Below, piece after piece: positions 1-64,000 of a DNA stretch of 64,000 nt. Position 1 is the first letter of the stretch, and every line of letters begins with the position of its first letter. The notes under the pieces were generated by a model. It was not told the origin of the DNA, searched no databases, and saw only the letters and a list, made by a program, of their open reading frames with translations. Both the position numbers and the translations under genes were made by a program. The stretch is taken from the NCBI GenBank assembly GCA_964462675.1, contig CAYWYS010000002.1, forward strand, positions 42,110-106,109. Reading direction: 5' to 3'. The DNA is from an uncultured Thioalkalivibrio sp. (GTDB lineage Bacteria; Pseudomonadota; Gammaproteobacteria; Steroidobacterales; XN24).

Positions 1-750
1 AAGATAGATCGGGCTCTCGTCGTGCTCAGCCTTGCTGCCGATGGCACGCACGAACTCCTCTCCCGTGGGGTGCAACTCAGGAAAATACTCTCTGGCCGCA
101 AGGGGGGCTCCTTCCTGCCGTACCCAAGTGTCGAGGAAGAGCTTCTGGAACTCGGCCACGACCGGCCCCTCGATCCGGGCGTGCGTGTCGCGCCAGCCAT
201 TGCTCGCGTCGGGCCCCTGCTCGCGCCGCTTGCTGGCACGCTTGCCGATTGGCACGCTGGTGTAGGTGTCACTGATGTTGATTCCACCGACGAACGCCGT
301 CCGGCCGTCGATTACCAGTTGCTTGCGGTGGTCCCGATTGTTCAAGAGCCAGGTCTTGCGGTTCTTCGCCAACGGGTTGACCGGGTTGAACTCCAAGACC
401 CTGATGCCGGCGTCGCGCAAGCGGTCGAAGAACGACTGCGGGGTCATCAGGCCACCAACGCTGTCGTAGATCACACTGACCTGTACGCCGGACGCCTGGC
501 GTTCCAGCAACAGCCCGGAAAACTGCCGGCCCGCGGCGCCGTCATCGAATATATAGGTTTCCAGGTTGATGTGATCGCAGGCCCCGCGGATGGCCGCGAA
601 CATCGCTGCATAGGTTGCCGGCCCGTCCTGCAGAAGCTGCACCCTGTTGCCGGGAATCAGCGGGCTGGGGAGATCCCCAGCCCGCTCGATCGCCAGGTGT
701 TTCTGCAGTAACCGCACCGCCAATCTTGCGTCACTTGACTCGCATGTCAT
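1..750 (-). CDS. cls: Cardiolipin synthase / phospholipase D family protein, 5' part; runs off the left edge and is absent from the ORF track
   Basis: Manual minus-strand translation gives LIPGNRVQLLQDGPATYAAM...INLETYIFDD...IYDSVGG...NNRDHRKQLVIDGRTAFVGGINI...WRDTH, with the first HxKxxxxD motif. The start is uncertain (ATG 750, TTG 723 or GTG 717). Confidence 0.9.
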   Translation of the reverse strand, partial: MTCESSDARLAVRLLQKHLAIERAGDLPSPLIPGNRVQLLQDGPATYAAMFAAIRGACDHINLETYIFDDGAAGRQFSGLLLERQASGVQVSVIYDSVGGLMTPQSFFDRLRDAGIRVLEFNPVNPLAKNRKTWLLNNRDHRKQLVIDGRTAFVGGINISDTYTSVPIGKRASKRREQGPDASNGWRDTHARIEGPVVAEFQKLFLDTWVRQEGAPLAAREYFPELHPTGEEFVRAIGSKAEHDESPIYL

Positions 751-1063
751 TTTTGACAGACTTCACGCCATTGACCTCGCGCGTCACCGCAACGGCACGA
801 TTGATGTCCGCCTGGGAACTTACGAAGCCGCTCAGCTGCACCACGCCCTTGAAGGTTTCCACATTGATTTCGCTGACCTTCAAAGCGGGATCGTTGAGTA
901 TTGCGGCCTTCACCTTCGTCGTGATGACGGTGTCATCGATGTATTCGCCGGTGCCGGACCTGGTCTCGGTCGGCGCACAGCCAGCGAGAGTTACAACGCC
1001 CATGCCCATCACCAGTATCGCAGCCAGGAACAGTGCAGAAAAACGATTACTCTTGAGTTTCAC
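731..1063 (-). CDS. BON-domain (OsmY-like) lipoprotein
   Basis: GTG start after GGAGA; lipobox LAGC; BON signature 'IDDTVITTKVKAAIL...INVETFKGVVQLSGFV'. Confidence 0.88.
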   Translation of the reverse strand: MKLKSNRFSALFLAAILVMGMGVVTLAGCAPTETRSGTGEYIDDTVITTKVKAAILNDPALKVSEINVETFKGVVQLSGFVSSQADINRAVAVTREVNGVKSVKNDMRVK

Positions 1064-2526
1064 TTTGATTTCTCCATTAGAAGTCCATTCACTGACACAC
1101 CGGCCGGGCGTTCGTGGCGACGCGCACGCGTGCCCACGCCGAGCCGCCATCCGATTGCCTGGCGAGGCTTGCCGGCTGCCGAGAATCGGTAACCGTCCAG
1201 GCAGCCGGCCTTTGCCTGGTACATTGCGGCATCTGCGCACCGCATCAGCGCATGCTGGTTTTCGCCGTCATCCGGGTAGACGCTGATGCCGATGCTGGCG
1301 CTTATCCACACCGCCTTGCCATCGATCACGTGCGGCTGTGCGACGGCCGAAAGCACTTTCTCGGCAACGTGGGCCGCGTCCTGCTGACACTCGATCTCCG
1401 CGAGCAGGATCACGAACTCGTCGCCGCCGCGGCGACATACGGTATCTGTTTCGCGCACGCAGCTGCTGAGCCGCGCCGCTATCGATTGCAACAGCCGATC
1501 ACCGACCAGGTGTCCCCACGAATCATTGATGCCCTTGAAATCGTCGAGGTCGATGAACAGCAGCGCCACCTGCTTGCAATGCCGGTACGCCATGCCGATC
1601 GCATGATCCAGTCGCTCCGCCAATTGCACGGGGTTGGCCAGGCCGGTGAGGTGGTCGTGCCGGGCGAGGTGCGCCATCCGCTCGGCCATCGCGCGCGAGT
1701 GCGCAATGTCGTGAAACACGATCACGGCGCCGGCCACGCTGCCATCGCGATCGTGGATCGGCGCTGCCGAATCCTCGATTTCCACCTCGATGCCGTCACG
1801 CCGCACGAGGATGCAACCGGCCGCCAGTTCGACAGTCCGGTCTTCCTCCATGGCTCGTTGCGCCGGATTTGGTACCCTCCTGCGCGTCTCACCATTTATG
1901 ACGGAAAAGACCTTGGCGAGCGGCTGCCCCAGCGCGGCTTCCCGGGACCAGCCGGTCAGCATCTCGGCCTCGCGGTTCAGATAGGTCACTTTGCCCGCCA
2001 GATCCGTGGCCAGCACGGCATCGCCGATGGAATCCAGCGTGACCTGTGCGCGCTCTTTCTCCTCGAAAAGCTCCTTTTCAGCCTTTTGCAGTACGACCTC
2101 GGCAGACTTCCGCTCGGTAATGTCCTCGACGATCAGCAGGGTGGGGTTCGCACGGGGCCGGCCCTGCACGGCGTTCGCATGCAATCGGGTCCACACTGTG
2201 GTGCCGTCACGCCGCCGGAAGCGGAGTTCTGCCTGGAATGGGTGCCCGTGCTCAACGGCCTCGCGCCATTCAGTTGCAGCGCGCTCCCGGTCGTCCTGGT
2301 GTACCGAGTCGCCCCACGCCGTGCCGAGCACCTGCTCGGCCGTGGCGCCGGCGATCGCGCAGTACGCGACGTTCGCATAAATGCAGCGACCCTGCGCGTC
2401 AGCGACGAACATACCCACTGGTAGCCCGTCGGATACTCGCGCCAACACGTCAATATCGAACTGCTCGCCGTCCTTGGGCCCGAGAACGGCCCGATCACTG
2501 CCAGTGTTTGACTGCGCCCAACCCAT
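1060..2526 (-). CDS. PAS-PAS-GGDEF diguanylate cyclase
   Basis: Two PAS/PAC repeats; 'ARHDHLTGLAN', 'LFIDLDDFKGINDSWGHLVGD', intact GGDEF preceded by the RxxD I-site (RETD). Confidence 0.93.
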   Translation of the reverse strand: MGWAQSNTGSDRAVLGPKDGEQFDIDVLARVSDGLPVGMFVADAQGRCIYANVAYCAIAGATAEQVLGTAWGDSVHQDDRERAATEWREAVEHGHPFQAELRFRRRDGTTVWTRLHANAVQGRPRANPTLLIVEDITERKSAEVVLQKAEKELFEEKERAQVTLDSIGDAVLATDLAGKVTYLNREAEMLTGWSREAALGQPLAKVFSVINGETRRRVPNPAQRAMEEDRTVELAAGCILVRRDGIEVEIEDSAAPIHDRDGSVAGAVIVFHDIAHSRAMAERMAHLARHDHLTGLANPVQLAERLDHAIGMAYRHCKQVALLFIDLDDFKGINDSWGHLVGDRLLQSIAARLSSCVRETDTVCRRGGDEFVILLAEIECQQDAAHVAEKVLSAVAQPHVIDGKAVWISASIGISVYPDDGENQHALMRCADAAMYQAKAGCLDGYRFSAAGKPRQAIGWRLGVGTRARRHERPAGVSVNGLLMEKSK

Positions 2527-2623
2527 GCCCTACGCCCCGCTCACAACCGCTTTGTTGTTGCCAAGCAGCTTGGAGTTCGCGGCCAGCGGCGTCTGTGCGC
2601 TTGCAGACACAGCCGCCTGGGTT

Positions 2624-3955
2624 TCAGGGTGGCCTGGCGCCCCCAGGTTCCGGCGTCGGGACCTCGGCCTGGCCGACTGCCTCGGACTCGACCACCGCTA
2701 CGCTCTGGGCGAGCGCGACGCTGGACACCGGCACGTCATCGAGCGTCGAGCTGCTCGGCAGCTCCAAGGGCGCCATCACCGACCGGCGAACCAAGGCGAA
2801 GGTCGCCAACGGCAACGACGCGGCGACGATAACGATGCTCATGGCGTAAATGCCGAACAGCGACGCGGCGACCGCCACGAGCACCGGTCCGATGACACTG
2901 CCCGCGGACCAGAACAGCAGCAGTGTGGTGGCGATCCTGACGGGCAGCACGCCGGCACCCCGCGCGAAGGCGAGCGAATTGCCGACCGCGAACAGCGGCA
3001 TCGACAACCCGCCCAGCAACGCGATGACCAGCAAAAACATCAAGCGGTTCGCCGTCGCATGCGTCTCGCTCAGGCCGGCGACGTCCCCGATCACTAACAG
3101 CGAGCCCAGCGTGGTCACCCCGGCGATCGCGCCGCAGATCAAACCGATCAGCAGCCGCCTGTCCATCCGGTCCGTCAAGGTGCCGATCGGCATCTGCAAC
3201 ACGAGCCGGCCGATATAGAAGCTGGCGATCGCGAGGGCCACGCCGTTTTCGGCCACGCCGCGGGCGGACAGCACCGCCGGCAGGATCGAAGCGAGCGTCG
3301 TCACGACAAGCCCCGACAGCAGCGCTGCGAGCGCCCCGCACCACGAGGGCACGACGATCGACCCCGTCCGCTCGCGGCCGCCCTCCGCCATGACGGGGCG
3401 CACGTCAGGGGCGGCGCTGCCGCTCATCGTCACAAGTACGACAGCCAGGTTGAACCCGATCGCCAGCAGCGTGATGAAGCCCACCTCGAGCCCATCCACG
3501 CGCAACAACAGCAATTGTCCCAGCACCTGCGCCACGCCGACGCACCAGGAATAGGCCGACACGACACGGCCGCGCAGATCGTCGGGCGTCGCCGCGTTGA
3601 TCCAGCCGTCCACGGTAGCGAAGATCGACGCGATGCAAATACCCGTCAGGAACCGCAGCCCGATCCACAAGGTGTCGGAGGGCGTCAGGTCAGTGATGAT
3701 CGCAAGGCTGGTACAGATTGCCGCCGCGGCCGCGAACGCGCGCACATAGCCGACCCGCAAGATGCGCGGCGGCTCGCTGAAGCATCCCACCAGGAAGCCG
3801 AGCGAATAAGCCGCGGCGAGGATCGCGACCGCGGCGTCGCTCGCGCCGCCTGCCAGCATGCGCAGCGGCAGCACCGTCATCATCGTGGAGTTCGCCAGCA
3901 CGACCAGCGAAATCGCAAGGATCAGTGCCGACAAGGACGCGAGAATCCTGAACAA
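2624..3955 (-). CDS. MFS transporter
   Basis: About 12 hydrophobic segments; 'GTLTDRMDRR' MFS motif-A-like sequence; TTG start after AGGAG. Confidence 0.85.
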   Translation of the reverse strand: MFRILASLSALILAISLVVLANSTMMTVLPLRMLAGGASDAAVAILAAAYSLGFLVGCFSEPPRILRVGYVRAFAAAAAICTSLAIITDLTPSDTLWIGLRFLTGICIASIFATVDGWINAATPDDLRGRVVSAYSWCVGVAQVLGQLLLLRVDGLEVGFITLLAIGFNLAVVLVTMSGSAAPDVRPVMAEGGRERTGSIVVPSWCGALAALLSGLVVTTLASILPAVLSARGVAENGVALAIASFYIGRLVLQMPIGTLTDRMDRRLLIGLICGAIAGVTTLGSLLVIGDVAGLSETHATANRLMFLLVIALLGGLSMPLFAVGNSLAFARGAGVLPVRIATTLLLFWSAGSVIGPVLVAVAASLFGIYAMSIVIVAASLPLATFALVRRSVMAPLELPSSSTLDDVPVSSVALAQSVAVVESEAVGQAEVPTPEPGGARPP

Positions 3956-4085
3956 GACCGTCAGACTCCTTTCATGCCAGCGTCATCGGCAGCGCCTGCG
4001 GTGAATCTGCGTGAGCCATGCAAGCGAAACCACCAGCACGCAGACCACGCGTCGTATACCACATTTTCACGAGGGGAATCATCGT

Positions 4086-4595
4086 ATGAAAAGCTTGTCC
4101 AGAATCTTCGCGACCACCGCCGCTCTGTTGCTTGTCAGCGGCCCGACGTTCGCCTATGACAGCAGCGCCAAGGCCGCCAAGAAAGCCGACAGCGACATCG
4201 TCGATACCGCGATCGCCGCGGGCTCGTTCCAGACGCTGGTCGCCGCCGTGCAAGCAGCGGATCTCGTCGACACGCTGAAGGGCGACGGCCCGTTTACTGT
4301 GTTCGCGCCGACTGACGCGGCCTTCGCAGCCCTGCCGGCGGGTACGGTCGAGAGCCTGTTGCTGCCCGAGAATCGCGATCAACTGGTCGCGGTGCTTACC
4401 TATCACGTGGTGCCCGGCAAGGTGATGTCGGCCGATGTCGTCAAGCTTTCCGAGGCAGCTACCGTCAATGGTGCCAGCGTCGCGATTTCCGCCAATTACG
4501 GCACTGTCAAGGTCGGTCGCGCAACGGTCGTGCAGGCCGATGTCGGCGCCAGCAACGGCGTAATTCACGTCATTGACCAGGTGCTGCTGCCCTGA
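4086..4595 (+). CDS. Secreted single fasciclin (FAS1) domain protein
   Basis: Signal peptide, then '[19 protein letters not shown]', '[13 protein letters not shown]', 'LTYHVVPG', '[13 protein letters not shown]'. Confidence 0.93.
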
Positions 4596-4631
4596 ACTGA
4601 AACGCCGGGACGATGATCGACCGGCGCACGC

Positions 4632-4666
4632 AGCGGCCGGCGCCGGGAACGGCGCCGGCCGCTTTT
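4632..4666 (+). terminator. Rho-independent terminator after the fasciclin gene
   Basis: 13 bp stem AGCGGCCGGCGCC / GGCGCCGGCCGCT with a 6 nt loop, followed by a T run. Confidence 0.75.
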
Positions 4667-4676
4667 CCTGTGATCG

Positions 4677-7622
4677 TCAGTGACCGGGTTGGTAGGCCAG
4701 CAGCAGCAGGTCGACGCGGCTCAGCACTTCGCGCAGCGCCACGAGATGCGGCAAGCGCGCGTAGGCGTCATCCGTCGCCACTTCCCGTCCGCGTGCGCTG
4801 ACCTGGCCCATGATGCGCTCATGCTCCACGGCCAACGCCCGCTCGAGCTCGTCGGCCGGCATGCGCCGCTCGATCAGTGCGGCGACGACGGCGCGCGGCG
4901 CTACCGGGTCATGGTCGGTGAACAGTGGCGACAAGGGCGGCGCCGCGTCCTGCCACGCGGCCAGCGTCAGGCCGGCGAGCGCGAAGTACCGCAAATAGAG
5001 CGCCGAGGCTGTCTCGAACTCGCTGCTGCGGAGAACATCCGATGCGAGGCGCGCCTGCGCTGGCGCACGTTTCTGCCAGTACGGGCCCGCCAGCGCTGCG
5101 CCGAGATCGACAAGCTCACCAGCGCCGGCGAGGAGATCGTCGCGCGCCAGTTGCACTGGCAGTGGGTCGCCGACGCAGGATCCGCCGTTCATCGACACGC
5201 TGCTGTCCGCGCTCCACATTATCGGCGCCAGCCGCGCGAGGCACTCGGCCCGGCTGCAGCCCGCGCCGTCCATCCGGTAACCGAAGCTGCAGCGCCGGGA
5301 CGCTGCATGGCGAGCGATCACGATCGGCGGCCGGCCGGGGTCGAGACCGAGCTCGCGAGCCAGCTCCGGACCCGGCGTGAAGCGCACTTCGATCTCCGCG
5401 TCGAGCTCGACGCTGGCGCGCAGGTGATCCCGCACGGGCATTTCGTCGCGCGTGAACTCGGCCACCGCCGGCCGGAAGCGCGCCAGGCAGATTTCCAGCT
5501 CCCCGTGGCCGTCCAGCGACGCCCACAGGAAGGGCGTCGGCACGAGCGCCGCGTAGCTGATCGGCGCCAGGCCGAAGCCTGCGATTGCGTCCCGGTGCCA
5601 GCTTCTGGCCAGCTCCTCGACCGTCACCGGCGAGGCGAAAAAGCGTCGCGCTTCCGCGAGCAAGCCGGCCTCGGTCGCAAGGAATGCGCCGTCCGGTGCG
5701 GGTCCGCAGGGCTTCAGCGCCCGGCTCCCCTCCAGCGCGCCGCTGAGCGTCGTCTCGATGGCCGCCCTTCTCGGGCCCTCCGGCAATGGCTGCCCGAGTC
5801 CGGCGGTCATACGCTTCCCAAACGCGTCCGCCTCCGGATCGTCCAGCGCGCCGATCCGGCGCACCAGTGCCTGCAGCGCTGCAAAGTATTCGTCCAGCGC
5901 GCGCGCGTGCACGGCCTGGTTGAAGCTCGGCGGCTCCAGCACGTCGTGCCGGACGGCCAATCCGGCCAGTGCGTCATGCGTGCGCGTACCGGCTGCACGC
6001 AGGCTGCGCAGGGCCTCGCTGCGGCGCGCGTGGTCCTCCGGCCTGGCAGGGTTCTCCTGGTAGAGTCGCAGCAACGCGGCCGCGTGCTGCTGCCACTCGA
6101 GCGGGTCGCTCAGCGCCAAAGCCGCGGTGTCGTTCATGCCGTTCATCGTCAGCAGCAACGGGTAATGGTGGCGGAACGGAAAGCGCAGGTCCGCCGCGTC
6201 GAGGAAACGCGCGTCGAGGACGAAATTGCGCGCCCGGGTCGCGTATTGCGAGCGCCGCACGGCGCCCTGCAGGAAGCGCTCCTCGCAGCGCCTGAAGTCG
6301 GCCGGCTGCAGGCGTCCGGTCGCGGGATTGCGCGTGCGCAGGCTGAAGCACCGATCGTTCTCTTCCTCGAAGCCGGTCCAGCGGCGCGCATCCTGCACGA
6401 GAAAATCTGACCTCACCCGGGTGCGCTGGGCGGTTTCGATCCGCGCCACGTCGTCCTTGACGACGTCGAGCGCGATCCCCAGCCTGACCAGGCGCGTGTC
6501 CAGCAGGTTGCTCGCCAGCTGCCCCTCCGCGCGCAGGCCCGCGAGACTCCGCCCGGACGATTCACGCAGCTCCGCCACGAGCCGATCGAGCGCCGGGGGC
6601 GCCGCGGCCGGGCCGTCGTCGAACAGCGCCAGCGCCTGGACGCCGGCAAACAGCAGCCCGACGCCCGCCGTCGCGCCTAGGAAAGCCCCGCTGCCGAGCC
6701 CGCCCGCCGCGAGCTTCGCAAACTCCAGCATCGGCGGCCCGATGACTGCGAACGAGGTCGCCATGCCGGGTGAGCCGGACAGCCAGGCGCTGGCGCGTCC
6801 GAGCGCCAGCAGGGCACGCAATTCCTCGCTGCTCGCCGGATCGGCGTCGCCGCCAAGTATCGGTGCCACGCCCACGCCCAGCGCCTGCCAGTAGGCATTG
6901 GCTGTTTCCCGGGCGGCGGCAGCCAGGTTCGGCCCAGCCGCACGGAGTCGCGCGTCCAGGTCCATGATGCCGGCAAGCAGCTGCGGCATTTCCGGCAGCG
7001 ACTGCAGCTGCGGATCTCCCGCCAGCCGCTCCTCGAAGCCGGCCTCGAGCGAAACGCCGGCCATCGCCGGCGCGAACAACTCGTCATGCGCTGCGATGCA
7101 GGCCGGGGAACTCCGGCAGCGCAACCAGACGTCCGGACCAAAGCCGAGCTCCAGCGGCACGCGCATCGCGGCCGAATAATCGTAACGGCCATTGACGAGC
7201 ACGCGGGGCGCAATCAACCGGTCGACTGCGGCCAGCAGGCTCTCGGCTGTGCCAGCGGGGCGCTCGCCCCGCAGCAGCGCGCCGAGCGACACGCCCAGCA
7301 CATCGACGAGCAGCGTCGAGCCCGGCGGGCCGGCGTAAGGCGAGGCCTGCGTCCCGGCAATGCCGTGGATCGACGCGCGGAAGCGCTCGACAGCGGCCTC
7401 GTCGAGGCCGGACAGGTCGCCGGCCGCGGCGAGCTGGTGCCAGAACGCCAGGTAAGCGGGCGCCTGCCCCGGGTCAGATTCGAGATGCAGGCGCACCGCA
7501 GCCGCGTAGCCGACCAGCGCCGCGGTATCGCTCTGTGCCGTTGGCGCCGCAGGCACGGGCTCGGCCGGCACGGAGGCTGCCGGCAACAAGGCCAGTACGG
7601 CTGCCATGAGCCTGCGGATCAT
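4677..7622 (-). CDS. Large (~980 aa) secreted hypothetical protein
   Basis: Long open frame. Likely start is MIRRLMAAVLALLPAASVPA, which reads as a signal peptide. No family recognised. Confidence 0.75.
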   Translation of the reverse strand: MIRRLMAAVLALLPAASVPAEPVPAAPTAQSDTAALVGYAAAVRLHLESDPGQAPAYLAFWHQLAAAGDLSGLDEAAVERFRASIHGIAGTQASPYAGPPGSTLLVDVLGVSLGALLRGERPAGTAESLLAAVDRLIAPRVLVNGRYDYSAAMRVPLELGFGPDVWLRCRSSPACIAAHDELFAPAMAGVSLEAGFEERLAGDPQLQSLPEMPQLLAGIMDLDARLRAAGPNLAAAARETANAYWQALGVGVAPILGGDADPASSEELRALLALGRASAWLSGSPGMATSFAVIGPPMLEFAKLAAGGLGSGAFLGATAGVGLLFAGVQALALFDDGPAAAPPALDRLVAELRESSGRSLAGLRAEGQLASNLLDTRLVRLGIALDVVKDDVARIETAQRTRVRSDFLVQDARRWTGFEEENDRCFSLRTRNPATGRLQPADFRRCEERFLQGAVRRSQYATRARNFVLDARFLDAADLRFPFRHHYPLLLTMNGMNDTAALALSDPLEWQQHAAALLRLYQENPARPEDHARRSEALRSLRAAGTRTHDALAGLAVRHDVLEPPSFNQAVHARALDEYFAALQALVRRIGALDDPEADAFGKRMTAGLGQPLPEGPRRAAIETTLSGALEGSRALKPCGPAPDGAFLATEAGLLAEARRFFASPVTVEELARSWHRDAIAGFGLAPISYAALVPTPFLWASLDGHGELEICLARFRPAVAEFTRDEMPVRDHLRASVELDAEIEVRFTPGPELARELGLDPGRPPIVIARHAASRRCSFGYRMDGAGCSRAECLARLAPIMWSADSSVSMNGGSCVGDPLPVQLARDDLLAGAGELVDLGAALAGPYWQKRAPAQARLASDVLRSSEFETASALYLRYFALAGLTLAAWQDAAPPLSPLFTDHDPVAPRAVVAALIERRMPADELERALAVEHERIMGQVSARGREVATDDAYARLPHLVALREVLSRVDLLLLAYQPGH

Positions 7623-7647
7623 GGGCTGCGCGGGTCCATCGTTGCCA

Positions 7648-9051
7648 TCATTCCTCGGGGATCGGGGCGGTCTCGCCCTCGGGCGGGTCAAGCTCGCGCT
7701 CGAAGTCCGGCGCGAACAGGAAGGGTATATGGTAATCCACGCGCGCCTGGCTGTAGCGGTCGTCGATCGGGGCCTGCTCCGGCTCGGCCCGCGGATTCCA
7801 GGTCACCGTCAGCTCCTGCAGGCCGGGCCGAAGGCCCTCGAGCGGCACGATGCCGAGCAGCCCGCGCATGCCGAGGTCCATGCGTTCGCCGGGGAGAAAG
7901 GTCTCCAGCGCCACGGCATCGTCGTTCAGCGCGACGGCCCAAAGGCGCGCGACACACGCGGCGCCGAGCGCGGCATCCTCACCCGGGCACAGGCGCTCGA
8001 GCAGCGGGTTGTCACGCAAGGGATGATACGGCAGGAACAGGCGCACGTGGCTGCCGCGCTGCTCGAAGGCGGGAATCATCGGCCAGCCACGCAAACGGTC
8101 CTTGCCGCTGCGCATGTCCTCGTAGAAGGTGTTGCGGAACACCGGACCGACAAAGTGGTCGCCGTCCAGGTAGCGGAACTCGCCCGACACAGTGAAATTC
8201 ATCGCCCGGTCCAGGCTGTACTGCCCGACCACGACGATCGCTACGGTGGAAAGCACCAAGCCCACGATGAACAGCGCCGGCCGGGTATTGCTCTGCAGGG
8301 TCAGTTGCACCGGCAGGACCAGCCGTTGCGGGAACAGCCAGCCCGAGACCCGGGCCAGCGACCTGACGACGCTGCGCAACAAGGCCGATTCCATCAGCTT
8401 CGGCCAGCGCGCGACCAGTTTCGCATCGAGCAGCCACAATAGCCCGGGCACGCCAAGGGCCAGCCCGGTCAGGCCGAAGACCGCGTAATTGATCGCCGTG
8501 TTCGGCGCGCCGAAGCGCGCGCCGATCAGCCCCGCCGCCGTGGCTGCCAACAGCGCCAGCGCACCGATCCACAGGATCCCCAGCGCCACAACGCTGATGA
8601 CCGCGAACAACAACGAGGCGAGGCGATCGGAGCGCTGGATGGCCGCCGCCAGGTCCGGCAGGCGCGCGCGGTAGTACTCGCGCGTCAGCGGTCCGATGCC
8701 CGGCGTTCGCTGCCAGTTGATGCCCTGCGGAAATACTGTCCGCAGGCCGATCAGCCCGACCCAGTAGGCGCGCGCCATCAGGTGCAACAGGAAGCACGCG
8801 CCGAGCCCGTAGCACAGGCCGGTCAAAATCAGCAGTGCCGCCCCACCGCCGACCGCAAACGGCAGCGACATGTGGGTCCACACCTCAGCCAGGCGCTCGA
8901 ACAGCCAGCCCGGCAGCGTGAACAGGGCGACTGTCGTCAAGCCGGAGATGATCAGCTCGATCTCGTCCGTGCGGTCGCGCAGCCGGGAAATTTCGCCCGG
9001 CGGCTCCTGTCCGTCGGCCGCGTCGCGCTCCCGTGAATCCCGTTCCGCCAT
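7648..9051 (-). CDS. Hypothetical inner-membrane protein with a C-terminal soluble domain
   Basis: About 5 TM segments in the N-terminal half and a hydrophilic C-terminal half; ends 25 nt before the start of the 980 aa gene. Confidence 0.75.
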   Translation of the reverse strand: MAERDSRERDAADGQEPPGEISRLRDRTDEIELIISGLTTVALFTLPGWLFERLAEVWTHMSLPFAVGGGAALLILTGLCYGLGACFLLHLMARAYWVGLIGLRTVFPQGINWQRTPGIGPLTREYYRARLPDLAAAIQRSDRLASLLFAVISVVALGILWIGALALLAATAAGLIGARFGAPNTAINYAVFGLTGLALGVPGLLWLLDAKLVARWPKLMESALLRSVVRSLARVSGWLFPQRLVLPVQLTLQSNTRPALFIVGLVLSTVAIVVVGQYSLDRAMNFTVSGEFRYLDGDHFVGPVFRNTFYEDMRSGKDRLRGWPMIPAFEQRGSHVRLFLPYHPLRDNPLLERLCPGEDAALGAACVARLWAVALNDDAVALETFLPGERMDLGMRGLLGIVPLEGLRPGLQELTVTWNPRAEPEQAPIDDRYSQARVDYHIPFLFAPDFERELDPPEGETAPIPEE

Positions 9052-9232
9052 GGTGGTCTTACCTCAACGACCGGAGGCCCGCGGCAAGGCCCCGTATGAT
9101 AGCCGGGCGCAGGTGTCGCTCAAAGCGCCGCGGCTTGAATATGGGCACCACCGATGGGAAACTCCCGGCGTTCGGACGCGCGCGGACCTCGACATCAAGA
9201 CAACACACGACAACTGCTCGCGCCCCGGGGCC

Positions 9233-10270
9233 GTGACTGCGCTTCGCTGCAAGATCCTGCTCGCGGCCCTGCTGATGTGCGTCTCCGCAGCCGCCGTGGC
9301 GCAGCGTTCCGACCTGATTTTCCTCGTCAACGGCGACCGCATCACCGGTGAAATCGAATCGCTGGAAGCCGGCATCCTCGAGATCAGCACCGACACGACG
9401 TCCAACCGGATCCTGATCGAATGGCGATTCGTGGACCAGATCATCAGCAACACGCGCCAGTCGGTTGACCTCACTGACGGTCGCCGGCTGCTCGGGCCCT
9501 TCAGGCCGACACAGGAGCCGCGCACCGTGCTGATCGAAACCGAGCGTGGCCCGGTGGTGGTACACACCGACCAGATCGTGGCCGCCTGGCCGGTTGAAGC
9601 GTCGTTCTGGGAAAACTTCGACCTGGACCTGAGCTTCGGGCTGAGTTATGCCAGCAGCACGGAGATCGGCACCTACACGCTCGGGCTGGATGCCAGCTAC
9701 ATCAGCGCCAACATCCTGTTCGACGCGAGGTTTCGCAGCGAGCTGACGAGGCAGAACGAGGCTGACGAGAGCACCACGACGCGCAATGCATTCGACCTGG
9801 ACTACACCCGCAGCCTGGAGGGGCTCAGGTACCGCTCGCTGCTGGTGGAACTCGAGCAGAACGATGCGCTCGGCATCGACCTGCGGGTGCTCGGCGGCGG
9901 CGCCCTCGGCCGATTCCTGATCAAGGAAAACCAGCGGCAATGGCGGCTCGGCGGCGGCCTGGTATACAGCTATGAACTCCCCGAGAGCGGCTCCAGCGAA
10001 TCCAACCTCGAGGCGTTGCTGACCACACGATTCCGTTACTTCCGCTTCGCTTCTCCAGAGCGGGACATCGATGCGCGCATCAACATTTTTCCCAGCCTGA
10101 CCGATTTCGGCCGCATCCGGGCCGATTTCCGCACCACCTTCACGATCGAGCTCACCGGCGACCTCGACTGGGCGCTGGAGGGCTTCTACCGTTTCGATTC
10201 CGACCCGGTGTCCGATGACGGGGATCGCGCCGATTACGGCCTCAGCACCCTGCTGAAGTATTCCTTCTGA
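9233..10270 (+). CDS. DUF481/YdiY-like outer-membrane beta-barrel protein
   Basis: Signal peptide, 'DLIFLVNGDRITGEI' N-terminal domain, amphipathic strands, C-terminal aromatic residue (LKYSF). Start inferred at the GTG. Confidence 0.75.
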   Translation: MTALRCKILLAALLMCVSAAAVAQRSDLIFLVNGDRITGEIESLEAGILEISTDTTSNRILIEWRFVDQIISNTRQSVDLTDGRRLLGPFRPTQEPRTVLIETERGPVVVHTDQIVAAWPVEASFWENFDLDLSFGLSYASSTEIGTYTLGLDASYISANILFDARFRSELTRQNEADESTTTRNAFDLDYTRSLEGLRYRSLLVELEQNDALGIDLRVLGGGALGRFLIKENQRQWRLGGGLVYSYELPESGSSESNLEALLTTRFRYFRFASPERDIDARINIFPSLTDFGRIRADFRTTFTIELTGDLDWALEGFYRFDSDPVSDDGDRADYGLSTLLKYSF

Positions 10271-10313
10271 GCGTCCCCCGCTGTCGGGCGCGGAGTGTCT
10301 CCCCCGGCAATGA

Positions 10314-10823
10314 TCACTTGCCCTCGCCCTGATCCTTTCCGAGCAGGCCCGGCCAGCGCTCACCTTTTGTGCTGATCAGCCAATAAGTGATGCCAAGCGC
10401 CAGCACGGTCGCCGCGATGCCCCAGACATAGTCCGGCGACAGTTTCTCGACATCCAGCACGATGACTTTTCGCGCGATGGCCATCAGCGCGGTCGCCACC
10501 ACCAGCTGCACCGGGAAGACGTTGCTGCCGAGGTACAGCCTGATGTTGATGAAGATCTCGATGGCGATCAGCACCGCCATGAACGCGCCGAAGGTGTAGA
10601 AAATATCGTTGATGTTGAGCAGGAACACCGGCTCCGCGGACAGTCTTTCGTACAGCACGTAGACGACATCGAAGATGCCCCACATGATGACGAACACCAT
10701 CAGCACCGCGAGAATCCTGATACAGGCGCGGATCACCCGATGCAGCACCCGAATCAACGGATCGGCATGATCCGCCGGTATTTCCTCGTGCAGATGCGAT
10801 CCGGTCGGATTGTCGTGCGCCAT
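10314..10823 (-). CDS. Phosphate-starvation-inducible PsiE-family membrane protein
   Basis: 'FGAFMAVLIAIEIFINI...VVATALMAIARKVIVLD' with 4 TM segments. Confidence 0.88.
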   Translation of the reverse strand: MAHDNPTGSHLHEEIPADHADPLIRVLHRVIRACIRILAVLMVFVIMWGIFDVVYVLYERLSAEPVFLLNINDIFYTFGAFMAVLIAIEIFINIRLYLGSNVFPVQLVVATALMAIARKVIVLDVEKLSPDYVWGIAATVLALGITYWLISTKGERWPGLLGKDQGEGK

Positions 10824-10839
10824 GGTGAACTCCGGTGAA

Positions 10840-11466
10840 CTACTGGGGAAACTCTGCAAGGCCGGACAGGGCAGCTCGGAACCGCGCCATCTGCGTCGAA
10901 CTGCCGCGCAGCGCATCGCAGGGGCCGATATCGAAAAAATCCACCTGGTAGGCCTGCCGCGACGCAATGCCGCGCGCCCATTTCCGGAACTTCGCCCGGG
11001 TCCACTCGAACCAGTGTCCCGGGTGGCGCAACTGGCCAGGAGCGAGATCGTGCAGCTCGTTGTATTCCTGGTTCGGGGTCGTCACGAGCACCGTGCGCGG
11101 CTGCATCCGGCAGAAAATCGCCTCCTCGACCCGCGACAAGTGGCGCGGATCGATGTGCTCGATCGTCTCGACGAGCGCGGCGGCATCGAAGCCGGACAAC
11201 CCCGCCTCCGCGGCTGCAAAGGAGCCATGGCGCACCTGCAGCCTTCCCCGGCCGCCGGGCAGGCCCAGGCCCAATGCCCGCCGCGCCGCCTCGAGCGCGC
11301 CGTGATCGATGTCGATCCCGAGCAGCCGGTCGAACTGCGCATGCCCGGCCAGCCGCTGCAGCAGCTCGCCTTCGCCGCAGCCCAGGTCCAGCACACTGCG
11401 CGCGCCGCAGGCGAGCAGGTGCCGGACCACCGTATCCAGGCGTTCGCCGTGAAGGTCGCTGGCCAT
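10840..11466 (-). CDS. Stand-alone Hen1-like SAM-dependent RNA 2'-O-methyltransferase domain
   Basis: SAM motif VLDLGCGEG; metal-binding ETIEH; 'VTTPNQEYN'; 'RHPGHWFEWTR..F..W'; C-terminal 'STQMARF'. Confidence 0.82.
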   Translation of the reverse strand: MASDLHGERLDTVVRHLLACGARSVLDLGCGEGELLQRLAGHAQFDRLLGIDIDHGALEAARRALGLGLPGGRGRLQVRHGSFAAAEAGLSGFDAAALVETIEHIDPRHLSRVEEAIFCRMQPRTVLVTTPNQEYNELHDLAPGQLRHPGHWFEWTRAKFRKWARGIASRQAYQVDFFDIGPCDALRGSSTQMARFRAALSGLAEFPQ

Positions 11467-11506
11467 TATCGCGGGACCGTGCGTGTGGCGGCGGAAGCGA
11501 GCGGCA

Positions 11507-11914
11507 TCAGCGCGCGGTGTAGTGGATGGCAAGCAGCGCCCACATCAGCAGCAGGAACAGGTTGGCCAGCATGAATGCGGCCAGCCGGTGCGTGACGTTG
11601 TTGTAGCTCAGGTGAATCACGCTGTGCGCGAGCCTGGCCGCCACGAACAGCCACGCCAGGGTCTGCAGCGCCGGCACCTGGTAGCCCAGCGCCAGTGCCG
11701 TGACGCAGGCAACGTAAAACAGCACCGGCATCTCGAATAGATTGCTGAAATTGCGACCGGCCTGCTGCACGGCCGCAGGTGGCTCCGTCCCGCTATATAC
11801 GCGGAAGTAGCGCATCGAGACCGCACCGCTGCGGACCGCGCCGACGCGCAGCACAAGCATGTAGAAGGCGACAGCAAAGGTCAGCGCGATCATGGCCAGC
11901 ATGGGGTACAGCAT
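11507..11914 (-). CDS. MAPEG family membrane protein
   Basis: 'RNFSNLFEMPVLFY', 'WLFVAARLAHSVIH'; 4 TM segments. Confidence 0.88.
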   Translation of the reverse strand: MLYPMLAMIALTFAVAFYMLVLRVGAVRSGAVSMRYFRVYSGTEPPAAVQQAGRNFSNLFEMPVLFYVACVTALALGYQVPALQTLAWLFVAARLAHSVIHLSYNNVTHRLAAFMLANLFLLLMWALLAIHYTAR

Positions 11915-12099
11915 GCAGTCGAACTCCAGTTGAACCGGCCGCGGGACCAAGCACTTCCTGAATTCTCACCGCTGTCGTACCTGGCGCGCAAGCGCGGAAC
12001 GTTCCTGCGCGACGGCCCGTCGCGATACAATGCCGACTGCGCCCTGGGGGCAGCTGACAGCCTCCTTCAACGACCATGAGCGAGTAGCGGGTGATTTCC

Positions 12100-12582
12100 A
12101 TGACACAGCTGGACAAATCGGCGGCCGTGGCGCGTTCTATCCTCGGCGCCGAGCTGGCGCCAGAGGAATGCGCCGCACTCGCCGCAGCGATGGGCGTCCT
12201 GCAGTTGCAGCCGGGCGAGGTGCTGGTCCGCGAGAACGAGGCACGCCGCACGCTGTTCGTGCTAGCGGAGGGCCGGCTCAGCGTCTGCATGGTCGGCGGC
12301 GATCGCGAGACGACGCTTTACCAGTTGCGGATCGGCGAATGCGCCGGGACGCGCGCGTTCCTCGACGGCTCCGAACGCAAGGCCATGCTCCGGGCCGACA
12401 GCGACACCACAGTGCTGACGCTGGAGCCGGAGAACTTCGAGCGCCTGATCGACGGCCACCCGCACCTCGTTTACAAGGTCATGCGCGCCCTGTTCCGCGT
12501 GACTCACGCCAACTTGATGCGCATGAACCTGGAAAGCGCGGAGCTGCGCAACTACATGATGAAGACCGGCGGCCGCTACTGA
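12100..12582 (+). CDS. Stand-alone cyclic-nucleotide-binding domain protein
   Basis: 'GEVLVRENE...LFVLAEGRLSV', 'GECAGTRAFLDGSERKAMLRA'; no HTH follows. Confidence 0.85.
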   Translation: MTQLDKSAAVARSILGAELAPEECAALAAAMGVLQLQPGEVLVRENEARRTLFVLAEGRLSVCMVGGDRETTLYQLRIGECAGTRAFLDGSERKAMLRADSDTTVLTLEPENFERLIDGHPHLVYKVMRALFRVTHANLMRMNLESAELRNYMMKTGGRY

Positions 12583-12610
12583 GTCCCATGGCCACCGGGC
12601 ATTCGCGAAA

Positions 12611-13069
12611 ATGAGTGCCGAACCGCACATCTACGTCGACGCCGACGCCTGCCCGGTCAAGGCCGAAACGGCCAGGGTTGCCGCACGCCACGGACTTCCA
12701 GTCACCTTCGTTGCGAATGCCTCGATGACGCTGCCGCGCGCGCCGCGACTGCGCATGCAGGTGGTATCCGGGGCATTCGACGCCGCCGACGACTGGATCG
12801 TCGCGCAACTCCAGCCCGGCGACATCGTCGTTACGGCCGATATTCCGCTCGCCTCGCAGGCCCTGAAGAAGGGCGCGCGGGTGCTCGGACCGGCCGGCAA
12901 GCCCTTCACCGACGACAACATCGGCAACGCGCTGGCAACGCGGGAAATCATGGCGGACCTGCGCGCCCACGGTGTCGGCGGCGGCCCGCCGCCCTTCGAT
13001 CAGCGGGACCGCTCGCGTTTCCTGCAGGCGCTGGAACTCGTGGTGCGCCAGGCGATGCGCAGCGCCTGA
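12611..13069 (+). CDS. yaiI: YaiI/YqxD (UPF0178) family protein
   Basis: 'IYVDADACPVK', 'DAADDWI', 'GDIVVTADIPLA', 'DRSRFLQAL'. Confidence 0.92.
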   Translation: MSAEPHIYVDADACPVKAETARVAARHGLPVTFVANASMTLPRAPRLRMQVVSGAFDAADDWIVAQLQPGDIVVTADIPLASQALKKGARVLGPAGKPFTDDNIGNALATREIMADLRAHGVGGGPPPFDQRDRSRFLQALELVVRQAMRSA

Positions 13070-13086
13070 GCTGGCGGCACTCGCGA

Positions 13087-13124
13087 TGGCGGAGGTCGTC
13101 CGGATCGGGCGACGACCTCCGCCA
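13087..13124. repeat. Perfect 14 bp inverted repeat (REP-like element or bidirectional terminator)
   Basis: TGGCGGAGGTCGTC, a 10 nt loop, then GACGACCTCCGCCA; lies between convergent genes and has no T tail. Confidence 0.7.
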
Positions 13125-13173
13125 CCTGTCGATGTCTGCGCACAGTGGCAAAGCGTGCGGTGGTTGACCGGGC

Positions 13174-13725
13174 TCAGGCCATGATCGGCGCCAGCGCGGT
13201 GGCGACGTGCTCGCCCTGCGCCGGGGTGATCAGGCTGCCAAGGATTTCGGCGAAACGAGGTTCCTGCACGCCCGAGACGATGTACTGCCAGCGGTAGGCG
13301 CGCAGCAATGCAGCCTGCAACTGGCCGAACTCGTCGGCGCTCATTGGACGATCGCAGATCTGCACGAAGTAACCGGCGTCGGCCTGCCGCTGTGCTTGCG
13401 CAGCATCCGTGACACGCCGTTCAGGGTTCCTCCGGTGCCCGCGCCGGTGACCCAGTTCGGTGAGCACCCGCTGATCGTTCGCGCGCAGCTGCTCGGCCAT
13501 GGCGGCAGGAAAGATCTGCATATCGGTCCGGCCCAGGTAGTCGGCATCCTGCCCGCCCATGAGGTCGGTGAACCGCTTGTTGACATAGATGTACCTGCCC
13601 AGCAGGTCCTTCACGGCCACGACTGCGGAGTTGGCATCCAGCAGCTCACGCAAGGCATCAGCGGGCAGCGGCCGGACTTCGGCAGACGCCAGCTCGGCGG
13701 GCTTGGGCGAGTGTTCCATGGCCAT
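13174..13725 (-). pseudogene. Chimeric remnant: PAS sensor N-terminus + CysK-like fragment + C-terminus of an unrelated, probably ferritin-like protein
   Basis: PAS segment 'VAVKDLLGRYIYVN...DYLGRTDMQIFP' stops at 'RANDQRVLT'. 13389-13454 in another frame reads WVTGAGTGGTLNGVSRMLRKHS, a PLP-enzyme phosphate loop. The 3' end reads 'LLRAYRWQYIVSGVQEPRF'. Confidence 0.65.
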
Positions 13726-13832
13726 GCTCGCAGTCTAGCGCCGGCGGCTCGACGCACAACGACCGGATACAATCCGGCAACAATAGAAACAGCACAGATA
13801 CATCCGGCGCCAGCGCAGCGCCGGGCATTTTC

Positions 13833-14290
13833 TCAGCGCGGATCCGGGACGAACATGTAGCCGACGCCGCGCACCGTGCGGATCAGCTGCGGGCTGTCCG
13901 ACTGGTCCTCCAGCTTGCGCCTGAGCCTCGCGACCCGAATGTCGATGCTGCGGTCGTAGGGATCCCAGTCCCGGTTCTGCGTCATGTTCAACAGCTGGTC
14001 GCGCGACAGGACCCTGTTCGGGCGCTCCGCCAGCACCTGCAGCAAGTCGAACTCCATGCGCGTCAGGATCAGCTCCTCGCCGTCAGCGCGAAATACCCGC
14101 CGGGAGCTCATGTCCAGCTCGAAACCGGGAATGTGCACCCGCGCCGAGCTTCTCTCCTGCAAGGCCTCCGGCACGCACCGATAGCGACGCATAATGCTCT
14201 TGACCCGCGCTGGCAGAAGTATTCGTGCAGCAGTTCCCGCACGACCGCGTCGTCGTCCACGACCAGCAGCGTCTCTGTTGCTTCTTGCAT
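13833..14290 (-). pseudogene. OmpR-family response regulator with most of the receiver domain deleted (frameshifted)
   Basis: Frame 1 reads MQEATETLLVVDDDAVVRELLHEYFCQRG; frame 2 resumes ARVKSIMRR with a complete winged helix (LTRMEFDLL...RSIDIRVARLRRKLE...IRTVRGVGY). Confidence 0.88.
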
Positions 14291-14472
14291 GGGCGCCCCC
14301 CCAATCGCTGCGTCGCGCCGCCCAATTGTGCGCCCGGCAACGCCGCGCAGACAAGGGAGCCGCGCTGTGACTACCCGATCCGGGTAGCGGCAAACAGAGC
14401 GCGGCACCTGGCAATCGGGCAGAATCTCCGCCAGGCCGATGTCGATTCGGTCCCTGGTCTGCCGGAGGCGCA

Positions 14473-15789
14473 ATGAACCGCTACGACCCCGCCCGCTTCG
14501 AGCGCGTGCGCTGGACGATCTACAGCGTGCTGGTCGCAGCTTACATGCTCGCCTTCTTTCACCGCTTCGCCCCCGCGATGGTCTCGGCCGAACTCAGCCA
14601 GGCCTTCGGCATCACCGCGGCGGCGCTGGGTTCGCTCGCGGCCATGTATTTCTATATCTACACGGCGATGCAGATTCCTGCCGGGGTGCTCGCGGACACG
14701 CTCGGCTCACGCTTCGCGGTCACCCTCGGCAACATCGTGGCCGGCGCCGGCTCGGTGGTATTCGGGCTGGCACAGAGCTTTGCGACCGCCAGCACCGGGC
14801 GGTTCCTGGTCGGTCTCGGCGTTTCAGTGGTGTTCGTCGGCCTGATGAAGAGCAACAGCGTCTGGTTCAGCGAGCGGCGCTACGGCACGATCAGTGGCCT
14901 GACGCTGCTGCTGGGAAACCTCGGCGCGATCGCCGCGACCGGGCCGCTGGCGCTGTTGCTGCTGCACGTCGACTGGCGCGCGCTGTTCGTCGTGCTCGGC
15001 CTGGTCGCGATGGGCCTTGGTGGGCTCTCGTGGTGGCTCGTCCGCGATCGGCCTGAAGATCTCGGCTTTCCCTCGGTGCGCGAGATGGAAGGCCAGGCCG
15101 CCCATGCGCCGCGGACCCGGCACTGGATCCATGACCTGCGCGCTGTGCTCGCCAATCGCCGCCTCTGGCCCGGCTTCGTCTATGACTTCGGCATTGCCGG
15201 CAGCCTGTTCGGGATGCTGGGATTATGGGCCGTGCCGCTGCTGCGCGACGCCCATGGGCTCAGCCGGGGCGAGGCTTCGATGTACACGACCCTGGCGACG
15301 GCGGCGTTTGCCATCGGCTGCCTTGCGGCCGGCAGCCTGTCCGACCGGCTGCATCGCCGCCGGCCTGTGCTGCGGGCGGGTGCCATGGTTTACCTGCTGG
15401 TCTGCCTCGTGCTGCTGTTCCTGCCGTGGACGCCGGGGCCGGTGGCGCTGCTGCTGTTCGCACTGCTCGGGCTGAGCGCCGGAAGTTTCGTCGTCGCCTA
15501 TGCGCACGCCAAGGAAGTGACGGCACCGGCGCTGGCCGGCATGGCGATCGCGCTCGTCAATACCGGCCTGTTCCTTGGCACCGCCCTGTTCCAGCCCCTG
15601 TTTGGCTGGGGAATGGACATCGGCTGGGATGGCAGGCTCCTGGATGGCGTGCCGGTATACGGCGCCGCGGACTACCGGCGCGGCCTGTGGCTGCTGGCCG
15701 GCTTCGCGGCGATGGCGGCCGTGGCTTCACGCTTCCTGGTCGAGACGAACTGCCGGAACATCAGCCCGTCAGCACCGCCAGCACCATGA
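14473..15789 (+). CDS. MFS transporter
   Basis: 'QIPAGVLADTLGSR', 'AGSLSDRLHRRR'; about 12 TM segments. Confidence 0.9.
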   Translation: MNRYDPARFERVRWTIYSVLVAAYMLAFFHRFAPAMVSAELSQAFGITAAALGSLAAMYFYIYTAMQIPAGVLADTLGSRFAVTLGNIVAGAGSVVFGLAQSFATASTGRFLVGLGVSVVFVGLMKSNSVWFSERRYGTISGLTLLLGNLGAIAATGPLALLLLHVDWRALFVVLGLVAMGLGGLSWWLVRDRPEDLGFPSVREMEGQAAHAPRTRHWIHDLRAVLANRRLWPGFVYDFGIAGSLFGMLGLWAVPLLRDAHGLSRGEASMYTTLATAAFAIGCLAAGSLSDRLHRRRPVLRAGAMVYLLVCLVLLFLPWTPGPVALLLFALLGLSAGSFVVAYAHAKEVTAPALAGMAIALVNTGLFLGTALFQPLFGWGMDIGWDGRLLDGVPVYGAADYRRGLWLLAGFAAMAAVASRFLVETNCRNISPSAPPAP

Positions 15790-17134
15790 CCGCCAGCGTC
15801 GCCAGTACCGGGACGACGATCGTCACGATGGCGATGTCGCGATACGCCGTGCGGTAGGACAGGCTCATGATGGTCATCATGACGACGACCGCGCCGCAAT
15901 GCGGCAGCGAATCGAAGCCGCCCGAGGCCAGCGTCGAGATCCGGTGCAGCACCTCCGGCGCAATACCCATCTCGAGGTAACGCGGCGCAAGCGACGCCAT
16001 GAAGATCTGCAGTCCGCCGGAGGCCGAGCCGGTGATCCCGGCGACCGTGCTCATCGACAGGAAGGCCGACAACAGCGGCGGCAGGCTGGAATCGACGACC
16101 AGCCCGCTGAACTTCGCGAAACCCGATGTCTGGATGACCACGCCGCCGAAGCCGATGATCGCCGCGGTATTCATCAGCGGCAGGATCGCTTCGTTGGTGC
16201 CGCGTCCCAGGCTCGCCATGCGCTTGTCTGCCAGGCGCGGCAGCAGCAACAGCGCCAGCAGCGTGCCGATCGCGAGCGCCAGGCTCGGCCAGAAGACCGG
16301 CTGCCGCGCCGCAAATGCCACCATCTGCACCAGCCGGGACGCTTCGTCCGCCGGCACGAAGGCGGCGAGCACGCGCGGCAGGATGATTATGGCCAGCACC
16401 ACGAGCAACGGCGCCAGGGCCACGCCCCAGTGCGGCAGCCCCGCCGCCAGTTCCTCATCTTCCGGGACATGCTCATGCGGCGCAGCTTCGAAGCCCTCGC
16501 CACGCGCCATCGCCCGGCGACGCTCGCGCTCGAGGTAGCCCATGCCGAGCAGCACCATCAGTCCCGCCGCGACGAGGCCAAGCAACGGCGCGGCGAACAG
16601 ATCGGTGCCGAGCGCGCGCGCGGCGATGACGTTGTGGATCGATGGCGTGCCGGGCAGCGCCGTCATCGTGAAGGTCCCGGCGCCGAGCGCGGCGGCGCCG
16701 GCGAGCAATCGCTTGGGCGTGTTGGCGTCGCGCGCAAGCTCCAGCGCCAGCGGGTAGACGGCAAAGATCACGACGAACACGACCACGCCGCCATAGGTCA
16801 GCAGCGCGCAGGCCAGCATGATGATCCACAGCACCCGCTCGCGGCCCAGCAGGTCGCGGAACAGCAAGGCGATGCTGGTCGTCGCCTTGCCCTCCGCCAT
16901 GACCTTGCCGAAGATCGCGCCGGCGAAGAAGATCAGGAAGAACTGCCCGGCGAAGCTGAATGCGCCGGAACGGCCGGTGGCGTAATGCTGCAGCAGGCTG
17001 TCGGACACCGGCAAGCCGTTCGTGAGCGCCACGGCGATCGCCGCCAGCAGCGACGCGAGGATCACGTTGACGCCGCGCAGCACCAGCCAGATCAGCAGGC
17101 CGAGCGAAAACAGCAGTCCGAGGTTCGCGAGCAT
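15761..17134 (-). CDS. GntP/GntT-family organic acid:H+ symporter
   Basis: 'GAIFGKVM..G.A.SIA', 'LLTYGGVVVFVVIF', 'ALPGTPSIHN', 'GSASGGL', 'FDSLPHCGAV'. Confidence 0.88.
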   Translation of the reverse strand: MLANLGLLFSLGLLIWLVLRGVNVILASLLAAIAVALTNGLPVSDSLLQHYATGRSGAFSFAGQFFLIFFAGAIFGKVMAEGKATTSIALLFRDLLGRERVLWIIMLACALLTYGGVVVFVVIFAVYPLALELARDANTPKRLLAGAAALGAGTFTMTALPGTPSIHNVIAARALGTDLFAAPLLGLVAAGLMVLLGMGYLERERRRAMARGEGFEAAPHEHVPEDEELAAGLPHWGVALAPLLVVLAIIILPRVLAAFVPADEASRLVQMVAFAARQPVFWPSLALAIGTLLALLLLPRLADKRMASLGRGTNEAILPLMNTAAIIGFGGVVIQTSGFAKFSGLVVDSSLPPLLSAFLSMSTVAGITGSASGGLQIFMASLAPRYLEMGIAPEVLHRISTLASGGFDSLPHCGAVVVMMTIMSLSYRTAYRDIAIVTIVVPVLATLAVMVLAVLTG

Positions 17135-17167
17135 CGGCGCAAGATAGCCGCTGCGCGCGGCATGCGT

Positions 17168-17516
17168 CTACCCTGGTGCTGCGGGTGCCTGGCGCTGCAA
17201 TCCGCCGAAGAACAGCTGGAGCATCGCCCCGCCGTGCAAGCATGCAAAGCTCGCACAGCATGCCCAGCGGATCGCGCCGGCCGGTCCCCTGGCGGTAGGT
17301 TTCGGCGATCTCCGACATCGGCAGCCGCACCCGGTCCAGCATCGCGGCGAACAGGTCGCTCTTGTCCTTGAAGTGCCAATAGATCGCGCCGCGGGTCACA
17401 CCGGCGCGCTGCGCGATGTGCTCGAGGCTGCTGCGGGAAACACCCCGCTCGAGGAACACCAGCTCGGCGGCGTCGAGGATCGCCTCGCGCGTCGCTGCGG
17501 CGTCGGCCCGGGTGCG
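17168..17516 (-). pseudogene. AcrR/TtgR-like TetR regulator remnant (no start codon, internal deletion)
   Basis: RTRADAAATREAILDAAELVFLERG...IAQRAGVTRGAIYWHFKDKSDLF has no in-frame start after an upstream TGA. The C-terminal helix AMLQLFFGGLQRQ...* is in a different frame after ~17240. Confidence 0.82.
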
Positions 17517-17653
17517 CGTCCGTGCTCGACGACTCCATGTAGATCATGCCCTGCACGCCCCGGCAGGCCGCGCAGCGCGGCCGCGCCGCCGATGACGATC
17601 AGGATCGAGATCACCGACGAGAAGATCGGCCGGTCGATGAAAAAGCGCAGCAT
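17517..17653 (-). pseudogene. Remnant of an AcrB-type RND transporter (two short fragments)
   Basis: MLRFFIDRPIFSSVISILIVIGGAAALRGLP (31 codons), then GVQGMIYMESSST in another frame; the rest of a ~1000 aa RND protein is absent. Confidence 0.85.
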
Positions 17654-18813
17654 CAGTCGGTTCGCTCACCGCGGGTCTTCGGCACCACGGCAGCGCCGTC
17701 GCGCAACGCGACCTGGCCATTGACGACGACGCGCTCGCCGTCGGCCAGGCCTTCGAGCACCACTTGCCGGCCGTCGATCAGCGGGCCGAGCCGTACCGGT
17801 CGCGCCTGCGCCTTGTCGTCGTCGCCGACGACGAACAGCACCGGCCCGGCGGGACCCTGCGATACGGCCGCCGGATCGACCAGGTAAACGCCCTCGAGCC
17901 GCCTGGTGGCCAGCCGCACGCGCGCGAGGGACCCCGGCATCAGGCGCTGCTCCGGGTTTCTGAACACTGCACGCATGACGACGTTGCCGGTGCGCGCGTC
18001 GACGGTGCTCGCGGTGTAGTCCACTTCGTCGGTGGGCTCGTAGCGCTCGCCACCGGCGAAGCGCAGCTGTGCCGCCAGCACATCCGCCGCGGCATCGACG
18101 GCCAGCGCACGGCGGGCAGCTGCTTCTTCGCCCGGCAGCGCGAATCGCGCGTGGATCGGGTCCAGCTGGGTGACGGTCGTCAACAGGTCGCCGTGCGACA
18201 CCAGGTTGCCGGGCGTGACGGCCTCGAGTCCCGTGACGCCCGCCACCGGCCCCCGCACGGTCGTGTAGCCGAGCTCCAGCCGGGCCTGCGCGGCGCTCGC
18301 CTCGGCGACGGCCAGGCGCGCCTCGGCCAGTTCCTGGTTCGAAAGCGCGCGATCGCGGTCGCTTTCGCTGACCACCCGCTGCGCAAACAAGCCCTCGATG
18401 CGCCGCCACTCGCGTTCGGCCTGGTGGAGCGCCGCCTGCGCGTCCGCCACCTGCGCCTCGGCCCGCTGCACAGCAATGCGGTACGGTGCCGGATCGATCC
18501 GGAACAGGGCGGCGTGTTGCTCGACGACCTCGCCTTCCTCGTAAAGGCGCTCCTCGAGGATTCCGCTGACGCGCGCCCGCACCTCCGCCTCGCGCGCGCC
18601 ATACAGGCGCGCCGCCTAATCGGCCTCCACGCGCACGTCCTCGCGACTGACCTTGACGAAAGTCACCGGCGCAGGCGGAGGCTGGCCGCCGGGGCCATGT
18701 CCCCCGCCCGCGCCATTGGGTTCCTGGCTGCATGCGGCCAGACCAGACGCCAGCAGCAGGGCGATCGCCCCGGCTGCCAGCGGCGCGGCAAAGAATGAAT
18801 TGGGCGGGGACAT
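17653..18813 (-). pseudogene. AcrA-type RND membrane fusion lipoprotein with an in-frame TAG
   Basis: Lipobox LAAC. The two ORF-track pieces are in the same frame, separated by GAT-TAG-GCG at 18616-18618 (EAD*AARLYGAREAEVRARV). The stop overlaps the acrB ATG (TGATG). Confidence 0.88.
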
Positions 18814-18851
18814 CGACAGCTCCGTACAGTCCAGCCCGAACCAGGGCCGCA

Positions 18852-18880
18852 ATTATACAGTCAAGACTGTATGTTTACAA
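18852..18880 (-). promoter_or_regulatory. sigma70 promoter with an embedded TetR-type operator
   Basis: Minus strand reads TTGTAA-N17-TATAAT. A perfect palindrome, ATACAGTC-AA-GACTGTAT (18855-18872), lies between the boxes. Confidence 0.85.
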
Positions 18881-18921
18881 AGGCGCCCGTGGCCGGCGGA
18901 TTCCCGCGCAGCGCAACCGCG

Positions 18922-20991
18922 TCACTCCACGGCGGTCCAGCGCGCCAGCCACGTCTCCACGGCGCGGTGCCACTGCACCGAGTTGGCCGGCTTCAGGATC
19001 CAGTGGTTCTCGTCCGGGAAATACAGGAACTGGCTTGGAATACCTTGTCGCTGCAGTGCTGTGAACGTGGCCAGCCCCTGCTCGAGCGGCACCCGGAAAT
19101 CGTTTGCGCCATGGATGACCAGCATCGGTGCGCGCCACTGGCTGACCAGGTTCACCGGATTGTGCAGTTCGAAGCCCTCCGGCTTTTCGAAATGCGGGCC
19201 GCCCTTCTCCCACTCCGGGAACCACAACTCCTCGGTCGAGTAGTACATGCTGCGGTTGTCGAAAATGCCGGAGTGGCTGACCAGGCACGCGAAGCCATCG
19301 GGCCATGCCCCGGCGATCCAGTTGATCATGAAGCCGCCATAGCTGGCGCCGAGCGCACAGGCGCGCCCGGCGTCGAGAAACGGGAACTGCTCCTGCGCTG
19401 CGGCCCAGCCCTTCTGCAGGTCCTCGAGCGGCTTGCCGCCCCAGTCCCCGCTGATGCTGTCCGTGAACGCCTGGCCGTAGCCGGTCGAGCCGTGGAAGTC
19501 GATGAACACGACGGCGTAGCCCTGGCCGGCGTAAGTCTGGGGATTCCAGCGATAGTGAAAGTTGTTGCCCATGCTGCCCTGCGGCCCGCCATGGACAAGG
19601 AACGCGACGGGGTAACGCTTGCCCGGCTCGAAGCCCACCGGCTTCACGACCCAGCCGTACAGGGTGGCGCCGCCGGCGCCGGCGAAACTGAACTGCTCGT
19701 ATTCGCCTAACTGAAGCGCCGCGAGCTGCGTCGCGTTGTGGCGGGTCAGCTGCCGCTCGCCGCCGCCGCGCAGGTCGACACGGAACAGCTCGGCCGGCGC
19801 CGCGAGATGCTGGCGCGCAAATACGACCGCGCCCCGGCCGACGTCGAAGCCCGCCACGGTGCCGTCCCCGCTGACGGCGCTGGCCCGGCCGGAGCGGAGG
19901 TCGAGCGCAAATAGCCGCCTGTGCCCGAGATCGTCGGACCACGTGAACAGCGTCCGCCCGTCCGGCGAAAACGCCAGCTCATGCGCCGAGCGGTCCCAGC
20001 CGGGCGCAACCTCGCGCGTGGTCCCCGTTCGCAGGTCGCGCAGCATGACGCGATAGCGATCGGCCTCGAAGCCCGCGCGGCTCATCGCTAGCCATGCCAG
20101 GTAGCGGCCGTCCGGCGAAAACAACGGCGTCGTGTCGGTCGCCGGATTGTCCGGAGTCAGGTTCTCGGGCGCGGCCACGCCGCGCGTCGCGACACGCCAC
20201 AGGTCGGTGTTAGTCGACCATGCCTCGGCCTGCGGCTCGACCCGCGCCACGAACACGACGTGTTCGCCGTCGGGACTGAACACGACTTCGCCCGCGCCGC
20301 CGAACGGCAGCGTCGGCACATCCGCGTCGAGGCCACGGCTCAACAGGCGCGGCGGGCCGGCCCGGCCGTCCGCGTCGAGCCCGGCGATGAACAATTGCGA
20401 GCGGCGGCCGTCTTTCCAGCCGTCCCAGTGGCGTACGAACAGCCGCTCGTGCAGCACGCCGGAAGCCTTGTCCTGCTGCCGCGCGGCCAGGCGCTGCGCA
20501 GTGCAGGCGAGATCGCCCTCGCAGTCCAGCAACACGTTCAGGCCGACCACGAGCTGGTCGCCCCGCGGCGACAACACGAAGATGCGCACCGGCAACGGGT
20601 AATCGGTGACCTGCCTCGCCTCGCCGCCGTCGAGCGGCAACATCCAGACCTGCGCCGAGCCCGAGCGATCCGAGATGAAATAGACCGCCCGGCCGTCCGG
20701 CGCCCAGCGCGGTGCCGAGGCGTTGGACAGCGGCGTCGTCAGCCGGTCGGGCCCGATCGAGCCATCGGTGCGGACGCGCCAGATGCCGGTCAGGCCCCGA
20801 TTGCCGTCGATGTCGGTCTCGCGCAGCACGTACGCGACGTGTCGCCCGTCCGGGGACAGGACCGGATTGGATACTCGTGCCAGCCGCACGAGATCTTCGA
20901 CATCGAACGGCCGCGCATGTACCGGCTGGAAAAGCGCCGCGACAAGCGCCGCGAGCCACGGAACAAGCTTGTTAAATGACATGATATTCAT
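18922..20991 (-). CDS. S9-family (prolyl oligopeptidase/acylaminoacyl) peptidase, exported
   Basis: Signal peptide; propeller repeats (SPDG); 'VHGGPQG', nucleophile GASYGG, 'HGANDFRVP', 'FPDENHWI'. Confidence 0.95.
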   Translation of the reverse strand: MNIMSFNKLVPWLAALVAALFQPVHARPFDVEDLVRLARVSNPVLSPDGRHVAYVLRETDIDGNRGLTGIWRVRTDGSIGPDRLTTPLSNASAPRWAPDGRAVYFISDRSGSAQVWMLPLDGGEARQVTDYPLPVRIFVLSPRGDQLVVGLNVLLDCEGDLACTAQRLAARQQDKASGVLHERLFVRHWDGWKDGRRSQLFIAGLDADGRAGPPRLLSRGLDADVPTLPFGGAGEVVFSPDGEHVVFVARVEPQAEAWSTNTDLWRVATRGVAAPENLTPDNPATDTTPLFSPDGRYLAWLAMSRAGFEADRYRVMLRDLRTGTTREVAPGWDRSAHELAFSPDGRTLFTWSDDLGHRRLFALDLRSGRASAVSGDGTVAGFDVGRGAVVFARQHLAAPAELFRVDLRGGGERQLTRHNATQLAALQLGEYEQFSFAGAGGATLYGWVVKPVGFEPGKRYPVAFLVHGGPQGSMGNNFHYRWNPQTYAGQGYAVVFIDFHGSTGYGQAFTDSISGDWGGKPLEDLQKGWAAAQEQFPFLDAGRACALGASYGGFMINWIAGAWPDGFACLVSHSGIFDNRSMYYSTEELWFPEWEKGGPHFEKPEGFELHNPVNLVSQWRAPMLVIHGANDFRVPLEQGLATFTALQRQGIPSQFLYFPDENHWILKPANSVQWHRAVETWLARWTAVE

Positions 20992-21097
20992 CCGCTAATT
21001 GTTTGTTTTTATTATATTATTAATAGCGATTCCCGAAAGCCGGGGCCGCGCCGAAGGATCGCGACAGCGGCCTGCGAGCCTGCCAGAATGGGTTGCG

Positions 21098-21727
21098 TCA
21101 GCCGCCCGCCTCCGCACCCCAGACCTGCTCGAGCCTGCGATCACGCCCGCAATTGTAGCGGTAGTAGCGGTAACGGACAGGGTTCTTCTGGTAGTAGTCC
21201 TGGTGATAATCCTCGGCCGCGTGGAAGGTGTCGCCGACCGGCTCGATGCGCGTCGCGACAGCCTCGTCGAAACGCGCGGCGACCTCCGCCAGCGAAGCCT
21301 CGGCGGCAGCGTGCTGGGCATCATCGTGGTAGAAGATCGCGCTGCGGTATTGCGCACCGCTGTCGCAGAACTGGCGGTCCACGGCAAACGGGTCGATGTT
21401 GCGCCAGAAGACCCGCAACAGCGTATCGTAGCTGACCCGGCCCGGATCATAGACGACTTGCACGACTTCCGCATGGCCGGTCAGCCCGGCCGCGACCTGC
21501 CGGTAACTCGGATTGCGCTCAGGCCCGCCGGCATACCCCGCGGTCGTCGAGATCACGCCGTCGAGCTTGTCGTAGGGCGGCTCCATGCACCAGAAGCACC
21601 CGCCCGCGAAAGTCGCCACGGCGCGCTCGCCGGAATCCGCCGCCGCCGGCGACTCGCCGCTCGCCAGGCCAGCGAGCAACGCCAGCGCCGGCAGCCAGGC
21701 CAGCGCGCGCAACACGCGCCGGTTCAA
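21098..21727 (-). CDS. msrA: Peptide-methionine (S)-S-oxide reductase, exported
   Basis: 'FAGGCFWCME', 'GHAEVVQV', 'AEDYHQDYY'. TTG start overlaps the msrB stop; N-terminal signal peptide. Confidence 0.93.
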   Translation of the reverse strand: MNRRVLRALAWLPALALLAGLASGESPAAADSGERAVATFAGGCFWCMEPPYDKLDGVISTTAGYAGGPERNPSYRQVAAGLTGHAEVVQVVYDPGRVSYDTLLRVFWRNIDPFAVDRQFCDSGAQYRSAIFYHDDAQHAAAEASLAEVAARFDEAVATRIEPVGDTFHAAEDYHQDYYQKNPVRYRYYRYNCGRDRRLEQVWGAEAGG

Positions 21728-22245
21728 GAGGGCTCCCGCAGCGCCGGCAGCGCCTCGCCGTGCGGCACGAACTCGAGCGCGAGGCCGTTGTTGCACCAGC
21801 GCTGGCCGGTCGGCGGCGGGCCGTCGTTGAACACGTGTCCCTGGTGCCCGCCGCAGCGGCTGCAGTGGTACTCGGTGCGCGGCCAGATCAGCCGGAAGTC
21901 GCGCTTGGTGCCCATCGCGCCTTCGAGCGGGCGCGTGAAGCTCGGCCAGCCGGTGCCGCTGTCGAACTTGTCCGCGCTGTCGAACAGCGGCTGGAAACAC
22001 GCAGCACAGATGTAGGTGCCGTCGCCGTATTCCTTGTCCAGCGGGCTGCTGCGCGGCGGTTCCGTGGCCTCCTCGAACAGCACCTGGTAACGGTCGCGCG
22101 GCAGGATCTCCCGCCAGCGCTCGTGGCTGACGCGAATCCGGCCCTGCGGCTCCGCGACCGGGCCCGACCCGCGCGCCGAGCGCGGCAGCAGGACGGGCAG
22201 CAGTGCGGCTGCCACCATGTGGCTGAGAACAGTGCGTCGTTGCAT
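21724..22245 (-). CDS. msrB: Peptide-methionine (R)-S-oxide reductase, exported
   Basis: 'CAAC', 'KFDSGTGWPSF', 'RTEYHCSRCGGHQGHVFNDGP', 'RWCNN'; MQRR.. Tat-like leader. Confidence 0.95.
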   Translation of the reverse strand: MQRRTVLSHMVAAALLPVLLPRSARGSGPVAEPQGRIRVSHERWREILPRDRYQVLFEEATEPPRSSPLDKEYGDGTYICAACFQPLFDSADKFDSGTGWPSFTRPLEGAMGTKRDFRLIWPRTEYHCSRCGGHQGHVFNDGPPPTGQRWCNNGLALEFVPHGEALPALREPS

Positions 22246-22314
22246 TGCGGGCGCCTCCTCGTGTGAACCCTTCGACCGATGTGTTCGCCCGAGGTTCGCA
22301 TGCGGAGTCGCCCG

Positions 22315-22352
22315 AAAGAAGCGGCCCGGCCGCGCGCAGGCGACCGGGCCGC
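22315..22352 (-). terminator. Rho-independent terminator after nirS
   Basis: Minus strand: GC stem GCGGCCCGGTCGC / GCGGCCGGGCCGC followed by TTCTTT, 11 nt after the stop codon. Confidence 0.7.
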
Positions 22353-22363
22353 GTCCGCTGCAC

Positions 22364-24526
<2,163 letters not shown>

Positions 24527-26773
24527 TCAAATACGCCCCGACCCGAAGCCGAGGTTGAACGAAACACTGATGCTGCGTCCCGGCGCGGACAGCGCGGGGA
24601 TCAGCGGGTCGCCTGCGGGTAGCCGGCGCACTTCGCCCCAGCGCCACCAGGTCTTGTCGCCAAGGTTGAACAGGCCGACCCGCAGCGACAGGCGCTCGGT
24701 CGCGTGCCAGGCTGCCGTCAGGTCGACGATGCCGTGTCCCGGGACGCGGAAATACGTTTGCTCCGCATCGCCCTCGCGGCGTTTGCCGCGCGCGAACAGG
24801 CCGCTGAGCCGCGCGTCCCACCGGCCGGAGGCGTCGGCCCAATCGAGAAACAGCACCGCAGACGCGGGACCCACTTCGTCGAGGTCCGCGCCGCTGCGCC
24901 GGTCCTCGCCGCTCGCCCAGAAGCCTGACACCCCCGCGCTGAATGCGTCGAGCGACGCCGCCAGGAGGCCGAGCGGTGCGCCGGCCTCGAATTCGAAGCC
25001 CTTGATGCGCGCCTTGTCGATGTTCTGCGACTGGAACAGCAGCGTGCCGGTGTCGGGGTCAGGCCCGAGCGGCACGAGCGAGACAATGAAGTCCTCGTAG
25101 TCAGTCCAGAAGCCGGCCACGCTGAGCCAGGCGCCGGCGACGTTCGCTCTGAAGCCCAGTTCCCAGCCGAGCGACGATTCCGATTCGAGCTCGGGGTTCG
25201 GCAGCGCGCGCGTCCGGAACAATGGAATGTCGAGGCCGATGTTCAGGTCCTCGGCCGGGGGCGCGCGAAATCCGCTCGCGACCTGGCCCCAGGCCTGGAA
25301 GTCGCGGGAGGCATGCCACAACGCGCCGAGCCGGGGGGAAACATCGCTGACCGTCTGTTCCGCGAGTTCCGCCTGCGGATTCGAGGCGCGCCACAGCGGG
25401 TCGTCACGCACCCGGATGCGGGTCTCGTCGAAGCGCAGCGCCGGGATCAGCGTCCAGCGCCCGGACGCGGCATCGATCTCGTCCTGCAGGAACACGCCCC
25501 ACTCGTCGCTGGTCGTAACCGGGAAGTCGCGGCGCGGGAACTGTTCGCCGAGCACCACATTGCTGCTCTGCCCGTCCAGCAAGCCGGTCTGCAGCGCATC
25601 GCGGAACTCCTCGATGCGGGTGCGGCCAAACTCGGCGCCGAGCATCAGCCGGTGGCGAACGCGTTCACTCGCATACTCGCGCGACGCGCGGGCGCGGGCG
25701 CCGCTGATCGTCGTGTCGTAGCGGAATTCCCGGTCGATGCGCACGGGCCGCGCGAGGTTCTCGCGCAAGTCGGCGGTGTCCTGGCGCGTGCGCGTCTCCC
25801 GATGGAACACCGCGCCATCGAAGTCCGTGCCGGCGCGACTGGCCTGGCCGTCGAGCGCGACGCCGACGCGCGTCGTGCGGTCGTCGCCCGCAAGGCCCGT
25901 CGTGCTGGCGAAGCGCCCCTCGCCCAGGAAACTGTTCATCTCCGACTTCGCCTCGTCCTCGTCGGCATCGAGCGTGAACCGCAAGCGCCCGCCCGCCCCG
26001 CCGGCCAGCGTCAGCTTGGCAAGCAGCGCGCCGCGGTCGCGGTCCAGCCGGTCGGGATTGGGCGGATCGGCCGAGCGGTCGGCCTCATGTCCCTGGCGGT
26101 AGCTGCCGCCGACGAGGAACCCGGCCGTCTCGCCCTGCCACGCGCCGATGGCGCTGGCGCCGAGCGCGTCCCAGTCCCCTGAGTACGTGCCACGCAGCTG
26201 GCCGCCCGGCAGGCCCGGGCCGAGCGCGAAGTCCTCCGGATCGAAGGTCGATACGGCGACCACGCCGCCGATCGCCTTTGAACCGTAAAGGCTGGAAGCC
26301 GGCCCGCGCAGCACCTCGACGCGCCGGATGAAGTCGAGCTCGGCGCCGGAGCGGCCCGCAAAGGCGACGCTGCCGACGGCGAAGCGCTCCTGGATCGGGA
26401 TGCCGTCGACTTCCATGACGATGCGGTTGCCGCCGATGCCACGAATACTCAGGCTGCGGGCCGAGAAGCGCGCGCCGGTCGACTCGACCTGGATGCCGGG
26501 CGTGTATCGCCAGAGTCCGTCCTCATTGGTCGCCATGCGGTTCTCGATGTCCGCGGCATCGAGGATCGTGACCATGCCGACGACTTCGCTCACCGGTCGG
26601 GGGCTGCGCGTGCTGATCACGACGACCGGCTCGAGCGTCAGGCGGTCCTCCTCATCGCCTGGGTCGGCAGCCTGCGCGGGGCTCGCGACCAGCAACAGCG
26701 CCAGCCAGCCTGCCGCGAGAGATCCCCTCCTCGCCCTGGCGAGCGGTGATGCCGGAGCCACGACAAGTGTCAT
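24527..26773 (-). CDS. TonB-dependent receptor of the heme/hemoglobin type
   Basis: TonB-box region 'LEPVVVISTR', plug 'IRRVEVLRGPASSLYGSKAIGGVV', 'GFRAPP...PNPEL' (FRAP/NPNL motifs), 'GLFNLGDKTWW'. Start inferred at ATG 26773. Confidence 0.9.
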   Translation of the reverse strand: MTLVVAPASPLARARRGSLAAGWLALLLVASPAQAADPGDEEDRLTLEPVVVISTRSPRPVSEVVGMVTILDAADIENRMATNEDGLWRYTPGIQVESTGARFSARSLSIRGIGGNRIVMEVDGIPIQERFAVGSVAFAGRSGAELDFIRRVEVLRGPASSLYGSKAIGGVVAVSTFDPEDFALGPGLPGGQLRGTYSGDWDALGASAIGAWQGETAGFLVGGSYRQGHEADRSADPPNPDRLDRDRGALLAKLTLAGGAGGRLRFTLDADEDEAKSEMNSFLGEGRFASTTGLAGDDRTTRVGVALDGQASRAGTDFDGAVFHRETRTRQDTADLRENLARPVRIDREFRYDTTISGARARASREYASERVRHRLMLGAEFGRTRIEEFRDALQTGLLDGQSSNVVLGEQFPRRDFPVTTSDEWGVFLQDEIDAASGRWTLIPALRFDETRIRVRDDPLWRASNPQAELAEQTVSDVSPRLGALWHASRDFQAWGQVASGFRAPPAEDLNIGLDIPLFRTRALPNPELESESSLGWELGFRANVAGAWLSVAGFWTDYEDFIVSLVPLGPDPDTGTLLFQSQNIDKARIKGFEFEAGAPLGLLAASLDAFSAGVSGFWASGEDRRSGADLDEVGPASAVLFLDWADASGRWDARLSGLFARGKRREGDAEQTYFRVPGHGIVDLTAAWHATERLSLRVGLFNLGDKTWWRWGEVRRLPAGDPLIPALSAPGRSISVSFNLGFGSGRI

Positions 26774-26840
26774 ACCCGGAATGGACTTGCGCACCGGAAC
26801 CCCCGGATCCCCTGATCCCTGGCTGGAGGAGCCTTGGGGT

Positions 26841-26873
26841 GAATATTCATGCGGAATATATATATCATTTATC
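26841..26873 (-). promoter_or_regulatory. AT-rich candidate operator (Fur/Irr-like?) in the divergent TBDR / ATPase intergenic region
   Basis: GATAAATGATATATATATTC on the minus strand matches about 11/19 of the Fur consensus by eye; a GAATATTC palindrome is adjacent; conspicuous in the high-GC background. Confidence 0.35.
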
Positions 26874-27037
26874 GGAGCAACTTGCAACATCGCCGCTGCC
26901 GGCTCGGTTCCTGCAATACTGGCGAAATTCCTTCCCAATCAGAGTGTTCAGGAATACCCTGTAATTGCTGATCCACGCTTGCCGGCACGATCGAAGACTT
27001 TCCTGCCCGTACCGTGAAGGGACCGCGGGGACAGGTC

Positions 27038-29761
27038 ATGGACGAGACTCGCGAAGCTCCGAACGAAAGCAACTGGCACAGCCTGCCGGTCGACGAGGCC
27101 CTCGCGCGGCAGCGCGCGGATGCGGCCGGGCTCAGCGCCGATGAGGCGGCCCGACGACTTGCCGCGCACGGCCCGAACCGCCTGCCCGGCGCCCCGAAGC
27201 GCGGCGCCCTCCGCCGCTTCATCAGCCAGTTCCACAATGTGCTGATCTATGTGCTGCTGTTTGCATCGCTGATCACGGCCTTGCTCGCGGAATGGGCCGA
27301 TACCGGCGTGATTCTCGGCGTGGTGCTGATCAACGCGCTGATCGGCTTCATCCAGGAAGGCAAGGCAGAGCGCGCACTCGAGGCCATCAGCAGCATGTTG
27401 TCGCCGCGCGCAATCGTGCTGCGGTCGGGGAAGAAGACGGACGTTTCCGCGGTTGAGCTCGTGCCCGGCGACGTCGTCGTGCTGCAGGCCGGCGACCTGG
27501 TGCCCGCGGACCTGCGACTGCTGAAAGCACGGAACCTGCAGGTCGAGGAAGCCATCCTGACCGGCGAATCGGTGCCGGCGGAGAAATCCACTGACGCGGT
27601 GGCGCCGGACGCCGCGCTGGGCGATCGCGCATCGATGGCATGGTCCGGCACGCTCGTGACGGCCGGCGTGGGCACCGGCCTCGTGGTGGCGACCGGCGCA
27701 GCGACGGAGATCGGCCGGATCAGTTCGCTGCTGTCGGAGGTCCAGACGCTCGCGACGCCGCTGACCCGGCAACTGGAGCGATTCGGCAAGCGGCTCAGCC
27801 TCGTCATCGGCGCCGTCGCCCTGCTTACGCTGGTCATCGGCATGCTGGTGCATGGCTACGGGCTCGAGCAGATGTTCCTCGCCGCGGTCGGCCTCGCCGT
27901 CGCGGCAATCCCGGAAGGGCTGCCGGCGATCATCACGATCACGCTGGCAATCGGAGTGCAGCGCATGGCGGCGCGCAACGCCATTGTCCGGCGACTGCCG
28001 GCCGTCGAGACGCTCGGCTCTGTTTCGGTCATCTGCAGCGACAAGACCGGCACACTGACCCGCAATGAGATGATGGTCAGCCGCGTGGCGCTGGCCGAGC
28101 GCGACTACCAGGTCACCGGCGTCGGCTACGATCCCCACGGCGCGCTGCGCCTCGGCGACCAGGAGCCGGACCATTCGGCCGACACGGTGCTGATGGATCT
28201 TTGCCGGGCCGCCTTGCTGTGCAATGACGCCGAATTCGAGGACCACGCCGGCGCGGCGAAGCTGCAGGGCGACCCGACCGAGGGCGCGCTCGTCGTGCTG
28301 GCCATGAAGGCCGGGCTCGAACCCGAGCGGCTGCGCGCCAGCTACCCGCGCGACGACACCATTCCGTTCGAGTCCGAGCGGCGCTTCATGGCGACGCTCC
28401 ACCATGACCATGAAGGCCGAGGCTTCATCTTCGTCAAGGGCGCTCCCGAGCGCGTCCTGGCGATGTGCAGCAGCGCCGCCGGCCAGGCCCCAGGCGCCAG
28501 CTTCGACCCAGATGCGTGGCTGGCGCGCGCGGAGCAACTGGCCGCCGACGGGCTGCGCGTGCTGGCGCTCGCGGCGCGCAGCCCGGCCAGCGGCCGCCAC
28601 GGGCAGCTGACGCTGGACGAGGTCGAAGAGTCCCTGACGCTGCTGGGACTGGTCGGCCTGATCGACCTGCCGCGCGACGAGGCGATCCGCGCGGTGGCGG
28701 AGTGCCGGAGCGCCGGCATCAACGTGAAGATGATCACCGGCGACCACCTCAGGACCGCGGCGGCCGTGGGAGCCGCAATGGGCATCGGCGATGGCCGCAG
28801 GGCGCTGCTTGGCGAGCAATTGCAAGGCATGAGCGACGAGGCGCTGCAGGCCATCGTGGAAGACGCGGACGTGTTCGCGCGCTCCAGCCCGGAGCACAAG
28901 CTGCGCATCGTCGAGGCGCTGCAGGCGCGGGGGCACGTCGTGGCGATGACCGGGGACGGCGTCAACGACGCCCCGGCGCTGAAGCGCGCCGACGTGGGCG
29001 TCGCGATGGGCCGCGGCGGCACGGAAGTTTCACGGCAGGCCGCGGAAATGGTCCTGTCCGACGACAACTTCGCCTCGATCGAGAGCGCTGTCGAGGAAGG
29101 CCGGACGGTCTACGACAACATTCGCAAGGCGATCCTGTTCATCCTGCCGACCAATGCGGCCGAAGCGCTGATGATCGTGCTCGCGGTCGTGCTCGGGCGA
29201 TCGCTGCCGATCACGCCCCTGCAGATCTTGTGGGTCAACATGATCACCGCCGTGACGCTTGCGCTGGCCCTCGCCTTCGAGCCGCAGGAACGCGGCATCA
29301 TGCAGCGGCCGCCGCGCCATCCCGACGAGCCGCTGCTCGGCCGGTTCGTCGTCTGGCGCATCAGTTTTGTCTCGTTGATCGTCGTCAGCGGCACCTTCGG
29401 GCTGTTCATCCAGGCGCGCGCTGCCGGCTATGAACTCGAGACCGCACGCACCCTCGCGGTCAATGCGCTTGTGATGTTCGAGGCCTTCTACCTGCTGAAC
29501 GTGCGCCACATTCTGGCGCCGACGCTCAATTTCAACGGCCTGTTCGGCAACCGCATCGCCGTGGTCGCCGTGGTCACGGTCATCGGCTTCCAGTTGCTGC
29601 TGACCTACCTGCCCGTCATGAACAGGCTGTTCCGCACGGCGCCGCTGGACGGGGGCGACTGGCTGCTCGTCTTTGGCGTGGCCTGCACTGTCGTACCGCT
29701 GGTCGAACTGGAAAAATTCTTCCTGCGCCGTCATGCGGCAAGGCTAAACTGCAAGTCCTGA
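27038..29761 (+). CDS. Type II (Ca2+/Na+-like, PacL/CtpF-type) P-type ATPase
   Basis: 'LTGES', 'AIPEGL', 'CSDKTGTLT', 'KGAPE', 'MITGD', 'MTGDGVNDAPALK'; 10 TM layout. Confidence 0.95.
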   Translation: MDETREAPNESNWHSLPVDEALARQRADAAGLSADEAARRLAAHGPNRLPGAPKRGALRRFISQFHNVLIYVLLFASLITALLAEWADTGVILGVVLINALIGFIQEGKAERALEAISSMLSPRAIVLRSGKKTDVSAVELVPGDVVVLQAGDLVPADLRLLKARNLQVEEAILTGESVPAEKSTDAVAPDAALGDRASMAWSGTLVTAGVGTGLVVATGAATEIGRISSLLSEVQTLATPLTRQLERFGKRLSLVIGAVALLTLVIGMLVHGYGLEQMFLAAVGLAVAAIPEGLPAIITITLAIGVQRMAARNAIVRRLPAVETLGSVSVICSDKTGTLTRNEMMVSRVALAERDYQVTGVGYDPHGALRLGDQEPDHSADTVLMDLCRAALLCNDAEFEDHAGAAKLQGDPTEGALVVLAMKAGLEPERLRASYPRDDTIPFESERRFMATLHHDHEGRGFIFVKGAPERVLAMCSSAAGQAPGASFDPDAWLARAEQLAADGLRVLALAARSPASGRHGQLTLDEVEESLTLLGLVGLIDLPRDEAIRAVAECRSAGINVKMITGDHLRTAAAVGAAMGIGDGRRALLGEQLQGMSDEALQAIVEDADVFARSSPEHKLRIVEALQARGHVVAMTGDGVNDAPALKRADVGVAMGRGGTEVSRQAAEMVLSDDNFASIESAVEEGRTVYDNIRKAILFILPTNAAEALMIVLAVVLGRSLPITPLQILWVNMITAVTLALALAFEPQERGIMQRPPRHPDEPLLGRFVVWRISFVSLIVVSGTFGLFIQARAAGYELETARTLAVNALVMFEAFYLLNVRHILAPTLNFNGLFGNRIAVVAVVTVIGFQLLLTYLPVMNRLFRTAPLDGGDWLLVFGVACTVVPLVELEKFFLRRHAARLNCKS

Positions 29762-29780
29762 CCGAGGGAGCCCGGCACGG

Positions 29781-30635
29781 ATGGCAGAACTATTCTCCGA
29801 AATACCCCTGCTCGGACGCACGCTGCTGATCCTCGGCGTCGTCGTCGCGCTGCATCTGGGCGTCCACCTGGTGCGCGTCGGCGGTGAGCGGCTGACGCGC
29901 ACCGAGGCGACGGCATCGGTGCGCAAGCTGCGCACGACCATTTCGCTGGCCACCAGCGTCGCCGTGTTCACGCTGTATTTCCTCGCGGTCGGCTTCATCC
30001 TGCGCGAGTTCGGCATCAGCATGGCGGCCTACCTGGCGAGCGCGTCCGTCATCGGGCTCGCCGTCGGCTTCGGCTCGCAGGGCGTCGTGCAGGATGTCGT
30101 CACCGGCCTGACGCTGATCTTCTCGAACCTCGTCGACATCGGCGAGATGGTCAACATCAGCGGACAGACCGGCATCGTCCACTCGATCGGCATGCGCTTC
30201 ATCGTGCTGGAAACCTCGCATGGCGCGCTGGTCAACATCCCCAACCGGACGATCACCAACGTCGTCTCCTACCCGCGCGGCTACGTGCGCCTGATCGTCG
30301 ACGTGTCGGTGTCGGATGACGACGAGACCAGGCGCCAGATGATCGCGCTGACCGAGCAACTGGTGCCGACGGTCGCCGAGCAGTTTCCGGGCATCATGCG
30401 CAGCCCGCCTTCGGTCGAGGGACTGGTGCGCACCAGCGCCGGGCGCTCGTTCCTGCGCCTCAAGTTCCGCATCTGGCCGGACCGGGTCGAGCCGATCGGC
30501 CAGAGCTTTCGTCAGGAACTGCTGTACCGGCTGAAGAAGCTCGACCCCGACTACGCGGACTGGATGCTCGCCGTGCATTTCGAGGTCGAGCAGCCGGTGC
30601 GGCGCGAGCGCACCCTCGGGCTGCTGCGCCGCTGA
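29781..30635 (+). CDS. MscS-family mechanosensitive channel
   Basis: 'LASASVIGLAVGFGSQGVVQDVVTG', 'GIVHSIGMR', 'NIPN'. Confidence 0.9.
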   Translation: MAELFSEIPLLGRTLLILGVVVALHLGVHLVRVGGERLTRTEATASVRKLRTTISLATSVAVFTLYFLAVGFILREFGISMAAYLASASVIGLAVGFGSQGVVQDVVTGLTLIFSNLVDIGEMVNISGQTGIVHSIGMRFIVLETSHGALVNIPNRTITNVVSYPRGYVRLIVDVSVSDDDETRRQMIALTEQLVPTVAEQFPGIMRSPPSVEGLVRTSAGRSFLRLKFRIWPDRVEPIGQSFRQELLYRLKKLDPDYADWMLAVHFEVEQPVRRERTLGLLRR

Positions 30636-30647
30636 CGCGGCCGTCGC

Positions 30648-32051
30648 TCAGAGCGTCTTCAAGTACTCGATGACCGCGCGCCGCTCCACGGCGCTCAGCG
30701 CGTCGCCGAACAGGTGGCCGCCATTGCCGTAGCCATGCCGGCTGGTGTCATAGATCGTGCGCGCATCGGCGGCGTCGGTCGCGCCCTCCTTGCCATGCTC
30801 GAGCGCCTCGTAACGCCAGCCGAGCGCATCCTCGTCGTACTCCCGCGGCGCTCCCAAATGACGCCAGAAGCCTGGTCGCCGGCTGCTGTCCAGCAGCGCG
30901 GCGATGCTCGGCACCGATTCGTTGTGCAGGTACGGTGCGGTCGCCCAGACGCCGTCGAGCGGGGGCGCGACATAGCCGCGCGCGGGCCGGGCCTGCGCGG
31001 TCCTGCCGTAGAACGAAGCGTTGAACCAGCGGATGAAGCGCTCGGCGTCGACTGCCTGCTCGGCGTAGGCCGGATCCGTGCCGATCTGCTCGAGCGGCAC
31101 GACGAGGTTGGGGTACGTCCACTGCTCGCCGTAAGTGCCGTGGCAGGCCGCGCAATGCTGCTCGAACACGCCCCGACCCTGTGCGGCCAGGGCCGCGTCC
31201 AGGGCATACGGCCAGCGCGGCGGCTCGATGCTTGCGATGAATGCGCGCACGTGCGTGAACCACTCGTCGATCATCTGCGCCTCGGCCAGGTCGTCGGTGC
31301 AGACGAGGGACTTCAGCATCATGAAGGGCACCTGATCTCCCTGGCCGCCGCCGTGATGGAACATCGCGTGCTTCTTCTGCATGCGCCACCAGGGCGGCAC
31401 GGCCGTGGGCAGCGGCGCGCGCGGCGGCAGGTCCAGCCTCGGCTCCGCATGCCATTGCAGCGTGCCTGGGTCGCGATGCGCCATCAGCGCCATCGTCAGG
31501 TTTGGCGCCGGATTGACGCCGACCGTATCGGTCACCATGTACGGCGCGATGGCAGCGATGCGGTCCGCCCAGCGGCGCCAGGCCTCGGCCGGCGCTCCGT
31601 CATCGACCAGCAGGCCGATACGCTCGATCGTGTGCATCGGATCGGTCGTGAAGTCCGCGAAGGCGTTGCCCAGCCCGATGACCAGCTTGCCGTCGAAGCG
31701 GCCGCCGTGGCACGCGAGGCAATTGCTGACGACCAGCTCGATGCCGTTCGCGTCGATCGTCGCGTTGAGGTCGTATGGCAGCTCGGCGTTGCGGCCGTGC
31801 CGCCCGGCAAGCTCAGGATCGGGCGCGCGTCCGGCGCCGCTGGCGGCATAGGCGGCGTACGGCACGCCGCAACTGACGTAACCGCGGTTGACCAGGATCT
31901 CGTAACCGAGATCAGGATCTCCCTGCCGCTGCGCGGCGGCAGGCAACGGACCGGGTGCGCCCAGCTCTACCGGCGGCTGGTCGCCTCGCCCGCAGCCGGC
32001 CAGCACTGCGGCCAAGACGGCCACGCCAAGCCACTCCCGATGCACGCTCAT
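30648..32051 (-). CDS. Diheme c-type cytochrome lipoprotein, RoxA/cytochrome c peroxidase-related
   Basis: Lipobox LAGC; CLACH and CAACH; C-terminal 'APPLDGVWATAPYLHNESVPS' and 'GNGGH.FG..L...ERRAVIEYLKTL'. Confidence 0.8.
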   Translation of the reverse strand: MSVHREWLGVAVLAAVLAGCGRGDQPPVELGAPGPLPAAAQRQGDPDLGYEILVNRGYVSCGVPYAAYAASGAGRAPDPELAGRHGRNAELPYDLNATIDANGIELVVSNCLACHGGRFDGKLVIGLGNAFADFTTDPMHTIERIGLLVDDGAPAEAWRRWADRIAAIAPYMVTDTVGVNPAPNLTMALMAHRDPGTLQWHAEPRLDLPPRAPLPTAVPPWWRMQKKHAMFHHGGGQGDQVPFMMLKSLVCTDDLAEAQMIDEWFTHVRAFIASIEPPRWPYALDAALAAQGRGVFEQHCAACHGTYGEQWTYPNLVVPLEQIGTDPAYAEQAVDAERFIRWFNASFYGRTAQARPARGYVAPPLDGVWATAPYLHNESVPSIAALLDSSRRPGFWRHLGAPREYDEDALGWRYEALEHGKEGATDAADARTIYDTSRHGYGNGGHLFGDALSAVERRAVIEYLKTL

Positions 32052-32085
32052 GCCCTCGATCTCCCCGTTGCGCCATGCGCCTTGA

Positions 32086-33168
32086 TCATGGCGCGGTGAA
32101 GTTGCTCAGCGCCAGCAAGCCCCAGGCGTCGTCGTCGCCTCCGACGCGCATCACGCCCGCCCACGATCCATCGAGCGCGAGCCCGTGGCGCGTCGACAGC
32201 GGCGTCAAGCGCAGCGCCGGCTGGCCCGCGGACGTCGCCACTGTCCAGCCTAGCGGAAAACGCTGGCCCGAAATGCTGCGCCAGCCCTCGGGCTCGGGCG
32301 TCACGACCGGTGCCGGCGTGGCACCGGGCCACGTGAGGCATTCGACCAATGGCGTTCCGCCACCGCCGCGCCGCTGCAGATGTTCGCAGCGCATGGCCTG
32401 ACCATCGCCCTGTTCGAGCCACAAGCGAGCCAGCGACAGCTGCCCCCTGCCAGCCGGCAGCCCGCGACCCCACAGCCGGTCGAGCATCGCCCGGCCGGTG
32501 ACCGGCGTGCTGCGGCCATCAATGACCATGTGCCCATCGACGCCGAGTCCGGGCCACCAGTAACCCCGATAGACCGACCCGTCGACCGGCATCGGCGCAG
32601 AGTCGGGCAGCTCGATGCGAAGCTCCAGCGCGCCCTCCGCGGCCGTGGCGCGCAGCTCGAAGTGCCGGTTCGTGTCACTGAGCGCCAGCGACCAGTCCTC
32701 GACCCACGCGCGCGCGGGCGCGCTGCCGGCACCGGCCAGGCCGAGCGCGTCCCGGCTCAGCCGTTCAGCCGATGTCACGGGTCCGACCGCGGGCTCGATC
32801 GAAAGCCTCGCCCGGTAGACATTGCGCGTGGCCCATGCGGAGCTGCGTGCGGCCGGCTCGGCCGGCAACGCGACCCGCTGGAACACCAGCTGGAAGCCAT
32901 GACGCTGGCCTTCCGCATCGCGCACCACCCCGGCGAACAACCAGGACTCGGCGAACTGATCGGGTTTCGCGCCGTGGTCACGCGGCCACGACAGTGCCGC
33001 ATCTCCAGGCGCCGGAAAACTTCCCGCCAGCGCATCGAGCCCCTCGAAGGCTCGCTCGCCGGCGGGCGCACGGTTTCGCCCATCATCGCCGCTCCACCAG
33101 CGCATGCCGGCGCCGGCGGCAGCGAACAACAGGAGCGCTGCGAACGCCAATAAACCGCGCTTTGACAT
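32086..33168 (-). CDS. AttH/CrtC-like lipocalin-fold protein
   Basis: 'SWPRDHGAKPDQFAESWLFAG', 'GFQLVFQR', 'ERLSR..LGLAGA', 'AWVEDWSL'; N-terminal anchor. Confidence 0.75.
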   Translation of the reverse strand: MSKRGLLAFAALLLFAAAGAGMRWWSGDDGRNRAPAGERAFEGLDALAGSFPAPGDAALSWPRDHGAKPDQFAESWLFAGVVRDAEGQRHGFQLVFQRVALPAEPAARSSAWATRNVYRARLSIEPAVGPVTSAERLSRDALGLAGAGSAPARAWVEDWSLALSDTNRHFELRATAAEGALELRIELPDSAPMPVDGSVYRGYWWPGLGVDGHMVIDGRSTPVTGRAMLDRLWGRGLPAGRGQLSLARLWLEQGDGQAMRCEHLQRRGGGGTPLVECLTWPGATPAPVVTPEPEGWRSISGQRFPLGWTVATSAGQPALRLTPLSTRHGLALDGSWAGVMRVGGDDDAWGLLALSNFTAP

Positions 33169-33222
33169 GAACCGCCTTCCGTCGGGGCTACAGTGTATAT
33201 CGCTTCGCGCGAACGGGCCGAT

Positions 33223-33696
33223 TCAGCGCGCGGCCTTGCGACGGACGTAAAGCGTCTTCGCGACGCGCGCGATCGCCTGTCCGGCCTCGTCGCGCACCTC
33301 TACCGTCCAGGTCGGCTGGAACTTCCCTCCGTCCGCGGTGCCCTCGAGCACGGCCGCGATCATTTCCGGCGTCAGCTCGAACAGCGCCGTCACGCGGCCG
33401 CGTCCGGGCTGCAGGAAATCGATGTGCGCGGAGCGATCCCAGACGATGTAGTCCGGGCCGAGGTTGTGCGCGAGCATGAGGGCGAAGAACGGGTCGGTCA
33501 TCGCATACAGGCTGCCGCCGAAATGCGTGCCGAAATAGTTCCGGTTGTACCAGTGCAGGCCCATGTGCACCGCGACGCGGCGCCTGTCGCTGGCGATGCT
33601 GCGGACGGTGATGCCCGTTATCAGGTACGGCGGATCGAGATTGAGGAGCAACTGCTGCGCGAACGGCGATTGCAGCGCGCGCACGTAGCGGTTCAT
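33223..33696 (-). CDS. Hot-dog fold thioesterase-like protein (DUF4442/YiiD type)
   Basis: 'NRNYFGTHFGGSLYAMTDPF', 'VWDRSAHIDFLQPG'. Confidence 0.88.
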   Translation of the reverse strand: MNRYVRALQSPFAQQLLLNLDPPYLITGITVRSIASDRRRVAVHMGLHWYNRNYFGTHFGGSLYAMTDPFFALMLAHNLGPDYIVWDRSAHIDFLQPGRGRVTALFELTPEMIAAVLEGTADGGKFQPTWTVEVRDEAGQAIARVAKTLYVRRKAAR

Positions 33697-34469
33697 GACG
33701 GCGCGCAGTCCGGCACCGGGAAGGCGAAGCGACGCGCCGCGGGACGCTCGAACGGCTGCCAGGCGTCCTCCGGCTGGGCGAGCCGGTCTGCGATCGCCCA
33801 CAGCGCCATCGGGTTGTGCCCGAGGCCGCAATGGCTGCCATGAACGCGGATGTTCTCGGTCGTCGGCGACGGCCGCTCGAGCGAGCAGCGCCAATGCACG
33901 ACGCCGTCGGAGCGGGTGTAGATCGAGCTCGACGGCACCGGCGGGGGCTGCGACAGGCGCGCCAGCAGGCGCGGATCCATCTGTGCCTCGCGCTGCCCGC
34001 TGACGTCCTCGTAGAGCAGTGTCACGGTCGTGCCGGTGTGATGTCGGAACGGCGTGCCGAGCGTGATCACGAGACGCACATCGCCGGGCGCCAGCCAGGC
34101 CAGCTCGCGCGCATACAGCCCGCCGAGACTCCAGCCGATCACGCTGACCTTGCGGCCATAGCGAAGCCTGAGCTCGCGCAAGCGCGCCAGCAGCTGCTCC
34201 TCTTTCTCGCCGACGCCGCCGAGATTCCGGCCGAGCTTCCAGCGATGCGCCGCGTAGCCGAGCGACTTCAGGAACTGGCGCAGCGGGAAGGTGGAGCTGC
34301 CGCTCGCGAGAAATCCAGGCAACACCAGCACTGGATGGCCGTCGCCGGCCGGCGCCTGCCTGAGCAGCGGGTACACCCAGGCCATCGCACCGAGCTCCAG
34401 CAGCGCGCGCGCCTCCAGCAACTGCCAGATCAACGACGGAGGACCGGGCTCCTCCTCAGCGGGCGCCAT
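33693..34469 (-). CDS. Alpha/beta hydrolase (lipase/esterase-like)
   Basis: 'HPVLVLPGF', nucleophile GWSLGG, 'SIYTRSDGVV', 'GSHCGLGHN'. Confidence 0.9.
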   Translation of the reverse strand: MAPAEEEPGPPSLIWQLLEARALLELGAMAWVYPLLRQAPAGDGHPVLVLPGFLASGSSTFPLRQFLKSLGYAAHRWKLGRNLGGVGEKEEQLLARLRELRLRYGRKVSVIGWSLGGLYARELAWLAPGDVRLVITLGTPFRHHTGTTVTLLYEDVSGQREAQMDPRLLARLSQPPPVPSSSIYTRSDGVVHWRCSLERPSPTTENIRVHGSHCGLGHNPMALWAIADRLAQPEDAWQPFERPAARRFAFPVPDCAPS

Positions 34470-35937
34470 CTGCCGCCTTGCGCCTGCGGCGCGTGCCATG
34501 CGATGCGACTGCTGGTCCCGGCACAGCGGCCACGACAGCATCCCGGAGCTCCGCGAAACTTGCGCGGATGTCTTCGACGAACCGCTGGAGGTCGGGGGCC
34601 GCCTCGTGGGCCGCCGTCGCGCTGATCGTGAGCATGTCGAGGTAGCTGGTGACGACGAGGATCAGGCCGAGCCCGTCGATGACCGGCGCCGTGCCGTAGC
34701 CCTCCAGCAGTCTCGCAGTGCCGAGGTAGAGGGGCTCGCGCGGGCCCGGCACGTTGGTAATGACGAGGTTGAAGGGCGGCCTGTGATAACGCGCCAGGTG
34801 CAGCCCGGAATAGAGTCCCGCGGCAGCCGTCGCCAGCGAGTAAGGCACGAAACTCGATGTGTCGGCGAGCGTCCGGGCGCCGATGGCCTGCGTGTAGGCC
34901 TTGCTGTCGATGGCGTGCTCGTGGATGCGCTTGAGGCGCTCGAGCGGACTGCGCGTCCCGACCTCGAGCGGAATCAGCATCGCGGAGACACGATTGCCGC
35001 CATGCCCGACTTCATTGCGGATCGAGATTGGCGCCATCGCCACCAGGTCCTTTTCCGGCAGGCCGCCATAGGCCTGCAGGTAGCGGCGCAAGCCGCCGCT
35101 GCACACCGCGAGCACGACGTCGTTGACCGTCGCGCCGCTGACCGCCCCGCGAATCGCGCGAATATCGCTGAGCGGCAATGTCGCCGCGTCGAAGCAGCGG
35201 CGCGAACTGATCGGCACGTTGAAGGGGCTGCGTGGCGCCTGGAACAGCATTGGCGGCGCATGATGGTCGCGCGCGATGAACTCCCGCCCGGCGCCGAGCC
35301 CGCCGCGGAGCATGCTGGCCGCCCAGCTGAGCGCCTGGACCGGTTGGCTGAACGCGCCGCCAAAGCTGCGCTTCAGCAAGCCGAACGCCCCCGGCACCGG
35401 TTCGGCCGCGGCTTGCCGGATCGCGACTCGCTTGCGCGCCCGCCGGCGCGGCTCGGCACTCCAGACTGCATTGAACATGTCGAGCGTGCCGAGACCGTCC
35501 GCGGCTGCGTGATGCACCCGCGAGATCACGGCGAAACTGCCGGGCGGATACTGCCCGGAAACGTCCAGGCCTGACACGAAGGTCAGGTGCCAAAGGGGAC
35601 GCTCCGGGTCAAGAGGACGCGAAAAGGTCCGCTGGGCGAGCTCCCGCAACCGCGTCCAGTCGCCGGGCCGGGGCAACGCCGAGTGCTGCAGATGCAGGTC
35701 CAGGTCGAAGTGCGGATCCTCGATCCAGAACGGCCGGCCCAGGCGCAGCGGCACCTGCACGAGTCGGCGCCGGAACACCGGCGAGCTGTCGAGGGAGGCC
35801 TCGATATGCGCGCGAAAATCGTCGAAATTGAAGCGGCCCTTGACGGGCTGATAGATGTGCACTCCACCGACATGCATCGGCGAACTGCGCGAATCGAGGT
35901 AAATGAACGCGGCGTCGAGGCCGGAAAGCTGCTCCAT
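34456..35937 (-). CDS. Wax ester synthase / diacylglycerol acyltransferase (WS/DGAT)
   Basis: 'LSGLDAAFIYL..SPMHVG', catalytic HHAAADG, 'TVNDVVLA', 'NLVITNVPGP'. Confidence 0.95.
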   Translation of the reverse strand: MEQLSGLDAAFIYLDSRSSPMHVGGVHIYQPVKGRFNFDDFRAHIEASLDSSPVFRRRLVQVPLRLGRPFWIEDPHFDLDLHLQHSALPRPGDWTRLRELAQRTFSRPLDPERPLWHLTFVSGLDVSGQYPPGSFAVISRVHHAAADGLGTLDMFNAVWSAEPRRRARKRVAIRQAAAEPVPGAFGLLKRSFGGAFSQPVQALSWAASMLRGGLGAGREFIARDHHAPPMLFQAPRSPFNVPISSRRCFDAATLPLSDIRAIRGAVSGATVNDVVLAVCSGGLRRYLQAYGGLPEKDLVAMAPISIRNEVGHGGNRVSAMLIPLEVGTRSPLERLKRIHEHAIDSKAYTQAIGARTLADTSSFVPYSLATAAAGLYSGLHLARYHRPPFNLVITNVPGPREPLYLGTARLLEGYGTAPVIDGLGLILVVTSYLDMLTISATAAHEAAPDLQRFVEDIRASFAELRDAVVAAVPGPAVASHGTRRRRKAADGAR

Positions 35938-36027
35938 CAGTTCTGCTGTCCCCTGGCGTTGAATGCCGATTATGCGCGGACGGCCGGCGCTAGCAAAGAA
36001 ACGCGCCAAGGGCCGCTCGCACGGCGA

Positions 36028-37662
36028 CTATCGCGCGCCGGCGGGGCGCTGCAGCCCGGCGATGACAGGAGCGTCGTGGCGCTCGTGCCCCTGCCGGAAC
36101 GACACGATGCCGTCCACTTCCACCCAGGCCGACCAGTGCGCATAAATCACCGGCACTGCGAACCCCAGCGTCAGGGTGCGCGGCACGCCACCGGTCAGCG
36201 CCGCACCCAGGGTTTCGGCCGTCCACGTCTCAGGCGGCCCCGCCAGCGCGCGGGCGAGCAGCACGGGATTGCCAAGGCGGATCGAGCCCGGCAGCGTCTC
36301 GCCCTCGCCCGGGCCGCCATGCACGAAAATCTGTGCCGGGTTCGGCATCGGGAAGCGCAGGACGCCCAGGAAACTACGCGGTCCCGGCAGCTGGCGCACG
36401 ATCAGGCCCGCCGGCCGCGCCCAGTCAGCCCGGGCCGCGTCGAGCTCGGCGCCCGCCTGGTCGAACACCTGCAGCCCGCGCGCGCCCAGTTCGCCGGGAG
36501 TGCGGCGGGCCAGTGGCGCAACCTGCGTCTCGACCAGGCGCTGCGGCAACACCCAGTCGGGGTGGACCACGATGAAGCGCATCTCGGCGCGGAACTCCGC
36601 CGCGTCGCGGGCCGCCGGCGCAAACTCGGCCGGCAGCGCAACAATGGGCTGGCTGTTATCCATCAGCACCACCTGCCCGCCTGCGGGATCGAGCATCAGG
36701 AACCGGCCGCGCACTTCGGCCAGCAGCCAACGGGCGCGCTCGAGGTTGGCCCGAAGCAGGTCGATCCGTTCCTCGACCGGCCGATTCAGCGCCCTGACGG
36801 AAGCCGGCCCGAACACGCCGTCCGCCTCGAGCTGATGGCGCGCCTGGTACCGGCGCAACGCCTCTTCCAGCGCAGGCTCGAAGCGGGGCGAATCGACGAC
36901 GATCCCAGGAAAATCGCCTGTCATTGCGAGTCGCCGGCGCAGCAGGACGACGCGCGCGTCGTCCATGCCCTGCTGCAGCACGCGTCCGGACGGGATGGTT
37001 TCCCAACCGCCCGCCTGCTCGATCACACGATAGCGGGCGAGCACAGACTTGAGGCGCCCGTAGATCGGCTGGACCGGGCGCATGTCGCCGAGCTTGATCG
37101 CGAGACCGCCGCCGGCCGCCATCCTCGCCACGATCGCGGCGCCGGGCTCACCCCGCACAGTCGCCGGGAGGTCCCAGCGCGGCTGCCTGGTCGCCGGATC
37201 GAGCTTGCCGAGATGAAAGTGGGTCGCAAGCCGGACCAGCGCGTCGGACAGCAGCAGGTCGGCGGCCACGGCCGCCGCCGGGCTGTCGGGTTCCCGCGCG
37301 CGGCGCTCCAGCGCGAGGCGGAGCGACTCGAAATGGTAATCGGCCGGATTCAGCCCGTCGCCGCCGACTGCCGCGATCTCGCCCAGCAAAGCTTCTTCGT
37401 TGGCGGCGTCGTTCCACAGCAGCCTGAATCCGCGTGCCTCGTAGATCTCCGGCAGCGTGCGGGCGGACAGCACCGCTTGGCCGGCGACCGTGAGCCGGCC
37501 GGTGCTCTGCAATTGCTCGACCGACCGCCGCAGCGTCTCGACGGTCTCGGCCGCGTCCGGCGCGGCGCCGGCGAAGTGCGGCCAGCAACCGGCGGCGAGC
37601 AAGGCCGCCAGCATGCCGGCCCAGCGCGCGGCCCGGTCGCTTTGCCGGCGCTCAGTCCGCAC
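36028..37662 (-). CDS. YcbB/LdtD-like L,D-transpeptidase homolog lacking the catalytic Cys
   Basis: Scaffold domain 'GLNPADYH', PG-binding domain 'ALRRYQARHQLEADGVFG', 'NLERARW'; the active-site region reads HGG...GSIRL instead of H...GCIR. Confidence 0.8.
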   Translation of the reverse strand: MRTERRQSDRAARWAGMLAALLAAGCWPHFAGAAPDAAETVETLRRSVEQLQSTGRLTVAGQAVLSARTLPEIYEARGFRLLWNDAANEEALLGEIAAVGGDGLNPADYHFESLRLALERRAREPDSPAAAVAADLLLSDALVRLATHFHLGKLDPATRQPRWDLPATVRGEPGAAIVARMAAGGGLAIKLGDMRPVQPIYGRLKSVLARYRVIEQAGGWETIPSGRVLQQGMDDARVVLLRRRLAMTGDFPGIVVDSPRFEPALEEALRRYQARHQLEADGVFGPASVRALNRPVEERIDLLRANLERARWLLAEVRGRFLMLDPAGGQVVLMDNSQPIVALPAEFAPAARDAAEFRAEMRFIVVHPDWVLPQRLVETQVAPLARRTPGELGARGLQVFDQAGAELDAARADWARPAGLIVRQLPGPRSFLGVLRFPMPNPAQIFVHGGPGEGETLPGSIRLGNPVLLARALAGPPETWTAETLGAALTGGVPRTLTLGFAVPVIYAHWSAWVEVDGIVSFRQGHERHDAPVIAGLQRPAGAR

Positions 37663-39619
37663 GGCGATGCACCAGCAGGAAGAACCACGCGGCGAAACAA
37701 GCGAACGCGACCAATCCGACCAGCGTGGCCAATGCATCGCTGCCGAGCCAGCCGGTGCCGATCCCCAGTGGGCGCCGCCCGAGCACGAAAGCCGTGCCGG
37801 CGATACCGACGCCGAGCAGGCCCTCGCCGCCGACAAAGCCGCTGCCGAGCAAGATGCCCCGCTCGCGCCGATCGCCCGACTCGTCCGTGCCGGCCGCGCT
37901 GCGCTCCGCCCACCAGCGCAACAGCCCGCCAAGGAAAATCGGCGTCATGGTCGAGACCGGCAGGTAGACACCCACGGCAAACGGCAATGACGGGATCTTC
38001 AGCAGCTCGCAGCCCACCGCGATGCCGATCCCGAGCGCCACCAGCCCCCAGGGCAGCGACTGGTCGAGCACGCCATCGATGACCAGTTTCATCAGCGTCG
38101 CCTGCGGGGCCGGCAGCTCCACGCTGCCGAAGCCGAAGGTCTCGGCCAGCAGCAGCACTGCCATGCAGACGAACACCGCGGCGGTCAGCACCCCGACGAG
38201 CTCCCCGACCTGCTGGCGGCGCGGCGTCGCGCCGAGCAGGTAGCCGGTCTTGAGGTCCTGCGAGGTGTCGCCGGAAATCGACGCCGCGATTGCGACGACG
38301 CAACCCACGGTGAGGGCAGCGGCCTTGCCGCTGAGATCAGTCCAGCCCATCGCGAGAAAAATGCCCGAGGTCCCGAGCAGCGCGGCGATGGTCATGCCGC
38401 TGGTTGGATTGCTGGTGACACCGACGAGGCCGACGATGCGCGACGCCACCGTGACGAAGAAAAATGCGAATACCGCGACGCAGACCGCTGCCACCACCCG
38501 ATGGCCGGGGCCGCCGACGTCGCCGAACGGCACCGGCACAAACGCCAGCGTGGCGATGACCAGCAGCACACCGATGCCGATCACCTTCAACGGCAGGTCC
38601 AGGCTGGTCCGGGGCACCGCGACCGGGTGCTCGCCGCGCTGGCGCCGCAGCTGCCCGAAGCCGATGCGGAAACTGTCGACCATGACAGGCATGCTGCGCA
38701 CCAGCGTGATGATGCCGGCCGCCGCCACGGCGCCGGCGCCGATGTAGCGCACGTATCGGCTCCAGAGCTGCGCCGGACTCATGTCGGTCATCAGCAGTAC
38801 CGTCTCCGGGTACAACGGCAGCGCGCGACCGGCGCCCCACCAGTCGAGCAACGGGATGATCACCAGCCAGGACAGCAGCCCGCCGCCAACCATGACCGCG
38901 GCGATCCGGGGACCCAGGATGAAGCCGACGCCGAACAGCGCCGGCGACAGGTCCATGCCCAGCTCTGCCTTGCGCGGCCAAGGCAGGCGCCAGTGCACTG
39001 CGTCCGGAATCGCCCGTGCCCAGGAGGTCAGCGCCTTGAAAGCGGCACCCGCCGCAAGACCGAAGAACACGAAACGCGCATTGCCGCCGCCGACCTCGTT
39101 CGCGACGAGCACCTCGGCGCAGGCGGTGCCCTCCGGGTACGGCAGCTTGCCGTGCTCGCGCTCGATCAGGAAGCGCCGCAGCGGCACCATGAACAGGATG
39201 CCGAGCAGGCCGCCGCACATCGCCAGCATCGTCATCTGCAGCAGCGTCGGCGAGAGCCCCCAGAGAAACAGGGCCGGCAGCGTGAAAATGATGCCGCTGG
39301 CCAGCGAGCTGGAGGCGGAGCCGACGGTCTGCGACAGGTTGGCCTCGAGAATCGTGCCCTTGCGCCCGGCGGCTTCCAGCGCGCGGAACACGGCCACGGT
39401 CATCACCGCGACCGGGATCGACGTGCTGATCGTCAGGCCGGCACGCAGGCCGAGATAGGCGTTCGCGGCGCCGAAAATGATGCCGAAGACGATGCCGAGG
39501 CCGATGGCCTTGAGCGTGAATTCCTGCAGGTTCGCCGCTGCCGGCACATAGGGCTCGAACGGCCGCCCCGGCTGCGGCGGCTCGAACGCGCCTGGCCCGA
39601 GGCCGCGCCGCTCACTCAC
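37652..39619 (-). CDS. OPT-family oligopeptide transporter
   Basis: 'ANAYLGLRAGLTISTSIP', 'YPEGTACAEVL', 'SQDLKTGYLLGATPRRQQ', 'APQATLM'. Confidence 0.95.
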   Translation of the reverse strand: MSERRGLGPGAFEPPQPGRPFEPYVPAAANLQEFTLKAIGLGIVFGIIFGAANAYLGLRAGLTISTSIPVAVMTVAVFRALEAAGRKGTILEANLSQTVGSASSSLASGIIFTLPALFLWGLSPTLLQMTMLAMCGGLLGILFMVPLRRFLIEREHGKLPYPEGTACAEVLVANEVGGGNARFVFFGLAAGAAFKALTSWARAIPDAVHWRLPWPRKAELGMDLSPALFGVGFILGPRIAAVMVGGGLLSWLVIIPLLDWWGAGRALPLYPETVLLMTDMSPAQLWSRYVRYIGAGAVAAAGIITLVRSMPVMVDSFRIGFGQLRRQRGEHPVAVPRTSLDLPLKVIGIGVLLVIATLAFVPVPFGDVGGPGHRVVAAVCVAVFAFFFVTVASRIVGLVGVTSNPTSGMTIAALLGTSGIFLAMGWTDLSGKAAALTVGCVVAIAASISGDTSQDLKTGYLLGATPRRQQVGELVGVLTAAVFVCMAVLLLAETFGFGSVELPAPQATLMKLVIDGVLDQSLPWGLVALGIGIAVGCELLKIPSLPFAVGVYLPVSTMTPIFLGGLLRWWAERSAAGTDESGDRRERGILLGSGFVGGEGLLGVGIAGTAFVLGRRPLGIGTGWLGSDALATLVGLVAFACFAAWFFLLVHRRAD

Positions 39620-40938
39620 GCACCGGCCCCGGTGGAATCGTCCGCGACGATGCTGACGCGCAACGGTTCCTCGCTGCTCAGATGCACGTCGCGCTGCGGA
39701 TAGGGAATGCCGACGCCCTCCTCCTTGAAGGCCCGCCAGACCCTGCGCAGGATGTCGCTGCGGACGTTGTTGATGCCGTTCATCGGGTCGCCGACCCAGA
39801 TGCGCAACTCGAGATCGATCGCGTTGTCACCGAAGGACCGCAGCTGGCAAACCGGCGCCGGCTCGGCGAGGACCCGCGGAATCTCGCCCGCGCAGCGCAC
39901 GCAGAGTTCGATGGCGCGCTCCGGGTCCGAGTCGTAGTGAATGCCAATCGGAATCTTGATGCGAACCTTGCTGTCCGAGTGGGTCCAGTTCTCGACCCGG
40001 GTCGTGATGAATTCCTCGTTCGGGATCAGGTGCTCGATGCCATCCCGCGTCACGACCGAGACGTAGCGCCCGCCGAGCGTGTTGACCCAGCCATAGGTGC
40101 CGGCGACTGCGACGACGTCGCCCGGCTTGATGGATTTGTCGAGCAACAGGATCAGGCCCGAGAACAGGTTCGCGATGACACGCTGCAGGCCGAGGCCCAC
40201 GCCGACACCGACCGCGCCGCCGAACACGGCCAATGCAGTGAGGTCCATCCCGGTGGTCGACACCGCGGCGACCACGGCGATCGTGACCAGGCTGAACTTC
40301 AGCAGCTTGCCGAACAGCACCTGCACAGAGGGGGTCAGGTTCGGGCTGTGCCGGAGCCGGGCTTCCAGCGTCTCCGACACGACCGTCGCCAGCCACAGCA
40401 GGACCGCGAGCGAGAACGCCGACTTGGTGACGGTCAGCAAGGAGATGCGTACCGCGCCGAACTGGACGGCGAAGGAATCGAGCAACGCGACGGTAGGATC
40501 GAGCAGCCTGAGAATGTTCAGCGCGGCGACGGTCCAGGCCGTGATTGCGACCGCCCGGGCCCACACCGGGTTTCTGATCAGCCGGGCCGCGACATTGATG
40601 ACGACCCAGGCCATCAACAGGCTTGCGGCGATCTCCAGCAGCCGAAAGGGCCAGTCGCGCAACACGGCCGCCTGCCAGGCAACCCCGACCAGCAGCAGCC
40701 ACAACAGCGGCAAAATCAGCGGCTGCAGGCCGTCCAGGAAGCGCCGCCAGCGGCCATCAGCAGCCAGGCCGACCAGGAAGCGGCGCAGGCGAGGCGCGGC
40801 AAACGCGGCACCGGCCAGCGCGGCCGCAACCGCAACCAGTTGCAACAGGGTCGGCAGGACCAGCACCTGCTCGGCGACCCATGCCCAGGCCACCTTCACA
40901 AGTCCGGTCCAGCGCTCGGGACTGAACCATTCCTCCAT
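39616..40938 (-). CDS. MscS-family channel with an extended N-terminal TM region
   Basis: 'GAVGVGVGLGLQRVIANLFSGLILLLDKSIKPGD', 'IPNEEF'; start inferred at MEEWF. Confidence 0.9.
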   Translation of the reverse strand: MEEWFSPERWTGLVKVAWAWVAEQVLVLPTLLQLVAVAAALAGAAFAAPRLRRFLVGLAADGRWRRFLDGLQPLILPLLWLLLVGVAWQAAVLRDWPFRLLEIAASLLMAWVVINVAARLIRNPVWARAVAITAWTVAALNILRLLDPTVALLDSFAVQFGAVRISLLTVTKSAFSLAVLLWLATVVSETLEARLRHSPNLTPSVQVLFGKLLKFSLVTIAVVAAVSTTGMDLTALAVFGGAVGVGVGLGLQRVIANLFSGLILLLDKSIKPGDVVAVAGTYGWVNTLGGRYVSVVTRDGIEHLIPNEEFITTRVENWTHSDSKVRIKIPIGIHYDSDPERAIELCVRCAGEIPRVLAEPAPVCQLRSFGDNAIDLELRIWVGDPMNGINNVRSDILRRVWRAFKEEGVGIPYPQRDVHLSSEEPLRVSIVADDSTGAGA

Positions 40939-40994
40939 CCGGACCCCTCCCGCGGGCCGCGGAAAACCAGCGCAGCATACCATCCCCTGCAAAG

Positions 40995-41024
40995 CAGAAA
41001 GCCCGGCTCGCGCCGGGCTTTCTG
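40995..41024. terminator. Bidirectional intrinsic terminator downstream of hynL
   Basis: CAGAAAGCCCGGC-TCGC-GCCGGGCTTTCTG, a perfect 13 bp stem. Confidence 0.8.
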
Positions 41025-41059
41025 GGTCCTTGCCCCGAGGCAGGGTTCAGCGCATCGGT

Positions 41060-42793
41060 CTACAGCGCCTTGACCTGCACCAGTTCCTTGCCGTCCGGAT
41101 CCGTCACGTGCACGGCGCAGGCCAGGCAGGGATCGAAGCTGTGGATGGTGCGCAGGATCTCGATCGGCTGCTCAGGGTCATACAGCTGGTGATTGTCCTG
41201 CAACGCCGCCTCGTAGGCGCCCGGCACACCCTGCGGGTCGCGCGGACCCGCGTTCCAGGTGCTCGGCACGACGCACTGGTAGTTGTCGATCCGGCCGTTC
41301 TTGATGACGATCCAGTGCGACAGGCCACCGCGCGGCGCCTCGTGCAGGCCGACGCCCTTCGCCTCGCTCGGCCAGGACGACGGATCCCAGAGGATCTCGT
41401 TGAAGGTCCGCGTGTCGCCGGCCCGGATGTTGCCCAGCAGCTGGTCCATCCAGCCCTGCATCGCGTCTGCGACGATCTTCGTCTCGAGCGTCCGCGCGGC
41501 CGTGCGGCCGAGGGTCGAGAACAGCGCGGAGACCGGCGCGTCCAGGGTGCGCAGCGTATAGTCGACGAGCTCCTTGGTCTGGTCGTGGCCCTGCGCGTAC
41601 ATCAGCAGCACGCGCGCCAGCGGGCCCACTTCCATCGAATGCCCTTTCCAGCGCGGCGACTTCAGCCAGCTGTAGCCGTCTTCGACATTGAGCTGCTTGT
41701 AGGGCGGCGTCGGGCCGCCGCGGCCCTCGTAGTTCAGCGCCGTCTCGCCATCCCACGGGTGCAGTCCCTGGTTCTTGCCACCCGAGTAGTCGTACCAGGC
41801 ATGGCTGACGAACTCCTGGATGCCGTTCGGATCCTTGAAGTCCACCTCGTGGATCTCATTGATGTTGCGGCCGAGGATTGCGCCGCGCGGGAACAGGAAG
41901 CTGTCCGGGTCGTTCATCGTCTTCGACGGCAGATCACCGAAGGAAATGAAGTTGCCGAGTCCCTCGCCCCGCCCGAACCAGTCCTTGTAGAAGCCGGCGA
42001 TGGCCAGCGTATCCGGCACGTAGACCTGATCCACGAAGACCTTCATCATCGTGATGATCTGCTGCACGATCTCGAGCCGCTCGGCATTGATCGCTGAATC
42101 GGAGTTCAGGTCGATCGGGCTCGGCACGCCGCCGACGACGAAGTTCGGGTGCGGGTTCTTGCCGCCGAAGATCGCGTGCAGCTTCGCCACGTCCCGCTGC
42201 CAGGCCAAGGCCTCGAGGTAGTGCGCCACGGCCATCAGGTTCGCTTCCGGCGGCAGCTTGTAGGCGGGATGGCCCCAGTATGCGTTGGCGAAGATGCCAA
42301 GCTGGCCGCCCTCGACGAAGCCCTGCAGCTTCTTCTTGACGTCGCGGAAATAGCCCTCAGAGGACTTCGGCCAGCTCGGCGAGACCGCCTTGGCCAGCTC
42401 CGCGGTCGCAGCCGCGTCGGCGCTCAGCGCCGAGACGACGTCCACCCAGTCGAGCGCATGCAGGTGATAGAAGTGCATCACGTGATCGAGCACATACTGC
42501 GAGCCGATCATCATGTTGCGGATCAGCTGTGCGTTCTTCGGTATCTCGTACTTCAGCGCGTCCTCGACAGCCCGGATCGACGCCATGCCATGCACCAGCG
42601 TGCAGACGCCGCAGATGCGCTGGACGAAGGCCCACGCATCCCGCGGGTCCCGGCCCTGCATGATGATCTCGATGCCGCGCACCATCGTGCCCGAGGAGTA
42701 CGCCTGCTGGATGCGATCGCCCTGCATCTGCACCTCGACGCGGAGGTGGCCTTCGATGCGGGTGATCGGGTCTACGACGACTCGATTGCTCAT
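41060..42793 (-). CDS. hynL: Group 1 [NiFe]-hydrogenase large subunit
   Basis: 'DPITRIEGH', L1 RICGVC, L2 DPCLACAVH plus a 15 aa cleavable tail. Confidence 0.97.
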   Translation of the reverse strand: MSNRVVVDPITRIEGHLRVEVQMQGDRIQQAYSSGTMVRGIEIIMQGRDPRDAWAFVQRICGVCTLVHGMASIRAVEDALKYEIPKNAQLIRNMMIGSQYVLDHVMHFYHLHALDWVDVVSALSADAAATAELAKAVSPSWPKSSEGYFRDVKKKLQGFVEGGQLGIFANAYWGHPAYKLPPEANLMAVAHYLEALAWQRDVAKLHAIFGGKNPHPNFVVGGVPSPIDLNSDSAINAERLEIVQQIITMMKVFVDQVYVPDTLAIAGFYKDWFGRGEGLGNFISFGDLPSKTMNDPDSFLFPRGAILGRNINEIHEVDFKDPNGIQEFVSHAWYDYSGGKNQGLHPWDGETALNYEGRGGPTPPYKQLNVEDGYSWLKSPRWKGHSMEVGPLARVLLMYAQGHDQTKELVDYTLRTLDAPVSALFSTLGRTAARTLETKIVADAMQGWMDQLLGNIRAGDTRTFNEILWDPSSWPSEAKGVGLHEAPRGGLSHWIVIKNGRIDNYQCVVPSTWNAGPRDPQGVPGAYEAALQDNHQLYDPEQPIEILRTIHSFDPCLACAVHVTDPDGKELVQVKAL

Positions 42794-42840
42794 ATTAGTA
42801 CCCCGATCCTTGTAAGTCGTTCGCTACCGGCGTGCCGGGT

Positions 42841-44169
42841 TCAAGCCAGGTTGTCGCTGACCAGGGTGACAAGATTCACGATCTTCTTGTCCCAGTTCAG
42901 CCACGCCTTGCCCATTTCAAGATTCTGCATGCAGGTATTGCAGGCAGTGACCACCGTTGGCGCACCGGTCCGTTCAACCTCTTCGCGCTTCAGCTCAAAG
43001 GCCTTCTGGCGCAGCTGCTTGGCGCTCTTCAGCATGACGACGCCGCCGCCGCCGCCGCAACACAGGTTGGTGCGGCCATGCGATTCCATTTCCGTCAGCT
43101 TGACGCCCAGCGCCCCGAGTACGTCGCGGGCCTCGTCGAAGGAGCCGCCCAGGCGGCCGATCTTGCACGGGTCATGGAAAGTGACGTGCGCCGCGCCGTT
43201 GCTCGCCTTCTTCAGCTTCAGCCGGCCGGCCTTCAGCTCCTGGCCCAGGTATTCCGCCGCCGAGACGAACTCGAACGGCAGCTCCTTGCCATACAGCGTG
43301 GCGGCCTCCCAGCGCAGCACCGGATAGGCATGGCCGCATTCGGCGACGATGACCTTCTTGGCGCCGCAGGCGACTGCCGCGTCGATGACGCGCTTGCTGA
43401 TGCGCCGCTGTGCCTGCATGTCGCCGGCCAGCGCGCCGAAGTTGGCCGATTCGAAGCCGTCACTGCGCACGGTCCAGCTCACGCCGAGCTTGTTCATGAT
43501 CTTCGCGGTAGCGGCCAGGATGTTCTCGTCCTTCAGGAAATCCATCGCTGAGGACAGCACCAGCACGTCGGCCTTCGCCTGGTCGAGCGGCACCTCGATG
43601 CCCTTCGCCCGCACCCGCTCCACGACCTCGCGCAGCTTGTCGGGCCCGGCGCCGAGGATCGTGCCCTTGTCCTTTTGTTCGTCGGACACGGCCTGTAGCT
43701 CGGCCGGCGCGAGTCCGGCTGCCGACAGACCGCTGCGCACGACCTGGATCATGCTCTGGATGTGGATGCCCATCGGGCACAACAGGCTGCAACGGCCGCA
43801 CTGCGTGCAGGAGTCGTAGGCCAGCTCTTGCCAGGCCTCGAGCTCTGCCGCCGTGATGTCGCGGGTGAACAGCCGGTTCAGCCAGCGGGTCGGCGCCAGC
43901 TCGCGCCGGTAGACCTTCTTCAGCGGCTCGAGCTTGTAGATCGGCGTGTACTTTGCGTCGCCGGTCGAGATGTAGAAATGGCAGGCCTCGGCGCACATCC
44001 CGCAATGGATGCAGGACTCGAGGTAAGTGGCCATGTCCGCGCTCATGCCGGCAAGGAATGCCTGCTTCGCGCGGGCGACTTTCTGGTCGTCAGACAGCGC
44101 CTTCGGCTTCAGGCCGGCGGCTGCGCGCTCGCCGAGCGTGCCGTAGTCAGGAATCGTTGTCGCGCTCAT
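42841..44169 (-). CDS. isp2: Isp2: heterodisulfide-reductase-like Fe-S protein
   Basis: CIHCGMCAEAC and CTQCGRCSLLCP; CCG-domain motifs HDPC, CCGGGGG, TACNTC; lies between hynS and hynL. Confidence 0.9.
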   Translation of the reverse strand: MSATTIPDYGTLGERAAAGLKPKALSDDQKVARAKQAFLAGMSADMATYLESCIHCGMCAEACHFYISTGDAKYTPIYKLEPLKKVYRRELAPTRWLNRLFTRDITAAELEAWQELAYDSCTQCGRCSLLCPMGIHIQSMIQVVRSGLSAAGLAPAELQAVSDEQKDKGTILGAGPDKLREVVERVRAKGIEVPLDQAKADVLVLSSAMDFLKDENILAATAKIMNKLGVSWTVRSDGFESANFGALAGDMQAQRRISKRVIDAAVACGAKKVIVAECGHAYPVLRWEAATLYGKELPFEFVSAAEYLGQELKAGRLKLKKASNGAAHVTFHDPCKIGRLGGSFDEARDVLGALGVKLTEMESHGRTNLCCGGGGGVVMLKSAKQLRQKAFELKREEVERTGAPTVVTACNTCMQNLEMGKAWLNWDKKIVNLVTLVSDNLA

Positions 44170-44846
44170 GCCCGTACCCCTCTCCGTGCGAAGGCGGCCC
44201 CGACCTTGTAGCGGGACGGCCAGATAAAGATGGCGTGCATCAGCTTGCCGAACGGGAACCAGACCAGCAGCAGGCAGATGCTCAGAATATGCAGTGCCAG
44301 GACCGTCTCGTATTGCATGCCGAAGGTGATGTGCGTGAACGACATGATTCCCGTCAGGAAGGGCAGGAACGCCACGATCCAGCTGAAGTAGTCATCCATG
44401 GTCGAGATCTGCCGCAACACCGGGTTCATCAAGCGGCGCGCCAGCAGGACCAGCAGGATGCCCATCGTCACCACGGTGAAGAACGTGATGAACAGGTTGG
44501 GCAGCGTCGGCCAGCCGAAGCCAAGGATGCTCTTGAAAAACAGCATGTGCGGCGCGAAGAACAGCAGCACGATGAACATGCTGATGTGCCACGCATAGCC
44601 CGAGTAGTGCTGGAAAACGATGTTCTTCTCCAGCTCGTGCGCGGGTGCCGAGCGCGTCAACAGCGTCTTGACGCCGCCGGAGACGGCCGAGCCCTTGGGC
44701 GCCGAGAGGTCCTTGCGCGAATAGAGCAGCAGCGCCGTGATGCGCCAGACGAGCCCGATCACGAAGATCGCGACGGCCCAGCGGAACGCCGGCCCGCGGG
44801 CGAAGTCGAGCAGCGACATGCCCTGTAGATAGAGTCCCTCGTTCAT
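44166..44846 (-). CDS. isp1: Isp1: NarI-like diheme cytochrome b
   Basis: About 5 TM segments, His pairs 'WHIS...PHML' and 'ALHIL...KLMHA'; ATGA overlaps with both neighbours. Confidence 0.9.
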   Translation of the reverse strand: MNEGLYLQGMSLLDFARGPAFRWAVAIFVIGLVWRITALLLYSRKDLSAPKGSAVSGGVKTLLTRSAPAHELEKNIVFQHYSGYAWHISMFIVLLFFAPHMLFFKSILGFGWPTLPNLFITFFTVVTMGILLVLLARRLMNPVLRQISTMDDYFSWIVAFLPFLTGIMSFTHITFGMQYETVLALHILSICLLLVWFPFGKLMHAIFIWPSRYKVGAAFARRGVRA

Positions 44847-45907
44847 GCCTTTTCCTCCTGCTGCGCCTTCTTCTGTTTGCCGCGAGCGAGCGCTGCGGCA
44901 GCCAGGCCGGCTGCGGCGCCTGCGGCGGCGGTGATGCCGACGGTCTTGACGTCGCCCCAGTAGGCGGCCGACAACGGCCTGTAGAAGCTGCCCTTGTCCC
45001 AGAAATTCGGTTCCGAGCAGCCAATGCAGCCGTGGCCGGACTGCACCGGCCAGCTGACGCCGTTGTTCCACCGCAGAGTGGCGCACGCGTTGTAAGTGAC
45101 CGGTCCCTTGCAGCCGAGCTCGTAGAGGCAATAGCCCTTGCGCGCACCCTCGTCGTCGAAGGTCTTCGCAAACAGGCCGCGCTCGTAGAACGGGCGGCGA
45201 TAGCAACGGTCATGGATGTTCTGGCCGAAGAACGCCATCGGCCGGCCGTGCCGGTCGAGCTCCGGGATCGTGCCGAAGGTCAGGTAATGGGCCAGCACGC
45301 CGGTGATCACGGTCGGGATCGGCGGGCAGCCCGGCACGTTGATGATCGGCTTGTCCTTGATGATGTCCTGCACGCCGACCGCCTGGGTCGGGTTCGGGTT
45401 GGCGCGGCCGATGCCGCCGTAGGCCGCGCAGGTGCCGATCGTGACGATCGCGGCGGCGCCGGCGGCGGCCTCCTTCAACATCGACAGATGCGTATGGCCG
45501 TTGGTGCAAGAATACGCTTCGAACTCACCGGTCGGGATAGAGCCGTCGACGAGCAACAGGTAGTTGCCCCAGTTTTCCTTCATCGCCTGGTGCATGGCAT
45601 CTTCGGCGCGCTGGCCGGATGCAGCTTGCAGCGTATGGTGATAGTCAAGCGAGATGGCGTCGAAAATCAGGCCCTCGACGGTCGGCGAGTGCGAGCGGGT
45701 CAGCGACTCGGTGCAGCCGGTGCACTCCTGGAACGGAAGCCAGAAAACCGACGGGCGCCGCGCGTTCTCGATCGCCGCCGCGACGGCCCCAACCATGCTT
45801 GGCGGCAGTGCCATCATGGACGCGGTAGCCGCGCAGAACTTCATGAATCCGCGACGGCTGACTCCGTTCGCCCGGAGGACGTCGCCTACGGTGTTGCTTG
45901 CTGCCAT
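44843..45907 (-). CDS. hynS: [NiFe]-hydrogenase small subunit (Tat signal, C-terminal anchor)
   Basis: SRRGFMKFC; ECTGCTES; GTCAAYGG; PGCPP; HDRCYRR; CLYELGCKGP; HGCIGCSE. Confidence 0.96.
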   Translation of the reverse strand: MAASNTVGDVLRANGVSRRGFMKFCAATASMMALPPSMVGAVAAAIENARRPSVFWLPFQECTGCTESLTRSHSPTVEGLIFDAISLDYHHTLQAASGQRAEDAMHQAMKENWGNYLLLVDGSIPTGEFEAYSCTNGHTHLSMLKEAAAGAAAIVTIGTCAAYGGIGRANPNPTQAVGVQDIIKDKPIINVPGCPPIPTVITGVLAHYLTFGTIPELDRHGRPMAFFGQNIHDRCYRRPFYERGLFAKTFDDEGARKGYCLYELGCKGPVTYNACATLRWNNGVSWPVQSGHGCIGCSEPNFWDKGSFYRPLSAAYWGDVKTVGITAAAGAAAGLAAAALARGKQKKAQQEEKA

Positions 45908-45962
45908 GCTGTGCTCCTCCGCACTGCCCCGAGTGTTGCTTGCACGGGGCCTTCGGGTGTCT

Positions 45963-46388
45963 TCAATTACCGGCCGACGCCAGCGCGTTGGCCAGTTCCG
46001 TGAGACCTTTCTGGACGTCCTCGACCTGCGCCTGCAGGAGCGACGGCACCCACGTAATCTCGATGAAACGGCTGGCGAACCCGCCGGAGCCGTCCAGATG
46101 CTCGATAATCCATACGCCGGAATAACGCGACTCGCGGATGACGGTCTTGCCGAGCGCCTCGAGCTCCGCGCGGACTTCTCCCTCGCCAAGCGCGTCGAAC
46201 AGCCGGCGCATGTCGCCGGGGCCCATCGGCAGGCTCTGGATGTCAATGACGGTCGGCTCGCCTTCCTCGATGAGGCGGGCCAGCGCGTGGCGAATTTCGT
46301 GCAGCAGGGGTAAGGCGTTGCCGCGGAGCTCAGGCTCCAGCGCTGCGCCGGACTCCACTTTTACCCCGATTCCAGTGAGACCGCTCAT
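45963..46388 (-). CDS. hupH: HupH/HyaF-type hydrogenase expression protein
   Basis: 'GNALPLLHEI..AL..L', 'LGEGEV', 'RESRYSGVW'; position between the protease gene and hynS. Confidence 0.85.
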   Translation of the reverse strand: MSGLTGIGVKVESGAALEPELRGNALPLLHEIRHALARLIEEGEPTVIDIQSLPMGPGDMRRLFDALGEGEVRAELEALGKTVIRESRYSGVWIIEHLDGSGGFASRFIEITWVPSLLQAQVEDVQKGLTELANALASAGN

Positions 46389-46517
46389 GGCGCCTCCGCC
46401 GGCTGCGTGACGGGTCCTGTCCCGGACCTCGAGACGCGCCAGTCTTTGTCGTTGCTTCAATACCTTAAGCGGCAATCTATGCGCCTCGTGATAGCGCATC
46501 AATACGCAATTCACACA

Positions 46518-47036
46518 TCAAGCGGCCGCCTCGCCGGCGTCGATTTCGATGCCCGTCCACTCCGTGATCAGTGCCGCCACGGCCCGCGCAGCCTCGGGCA
46601 AGGCGGCGCCCACGGCGGGGCTCGGCTCGGTGCCCCAGTCGATGATCGCGGGCTGGATGCCGACCAGTGCGCGCCGCTGCGGCAAGCGCTCGGTGAGACG
46701 CGCCATGTTCATCAGGTCCATCAGGCCGACTTCATGGATGCTGCGCCCGTGGCCGCCGAGCATCTTGTCCATTTCCTCGTCCACGAAGACGCGCACGGTG
46801 CCCGGTGCCGCCTTCAGCTCGGTCGCATCCACAACGATCAGGTACTGGGCATCTTCGACGTCGGCCGAGATCGAGAAACTCAGCGTGCCGCCGTCCATCC
46901 AGTGGACGCCAGGCGCCTCCGGATTCAGCGCCCTCAGGCGCTCCACGACCCAGGGCCCAACGCCCTCGTCCGTCAGGATCGTATTGCCGACGCCAAGGAC
47001 CAGGGTCCCGCTCTTGACGTGCTCTGCTGGGTTCAT
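46518..47036 (-). CDS. hynD: Hydrogenase maturation protease
   Basis: 'LVLGVGNTILTDEGVG', 'DGGT', 'IVVDA', 'HEVGL.DL'. Confidence 0.93.
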   Translation of the reverse strand: MNPAEHVKSGTLVLGVGNTILTDEGVGPWVVERLRALNPEAPGVHWMDGGTLSFSISADVEDAQYLIVVDATELKAAPGTVRVFVDEEMDKMLGGHGRSIHEVGLMDLMNMARLTERLPQRRALVGIQPAIIDWGTEPSPAVGAALPEAARAVAALITEWTGIEIDAGEAAA

Positions 47037-47182
47037 CGTTTGGGGCTCCAGTCCGCGGTTTCGGGGGCGCCGCCGCAGCATACCGGGATGAGAATCAGCC
47101 GCATCAGGACTTCTACGAGCTTGCGCGCGGCGGTCCGGGGTGGCAGCTTGATGACCTGGAGAGAGCGTGGCGGAGTACTAAT

Positions 47183-47416
47183 ATGTGTCTTGGCATCCCC
47201 ATGAAGGTCGTCGCGGTGAACGGCTTCCTCGCGCGCTGCGAGGCGAAGGGCATCCAGCGCGATGTCAACCTGTTCATGATGCAGGATGAACCGGTCGCGA
47301 CGGGCGAGTTCGTCATGGTGCACGTCGGCTACGCGATCCAGAAAATGACCGAGCAGGAAGCCCGCTCTGCCTGGGAGGTCTACGACCAGATGCTCGCCAA
47401 CGAGGCCAACGCCTGA
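47183..47416 (+). CDS. hypC: HypC chaperone
   Basis: MCLGIP, 'VMVHVGYAI'. Confidence 0.96.
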   Translation: MCLGIPMKVVAVNGFLARCEAKGIQRDVNLFMMQDEPVATGEFVMVHVGYAIQKMTEQEARSAWEVYDQMLANEANA

Positions 47417-47423
47417 GCGCCGG

Positions 47424-47795
47424 ATGCACGAGCTTTCGGTCTGCCAGGCCCTGGTCCAGCAACTCGAGTCGGTCTCCGCAACCAATGGCGGCGGCGCCGT
47501 CGAGGTCGTCAGGCTGCGGATCGGCCCCTTGTCGGGCGTCGAGGCCGCGCTGCTGCGCCATGCGTTCCCGCTTGCGGCCGCCGGCACGATCGCAGCCGGC
47601 GCGGAACTGCTGATCGAGGCCGCGCCCGTCGTTGTGCATTGCAATGAGTGCGGCGCCGACAGCGCCGCAGCGCCCAACCGGATGCTGTGCGGCGCCTGCG
47701 GCGGCTACCGCGTGCGCATGATCTCCGGCGACGAGATGCTGCTCGAGTCGGTCGAGCTGGCGGCCGCCGGCGCGCCGTCCGCCGAAGTGTTGTAA
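47424..47795 (+). CDS. hypA: HypA nickel metallochaperone
   Basis: MHELS, CNEC and CGAC, 'SGDEM'. Confidence 0.95.
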   Translation: MHELSVCQALVQQLESVSATNGGGAVEVVRLRIGPLSGVEAALLRHAFPLAAAGTIAAGAELLIEAAPVVVHCNECGADSAAAPNRMLCGACGGYRVRMISGDEMLLESVELAAAGAPSAEVL

Positions 47796-47834
47796 ATTCC
47801 CGGTCTTCGGACCTGCAATTTCCTGGAGTTCGCC

Positions 47835-48758
47835 ATGTGCGATACCTGCGGCTGCAATATCACTGACGGCAACCGTTACCTGGTCGCCGCCGGCGGCAAG
47901 CTTGCGCAGACCTCGGATGGTCGCTCGGCGGTGACCGTGCTCAAGAGCCTGCTCGCGGAGAACGACCAGCAGGCCCTGCATAACCGGGCGCACTTCGATG
48001 CCCGCGGCATCCTCGCGGTCAACCTGATGTCCTCGCCCGGCGCCGGCAAGACTGCGCTGCTCGAGGCCACCATCGACGCGCTCGGGGACCCCCGCCGCAT
48101 GGTCGTCATCGAGGGCGACCTCGAGACCGAAAACGATGCGGCCCGGATTCGCGCCAAGGGCGTCGAGGCCATCCAGATCGCCACTGGCAGCGCCTGTCAC
48201 CTCGATGCGCACATGGTCCACGAGGCGCTCCATCGCCTGGACCTGGCGCAAGTCGATATCGTGTTCATCGAAAACGTCGGCAACCTCGTCTGCCCGGCGA
48301 GCTTCGATCTCGGCCAGCACGTCAACGTGACCTTGCTGTCAGTCACCGAGGGCGACGACAAGCCGGCCAAGTACCCGGTGATGTTCCGCGCCGCGGACCT
48401 GGTGCTGCTGACCAAGACTGACCTGCTTGCGGTACTCGACGACTTCGACCCGATCAAGGCCGAGCAAGCCCTGCGACTGGTCGGCTCCGCGGCGCCGGTG
48501 ATCCATGCCGCGCCGCGCAAGGGCGCCGGCATCGACCACTGGGTCGCCTGGGTCGAGGGCGAGCTGATTGCGCAGCGCGCGCGCGTCGGCGCCGGCACGA
48601 CCCGCCGTCCCCCGGTGCAGGCCGAGGGCGCGCGACTGCATGCCGCCGATCCATCCGCCGGCGAGCACAGCCACAGCCATGGCGAGGACCACGGTCACGC
48701 CCATGGCCACACGCACAGCGATGAGCACGATCACGAGCATGCCGAGGTGAAACCGTGA
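47835..48758 (+). CDS. hypB: HypB GTPase with an N-terminal CxxCGC and a His-rich C-terminal tail
   Basis: MCDTCGC, SSPGAGKT, ACHLDA, ENVGNLVCPA, TKTD; tail HSHSHGEDHGHAHGHTHSDEHDHEH. Confidence 0.96.
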   Translation: MCDTCGCNITDGNRYLVAAGGKLAQTSDGRSAVTVLKSLLAENDQQALHNRAHFDARGILAVNLMSSPGAGKTALLEATIDALGDPRRMVVIEGDLETENDAARIRAKGVEAIQIATGSACHLDAHMVHEALHRLDLAQVDIVFIENVGNLVCPASFDLGQHVNVTLLSVTEGDDKPAKYPVMFRAADLVLLTKTDLLAVLDDFDPIKAEQALRLVGSAAPVIHAAPRKGAGIDHWVAWVEGELIAQRARVGAGTTRRPPVQAEGARLHAADPSAGEHSHSHGEDHGHAHGHTHSDEHDHEHAEVKP

Positions 48759-49855
48759 GCGCGGCACGCGAGTGGCTGGACCGGATCCGGGCGCTGCCGC
48801 TGCCGGAGCGCGTGCGCATCATGAACGTCTGCGGCGGCCACGAGCGTTCGATCTCGATGGCCGGCCTGCGCGGGGCCTTGCCGCCGCAGATCGAGCTGAT
48901 TCCGGGCCCGGGCTGCCCGGTGTGCGTCTGTCCGGAGGAAGACGTCTACCACGCGATGCAGATCGCGCTGCATGAGCCCGACACCATCGTCGTCAGTTTC
49001 GGCGACATGCTCAGGGTGCCGGTCAACCTGCCGCTGAAGGAAACCCGCAGCCTGGAGCAGGCCAAGGCGGCGGGCGGCGACGTGCGGCCAGTGGCCTCCC
49101 CGATGGAGGCCGTGGAGATCGCGCTGCAAAACCCCGACCGGCGCGTGGTGTTCTTTGCCGCCGGTTTCGAGACGACGACCGCACCGGTGGCGGCAATGCT
49201 TGCCGCGGACCCGCCGCCGAACCTGATGGTGTTGCTGTCCGGCCGGCGGACCTGGCCGGCGGTGGCCTTGCTGCTGGAATCCGAGGACCCCGGCTTCGAT
49301 GCGTTGATCGCCCCCGGACACGTCTCCACGATCATGGGCCCGGAGGAATGGGAGTTCGTCGTCAAGGATCACGGCTTGCCGGCCGCGGTGGCGGGCTTCC
49401 ATCCTGAAAGCCTGCTCGCGGCCACCTACTCCGTGCTGCGCCAGGTCATCGAGGGCAAGCGCTTCCTGGACAACTGCTACCTGGAAGTCGCGCGGCCGAA
49501 TGGCAACGCCACGGCGCGACGCTTCCTCGATGAAACCATGGACATCGTGGATGCCTCGTGGCGCGGCATCGGCACGATTCCAGCCTCCGGCTACGGCCTG
49601 AAGCCGCAGCTCGCGGCACGCGATGCGCGCCTGCATTTCCCGGACTATGGCGCACATGACCGCAAGCGCGCGGGCCTGATGCCCAAGGGCTGCGACTGTG
49701 CGCGCGTCGTGCTCGGCAAGATCTACCCGAACCAGTGCCGCATCTATGGCTCGGCCTGTACCCCGCGGACGCCGATCGGCCCGTGCATGGTGTCCGACGA
49801 GGGCGCCTGCCGGATCTGGTGGTCGAACGGCGTCCGGACGCGGGAGGTGGCCTGA
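48755..49855 (+). CDS. hypD: HypD
   Basis: CGGH, GPGCPVC, GFETT, PGHVS, 'GPCMVSDEGAC'. Confidence 0.97.
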   Translation: MSAAREWLDRIRALPLPERVRIMNVCGGHERSISMAGLRGALPPQIELIPGPGCPVCVCPEEDVYHAMQIALHEPDTIVVSFGDMLRVPVNLPLKETRSLEQAKAAGGDVRPVASPMEAVEIALQNPDRRVVFFAAGFETTTAPVAAMLAADPPPNLMVLLSGRRTWPAVALLLESEDPGFDALIAPGHVSTIMGPEEWEFVVKDHGLPAAVAGFHPESLLAATYSVLRQVIEGKRFLDNCYLEVARPNGNATARRFLDETMDIVDASWRGIGTIPASGYGLKPQLAARDARLHFPDYGAHDRKRAGLMPKGCDCARVVLGKIYPNQCRIYGSACTPRTPIGPCMVSDEGACRIWWSNGVRTREVA

Positions 49856-52113
49856 GCCCCGGCCGCCGGCTCTGGATCACCGGGCAGGTCCAGGGGGTCG
49901 GCTTCCGCCCGTTCCTGTACCGCCTCGCGCAACGCCACGGCCTGGTCGGCTGGGCGAAGAATACTGTCGGTGAAGTCGAAGTGCTGGTGTGCGGCACGGC
50001 CGCGGCCCTGGACGCGTTCGCGCACGAGGTGATCGCCGACGCGCCGGCCATCGCCGCGCCGCGCCTGAGGCGGTTGGAGGACTGGCACGGCGCCTGCCCA
50101 GAGGCGTTCAGCATCCTGCCGAGCGAAGCCGGCGCGGAAGCGCGCATCTTCGTGCCGCCGGACTATTTCACCTGCGCCGACTGCCTCGCCGAACTGGCGG
50201 ATCCCGCCGACCGCCGCCGCGGCTACGCGTTCATCAACTGCACGCAGTGTGGTCCCCGTTACACGATCATCCGCGCCCTGCCCTACGACCGCGCCAACAC
50301 CTCGATGGCCGAGTTCCCGCTCTGCGCGGCCTGTCGCCGGGAGTACGAAAATCCCGCCGACCGGCGCTTTCATGCCGAACCCGTCGCCTGTCCGGCCTGC
50401 GGCCCTGCGCTGTCGTGGTCGGCACCCGGCGCCCCGCCGCCCGACCTCGCCCCAGCGGCGCTCGAGGCCTGCGTCGCGGCCCTGGCTGCGGGCCGGCTGG
50501 TCGCGGTCAAGGGCATCGGCGGTTATCACCTGGTCTGTGACGCCGGCAACGCCGCGGCGATCGCGCGCCTCCGGGAACTCAAGCCGCGGCCCGCCAAGCC
50601 GCTTGCGGTGATGTTCCCGCTCGCCGGCCCGGACGGGCTCGACGCGGTGCGGGACACCGCCGTGCCGACGGCGGCCGAGGCAGCCTTGCTGCTGAGCCCG
50701 CAACGGCCGATCGTGCTGGTGCGCAAGCGCGCCGGCACGCTGCCGGAACAGCTCGCGCCCGGGCTTGCGGAGCTCGGCGTCATGCTGCCTTACAGCCCCT
50801 TGCACGCGCTGTTGCTGGACACGCTGCGCCGCCCGCTGGTCGCCACCTCGGCCAACATCAGCGGCGAGCCGGTGCTGACCGACGGCCTCGAAGTGGAAAC
50901 GCGCCTGGCGCATCTCGTCGAGGGCTGCCTGCACCATGACCGGGCGATCGTGCGGCCGGCCGACGACTCGGTGTGGCGCAGCACCGGAGGTCGGCCGCGA
51001 CCGTTGCGGATCGGCCGCGGCTGCGCCCCCGTCGAAATCGAGCTGGCCGTGCGCCTGCAGACTCCCGTGCTGGCCGTCGGCGCGCACATGAAGAACACCC
51101 TGGCGCTGGCCTGGGACGACCGCTGCGTGGTGTCGCCGCACATCGGCGACATGGGCTCGGAGCGCAGCATGGAAGTCTTCGAGCAAGTCGCCGCCGACCT
51201 GCAGCGGCTCTATGGGGTGCGCGCCCAGGCGCTGGTCTGCGATGCCCATCCCGGCTATGCAACGGCCCGCTGGGCACGGCGCAGCGGCCTGCCGGTCAGC
51301 GAGATCCTGCATCACCATGCGCATGCCGGCGCGCTGGCCGCCGAGATGGGCTGCAGCGGCCCGCTGCTGGTGTTCGCCTGGGACGGCGTCGGTTATGGCG
51401 GCGATGGCAGCCTGTGGGGCGGCGAGGCTTTCCTCGGTCGCCCCGGCGCGTGGCGCCGCGTGGCGAGTTTCCGCCCGTTCCGCCTGTCGGGTGGCGAGCG
51501 CGCCGGGCGAGAACCCTGGCGCAGCGCCGCGGCCCTGTGCTGGGAGATCGGTGTCGACTGGCCCGCCTGCCCCGACCCTGAGGGACTCGCCCGGGCCGCC
51601 TGGGACCGTGGCCTGAACACGCCGGCGACCAGCGCCGTCGGCCGGCTGTTTGACGCGGCGGCGGCGCTGACCGGCCTGTGCCGGCACGCCAGCTATGAAG
51701 GCGAGGGACCGATGCGCCTCGAGGCAGCGTTGCTGGGTCCCGCGCCGGGCGACGCCACGGCCCTGCCGCTGGCCGCAGACGCCGGCGGGGTGCTGCGTGC
51801 CGACTGGGCGCCGCTGCTGGCGCCGCTGCTCGATGCATCCCGGCCGCTGCCCGAGCGCGCCGCGCTGTTCCACGAGAGCCTCGCACTGACCGCGGTCGCC
51901 ATGTACCGGGCGCTGCGCGCGATACATCCGATTGCCGGCGTGGGCGCGACCGGCGGCGTGCTGCAGAACCGCCGGCTTGCGGACCGCATGCTGGCGCTGT
52001 TCGCCGCGGAGCAGGTCGAGCTGGCGCTGCCCACCCGGCTGCCGGCCAACGATGCCTGCATCGCATTCGGCCAGGTCATCGAGTGGTCCGCAGGAGGCGC
52101 GCAAGCCGAGTAG
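49852..52113 (+). CDS. hypF: HypF carbamoyltransferase (probable CTG start)
   Basis: Acylphosphatase 'GQVQGVGFRPF', zinc fingers CADC/CTQC/CAAC/CPAC, 'KGIGGYHL', 'DAHPGY', 'HHHAH', 'DGVGYG'. Confidence 0.95.
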   Translation: MSPGRRLWITGQVQGVGFRPFLYRLAQRHGLVGWAKNTVGEVEVLVCGTAAALDAFAHEVIADAPAIAAPRLRRLEDWHGACPEAFSILPSEAGAEARIFVPPDYFTCADCLAELADPADRRRGYAFINCTQCGPRYTIIRALPYDRANTSMAEFPLCAACRREYENPADRRFHAEPVACPACGPALSWSAPGAPPPDLAPAALEACVAALAAGRLVAVKGIGGYHLVCDAGNAAAIARLRELKPRPAKPLAVMFPLAGPDGLDAVRDTAVPTAAEAALLLSPQRPIVLVRKRAGTLPEQLAPGLAELGVMLPYSPLHALLLDTLRRPLVATSANISGEPVLTDGLEVETRLAHLVEGCLHHDRAIVRPADDSVWRSTGGRPRPLRIGRGCAPVEIELAVRLQTPVLAVGAHMKNTLALAWDDRCVVSPHIGDMGSERSMEVFEQVAADLQRLYGVRAQALVCDAHPGYATARWARRSGLPVSEILHHHAHAGALAAEMGCSGPLLVFAWDGVGYGGDGSLWGGEAFLGRPGAWRRVASFRPFRLSGGERAGREPWRSAAALCWEIGVDWPACPDPEGLARAAWDRGLNTPATSAVGRLFDAAAALTGLCRHASYEGEGPMRLEAALLGPAPGDATALPLAADAGGVLRADWAPLLAPLLDASRPLPERAALFHESLALTAVAMYRALRAIHPIAGVGATGGVLQNRRLADRMLALFAAEQVELALPTRLPANDACIAFGQVIEWSAGGAQAE

Positions 52114-52165
52114 AATGGCAGGCTGATTACGCTGATAACCCGAGTCCGACGAGGAGACCACCGGC

Positions 52166-53179
52166 ATGGCGCTTGACGAGGCACGCATCGGCCTGGCCCA
52201 CGGCAATGGCGGCCGCTTCATGCGGGAGCTCATCCAGGAAGTGTTCGCGCGTCACCTCGGCGGCGGCATTCTCGATACCGACCTCGACGCCTGCCCGCTG
52301 CCGCAGCTGCCCGCCGGTGAGGTGGTTTTCACGACCGATGGTTTCATCGTGCAGCCGCTGGAGTTTCCCGGCGGCGACATCGGCTCGCTCGCGGTGCATG
52401 GCACGACGAACGATCTCGCCGTCGCCGGCGCGACGCCGCTGTACCTGTCGCTGAACGTATTCATCGAGGAGGGCCTCGAGGTCGAGGTGCTGGACCGGAT
52501 CGTTGCCAGCCTGGCGCGCGCGGCGCGCGAAACCGGCGTCCAGGTCGCCGCCGGCGACACCAAGGTGCTGCCGCGCGGCGAAGGCGGCGGCCTGTATCTT
52601 GCGACCACCGGCATCGGCGTGCGCCGGCCCGGAACGCGGCTCAGCATGGACCAGGTCAGGCCGGGTGATCGCGTGCTCGTCAGCGGCAGCGTCGGCGATC
52701 ATGGCATCTGCGTATTGCTGGCGCGCGAGCAGTTCGGCCTGCGCGGCGACCTTGCGTCCGACTCTGCCAGCGTATTGCCGTTGACCAGCGCGCTGCTGGA
52801 ACTCGACGGGCTGCGGTTCATGCGCGACCCGACGCGCGGCGGACTTGCGACCGTCGCCCACGAGATCGCGCGTGCTACCGGCTGCTCACTGCGGCTTTCG
52901 GAGGCGGCCATTCCCGTGCGGGATCCGGTGCGCAGCGTCTGCGAGATGCTGGGCTACGATCCGCTGTACCTCGCCTGCGAAGGCCGTGTCGTCGCAGTGC
53001 TGGCACCGGGCGATGCGGAGCGCGCGCTGGCAGCATGGCGTGCATTGCCGGGCGGCAAGGATGCGGCGATCATCGGCCACGTCGATCCCGAGGGCCGGCC
53101 GGTGATCATCGAGACGGAACTCGGCGGCCGACGGATGCTCGAGGAACTCGAGGACGATCCATTGCCGCGGATCTGCTGA
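52166..53179 (+). CDS. hypE: HypE
   Basis: 'LAHGNGG', 'TTDGF', 'GDTKV', 'MRDPTRGG', 'ACEG', terminal PRIC. Confidence 0.97.
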   Translation: MALDEARIGLAHGNGGRFMRELIQEVFARHLGGGILDTDLDACPLPQLPAGEVVFTTDGFIVQPLEFPGGDIGSLAVHGTTNDLAVAGATPLYLSLNVFIEEGLEVEVLDRIVASLARAARETGVQVAAGDTKVLPRGEGGGLYLATTGIGVRRPGTRLSMDQVRPGDRVLVSGSVGDHGICVLLAREQFGLRGDLASDSASVLPLTSALLELDGLRFMRDPTRGGLATVAHEIARATGCSLRLSEAAIPVRDPVRSVCEMLGYDPLYLACEGRVVAVLAPGDAERALAAWRALPGGKDAAIIGHVDPEGRPVIIETELGGRRMLEELEDDPLPRIC

Positions 53180-53194
53180 TCGGCAGCTTAGCTG

Positions 53195-54007
53195 ATGTCT
53201 TTCGTCGCCACCGGAATCATCACCCTGACCACTGACTTTGGGCTGCGGGACCCGTTCGTCGGTATCGTCAGGGGACGGATCCTGGGCCGGTTTGCGCCGG
53301 CCCGGATCGTCGACCTCAGCCACGGCATCGCCCGCGGCCGCGCCGACCTCGCCGGCTTCTGGCTGGCGCGGTGCTGGCGCGAGTTTCCGCCGGGCACGCT
53401 GCACCTCGCGGTCGTGGATCCCGGCGTCGGCACTTCGCGCCGCGTCGTGCTGGCCGCGGTGGATGGTCAGCTGTTGCTCGCGCCGGACAACGGGCTGCTG
53501 CCGGAAGCGCTGCGCGGCTGCACTGGGGTCCGCTGGCAGGCGATGGATTCCCGGCTGCCGGCCCGCCTTGGCCTGTGCCCGCTGTCGAGCACCTTCCACG
53601 GTCGCGACCTGTTCGCGCCGCTGGCGGCCGCGCTGGCCTCGGGCGAGCTCGACATGGAGGATTTCGGCCCGGCTGCGACGCCGCTGGATCCGTGCCCGCT
53701 GCCCGGCCCGAGCCGCAAGCCGGATGGCATCGTCGGCCGGGTCGTGCTGACCGATCGCTTCGGCAACCTGTTCACCAACATCGGCGCGGAGCTCGTCGCC
53801 CCGTGCCGGCAACCGACGCTCGAGACGCCTGACGGCCGGCACTGGCCGCTGCTGCAGACCTACGGCGACGTTGCCGCCGGCGCCGGCCTCGCGCTGGTCA
53901 ACGCCTTCGGTCTCGTGGAACTGGCCATCAACGGCGGCAGTGCCGCGGTTGCGCTGGGTCTGGGGGAAGGCGCCGCCGTCTGGCTGCGGGACGGCCTGGC
54001 CGCCTGA
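53195..54007 (+). CDS. DUF62 SAM hydroxide adenosyltransferase (SAM hydrolase)
   Basis: 'LTTDFG', 'VVDPGVGTSRR', 'APDNG', 'TFHGRDLF', 'DRFGNL'. Confidence 0.9.
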   Translation: MSFVATGIITLTTDFGLRDPFVGIVRGRILGRFAPARIVDLSHGIARGRADLAGFWLARCWREFPPGTLHLAVVDPGVGTSRRVVLAAVDGQLLLAPDNGLLPEALRGCTGVRWQAMDSRLPARLGLCPLSSTFHGRDLFAPLAAALASGELDMEDFGPAATPLDPCPLPGPSRKPDGIVGRVVLTDRFGNLFTNIGAELVAPCRQPTLETPDGRHWPLLQTYGDVAAGAGLALVNAFGLVELAINGGSAAVALGLGEGAAVWLRDGLAA

Positions 54008-54056
54008 GCGGCTTCGATTTTCTTATACTCGCTAAAGACACGGAAGGGTCCAGACA

Positions 54057-56105
54057 ATGAACAACGACAGAACCGACGCCATCCGCAACCTCGCCCTGAT
54101 CGGACCCGCCGGCGGCGGCAAGACCAGCGTCGCCGAGGCGCTGTTGTTTGCCGCCGGCGCGGTCAAGCAGCGCGGCCGCACGGAACGCGGCGATACGGTA
54201 TGCGATTTCGATCCGCGCGAGATCGCCATGGGGCATTCGCTCGATACCGCCGTCTGCCACCTGCGCTGGCAGGACACCGAGATCAACATCATCGACACGC
54301 CCGGGTTCACCGACTTCCTGCCGCGCGCGACCGCCGTGCTGCCGGCCGTCGAGTGCGCCGCGCTGGTCGTGTCGGCCGCGGGCGGCCTCGAGACGGGCGT
54401 GCGCCGCATGATGAAGGCCGCCGGCGATGCGGCGCTCGGCCGGCTGATCATTGTCAACAAGATGGACTCGGAGCCCGACAAGCTCCACGAGCTGCTCGCC
54501 GAGATCCAGGAAGCTTTCGGCCAGCGCTGCCTGCCGGTCAACCTGCCGAGCGACCACGGTCGCAAGGTCGTGGACTGCTTCTTCCGGGACAGCGGCGAGG
54601 GCACGGACTTTTCCAGCATCGCGGAGGCGCATACGAAGATCATCGACCAGGTCGTCGAGGTCGACGAGGCCCTGATGGAGGCGTACCTGGAATCGGGCCA
54701 GCATCTCGATCCGCAGCAGTTGCACGACGCCTTCGAGAAAGCCTTGCGGGAACGGCACCTTATCCCGGTGATCTTCGTCTCGGCCGAGACCGGCGCGGGC
54801 ATCGAGGCGCTACTCGACTATATCGTCAAGCTGCTGCCGAGCCCGCGCGAAGCCAACCCGCCGCCGTTCATGCGCGGCGAGGGCGAGACGGCGGAGCCGG
54901 TCGTGGTCACCGCGGAGCCCGACAAGCACGTCGTGGCGCATGTGTTCAAGATCGTCGTCGATCCCTATGTCGGCCGTACCGCGGTGCTGCGCGTGCACCA
55001 GGGCACGATCAAGACCGGCGCGCAGCTGTTCGTCGGCGACTCCCGCAAGCCGATCAAGCTGAACCATCTTTACCGCCTGCAGGGCAAGCAGTCGGCCGAG
55101 GCCGCCGCGGCGGGCCCGGGCGACATCGTCGCCGTCACGCGCATCGACAGCCTGAATTTCAACGACGTGCTGCATGACTCGCATGACGAGGACAACCTCC
55201 ACGTGCGCCTGCCCGAGGCGGCGCCGCCGATGATGGGCATCGCGATCAAGCCGGCGCAGCGCGGCAACGAGCAGAAACTATCGGACGCGCTGCACAAGCT
55301 GTGCGCCGAGGATCCGGCGCTGCGCGTGGAGCATCGTCCGTCCACCAACGAGACGGTCGTCCTGTGCAGCGGCGAGCTGCACCTGCGGCTGGTCATGGAA
55401 GCGATGAAGGAGCGCTTCAACGTCGAGGTCGAAACCCACCCGCCGACAATCCCTTACCGTGAAACGATCACCAAGCCCGCGGAGGGGCATCACCGGCACA
55501 AGAAGCAGACGGGGGGCGCCGGGCAGTTCGGCGAGGTCTACCTGCGCATCGCGCCGCTGCCGCGCGGCACCGGGTTCGAATTCGTCAGCGAGGTTGTCGG
55601 CGGCACGATTCCCCAGCAGTTCATTCCGGCCGTCGAGAAGGGCGTCCGCCAGGCGCTCGATTCGGGCGCCATCGCCGGCTTCCCGCTGCAGGACATCCGC
55701 GTGGCCGTTTACGACGGCAAGACGCATCCGGTGGATTCCAAGGAGGTCGCGTTCATCAGCGCGGGGCGGCGCGCCTTCATCGAGGCGATCAAGAACGCCG
55801 GACCGATCGTGCTGGAACCGATCGTGCAGTTGCAGGTGACCGTGCCGATCGATTCACTCGGCACCATCACCGGTCATTTGTCCTCGCGCCGCGGCCGTGT
55901 GCTCGGCTCGACTTCGCTGTCCGGCCTGCGGATCCAGGTCGATGCCGAGGCGCCGCTGGCGGAGCTGCAGGACTATGCCAACCAGTTGAAGTCCATGACC
56001 GGCGGCTCCGGCGCCTGGTCGATGCAGCTCGACCGCTACGAGCCGGTGCCGCCGAAGGTGCAACAGGAGCTGATGAGCGCTGCACGGACTGAAGAAGCGG
56101 ATTGA
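54057..56105 (+). CDS. Elongation factor G paralog (EF-G2/FusA-like)
   Basis: IRNLALIG, G1 GPAGGGKT, DTPG, NKMD, 'PYRETI', 'KKQTGGAGQFGEV', 'LEPI'; the RGITI switch is replaced by MGHSL. Confidence 0.92.
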   Translation: MNNDRTDAIRNLALIGPAGGGKTSVAEALLFAAGAVKQRGRTERGDTVCDFDPREIAMGHSLDTAVCHLRWQDTEINIIDTPGFTDFLPRATAVLPAVECAALVVSAAGGLETGVRRMMKAAGDAALGRLIIVNKMDSEPDKLHELLAEIQEAFGQRCLPVNLPSDHGRKVVDCFFRDSGEGTDFSSIAEAHTKIIDQVVEVDEALMEAYLESGQHLDPQQLHDAFEKALRERHLIPVIFVSAETGAGIEALLDYIVKLLPSPREANPPPFMRGEGETAEPVVVTAEPDKHVVAHVFKIVVDPYVGRTAVLRVHQGTIKTGAQLFVGDSRKPIKLNHLYRLQGKQSAEAAAAGPGDIVAVTRIDSLNFNDVLHDSHDEDNLHVRLPEAAPPMMGIAIKPAQRGNEQKLSDALHKLCAEDPALRVEHRPSTNETVVLCSGELHLRLVMEAMKERFNVEVETHPPTIPYRETITKPAEGHHRHKKQTGGAGQFGEVYLRIAPLPRGTGFEFVSEVVGGTIPQQFIPAVEKGVRQALDSGAIAGFPLQDIRVAVYDGKTHPVDSKEVAFISAGRRAFIEAIKNAGPIVLEPIVQLQVTVPIDSLGTITGHLSSRRGRVLGSTSLSGLRIQVDAEAPLAELQDYANQLKSMTGGSGAWSMQLDRYEPVPPKVQQELMSAARTEEAD

Positions 56106-56128
56106 GCAACACGCGATGTGCCGCAGTC

Positions 56129-56142
56129 TTGACTCAGGTCAA
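56129..56142. promoter_or_regulatory. FNR/DNR-like box upstream of the CBS-domain gene
   Basis: Perfect TTGAC-TCAG-GTCAA, centred about 63 nt upstream of the ATG at 56199 and flanked by a 10 bp inverted repeat (56118-56127 / 56146-56155). Confidence 0.65.
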
Positions 56143-56198
56143 TGCACTGCGGCACGACAGCGCGAAGATGGCTGCAAGCTTGATTGGAACCCGATCCC

Positions 56199-56630
56199 AT
56201 GCTGGACATCAGTGAACTCATGACACCGAGGCGCAGCCTCGTCATCATCGGCCCCGACGCCACCGTGGACGAGGCGCGGCGCACGATGGCAGCGCACGCG
56301 ATCCGCCATCTGCCGGTGCTGAACGAAGCAGGCGCACTCGTCGGCCTGGTGTCCCAGACGGATGTCCTGGTGGCGGGCAACGGCGCGGCGGAACGGGTCT
56401 GCGACATCATGGTCCGCGAAGTGGACACCGTCGACGAGCGCAGCAACGCGCTGCACGCGGCCTTGCGGATGTTCCGCAGCAAGCGCAGCTGCCTGCCGGT
56501 GATGCGCGACGGCAAGCTGCGGGGCATTGTCACCGATTCGGATTTCCTCAGCATCGCGATCACGCTGATGGAGCAGCTGGAAACAGCCGAACCCGATGAG
56601 GACACCGAGCTGACCGACGCGGCGTCCTGA
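56199..56630 (+). CDS. Tandem CBS-domain protein
   Basis: 'IRHLPVLNEAGALVGLVSQTDV', 'CLPVMRDGKLRGIVTDSDFL'. Confidence 0.92.
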   Translation: MLDISELMTPRRSLVIIGPDATVDEARRTMAAHAIRHLPVLNEAGALVGLVSQTDVLVAGNGAAERVCDIMVREVDTVDERSNALHAALRMFRSKRSCLPVMRDGKLRGIVTDSDFLSIAITLMEQLETAEPDEDTELTDAAS

Positions 56631-56646
56631 GCGGGCGCCTGCGCCG

Positions 56647-57837
56647 CTAGCCCGGGAACACCAGCGTCTCGCCGAGGTCGCCGACCGCCGGCAGGTTGCG
56701 CGCGGGACCGACGCCCTCGTTGAGCACCAGGCGGTAGCAGCCGACCTGGACGATGTCGCCTTGCCGCAGGCGCTGCTGCTTGACCGGGTGCTCGTTGACA
56801 CGGATTCCGTTCGTGCTGTTCAGGTCCACGATGGTCCAGTGGCCGCCCTCGCGGACCAGCATCGCGTGGTGCCGGCTGACGGAGTCATGGTCGAGCTGCA
56901 CATCGTTCCACGGATGGCGGCCGATCATCAGCCGCGACGCGTTCAGCCTGATGCGCGCGCGTGGCTCATGATCTTTCGAGATGTCCAGCGAGGCGATGCG
57001 CTGCGGCTTCGGCTGGTCCTCGGCGCTCAAGTTGCCGATGACCGCCTCGACGCGATGCACGTCGACCACCGTTTCCGCGGCATCCGCGGCGGCCTCCAGC
57101 GCGAGGCCGGCAATCCGATCGATCCGCGCCGGCAAGCCGCCGGACGCCTCGTAGATGCGCCGCGCGGCCGCCGCGGTGAACAGCGCCTGCGGACGCGTGG
57201 AACCGGCCGCCTCTGCACGGAATTCCAGGTAATCGCGGGTCTCAACGGCGCCGAGCGGCTCGAGGCGATGCTGCCAGCGAATCATCTGGCGCAGCGCATG
57301 CATCCGCGGCGCCGCGAGCTGCCGCTCGAGCGGCTCGCCGCCAAGCAGCACGAGCTTCAGGCGGCCGATGCGCACTGGCTCGAGCAGCGACAGCCAGCCG
57401 ATCTCCTCCATGATGCTGGCTGACACGACCTCGGGGTTTTCAACGACGATGACCGTCGTGACCCCGTGCTGTCGCTTCTGGCCGAGGAACACCTTGACCA
57501 GGCCGCGCATCTCCTCGCGGCTCGCCCTGATGCCCTCGAACCCGAAGCCTTCGATCAGGTCGGCGAGAAACTCGTCTGCGTCGGGAGACAAGCGCCCCAG
57601 TTTGGCGATGACCGCGTCCGGCATCGCATGGTCCAGCGCAAAATCCACTGTGCTGCTCTTGCCGGCGCCGCCCTCGCCCGTCAGCGCGACCAGCAGGTCG
57701 TTGGAATGCAGGGCGCGATCGAGGAATCCGACCGCGTCGCGGTGCTGCGGGCCAAGATAAAATGCGCCATGGGAAACCGCCGCGGCAAACGGCGAGTGCT
57801 GCAGGCCTAACAGTCGCAGGCTTTCGTCAGTGACCAC
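56647..57837 (-). CDS. ExeA/GspA-like AAA protein with a C-terminal FHA domain
   Basis: 'QHSPFA', Walker A GEGGAGKS, 'LKLVLLGGEPL', 'SGGLPARID'; FHA 'IGRHPWNDVQL...VSRHHA...DLNSTNG'. Confidence 0.85.
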   Translation of the reverse strand: MVTDESLRLLGLQHSPFAAAVSHGAFYLGPQHRDAVGFLDRALHSNDLLVALTGEGGAGKSSTVDFALDHAMPDAVIAKLGRLSPDADEFLADLIEGFGFEGIRASREEMRGLVKVFLGQKRQHGVTTVIVVENPEVVSASIMEEIGWLSLLEPVRIGRLKLVLLGGEPLERQLAAPRMHALRQMIRWQHRLEPLGAVETRDYLEFRAEAAGSTRPQALFTAAAARRIYEASGGLPARIDRIAGLALEAAADAAETVVDVHRVEAVIGNLSAEDQPKPQRIASLDISKDHEPRARIRLNASRLMIGRHPWNDVQLDHDSVSRHHAMLVREGGHWTIVDLNSTNGIRVNEHPVKQQRLRQGDIVQVGCYRLVLNEGVGPARNLPAVGDLGETLVFPG

Positions 57838-57890
57838 TACCTTGCACGCTCCTCGGCAAGTCCCTGATCATCGGCCCGTTCCGTGCCGGG

Positions 57891-58265
57891 TCAACGCCGC
57901 TCCCGGGCGCGCAGGCGCCGGAAGAAGTCGACCGGCGAGCGCTGCTTGTAATCGCGGAACTCGCCGGCATCGAAAAACACGCCATGGCAGACGCCACAGG
58001 ACTCGTACCAGATGTGCGGCTGCACGGCATCGACCATGCGGATCATCGGTCCTGCGCAGCGCGGACAGTGAATCCGGTCATCGCGGTTAAAGATCGCGCC
58101 GACCTCGGGGTCGCCGATGTCGATCGCCTCGGCGCCACGCATCGACTTCAGCTGTTCGTGCTCGAGGAGATCGAACCACAGCCCCTTGCAAAGCGTGCAG
58201 CGGTCCACCTCGATATCGCCGAATACGACCTGCTCCATGGCATGACTGCACTTCGGACAATCCAT
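57891..58265 (-). CDS. Double zinc-ribbon (zf-TFIIB-like) protein
   Basis: CPKC..CTLCKGLWFD and CPRC..CGVCHGVFFDAGEF. Confidence 0.88.
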   Translation of the reverse strand: MDCPKCSHAMEQVVFGDIEVDRCTLCKGLWFDLLEHEQLKSMRGAEAIDIGDPEVGAIFNRDDRIHCPRCAGPMIRMVDAVQPHIWYESCGVCHGVFFDAGEFRDYKQRSPVDFFRRLRARERR

Positions 58266-58347
58266 CAGGCCCCCTCCGGTGGACCTTTGAATCTACATCG
58301 CTGCACGCCGCGCGACAACAGCCCCCGCCGCCCCCCCCCGGGCCCGC

Positions 58348-58767
58348 TCACCACTCGCCGGTATTCGGCATGCTGGCCCAAGGCTCCCGCGGCGGCAAAG
58401 CCTCGCCCATCTGCAGCAATTCGATCGAAATGCGGTCCGGCGAGCGCACGAAGGCCATCCGCCCGTCGCGCGGCGGCCGGCTGATGACCACGCCGCCATC
58501 CAGCAGGCGCTGGCAGACTGCGTAGATGTCGTCGACCTCGTAGGCCAGGTGGCCGAAATTACGTGCGCTGCCGTACTCTTCGGGATCCCAGTTCCAGGTC
58601 AGCTCGACCTGGGCGTGCTCGTCACCGGGAGCGGACAGGAAGACGAGCGTGTAGCGGCCCACCTCATTGTCGCGCCGCCGCAAAAGCACCAGCCCGAGCT
58701 TGTTGCAATAGAACTCGAGCGAGGCCTCTAGGTCGCTGACCCGGACCATCGTGTGCAGGTATTTCAT
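58348..58767 (-). CDS. gloA: Glyoxalase I / VOC family protein
   Basis: 'YLHTMVRV', 'ELTWNW', '[11 protein letters not shown]', 'AFVRSPD..SIELL'. Confidence 0.9.
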
Positions 58768-58845
58768 GGCCGGTCTCCCGCCGCAGAGTCATGATCTGTT
58801 CCTAGTATAGTGGCAGCCTCGGCCACTCACTGCTGGAGACGCGGC

Positions 58846-59613
58846 TTGTTGCTTGCCTGGCTCGGCGCCCTCGCGATCGGCATCAGCCTCGGCATGCTCG
58901 GCTCCGGCGGCTCTGTGCTGACCGTGCCGGTGCTCGTCTACCTGGTCGGGCAGGAAGAAAAGGTGGCGATCGCCGGCTCACTGTTCGTCGTCGGCTCGAT
59001 CGCCCTGGCCGGCAGCATCTCGTACCTCAGGCACCGGATGGTCGACTGGCGCAGCGCGGCCATGTTCGGCGTGCCGGGGATGGCCGGCACCTGGCTCGGA
59101 GCGCTGCTCGCGACCTGGGTGTCGGGCGCCGCGCAGCTTTTGATGTTTGCCGGCGTCATGGTTGTCGCCGGGCTGCTGATGCTGCGGCCGCTGCCGCTGG
59201 CGCCGGGCGAACGCCGCCCGCGCCGCCCGGCGCTGATCGTCCTCGATGGACTGGTCGTAGGCGTCGTGACCGGGCTCGTGGGCGTCGGCGGCGGGTTCCT
59301 GATCGTCCCGGCGCTGGTGCTGCTCAGCGGCATGGCGGTGCACCGGGCTGTGGCCACGAGCCTGGTGATCATCGCGGCCAAGTCGTTCACCGGCTTCGCC
59401 AAGTACCTGGACGTGCTGGAGGGCCAGGGCCTGCAGCTCGACTGGCCCACCCTCGGCATCGTCACGCTGCTCGGCATCGCCGGGAGCGTTGCGGGCGCGC
59501 GCGCCGCTCGGAAGCTTCCGCAAGCCGCGCTGCGGCGCGGCTTCGCGGTGCTCGTGCTCGCGATGGCCGTCGTCATCGCGCTGCGCACCGCGCCGTCGCT
59601 GCTGGGAAGCTGA
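58846..59613 (+). CDS. TauE/SafE sulfite exporter family protein
   Basis: 'LGMLGSGGSVLTVP', 'GLVGVGGGFLIVPAL', 'AVATSL'; TTG start after GGAG. Confidence 0.9.
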   Translation: MLLAWLGALAIGISLGMLGSGGSVLTVPVLVYLVGQEEKVAIAGSLFVVGSIALAGSISYLRHRMVDWRSAAMFGVPGMAGTWLGALLATWVSGAAQLLMFAGVMVVAGLLMLRPLPLAPGERRPRRPALIVLDGLVVGVVTGLVGVGGGFLIVPALVLLSGMAVHRAVATSLVIIAAKSFTGFAKYLDVLEGQGLQLDWPTLGIVTLLGIAGSVAGARAARKLPQAALRRGFAVLVLAMAVVIALRTAPSLLGS

Positions 59614-59614
59614 G

Positions 59615-60688
59615 CTACTCGGCGACGGTCACGCTGCCTGGCACGCCTTGCCGCGGCCAGGCCCTGAGGATCGCCTGGATGACCGTCGCCAGCGGAATCG
59701 CAAAAAATATGCCCCAGAATCCCCACAGCCCGCCAAACAGCAGGATCGCCGCAATGATGGCGACCGGATGAAGATCCACCACTTCGCTGAACAGGACGGG
59801 CACCAGCAGATTGCCGTCGAGGAACTGGATGACCCCGTAGGCCAGCATCACGTACCAGAACTGCGGCGCCATCCCGAACTGGAAATATGCGACCAGCGCC
59901 ACCGGCAGCGTCACGACGGTGGCCCCGACATACGGAATCAGCACGGACACGCCGGTCAGCGCCGCCAGCAGCACCGCGAACTGCAGGCCGAGGAAGCGGA
60001 ACGCGATCCACGCAACGATGCCGACGATCAGGATCTCGATGAACTTGCCTTGCACGTAGTTGCCGGTCTGGCGATCGACCTCGACCCAGACTTCGTGCGT
60101 CAGGCGGCGGTCTTCCGGCAGGAATCCGGCCAGCCACCGGATCAGCAAATCCTTGTCCTTCAGCATGAAGAACACCAGGATCGGCACCAGCACGAGGTAG
60201 ATCAGCACCGTGAACAGCGTCATCAGCGAGGCGACCGAGAAGCCCAGCAGTTGCTGGCCGAAGCGGATCAGCTCGCTGTTGAAACTGGCGAAAATCTCGC
60301 GGATCTGCTGCTCCGAGACAAAGGCCGGATACTTCGAGGGCAACTGCAGCAGGGACTGCTGGACCACGCCCACCATCGACGGGATCTGCTGGAACAGCTG
60401 GGCCATCTGGCGCGTCAGCAGCGGCAGCAGCCAGAAGAAACAGGCCAGCAGGATCGCCAGGAACAGGAAAAACACCAGCAGCACGGCGGCGAGATGCGGC
60501 ACGCCGCGCCGGCGCAGGCGGGTCGCCAGGCCGTCCAGCAGGTAGGCGATCACCAGCGAGGCCAGCAACGGCGCCAGCATCTGCCCGAACATCCACACCG
60601 ACACCGCCAATAACAGGACGATCAGCGTGAGGGCGACGACCTGCGGGTCATTCAGGTGCCGCCGAAGCCATGCGAGCACGGCATCCAT
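59615..60688 (-). CDS. AI-2E (PerM) family transporter
   Basis: 'LAPLLASLVIAYLL', 'LIPYVGA', 'QFLDGNLLVP.LFSE.V.LHPV'. Confidence 0.92.
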   Translation of the reverse strand: MDAVLAWLRRHLNDPQVVALTLIVLLLAVSVWMFGQMLAPLLASLVIAYLLDGLATRLRRRGVPHLAAVLLVFFLFLAILLACFFWLLPLLTRQMAQLFQQIPSMVGVVQQSLLQLPSKYPAFVSEQQIREIFASFNSELIRFGQQLLGFSVASLMTLFTVLIYLVLVPILVFFMLKDKDLLIRWLAGFLPEDRRLTHEVWVEVDRQTGNYVQGKFIEILIVGIVAWIAFRFLGLQFAVLLAALTGVSVLIPYVGATVVTLPVALVAYFQFGMAPQFWYVMLAYGVIQFLDGNLLVPVLFSEVVDLHPVAIIAAILLFGGLWGFWGIFFAIPLATVIQAILRAWPRQGVPGSVTVAE

Positions 60689-60822
60689 AGTTCACAGCCC
60701 CATCCGTTTTTGCGCGCCAAGGATAGCAGTTTGCGGCATGGCGGGCCGCGACGGTTGTCCCGTGCCGGCCGGTCTGTGAGAATCCGGCGCAGACCGGGTG
60801 CACCGCGCAGGAGAAACAGACC

Positions 60823-61143
60823 GTGAGATGGCTACGTCGGGAGGCTCTCCTGCTGGCGATTTTCGGCGGCTTCGGCCTGTTGGTCCTGCCCGCGCTCGTC
60901 TACCTCGTCGGCGAGCAGCTGCTCGGCGAGTATCGCCCGGATGGCGGCATGGGCACGTTCTACGCCGACCTGTACGGTCATCTCGCGGGGCTTTCGGGGC
61001 TGGCCTGGATGCTGGTGCTTGGCCCCTGGTTCGCGATCCTGCTGCTGCGGCTGCTCTGGCTCCCGCTGCGGCAGATCAATCGCCGGCGTTCCGCCCGTCA
61101 TACAGAGGAAGCCGACGAGGAGGCGGCGCCGCGCGCCATTTGA
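60823..61143 (+). CDS. Small hypothetical membrane protein
   Basis: ATG start, 2-3 hydrophobic segments; fills the gap upstream of the DUF1232 gene. Confidence 0.7.
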   Translation: MRWLRREALLLAIFGGFGLLVLPALVYLVGEQLLGEYRPDGGMGTFYADLYGHLAGLSGLAWMLVLGPWFAILLLRLLWLPLRQINRRRSARHTEEADEEAAPRAI

Positions 61144-61200
61144 CGCTACCGTGGGCGCGTCGTACTCTCGCGCTGCGCACGTTCAAGGAGCCCCGAAGCC

Positions 61201-61791
61201 ATGTCCCTCAAGGTCACGTTCGAGCTGGCGGATGCCGATCTCGATCACTTCCGGAAAGTCATGCGGCAGGCCCGCGATGTCGCCAAGCAGATTGGCCCCG
61301 ACGAAGTGCTGGCCGCGGCCGAGGCCCTGCTGGTGCGGGTCAAGGCCAGCGAGGTCCCGGAATTCATCGGGGACCGGCTGGCACGCATCAGGACCCTGAT
61401 CGACATGGTGCGGGACGCCGAGTGGCAATTGCCCGCTGCCGAGGCGGGCCGGGTGCTGAACGCCCTCGCCTACTTCTCCGAGCCGGACGACATGATTCCC
61501 GACAGCGTTCCGGGCCTCGGCTTCCTCGACGACGCCATCATGGTCGAGCTGGTCGTGCGCGAGCTCCGTCACGAGATCGATGCCTACCAGGACTTCTGTG
61601 CCTATCGCAGCACCCAGGAGACCTCGCATCGCCGCGCCGGGCAGACCGACGATCCGGTGACGCGGGCCGAGTGGCTGACGGCGCGCCGCAAGGCCCTGCA
61701 GTCGAGGATGCGCAACCGGCGGCATCGCGAGCGTGATCGCCGCGGCGGCGGCGCGGGCGGTGGCGGCCGCTCGCCGTTCTCGCTGTTCTGA
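61201..61791 (+). CDS. YkvA/DUF1232 family protein
   Basis: 'ALAYFSEPDDMIPDSVPGLGFLDDAI'; Arg/Gly-rich tail. Confidence 0.88.
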   Translation: MSLKVTFELADADLDHFRKVMRQARDVAKQIGPDEVLAAAEALLVRVKASEVPEFIGDRLARIRTLIDMVRDAEWQLPAAEAGRVLNALAYFSEPDDMIPDSVPGLGFLDDAIMVELVVRELRHEIDAYQDFCAYRSTQETSHRRAGQTDDPVTRAEWLTARRKALQSRMRNRRHRERDRRGGGAGGGGRSPFSLF

Positions 61792-61797
61792 TTGCGG

Positions 61798-62037
61798 CTA
61801 GCGCGGCCGCCGGCCGCGACGACTCACTTCCCACGCAACCCAGGAACTTGCCGGGGCTTCCTCGTCGAGCTCGATGCGTGCCACGGCCGGCCGGCTGGCC
61901 CGCAGGCCGTAGGCGGCCAACGGCGACGGGGCAAGCCACCTGGCCGGCAGCAACGGCCTGAGGCGCCGGCGCAGCTCGCCGATGAAGCCGCCTGCCTCGT
62001 GCATCGCTTCGCGCTCCCGCGGCGAACTGCGCCTCAT
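61798..62037 (-). CDS. Small hypothetical protein
   Basis: The ATG overlaps the upstream stop (ATGA); 79 aa; no motif recognised. Confidence 0.5.
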   Translation of the reverse strand: MRRSSPREREAMHEAGGFIGELRRRLRPLLPARWLAPSPLAAYGLRASRPAVARIELDEEAPASSWVAWEVSRRGRRPR

Positions 62038-62318
62038 GGCAGATAAAACAGCACGATCAGGCCAAGAACGGACCACATGCCCGCCTGCGAGACCCAGCGC
62101 CACCGGAGCTGTTTCACCAGGCTGATGAAACTGGCGGCGGAAATTGCTGTCATAGCGAGGAAGATGAGCGTGTGGGTCACCAGCGCGCCGAATTCGGTCG
62201 ACAGCTGGGGGTGTCTGCCCGACAACAGGACAAAGATCAGCAGCACGACGGCAAGCCCGGCCGCGATGGATGCGGCCGAGCCGAGCAGGATGCCAGTGAG
62301 GACCGTCAGTGGCTGCAT
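62034..62318 (-). CDS. Small 3-TM hypothetical membrane protein
   Basis: ATG start, three hydrophobic helices. Confidence 0.7.
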   Translation of the reverse strand: MQPLTVLTGILLGSAASIAAGLAVVLLIFVLLSGRHPQLSTEFGALVTHTLIFLAMTAISAASFISLVKQLRWRWVSQAGMWSVLGLIVLFYLP

Positions 62319-62423
62319 TATGTCGTTTCCCGCCTCCGGTGGCGCTTGCCTGGCGCGCCGGGGGCCTCTAGCCTAGGCCAAAGGCTCGCCAACCTTCGGC
62401 ACCATGGTCTTGATGACGGAGTG

Positions 62424-64000
62424 ATGATGCGAATTGTAGTGAGTTCGGCCTTCTCCCGGGTAGTCGTGCTGTTCGCGGCGCTGCTGGTTGTCGGATTGGC
62501 CGGCGCAAAGCCGTCCACCGCCCCGGAAATCCTCGCCCCGTCGGACCGGCACGCCAAGATCGGGCGCCTCGTGACAACGCTGTTCGAGCGCTCGCACTAT
62601 CGGCGCATGCCGGTCGATGACTCGACCTCCTCGCAGATGCTCGATGCCTACCTGGAGGCGCTCGACGGCGGCCGGCAATACTTCCTCGCCACCGATATCG
62701 CCGAGTTCGAGGCATGGCGCACCGAACTCGACGACGCGGTCAAGCGCGGCCGGCTCGACCCGGTATTCGAGATCTACATCCGCTTCGTGGAGCGCGCCCG
62801 CGAGCGGCTGTCGTTCGCCCTGGCGCAGCTGGACCACGAACCCGACTTCACGTGCGATGAGGAGTTCCTGTTCGATCGCACCGGGGCGCCCTGGCCGGCC
62901 TCCGTCGCGGAGCTCGACGACCTGTGGCGCCAGCGCATCAAGAACGACGCAATCGGCCTGATGCTGACGGACAAGAGCTGGGATGAGACCCGCGAGATCC
63001 TTCGCGGTCGTTACCAGCAGGTTTTGAAGCGGCTCGACCAGACCAAGAGCGACGACGTATTCGAGACCTTCATGAACGCCTACGCGAACACCATGGATCC
63101 GCACACGAGCTACTACTCGCCGCGCAATTCGGAGGAGTACCGGATCCAGATGAGCCTTAATTACGACGGCATAGGCGCAACGCTGCAGATGCAGGACGAA
63201 TACGTCTCGGTCATCAATGTCATCGAGGGCGGCCCGGCGGCCGTGGATGGCACCTTGCGTCCCAAGGACCGCATCGTCGGCGTCGGCCAGGGCGAGGACG
63301 GCGAGATCATCGATGTCGTCGGCTGGCGCCTCGACGAGGTCGTCGACATGATTCGCGGCCCCGGCGGCTCGACGGTGCGACTGCAGGTGCTGCCGGCCGG
63401 CGGGGCCCCGGACAGCGCCCCGCGCGTCATCGCGCTGATCCGCGACAAGGTCAAGCTCGAGGCCCAGGCGGCCCGCAAGGAACGTCTCGAGGTGCAGCGC
63501 GGGGATCGTGTGCACCACATCGGCGTCATCACCGTGCCGTCCTTCTACCAGGACTACAACGCGCGCGCGTCCGGCGCGCGCGAGTACATCAGCACCACGG
63601 CGGACGTGCGGCGCCTGACGCTGGAACTGCTCGAGGAAGGCATCGACGGGCTCGTGCTGGACCTGCGCAACAATGGCGGCGGGCACCTCTCCGAGGCGAC
63701 CGCGCTGACCGGATTGTTCGTGCCCAAGGGGCCGGTGGTCCAGCTGCGCGATACCAGCGGTCGCGTGGAAGTTCTCGAGGAACCGCTCTCGGAGCCGGTG
63801 TTCAACGGCCCGCTGGCGGTGCTCGTCAATCGCTTCAGCGCCTCCGCATCGGAAATCTTCGCCGCCGCGATCCAGGATTACGGCCGCGGTGTCGTCATCG
63901 GGCAGCAGACCTATGGCAAAGGCACGGTCCAGAACCTCTACCCGCTCGACCGATACGCGCCCGGCGCCGATCCGCGCTTCGGCCAGCTGACGCTGACCAT
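62424..64000 (+). CDS. prc: Tail-specific (C-terminal processing) protease, S41 family; runs off the right edge and is absent from the ORF track
   Basis: Manual translation gives a signal peptide, 'MDPHTSYYSPR', PDZ 'GIGATLQ', 'LVLDLRNNGGG', catalytic 'SASASEIFA', 'TYGKGTVQ'. Confidence 0.93.
   Translation, partial: MMRIVVSSAFSRVVVLFAALLVVGLAGAKPSTAPEILAPSDRHAKIGRLVTTLFERSHYRRMPVDDSTSSQMLDAYLEALDGGRQYFLATDIAEFEAWRTELDDAVKRGRLDPVFEIYIRFVERARERLSFALAQLDHEPDFTCDEEFLFDRTGAPWPASVAELDDLWRQRIKNDAIGLMLTDKSWDETREILRGRYQQVLKRLDQTKSDDVFETFMNAYANTMDPHTSYYSPRNSEEYRIQMSLNYDGIGATLQMQDEYVSVINVIEGGPAAVDGTLRPKDRIVGVGQGEDGEIIDVVGWRLDEVVDMIRGPGGSTVRLQVLPAGGAPDSAPRVIALIRDKVKLEAQAARKERLEVQRGDRVHHIGVITVPSFYQDYNARASGAREYISTTADVRRLTLELLEEGIDGLVLDLRNNGGGHLSEATALTGLFVPKGPVVQLRDTSGRVEVLEEPLSEPVFNGPLAVLVNRFSASASEIFAAAIQDYGRGVVIGQQTYGKGTVQNLYPLDRYAPGADPRFGQLTLT

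Follow-up and report, generated by a model that had tools for sequence, protein, structure and literature searches.

The 64,000-nucleotide stretch of DNA analysed here (the window) carries a locus that likely encodes both a complete, functional-looking, membrane-bound [NiFe] uptake hydrogenase of group 1e and the proteins for its maturation; the electrons of the enzyme would pass by way of quinol and bc1 to oxidases or NirS. We infer that the enzyme most likely takes up H2 to feed the quinone pool, in support of respiration with oxygen or nitrite, and that it most likely supplies the host genus with energy derived from H2; in the present host it is probably not an enzyme of sulfur respiration.

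The twelve hydrogenase and maturation genes between positions 41060 and 53179 of the window are single-copy, intact and free of stops (Table 1). The genes hynD-hupH-hynS-isp1-isp2-hynL occupy the minus strand and hypCABDFE the plus strand, with 146 nt between them, and the hyp set (hypA, B, C, D, E and F) is complete at the locus. The initial annotation had described a complete Isp-type hydrogenase beside a divergent full hyp cluster, self-contained and with hynD and hupH upstream, and this description held, with coordinates that proved exact. The junctions of hynS with isp1 and of isp1 with isp2 overlap by 1 nt and 4 nt, respectively, which suggests that hynS-isp1-isp2 may be translationally coupled. 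The open reading frame of hynD extends to 47081, and an alignment of nine genus members identified the ATG at 47036 as the start that is kept. The true start of hypF probably lies nearer the hypD stop than that of the listed reading frame. Twelve of the final 70 residues of HypB are His. In related loci a hypE homologue sits within the same cluster, and most of these loci have the hupH-like gene in the same position. Unrelated genes border the locus, those for MscS and OPT at one end and those for a SAM hydroxide adenosyltransferase and EF-G at the opposite end. Alignment of the divergent region from nine genus members revealed two conserved blocks, one at approximately 47075–47125 and the other a TGGCAGC motif at approximately 47148; a sigma-70 consensus was not found in this region, nor, as judged by eye, was an FNR palindrome or sigma-54 spacing.

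Table 1. Features of the hydrogenase locus, with window coordinates.
Feature	Position	Strand	Supporting match or remark
hynL, [NiFe] hydrogenase large subunit, 577 aa	41060..42793	-	PF00374 782 bits
isp2, cytoplasmic HdrD/DsrK-like Fe-S protein, 442 aa	42841..44169	-	Pfam CCG and Fer4 dicluster domains
isp1, five-helix di-heme b membrane protein, 225 aa	44166..44843	-	TmcC-, HmcE-, NarI-like
hynS, small subunit, Tat signal and C-terminal anchor, 354 aa	44843..45907	-	TIGR00391 442 bits
hupH-like maturation protein, 141 aa	45963..46388	-	PF04809 HupH_C, 5.5e-28
hynD, large-subunit C-terminal endopeptidase, 172 aa	46518..47036	-	PF01750; TIGR00072 133 bits
divergent control region, 146 nt	47037..47182	.	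between hynD and hypC
hypC	47183..47416	+	PF01455, 7e-24
hypA	47424..47795	+	PF01155, 1e-28
hypB, N-terminal CxxCGC and C-terminal His-rich tail	47835..48758	+	TIGR00073 264 bits
hypD	48755..49855	+	PF01924 399 bits
hypF, reading frame as listed	49735..52113	+	TIGR00143 677 bits; first domain from residue 45
hypE	52166..53179	+	AIRS and AIRS_C domains

The best PDB match of HynL was 3myr_B (1007 bits, versus 723 for the best group 1d chain and 540 for group 1c), and that of HynS was 3myr_A (448 bits, versus 346 for Hyd-1). In a maximum-likelihood tree rooted on Hyd-2, HynL fell into a clade with the HynL proteins of Thiocapsa and Thiocystis (99% support), apart from E. coli Hyd-1 of group 1d, and isp1 and isp2 are encoded between hynS and hynL, as group 1e requires. 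PDB match, phylogeny and operon content together place the predicted enzyme in group 1e (Isp-type), in agreement with the 1e-like class initially assigned to it. HynL contains the Ni-Fe motifs RICGVC (Cys61 and Cys64) and DPCLACAVH (Cys556, Cys559 and His562), a His-rich HxxHxxHxH motif at residues 104–112 and a C-terminal extension of 15 aa for cleavage by HynD, the protease encoded at the locus. HynS contains the Tat motif SRRGFMKF, and its proximal-cluster motifs, ECTGCTES and GTCAAYGG, are of the 4-Cys rather than the 6-Cys type; all 11 of its Fe-S ligands (proximal Cys62/65/160/194, medial Cys275/294/297 and distal His232/Cys235/260/266) are invariant in 63 of 63 sequences. We rejected a group 1d identity, as HynS does not have the supernumerary Cys residues and the locus does not have a HyaC homologue. 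Sister genera in the same family do encode a group 1d enzyme of the E. coli Hyd-1 type, the large subunit of which is 58–61% identical to the window HynL. Like the window enzyme it is periplasmic, Tat-exported and of the uptake type, but it belongs to the Hyd-1 clade and has the 6-Cys motifs ECTCCTES and GSCASWGC and a HyaC cytochrome b, in place of the 4-Cys motifs and Isp1/Isp2 of the window. Because of its 4-Cys proximal cluster, the window enzyme may tolerate less O2 than these sister-genus enzymes, and a lower tolerance would be more in keeping with service under microoxic or anoxic conditions than under full aeration.

In Isp1, the predicted ligands of two hemes b (His86, His99, His185 and His203) are invariant in 62 of 62 homologues, and the positive-inside rule puts the N-terminus outside, the C-terminus inside and one His pair close to either face of the membrane. 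In Isp2, for which a signal peptide was not found, the eight Cys residues predicted to bind two [4Fe-4S] clusters, together with Cys335/370/371/410/413 of the CCG motif, are invariant across 72 sequences, save that at some positions the 72nd has a gap. The enzyme has its full set of Ni-Fe, Fe-S, heme and CCG ligands, and they are invariant among 62–72 homologues. Scores against the NCBIfam models fell far below the curated cut-offs both for Isp2 (DsrK, 206 bits against 400; TmcB, 192 against 735; HmcF, 189 against 750) and for Isp1 (TmcC, 108 against 240; HmcE, 79 against 275), and on these grounds equivalog identity with any of these proteins was rejected. Isp1 and Isp2 are best described, as far as homology can tell, as modules homologous to TmcC/HmcE and DsrK/TmcB/HmcF, and not as members of those families. 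In DsrMK, TmcCB and HmcEF, too, a membrane protein with two hemes b is combined with an Fe-S protein of the CCG type in the cytoplasm; unlike in those systems, DsrC, DsrAB and a cytochrome c3 partner are missing from the window's genome. The intact CCG site of Isp2, which is of the disulfide-reductase type, would imply a thiol or disulfide substrate.

The order HynS-Isp1-Isp2-HynL is shared with the HydSL enzymes of Thiocapsa roseopersicina/bogorovii and Allochromatium vinosum (3MYR), as are the 4-Cys proximal cluster, the Tat signal, the four Isp1 His residues and the CCG motif of Isp2. Thiocapsa HynL is 75% identical to the window HynL, and Thiocapsa Isp1 and Isp2 are just 35–37% identical to the window proteins. 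Protease, HupH and hyp genes are clustered in the window but scattered in Thiocapsa (PMC3102683), and whereas Thiocapsa has five hydrogenases (PMC10892978), the window's host has no further one and is not a phototroph or a sulfur oxidiser of the Dsr/Sox kind. Loci of Woeseiaceae, Thiodiazotropha, Sedimenticola and symbionts of Solemya and tubeworms, with hypEFDBAC and a divergent hynD-hupH-hynS-isp1-isp2-hynL, are identical in arrangement to the window. HynL proteins from chemotrophic gammaproteobacterial loci are 74–77% identical to that of the window, the window Isp1 and Isp2 are nearest to Woeseiaceae-type proteins (46–56% identity), and an extra 157-aa gene found between isp2 and hynL in 35 of 80 chemotrophic loci is absent from the window's genome. 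This layout recurs in about 60 of the 80 related loci from Gammaproteobacteria. The gene order that the initial annotation took for a hallmark of purple sulfur bacteria is therefore common across chemotrophic Gammaproteobacteria (Thiodiazotropha, Sedimenticola, Woeseiaceae and symbionts), and the divergent hyp genes with hynD-hupH upstream, which it also pointed out, are no peculiarity but the usual arrangement in related loci. Alteromonas macleodii is a heterotroph. The cluster of its Deep ecotype, compared here by description, is compact and self-sufficient with the same accessory order (hynD-hupH-hynS...hynL-hypCABDFE), but as listed it has a 'cyt' gene and is without isp1 and isp2 between hynS and hynL, and its hyp genes share one orientation with the rest rather than being divergent (PMC3102683). 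The layout is not special, and the locus by itself adds little because its enzyme class, its operon and the clustering of its maturation genes are already textbook.

The host genome (3.2 Mb) encodes the window enzyme as its sole hydrogenase, along with bc1, aa3 and cbb3 oxidases, NirS, formate dehydrogenase and form I RuBisCO. Searches of the whole genome did not find DsrA, SoxB, FccB, sHdr, DsrC, DsrE or an SQR-like protein, nor nitrate reductase (Nar or Nap), polysulfide/sulfur reductase or a photosynthetic reaction centre, absences that are not absolute because the genome is 96% complete. None of its 13 Pyr_redox_2 proteins is SQR-like, its CCG proteins other than Isp2 are just GlpC- and GlcF-like, and its only molybdoenzymes are NuoG and one FdhA, with none of the Psr, Phs or Sre type. 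It does encode a rhodanese-tailed flavoprotein of the CoA-persulfide reductase/Npsr-like kind (PDB 3nta, 463 bits; 8a56, 461 bits). The lack of sulfur-oxidation and photosynthesis genes that had been noted for the window thus extends to the genome, and the suggested search for dsr, sox, psr and nar returned none. As for the H2-driven nitrite or sulfur respiration that had been thought plausible, the nitrite part stands, with NirS, bc1 and c-type oxidases present and Nar and Nap absent, and the sulfur part finds no genomic support. The nirS gene (contig positions 64491–65669) lies about 16.5 kb from the locus, close to the 17 kb first estimated, whereas the TauE exporter cited as a supporting neighbour (window 58795–59613) is 5.6 kb off, is separated by unrelated genes and, belonging to a generic anion-exporter family, is evidence neither way.

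Across the genus, HynL is present in 14 of 15 genomes, with the same flanks and, in 13 of 14 others, 87–93% identity; bc1 cytochrome b occurs in all 15 and a strong NirS in nine of the 15, and DsrA, SoxB and DsrE were not found in the genus genomes. The genus is most likely for the most part heterotrophic, with the present strain facultatively CO2-fixing. Among 400 genomes of the class, sampled evenly across families, 48 had a 1e-like HynL, and 45 of these also had SoxB and/or DsrA. The host is therefore unusual in not having the customary sulfur-gene background of group 1e, a background that is an association and not a defining feature.

For the catalytic direction, the quinone exit and the terminal acceptors, we infer the following scheme. 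HynSL would be matured by HypABCDEF, HupH and HynD and exported by the Tat pathway, with the tail of HynS anchoring it at the periplasmic face. The Ni-Fe site would split H2, releasing protons outside the cell, and electrons would travel along the three Fe-S clusters of HynS, reach the outer heme of Isp1 and cross the membrane to its inner heme. Their exit on the cytoplasmic side may be quinone and/or the Fe-S and CCG clusters of Isp2, so that the whole would form an electrogenic redox loop, ending in transfer from quinol through bc1 to cbb3 or aa3 oxidases or to NirS. We further propose, tentatively and with slightly more doubt than conviction, that in this genus the enzyme works without any dissimilatory sulfur metabolism, Isp1 and Isp2 feeding quinone and an acceptor that is neither DsrC nor DsrE in microoxic or nitrite respiration.

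H2-driven reduction of sulfur or polysulfide is the function that has been put forward for purple sulfur bacteria and that HydDB assumes (PMC5037454); here HynSL would reduce S0 or polysulfide directly in the periplasm, or a persulfide or disulfide carrier in the cytoplasm would receive electrons from Isp2. HydDB describes group 1e as mainly serving sulfur respiration and as reversible (PMC5037454), and the reduction of S0 with H2 is the only established physiological role of the purified Thiocapsa enzyme (PMC10892978). Because that enzyme itself reduces S0, sulfur reduction would be compatible with a missing Psr or Sre, and the conserved CCG catalytic motif of Isp2, the persulfide reductase-like flavoprotein of the host and the co-occurrence with Sox and/or Dsr in 45 of 48 genomes would also suit it. 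Nonetheless we consider it unlikely in this host, in which no recognised partner was found among DsrAB, SoxB, sHdr, DsrC, DsrE, FccB, SQR-like proteins and molybdoenzymes of the Psr, Phs or Sre type, and from which the 'fifth gene' conserved in the hyn operons of many sulfur oxidisers is absent. Less probable still is a reverse redox valve that sheds excess quinol or thiol reductant as H2 under anoxia: physiological reversibility has been described for group 1e (PMC5037454, PMC7735108) and Thiocapsa Hyn both evolves and consumes H2 (PMC10892978), but H2 evolution from a donor at the level of ubiquinol is strongly endergonic, the locus has no fermentative or low-potential donor system linked to it, and export by Tat to the periplasm, combined with a di-heme wire across the membrane, is the design of an uptake enzyme. 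It is very improbable that the locus has fallen silent or is decaying, a relic without a present role, given that 12 of 12 genes are intact with all ligands conserved and that the locus is kept, at 87–93% protein identity and with the same flanks, in 14 of 15 genus genomes.

We see the value of the locus in its genomic context, that of a genus that keeps an intact group 1e enzyme as its sole hydrogenase, with no Sox, Dsr or DsrE found across the genus and no sHdr, DsrC, FccB, SQR or Psr found in the present genome. Such cases are rare counter-examples (3 of 48 in the balanced sample) to the co-occurrence of group 1e with Sox and Dsr, and metagenomic surveys routinely count 1e genes as sulfur respiration (PMC8443593). 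If enzymes of this kind do work without dissimilatory sulfur metabolism, the blanket label of hydrogenotrophic sulfur respiration for metagenomic 1e genes would be wrong for such lineages, and the genus would offer a clean natural background for pinpointing the real substrate of Isp2. It is a simple test system for whether the Isp module requires sulfur chemistry.

The hydrogenase encoded in the window is another member of the well-known Isp-type class of [NiFe] hydrogenases (group 1e). When compared with proteins of known structure, the large subunit HynL matched chain B of the Allochromatium vinosum enzyme (3MYR) at 1007 bits, against 723 for the best group 1d chain and about 540 for Hyd-2, and the small subunit HynS scored 448 bits with chain A of 3MYR and 346 with Hyd-1, the group 1d enzyme of E. 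coli. A maximum-likelihood tree was built from 31 large subunits with E. coli Hyd-2 as the root. In it the HynL of the window and six sequences from the same genus grouped together with 100% support, surrounded in a 99%-supported clade by the HynL of Thiocapsa, Thiocystis, Thiodiazotropha, Sedimenticola, Woeseiaceae and symbionts; a separate clade, also with 99% support, united E. coli Hyd-1 with the hydrogenases of sister genera. Asked whether HynL might lie outside group 1e, both the structural matches and the tree placed it inside.

Open reading frames and domain searches resolved twelve intact genes at window positions 41060–53179, the same twelve that the initial annotation had read there, and each is single-copy in the genome. 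Genes were chosen by third-position GC and domain hits, genome GC being about 68%. Nine genus members share the ATG of hynD but not the stretch upstream of it, and with this start the divergent gap measures exactly the 146 nt first reported. The flanking genes (MscS, OPT, SAM hydroxide adenosyltransferase and EF-G) are unrelated to the locus. HypB proteins normally carry a His-rich stretch at the N terminus; here it is C-terminal, with 12 His in the final 70 residues (including HSHSHGEDHGHAHGHTH). These tails are longer still in same-genus copies (20 His in the MAG L001) and occur in a few other lineages, being missing from most of 80 related loci.

Features of the hydrogenase locus and of other stretches discussed in the text (window coordinates unless a locus, L, or a contig, C, of the window's genome, G000, is named)
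Feature	Position	Strand	Details
hynD	starts 47036	minus	HycI-type protease, PF01750; TIGR00072, 133 bits
hynD–hupH gap	46389–46517		129 nt, untranslated; about the same size in L001 (131 nt)
hupH		minus	141-aa HupH_C protein, PF04809, 5.5e-28
hynS		minus	TIGR00391, 442 bits; begins with the Met that precedes the Tat motif SRRGFMKF
isp1		minus	starts on the final base of the hynS stop
isp2		minus	4-nt overlap with isp1
hynL		minus	PF00374, 782 bits
hypCABDFE (six genes)		plus	in this order
hypB 3' end	48590–48758		His-rich stretch
hynD/hypC divergent region	47037–47182		two conserved blocks
First conserved block	about 47075–47125		
Second conserved block			TGGCAGC motif, some 35 nt ahead of hypC
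Formate dehydrogenase genes	L097 (G000:C3:86000–100000)		periplasmic FdhA-like protein, 962 aa, with FeS and cytochrome b561 subunits
Form I RuBisCO	G000:C28:24279–25202		
Third COX1-like protein	L100:1156–2862 (G000:C1 around 149662–150957)	minus	568 aa; COX1, 222 bits
CoA-disulfide-reductase-like flavoprotein	L121:673–2427 (G000:C48:6382–8136)	minus	extra C-terminal region
Fifth gene between isp2 and hynL	L005:8041–8514		157 aa
Adjacent 1d and Isp-type operons	L026:1581–11710		Woeseiaceae MAG
Rearranged locus	L063:9042–15500		uncultured Woeseiaceae MAG

A scan of positions 40500–54200 returned no promoters, and terminator-like sites were no more frequent there than in shuffled sequence. Searched by eye, the 146-nt gap held only a TTGAT half-site of an FNR palindrome, which is not conserved in the genus, and a TGGCAGC block whose spacing is wrong for the −24/−12 elements of sigma-54. 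The two blocks that are conserved across nine genus members, neither of which matches the FNR or sigma-54 consensus, are candidate operator sites.

The catalytic subunits are complete. In particular, HynL contains RICGVC, a His-rich motif, DPCLACAVH and a 15-residue tail for HynD, and HynS combines a 3-Cys medial cluster, a His-plus-3-Cys distal cluster and a hydrophobic C-terminal anchor with the standard proximal motifs ECTGCTES and GTCAAYGG, where sister genera have the 6-Cys form (ECTCCTES and GSCASWGC); all HynS ligands are invariant across 63 homologues. A proximal cluster of the 4-Cys type speaks for use under microoxic or anoxic conditions. Isp1 has five hydrophobic helices, with the N terminus outside and the C terminus inside by the positive-inside rule, and its histidines 86, 99, 185 and 203 are invariant (62 of 62 sequences). 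Given that topology, the His pairs would place one heme near each membrane face, as is likewise the case in NarI. Isp2 has no signal peptide. Its CxxCxxCxxxC motif occurs twice and its CCG motif once (Cys335, 370, 371, 410 and 413), all three complete, and each Cys is shared by the full set of 72 sequences or by 71 of them, the remaining one having a gap there. NCBIfam models describe Isp1 as TmcC/HmcE-like and Isp2 as DsrK/TmcB/HmcF-like, every score being far under the cut-offs. Neither protein has a solved structure: the sole PDB relative of Isp2 is 9ojn_A (62 bits), and none was found for Isp1.

Searching 80 related loci of named genomes with the twelve proteins (tblastn), we found hypEFDBAC followed by divergent hynD-hupH-hynS-isp1-isp2-hynL in about 60, wherever the contig was long enough, including those of Thiodiazotropha, Solemya and tubeworm symbionts, Sedimenticola, Thiothrix, Woeseiaceae and Chromatiaceae MAGs. 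The clustered accessory genes of the published Alteromonas macleodii hydrogenase have the same order (PMC3102683). The self-contained arrangement with divergent hyp genes is therefore the norm and nothing peculiar; of the earlier interpretation, the class assignment stands but the special status of the layout does not. Identity to the related loci was 74–77% for HynL, 62–74% for HynS and 34–56% for Isp1 and Isp2; the latter two diverge much faster than the catalytic subunits. A fifth gene between isp2 and hynL, present in 35 of the 80 loci, was not found in the genome carrying the window. Some relatives have both hydrogenase types next to each other: in L026, a complete Isp-type operon and a group 1d operon (6-Cys HyaA, HyaB, HyaC and HyaD) stand back to back. 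In L063, hynL comes immediately after hynD-hupH, and hynS-isp1-isp2 is inverted downstream; the inversion could be genuine or could reflect misassembly.

The genome (3.22 Mb, 90 contigs, 96% complete) encodes a single [NiFe] large subunit, together with bc1 cytochrome b, aa3- and cbb3-type oxidases, NirS and a form I RuBisCO. From these parts and from the observed ligands we infer that H2 would be oxidised outside the cell, that electrons would then cross the membrane via the two Isp1 hemes to be used at the cytoplasmic side, forming an electrogenic loop, and that they would exit to quinone and reach cbb3, aa3 or NirS by way of bc1. The third, divergent COX1-like protein of the heme-copper-oxidase family has no NCBIfam hit at 1e-20 and is possibly an unconventional oxidase or an NO reductase, the genome having NirS and no recognised NorB or NosZ; the NosZ search was equally silent in control genomes.

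That the hydrogenase instead serves sulfur respiration seems improbable to us. Group 1e is assigned mainly to that role in HydDB (PMC5037454), and the Thiocapsa enzyme itself reduces S0 (PMC10892978). However, the only genes for such a role in this genome are the hydrogenase and one persulfide-reductase-like flavoprotein, whose best PDB matches are Shewanella persulfide reductase (3nta, 463 bits) and CoA-persulfide reductase (8a56, 461 bits) and which is the only sulfur-handling enzyme that we found. The catalytic-type CCG site of Isp2 is intact, yet its usual candidate partners, DsrC among them, are missing: searches of the genome found no DsrC/TusE, DsrE or HdrB-type CCG protein, the other CCG proteins being only GlpC- and GlcF-like. 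The absence of sulfur-oxidation and photosynthesis genes, initially noted for the window, holds genome-wide, since DsrA, SoxB, the FccB flavin domain and a photosynthetic reaction centre were not found; no SQR-like protein was present among all 13 Pyr_redox_2 proteins, which were surveyed in place of using an SQR-specific model. The molybdopterin enzymes number only two, NuoG and a Tat-type formate dehydrogenase, and the genome therefore has no Nar, Nap, Psr, Phs, Sre or Soe. A polysulfide or thiosulfate reductase role for the sole periplasmic molybdoenzyme is ruled out by its full-length FdhA match (9vap_A, 1393 bits) and Fdh-type partner subunits. Ahead of the formate dehydrogenase genes lie DUF3305 and DUF3306 together with a multi-[4Fe-4S] protein of 560 aa.

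Uptake of H2 into the quinone pool is the reading we favor. Across the genus, HynL is 87–93% identical in 13 of the 14 other genus genomes (the exception is 75% complete), with the same MscS and OPT flanks where contigs reach. DsrA is absent from all 41 relatives, no SoxB above the cut-off occurs in genus genomes (the one partial match is on a short contig of a genus MAG with 6% contamination), and a search of ten genus genomes gave no DsrE. By contrast with this genus, sister genera of the same family have a 6-Cys group 1d hydrogenase with a HyaC cytochrome b, and several have SoxB; hydrogenase type and lack of Sox thus set the genus apart within its family. Among the 15 genus genomes bc1 is universal, strong NirS occurs in nine and RuBisCO in two, form I RuBisCO being found in only one genome besides this one. 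Autotrophy thus counts among the accessory traits of the genus and the hydrogenase among its core ones; the genus looks mainly heterotrophic, with H2 as an additional energy source; the present strain can probably also fix CO2.

From the class, 400 genomes were drawn in a family-balanced way; 48 of them encoded a 1e-like HynL (at least 63% identity to that of the window, partial matches of 67–82% identity included). SoxB and DsrA were both present in 33 of these, SoxB only in eight, DsrA only in four and neither in three, for one of which a congener has both; of the 352 genomes lacking a 1e-like HynL, 116 had SoxB or DsrA, all these counts being descriptive since related genomes are not independent. 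The comparison shows how seldom a 1e enzyme occurs where both Sox and Dsr are lacking, and this genus is one of the exceptions. The interest of the finding, which is modest, lies in the host background and not in the locus.
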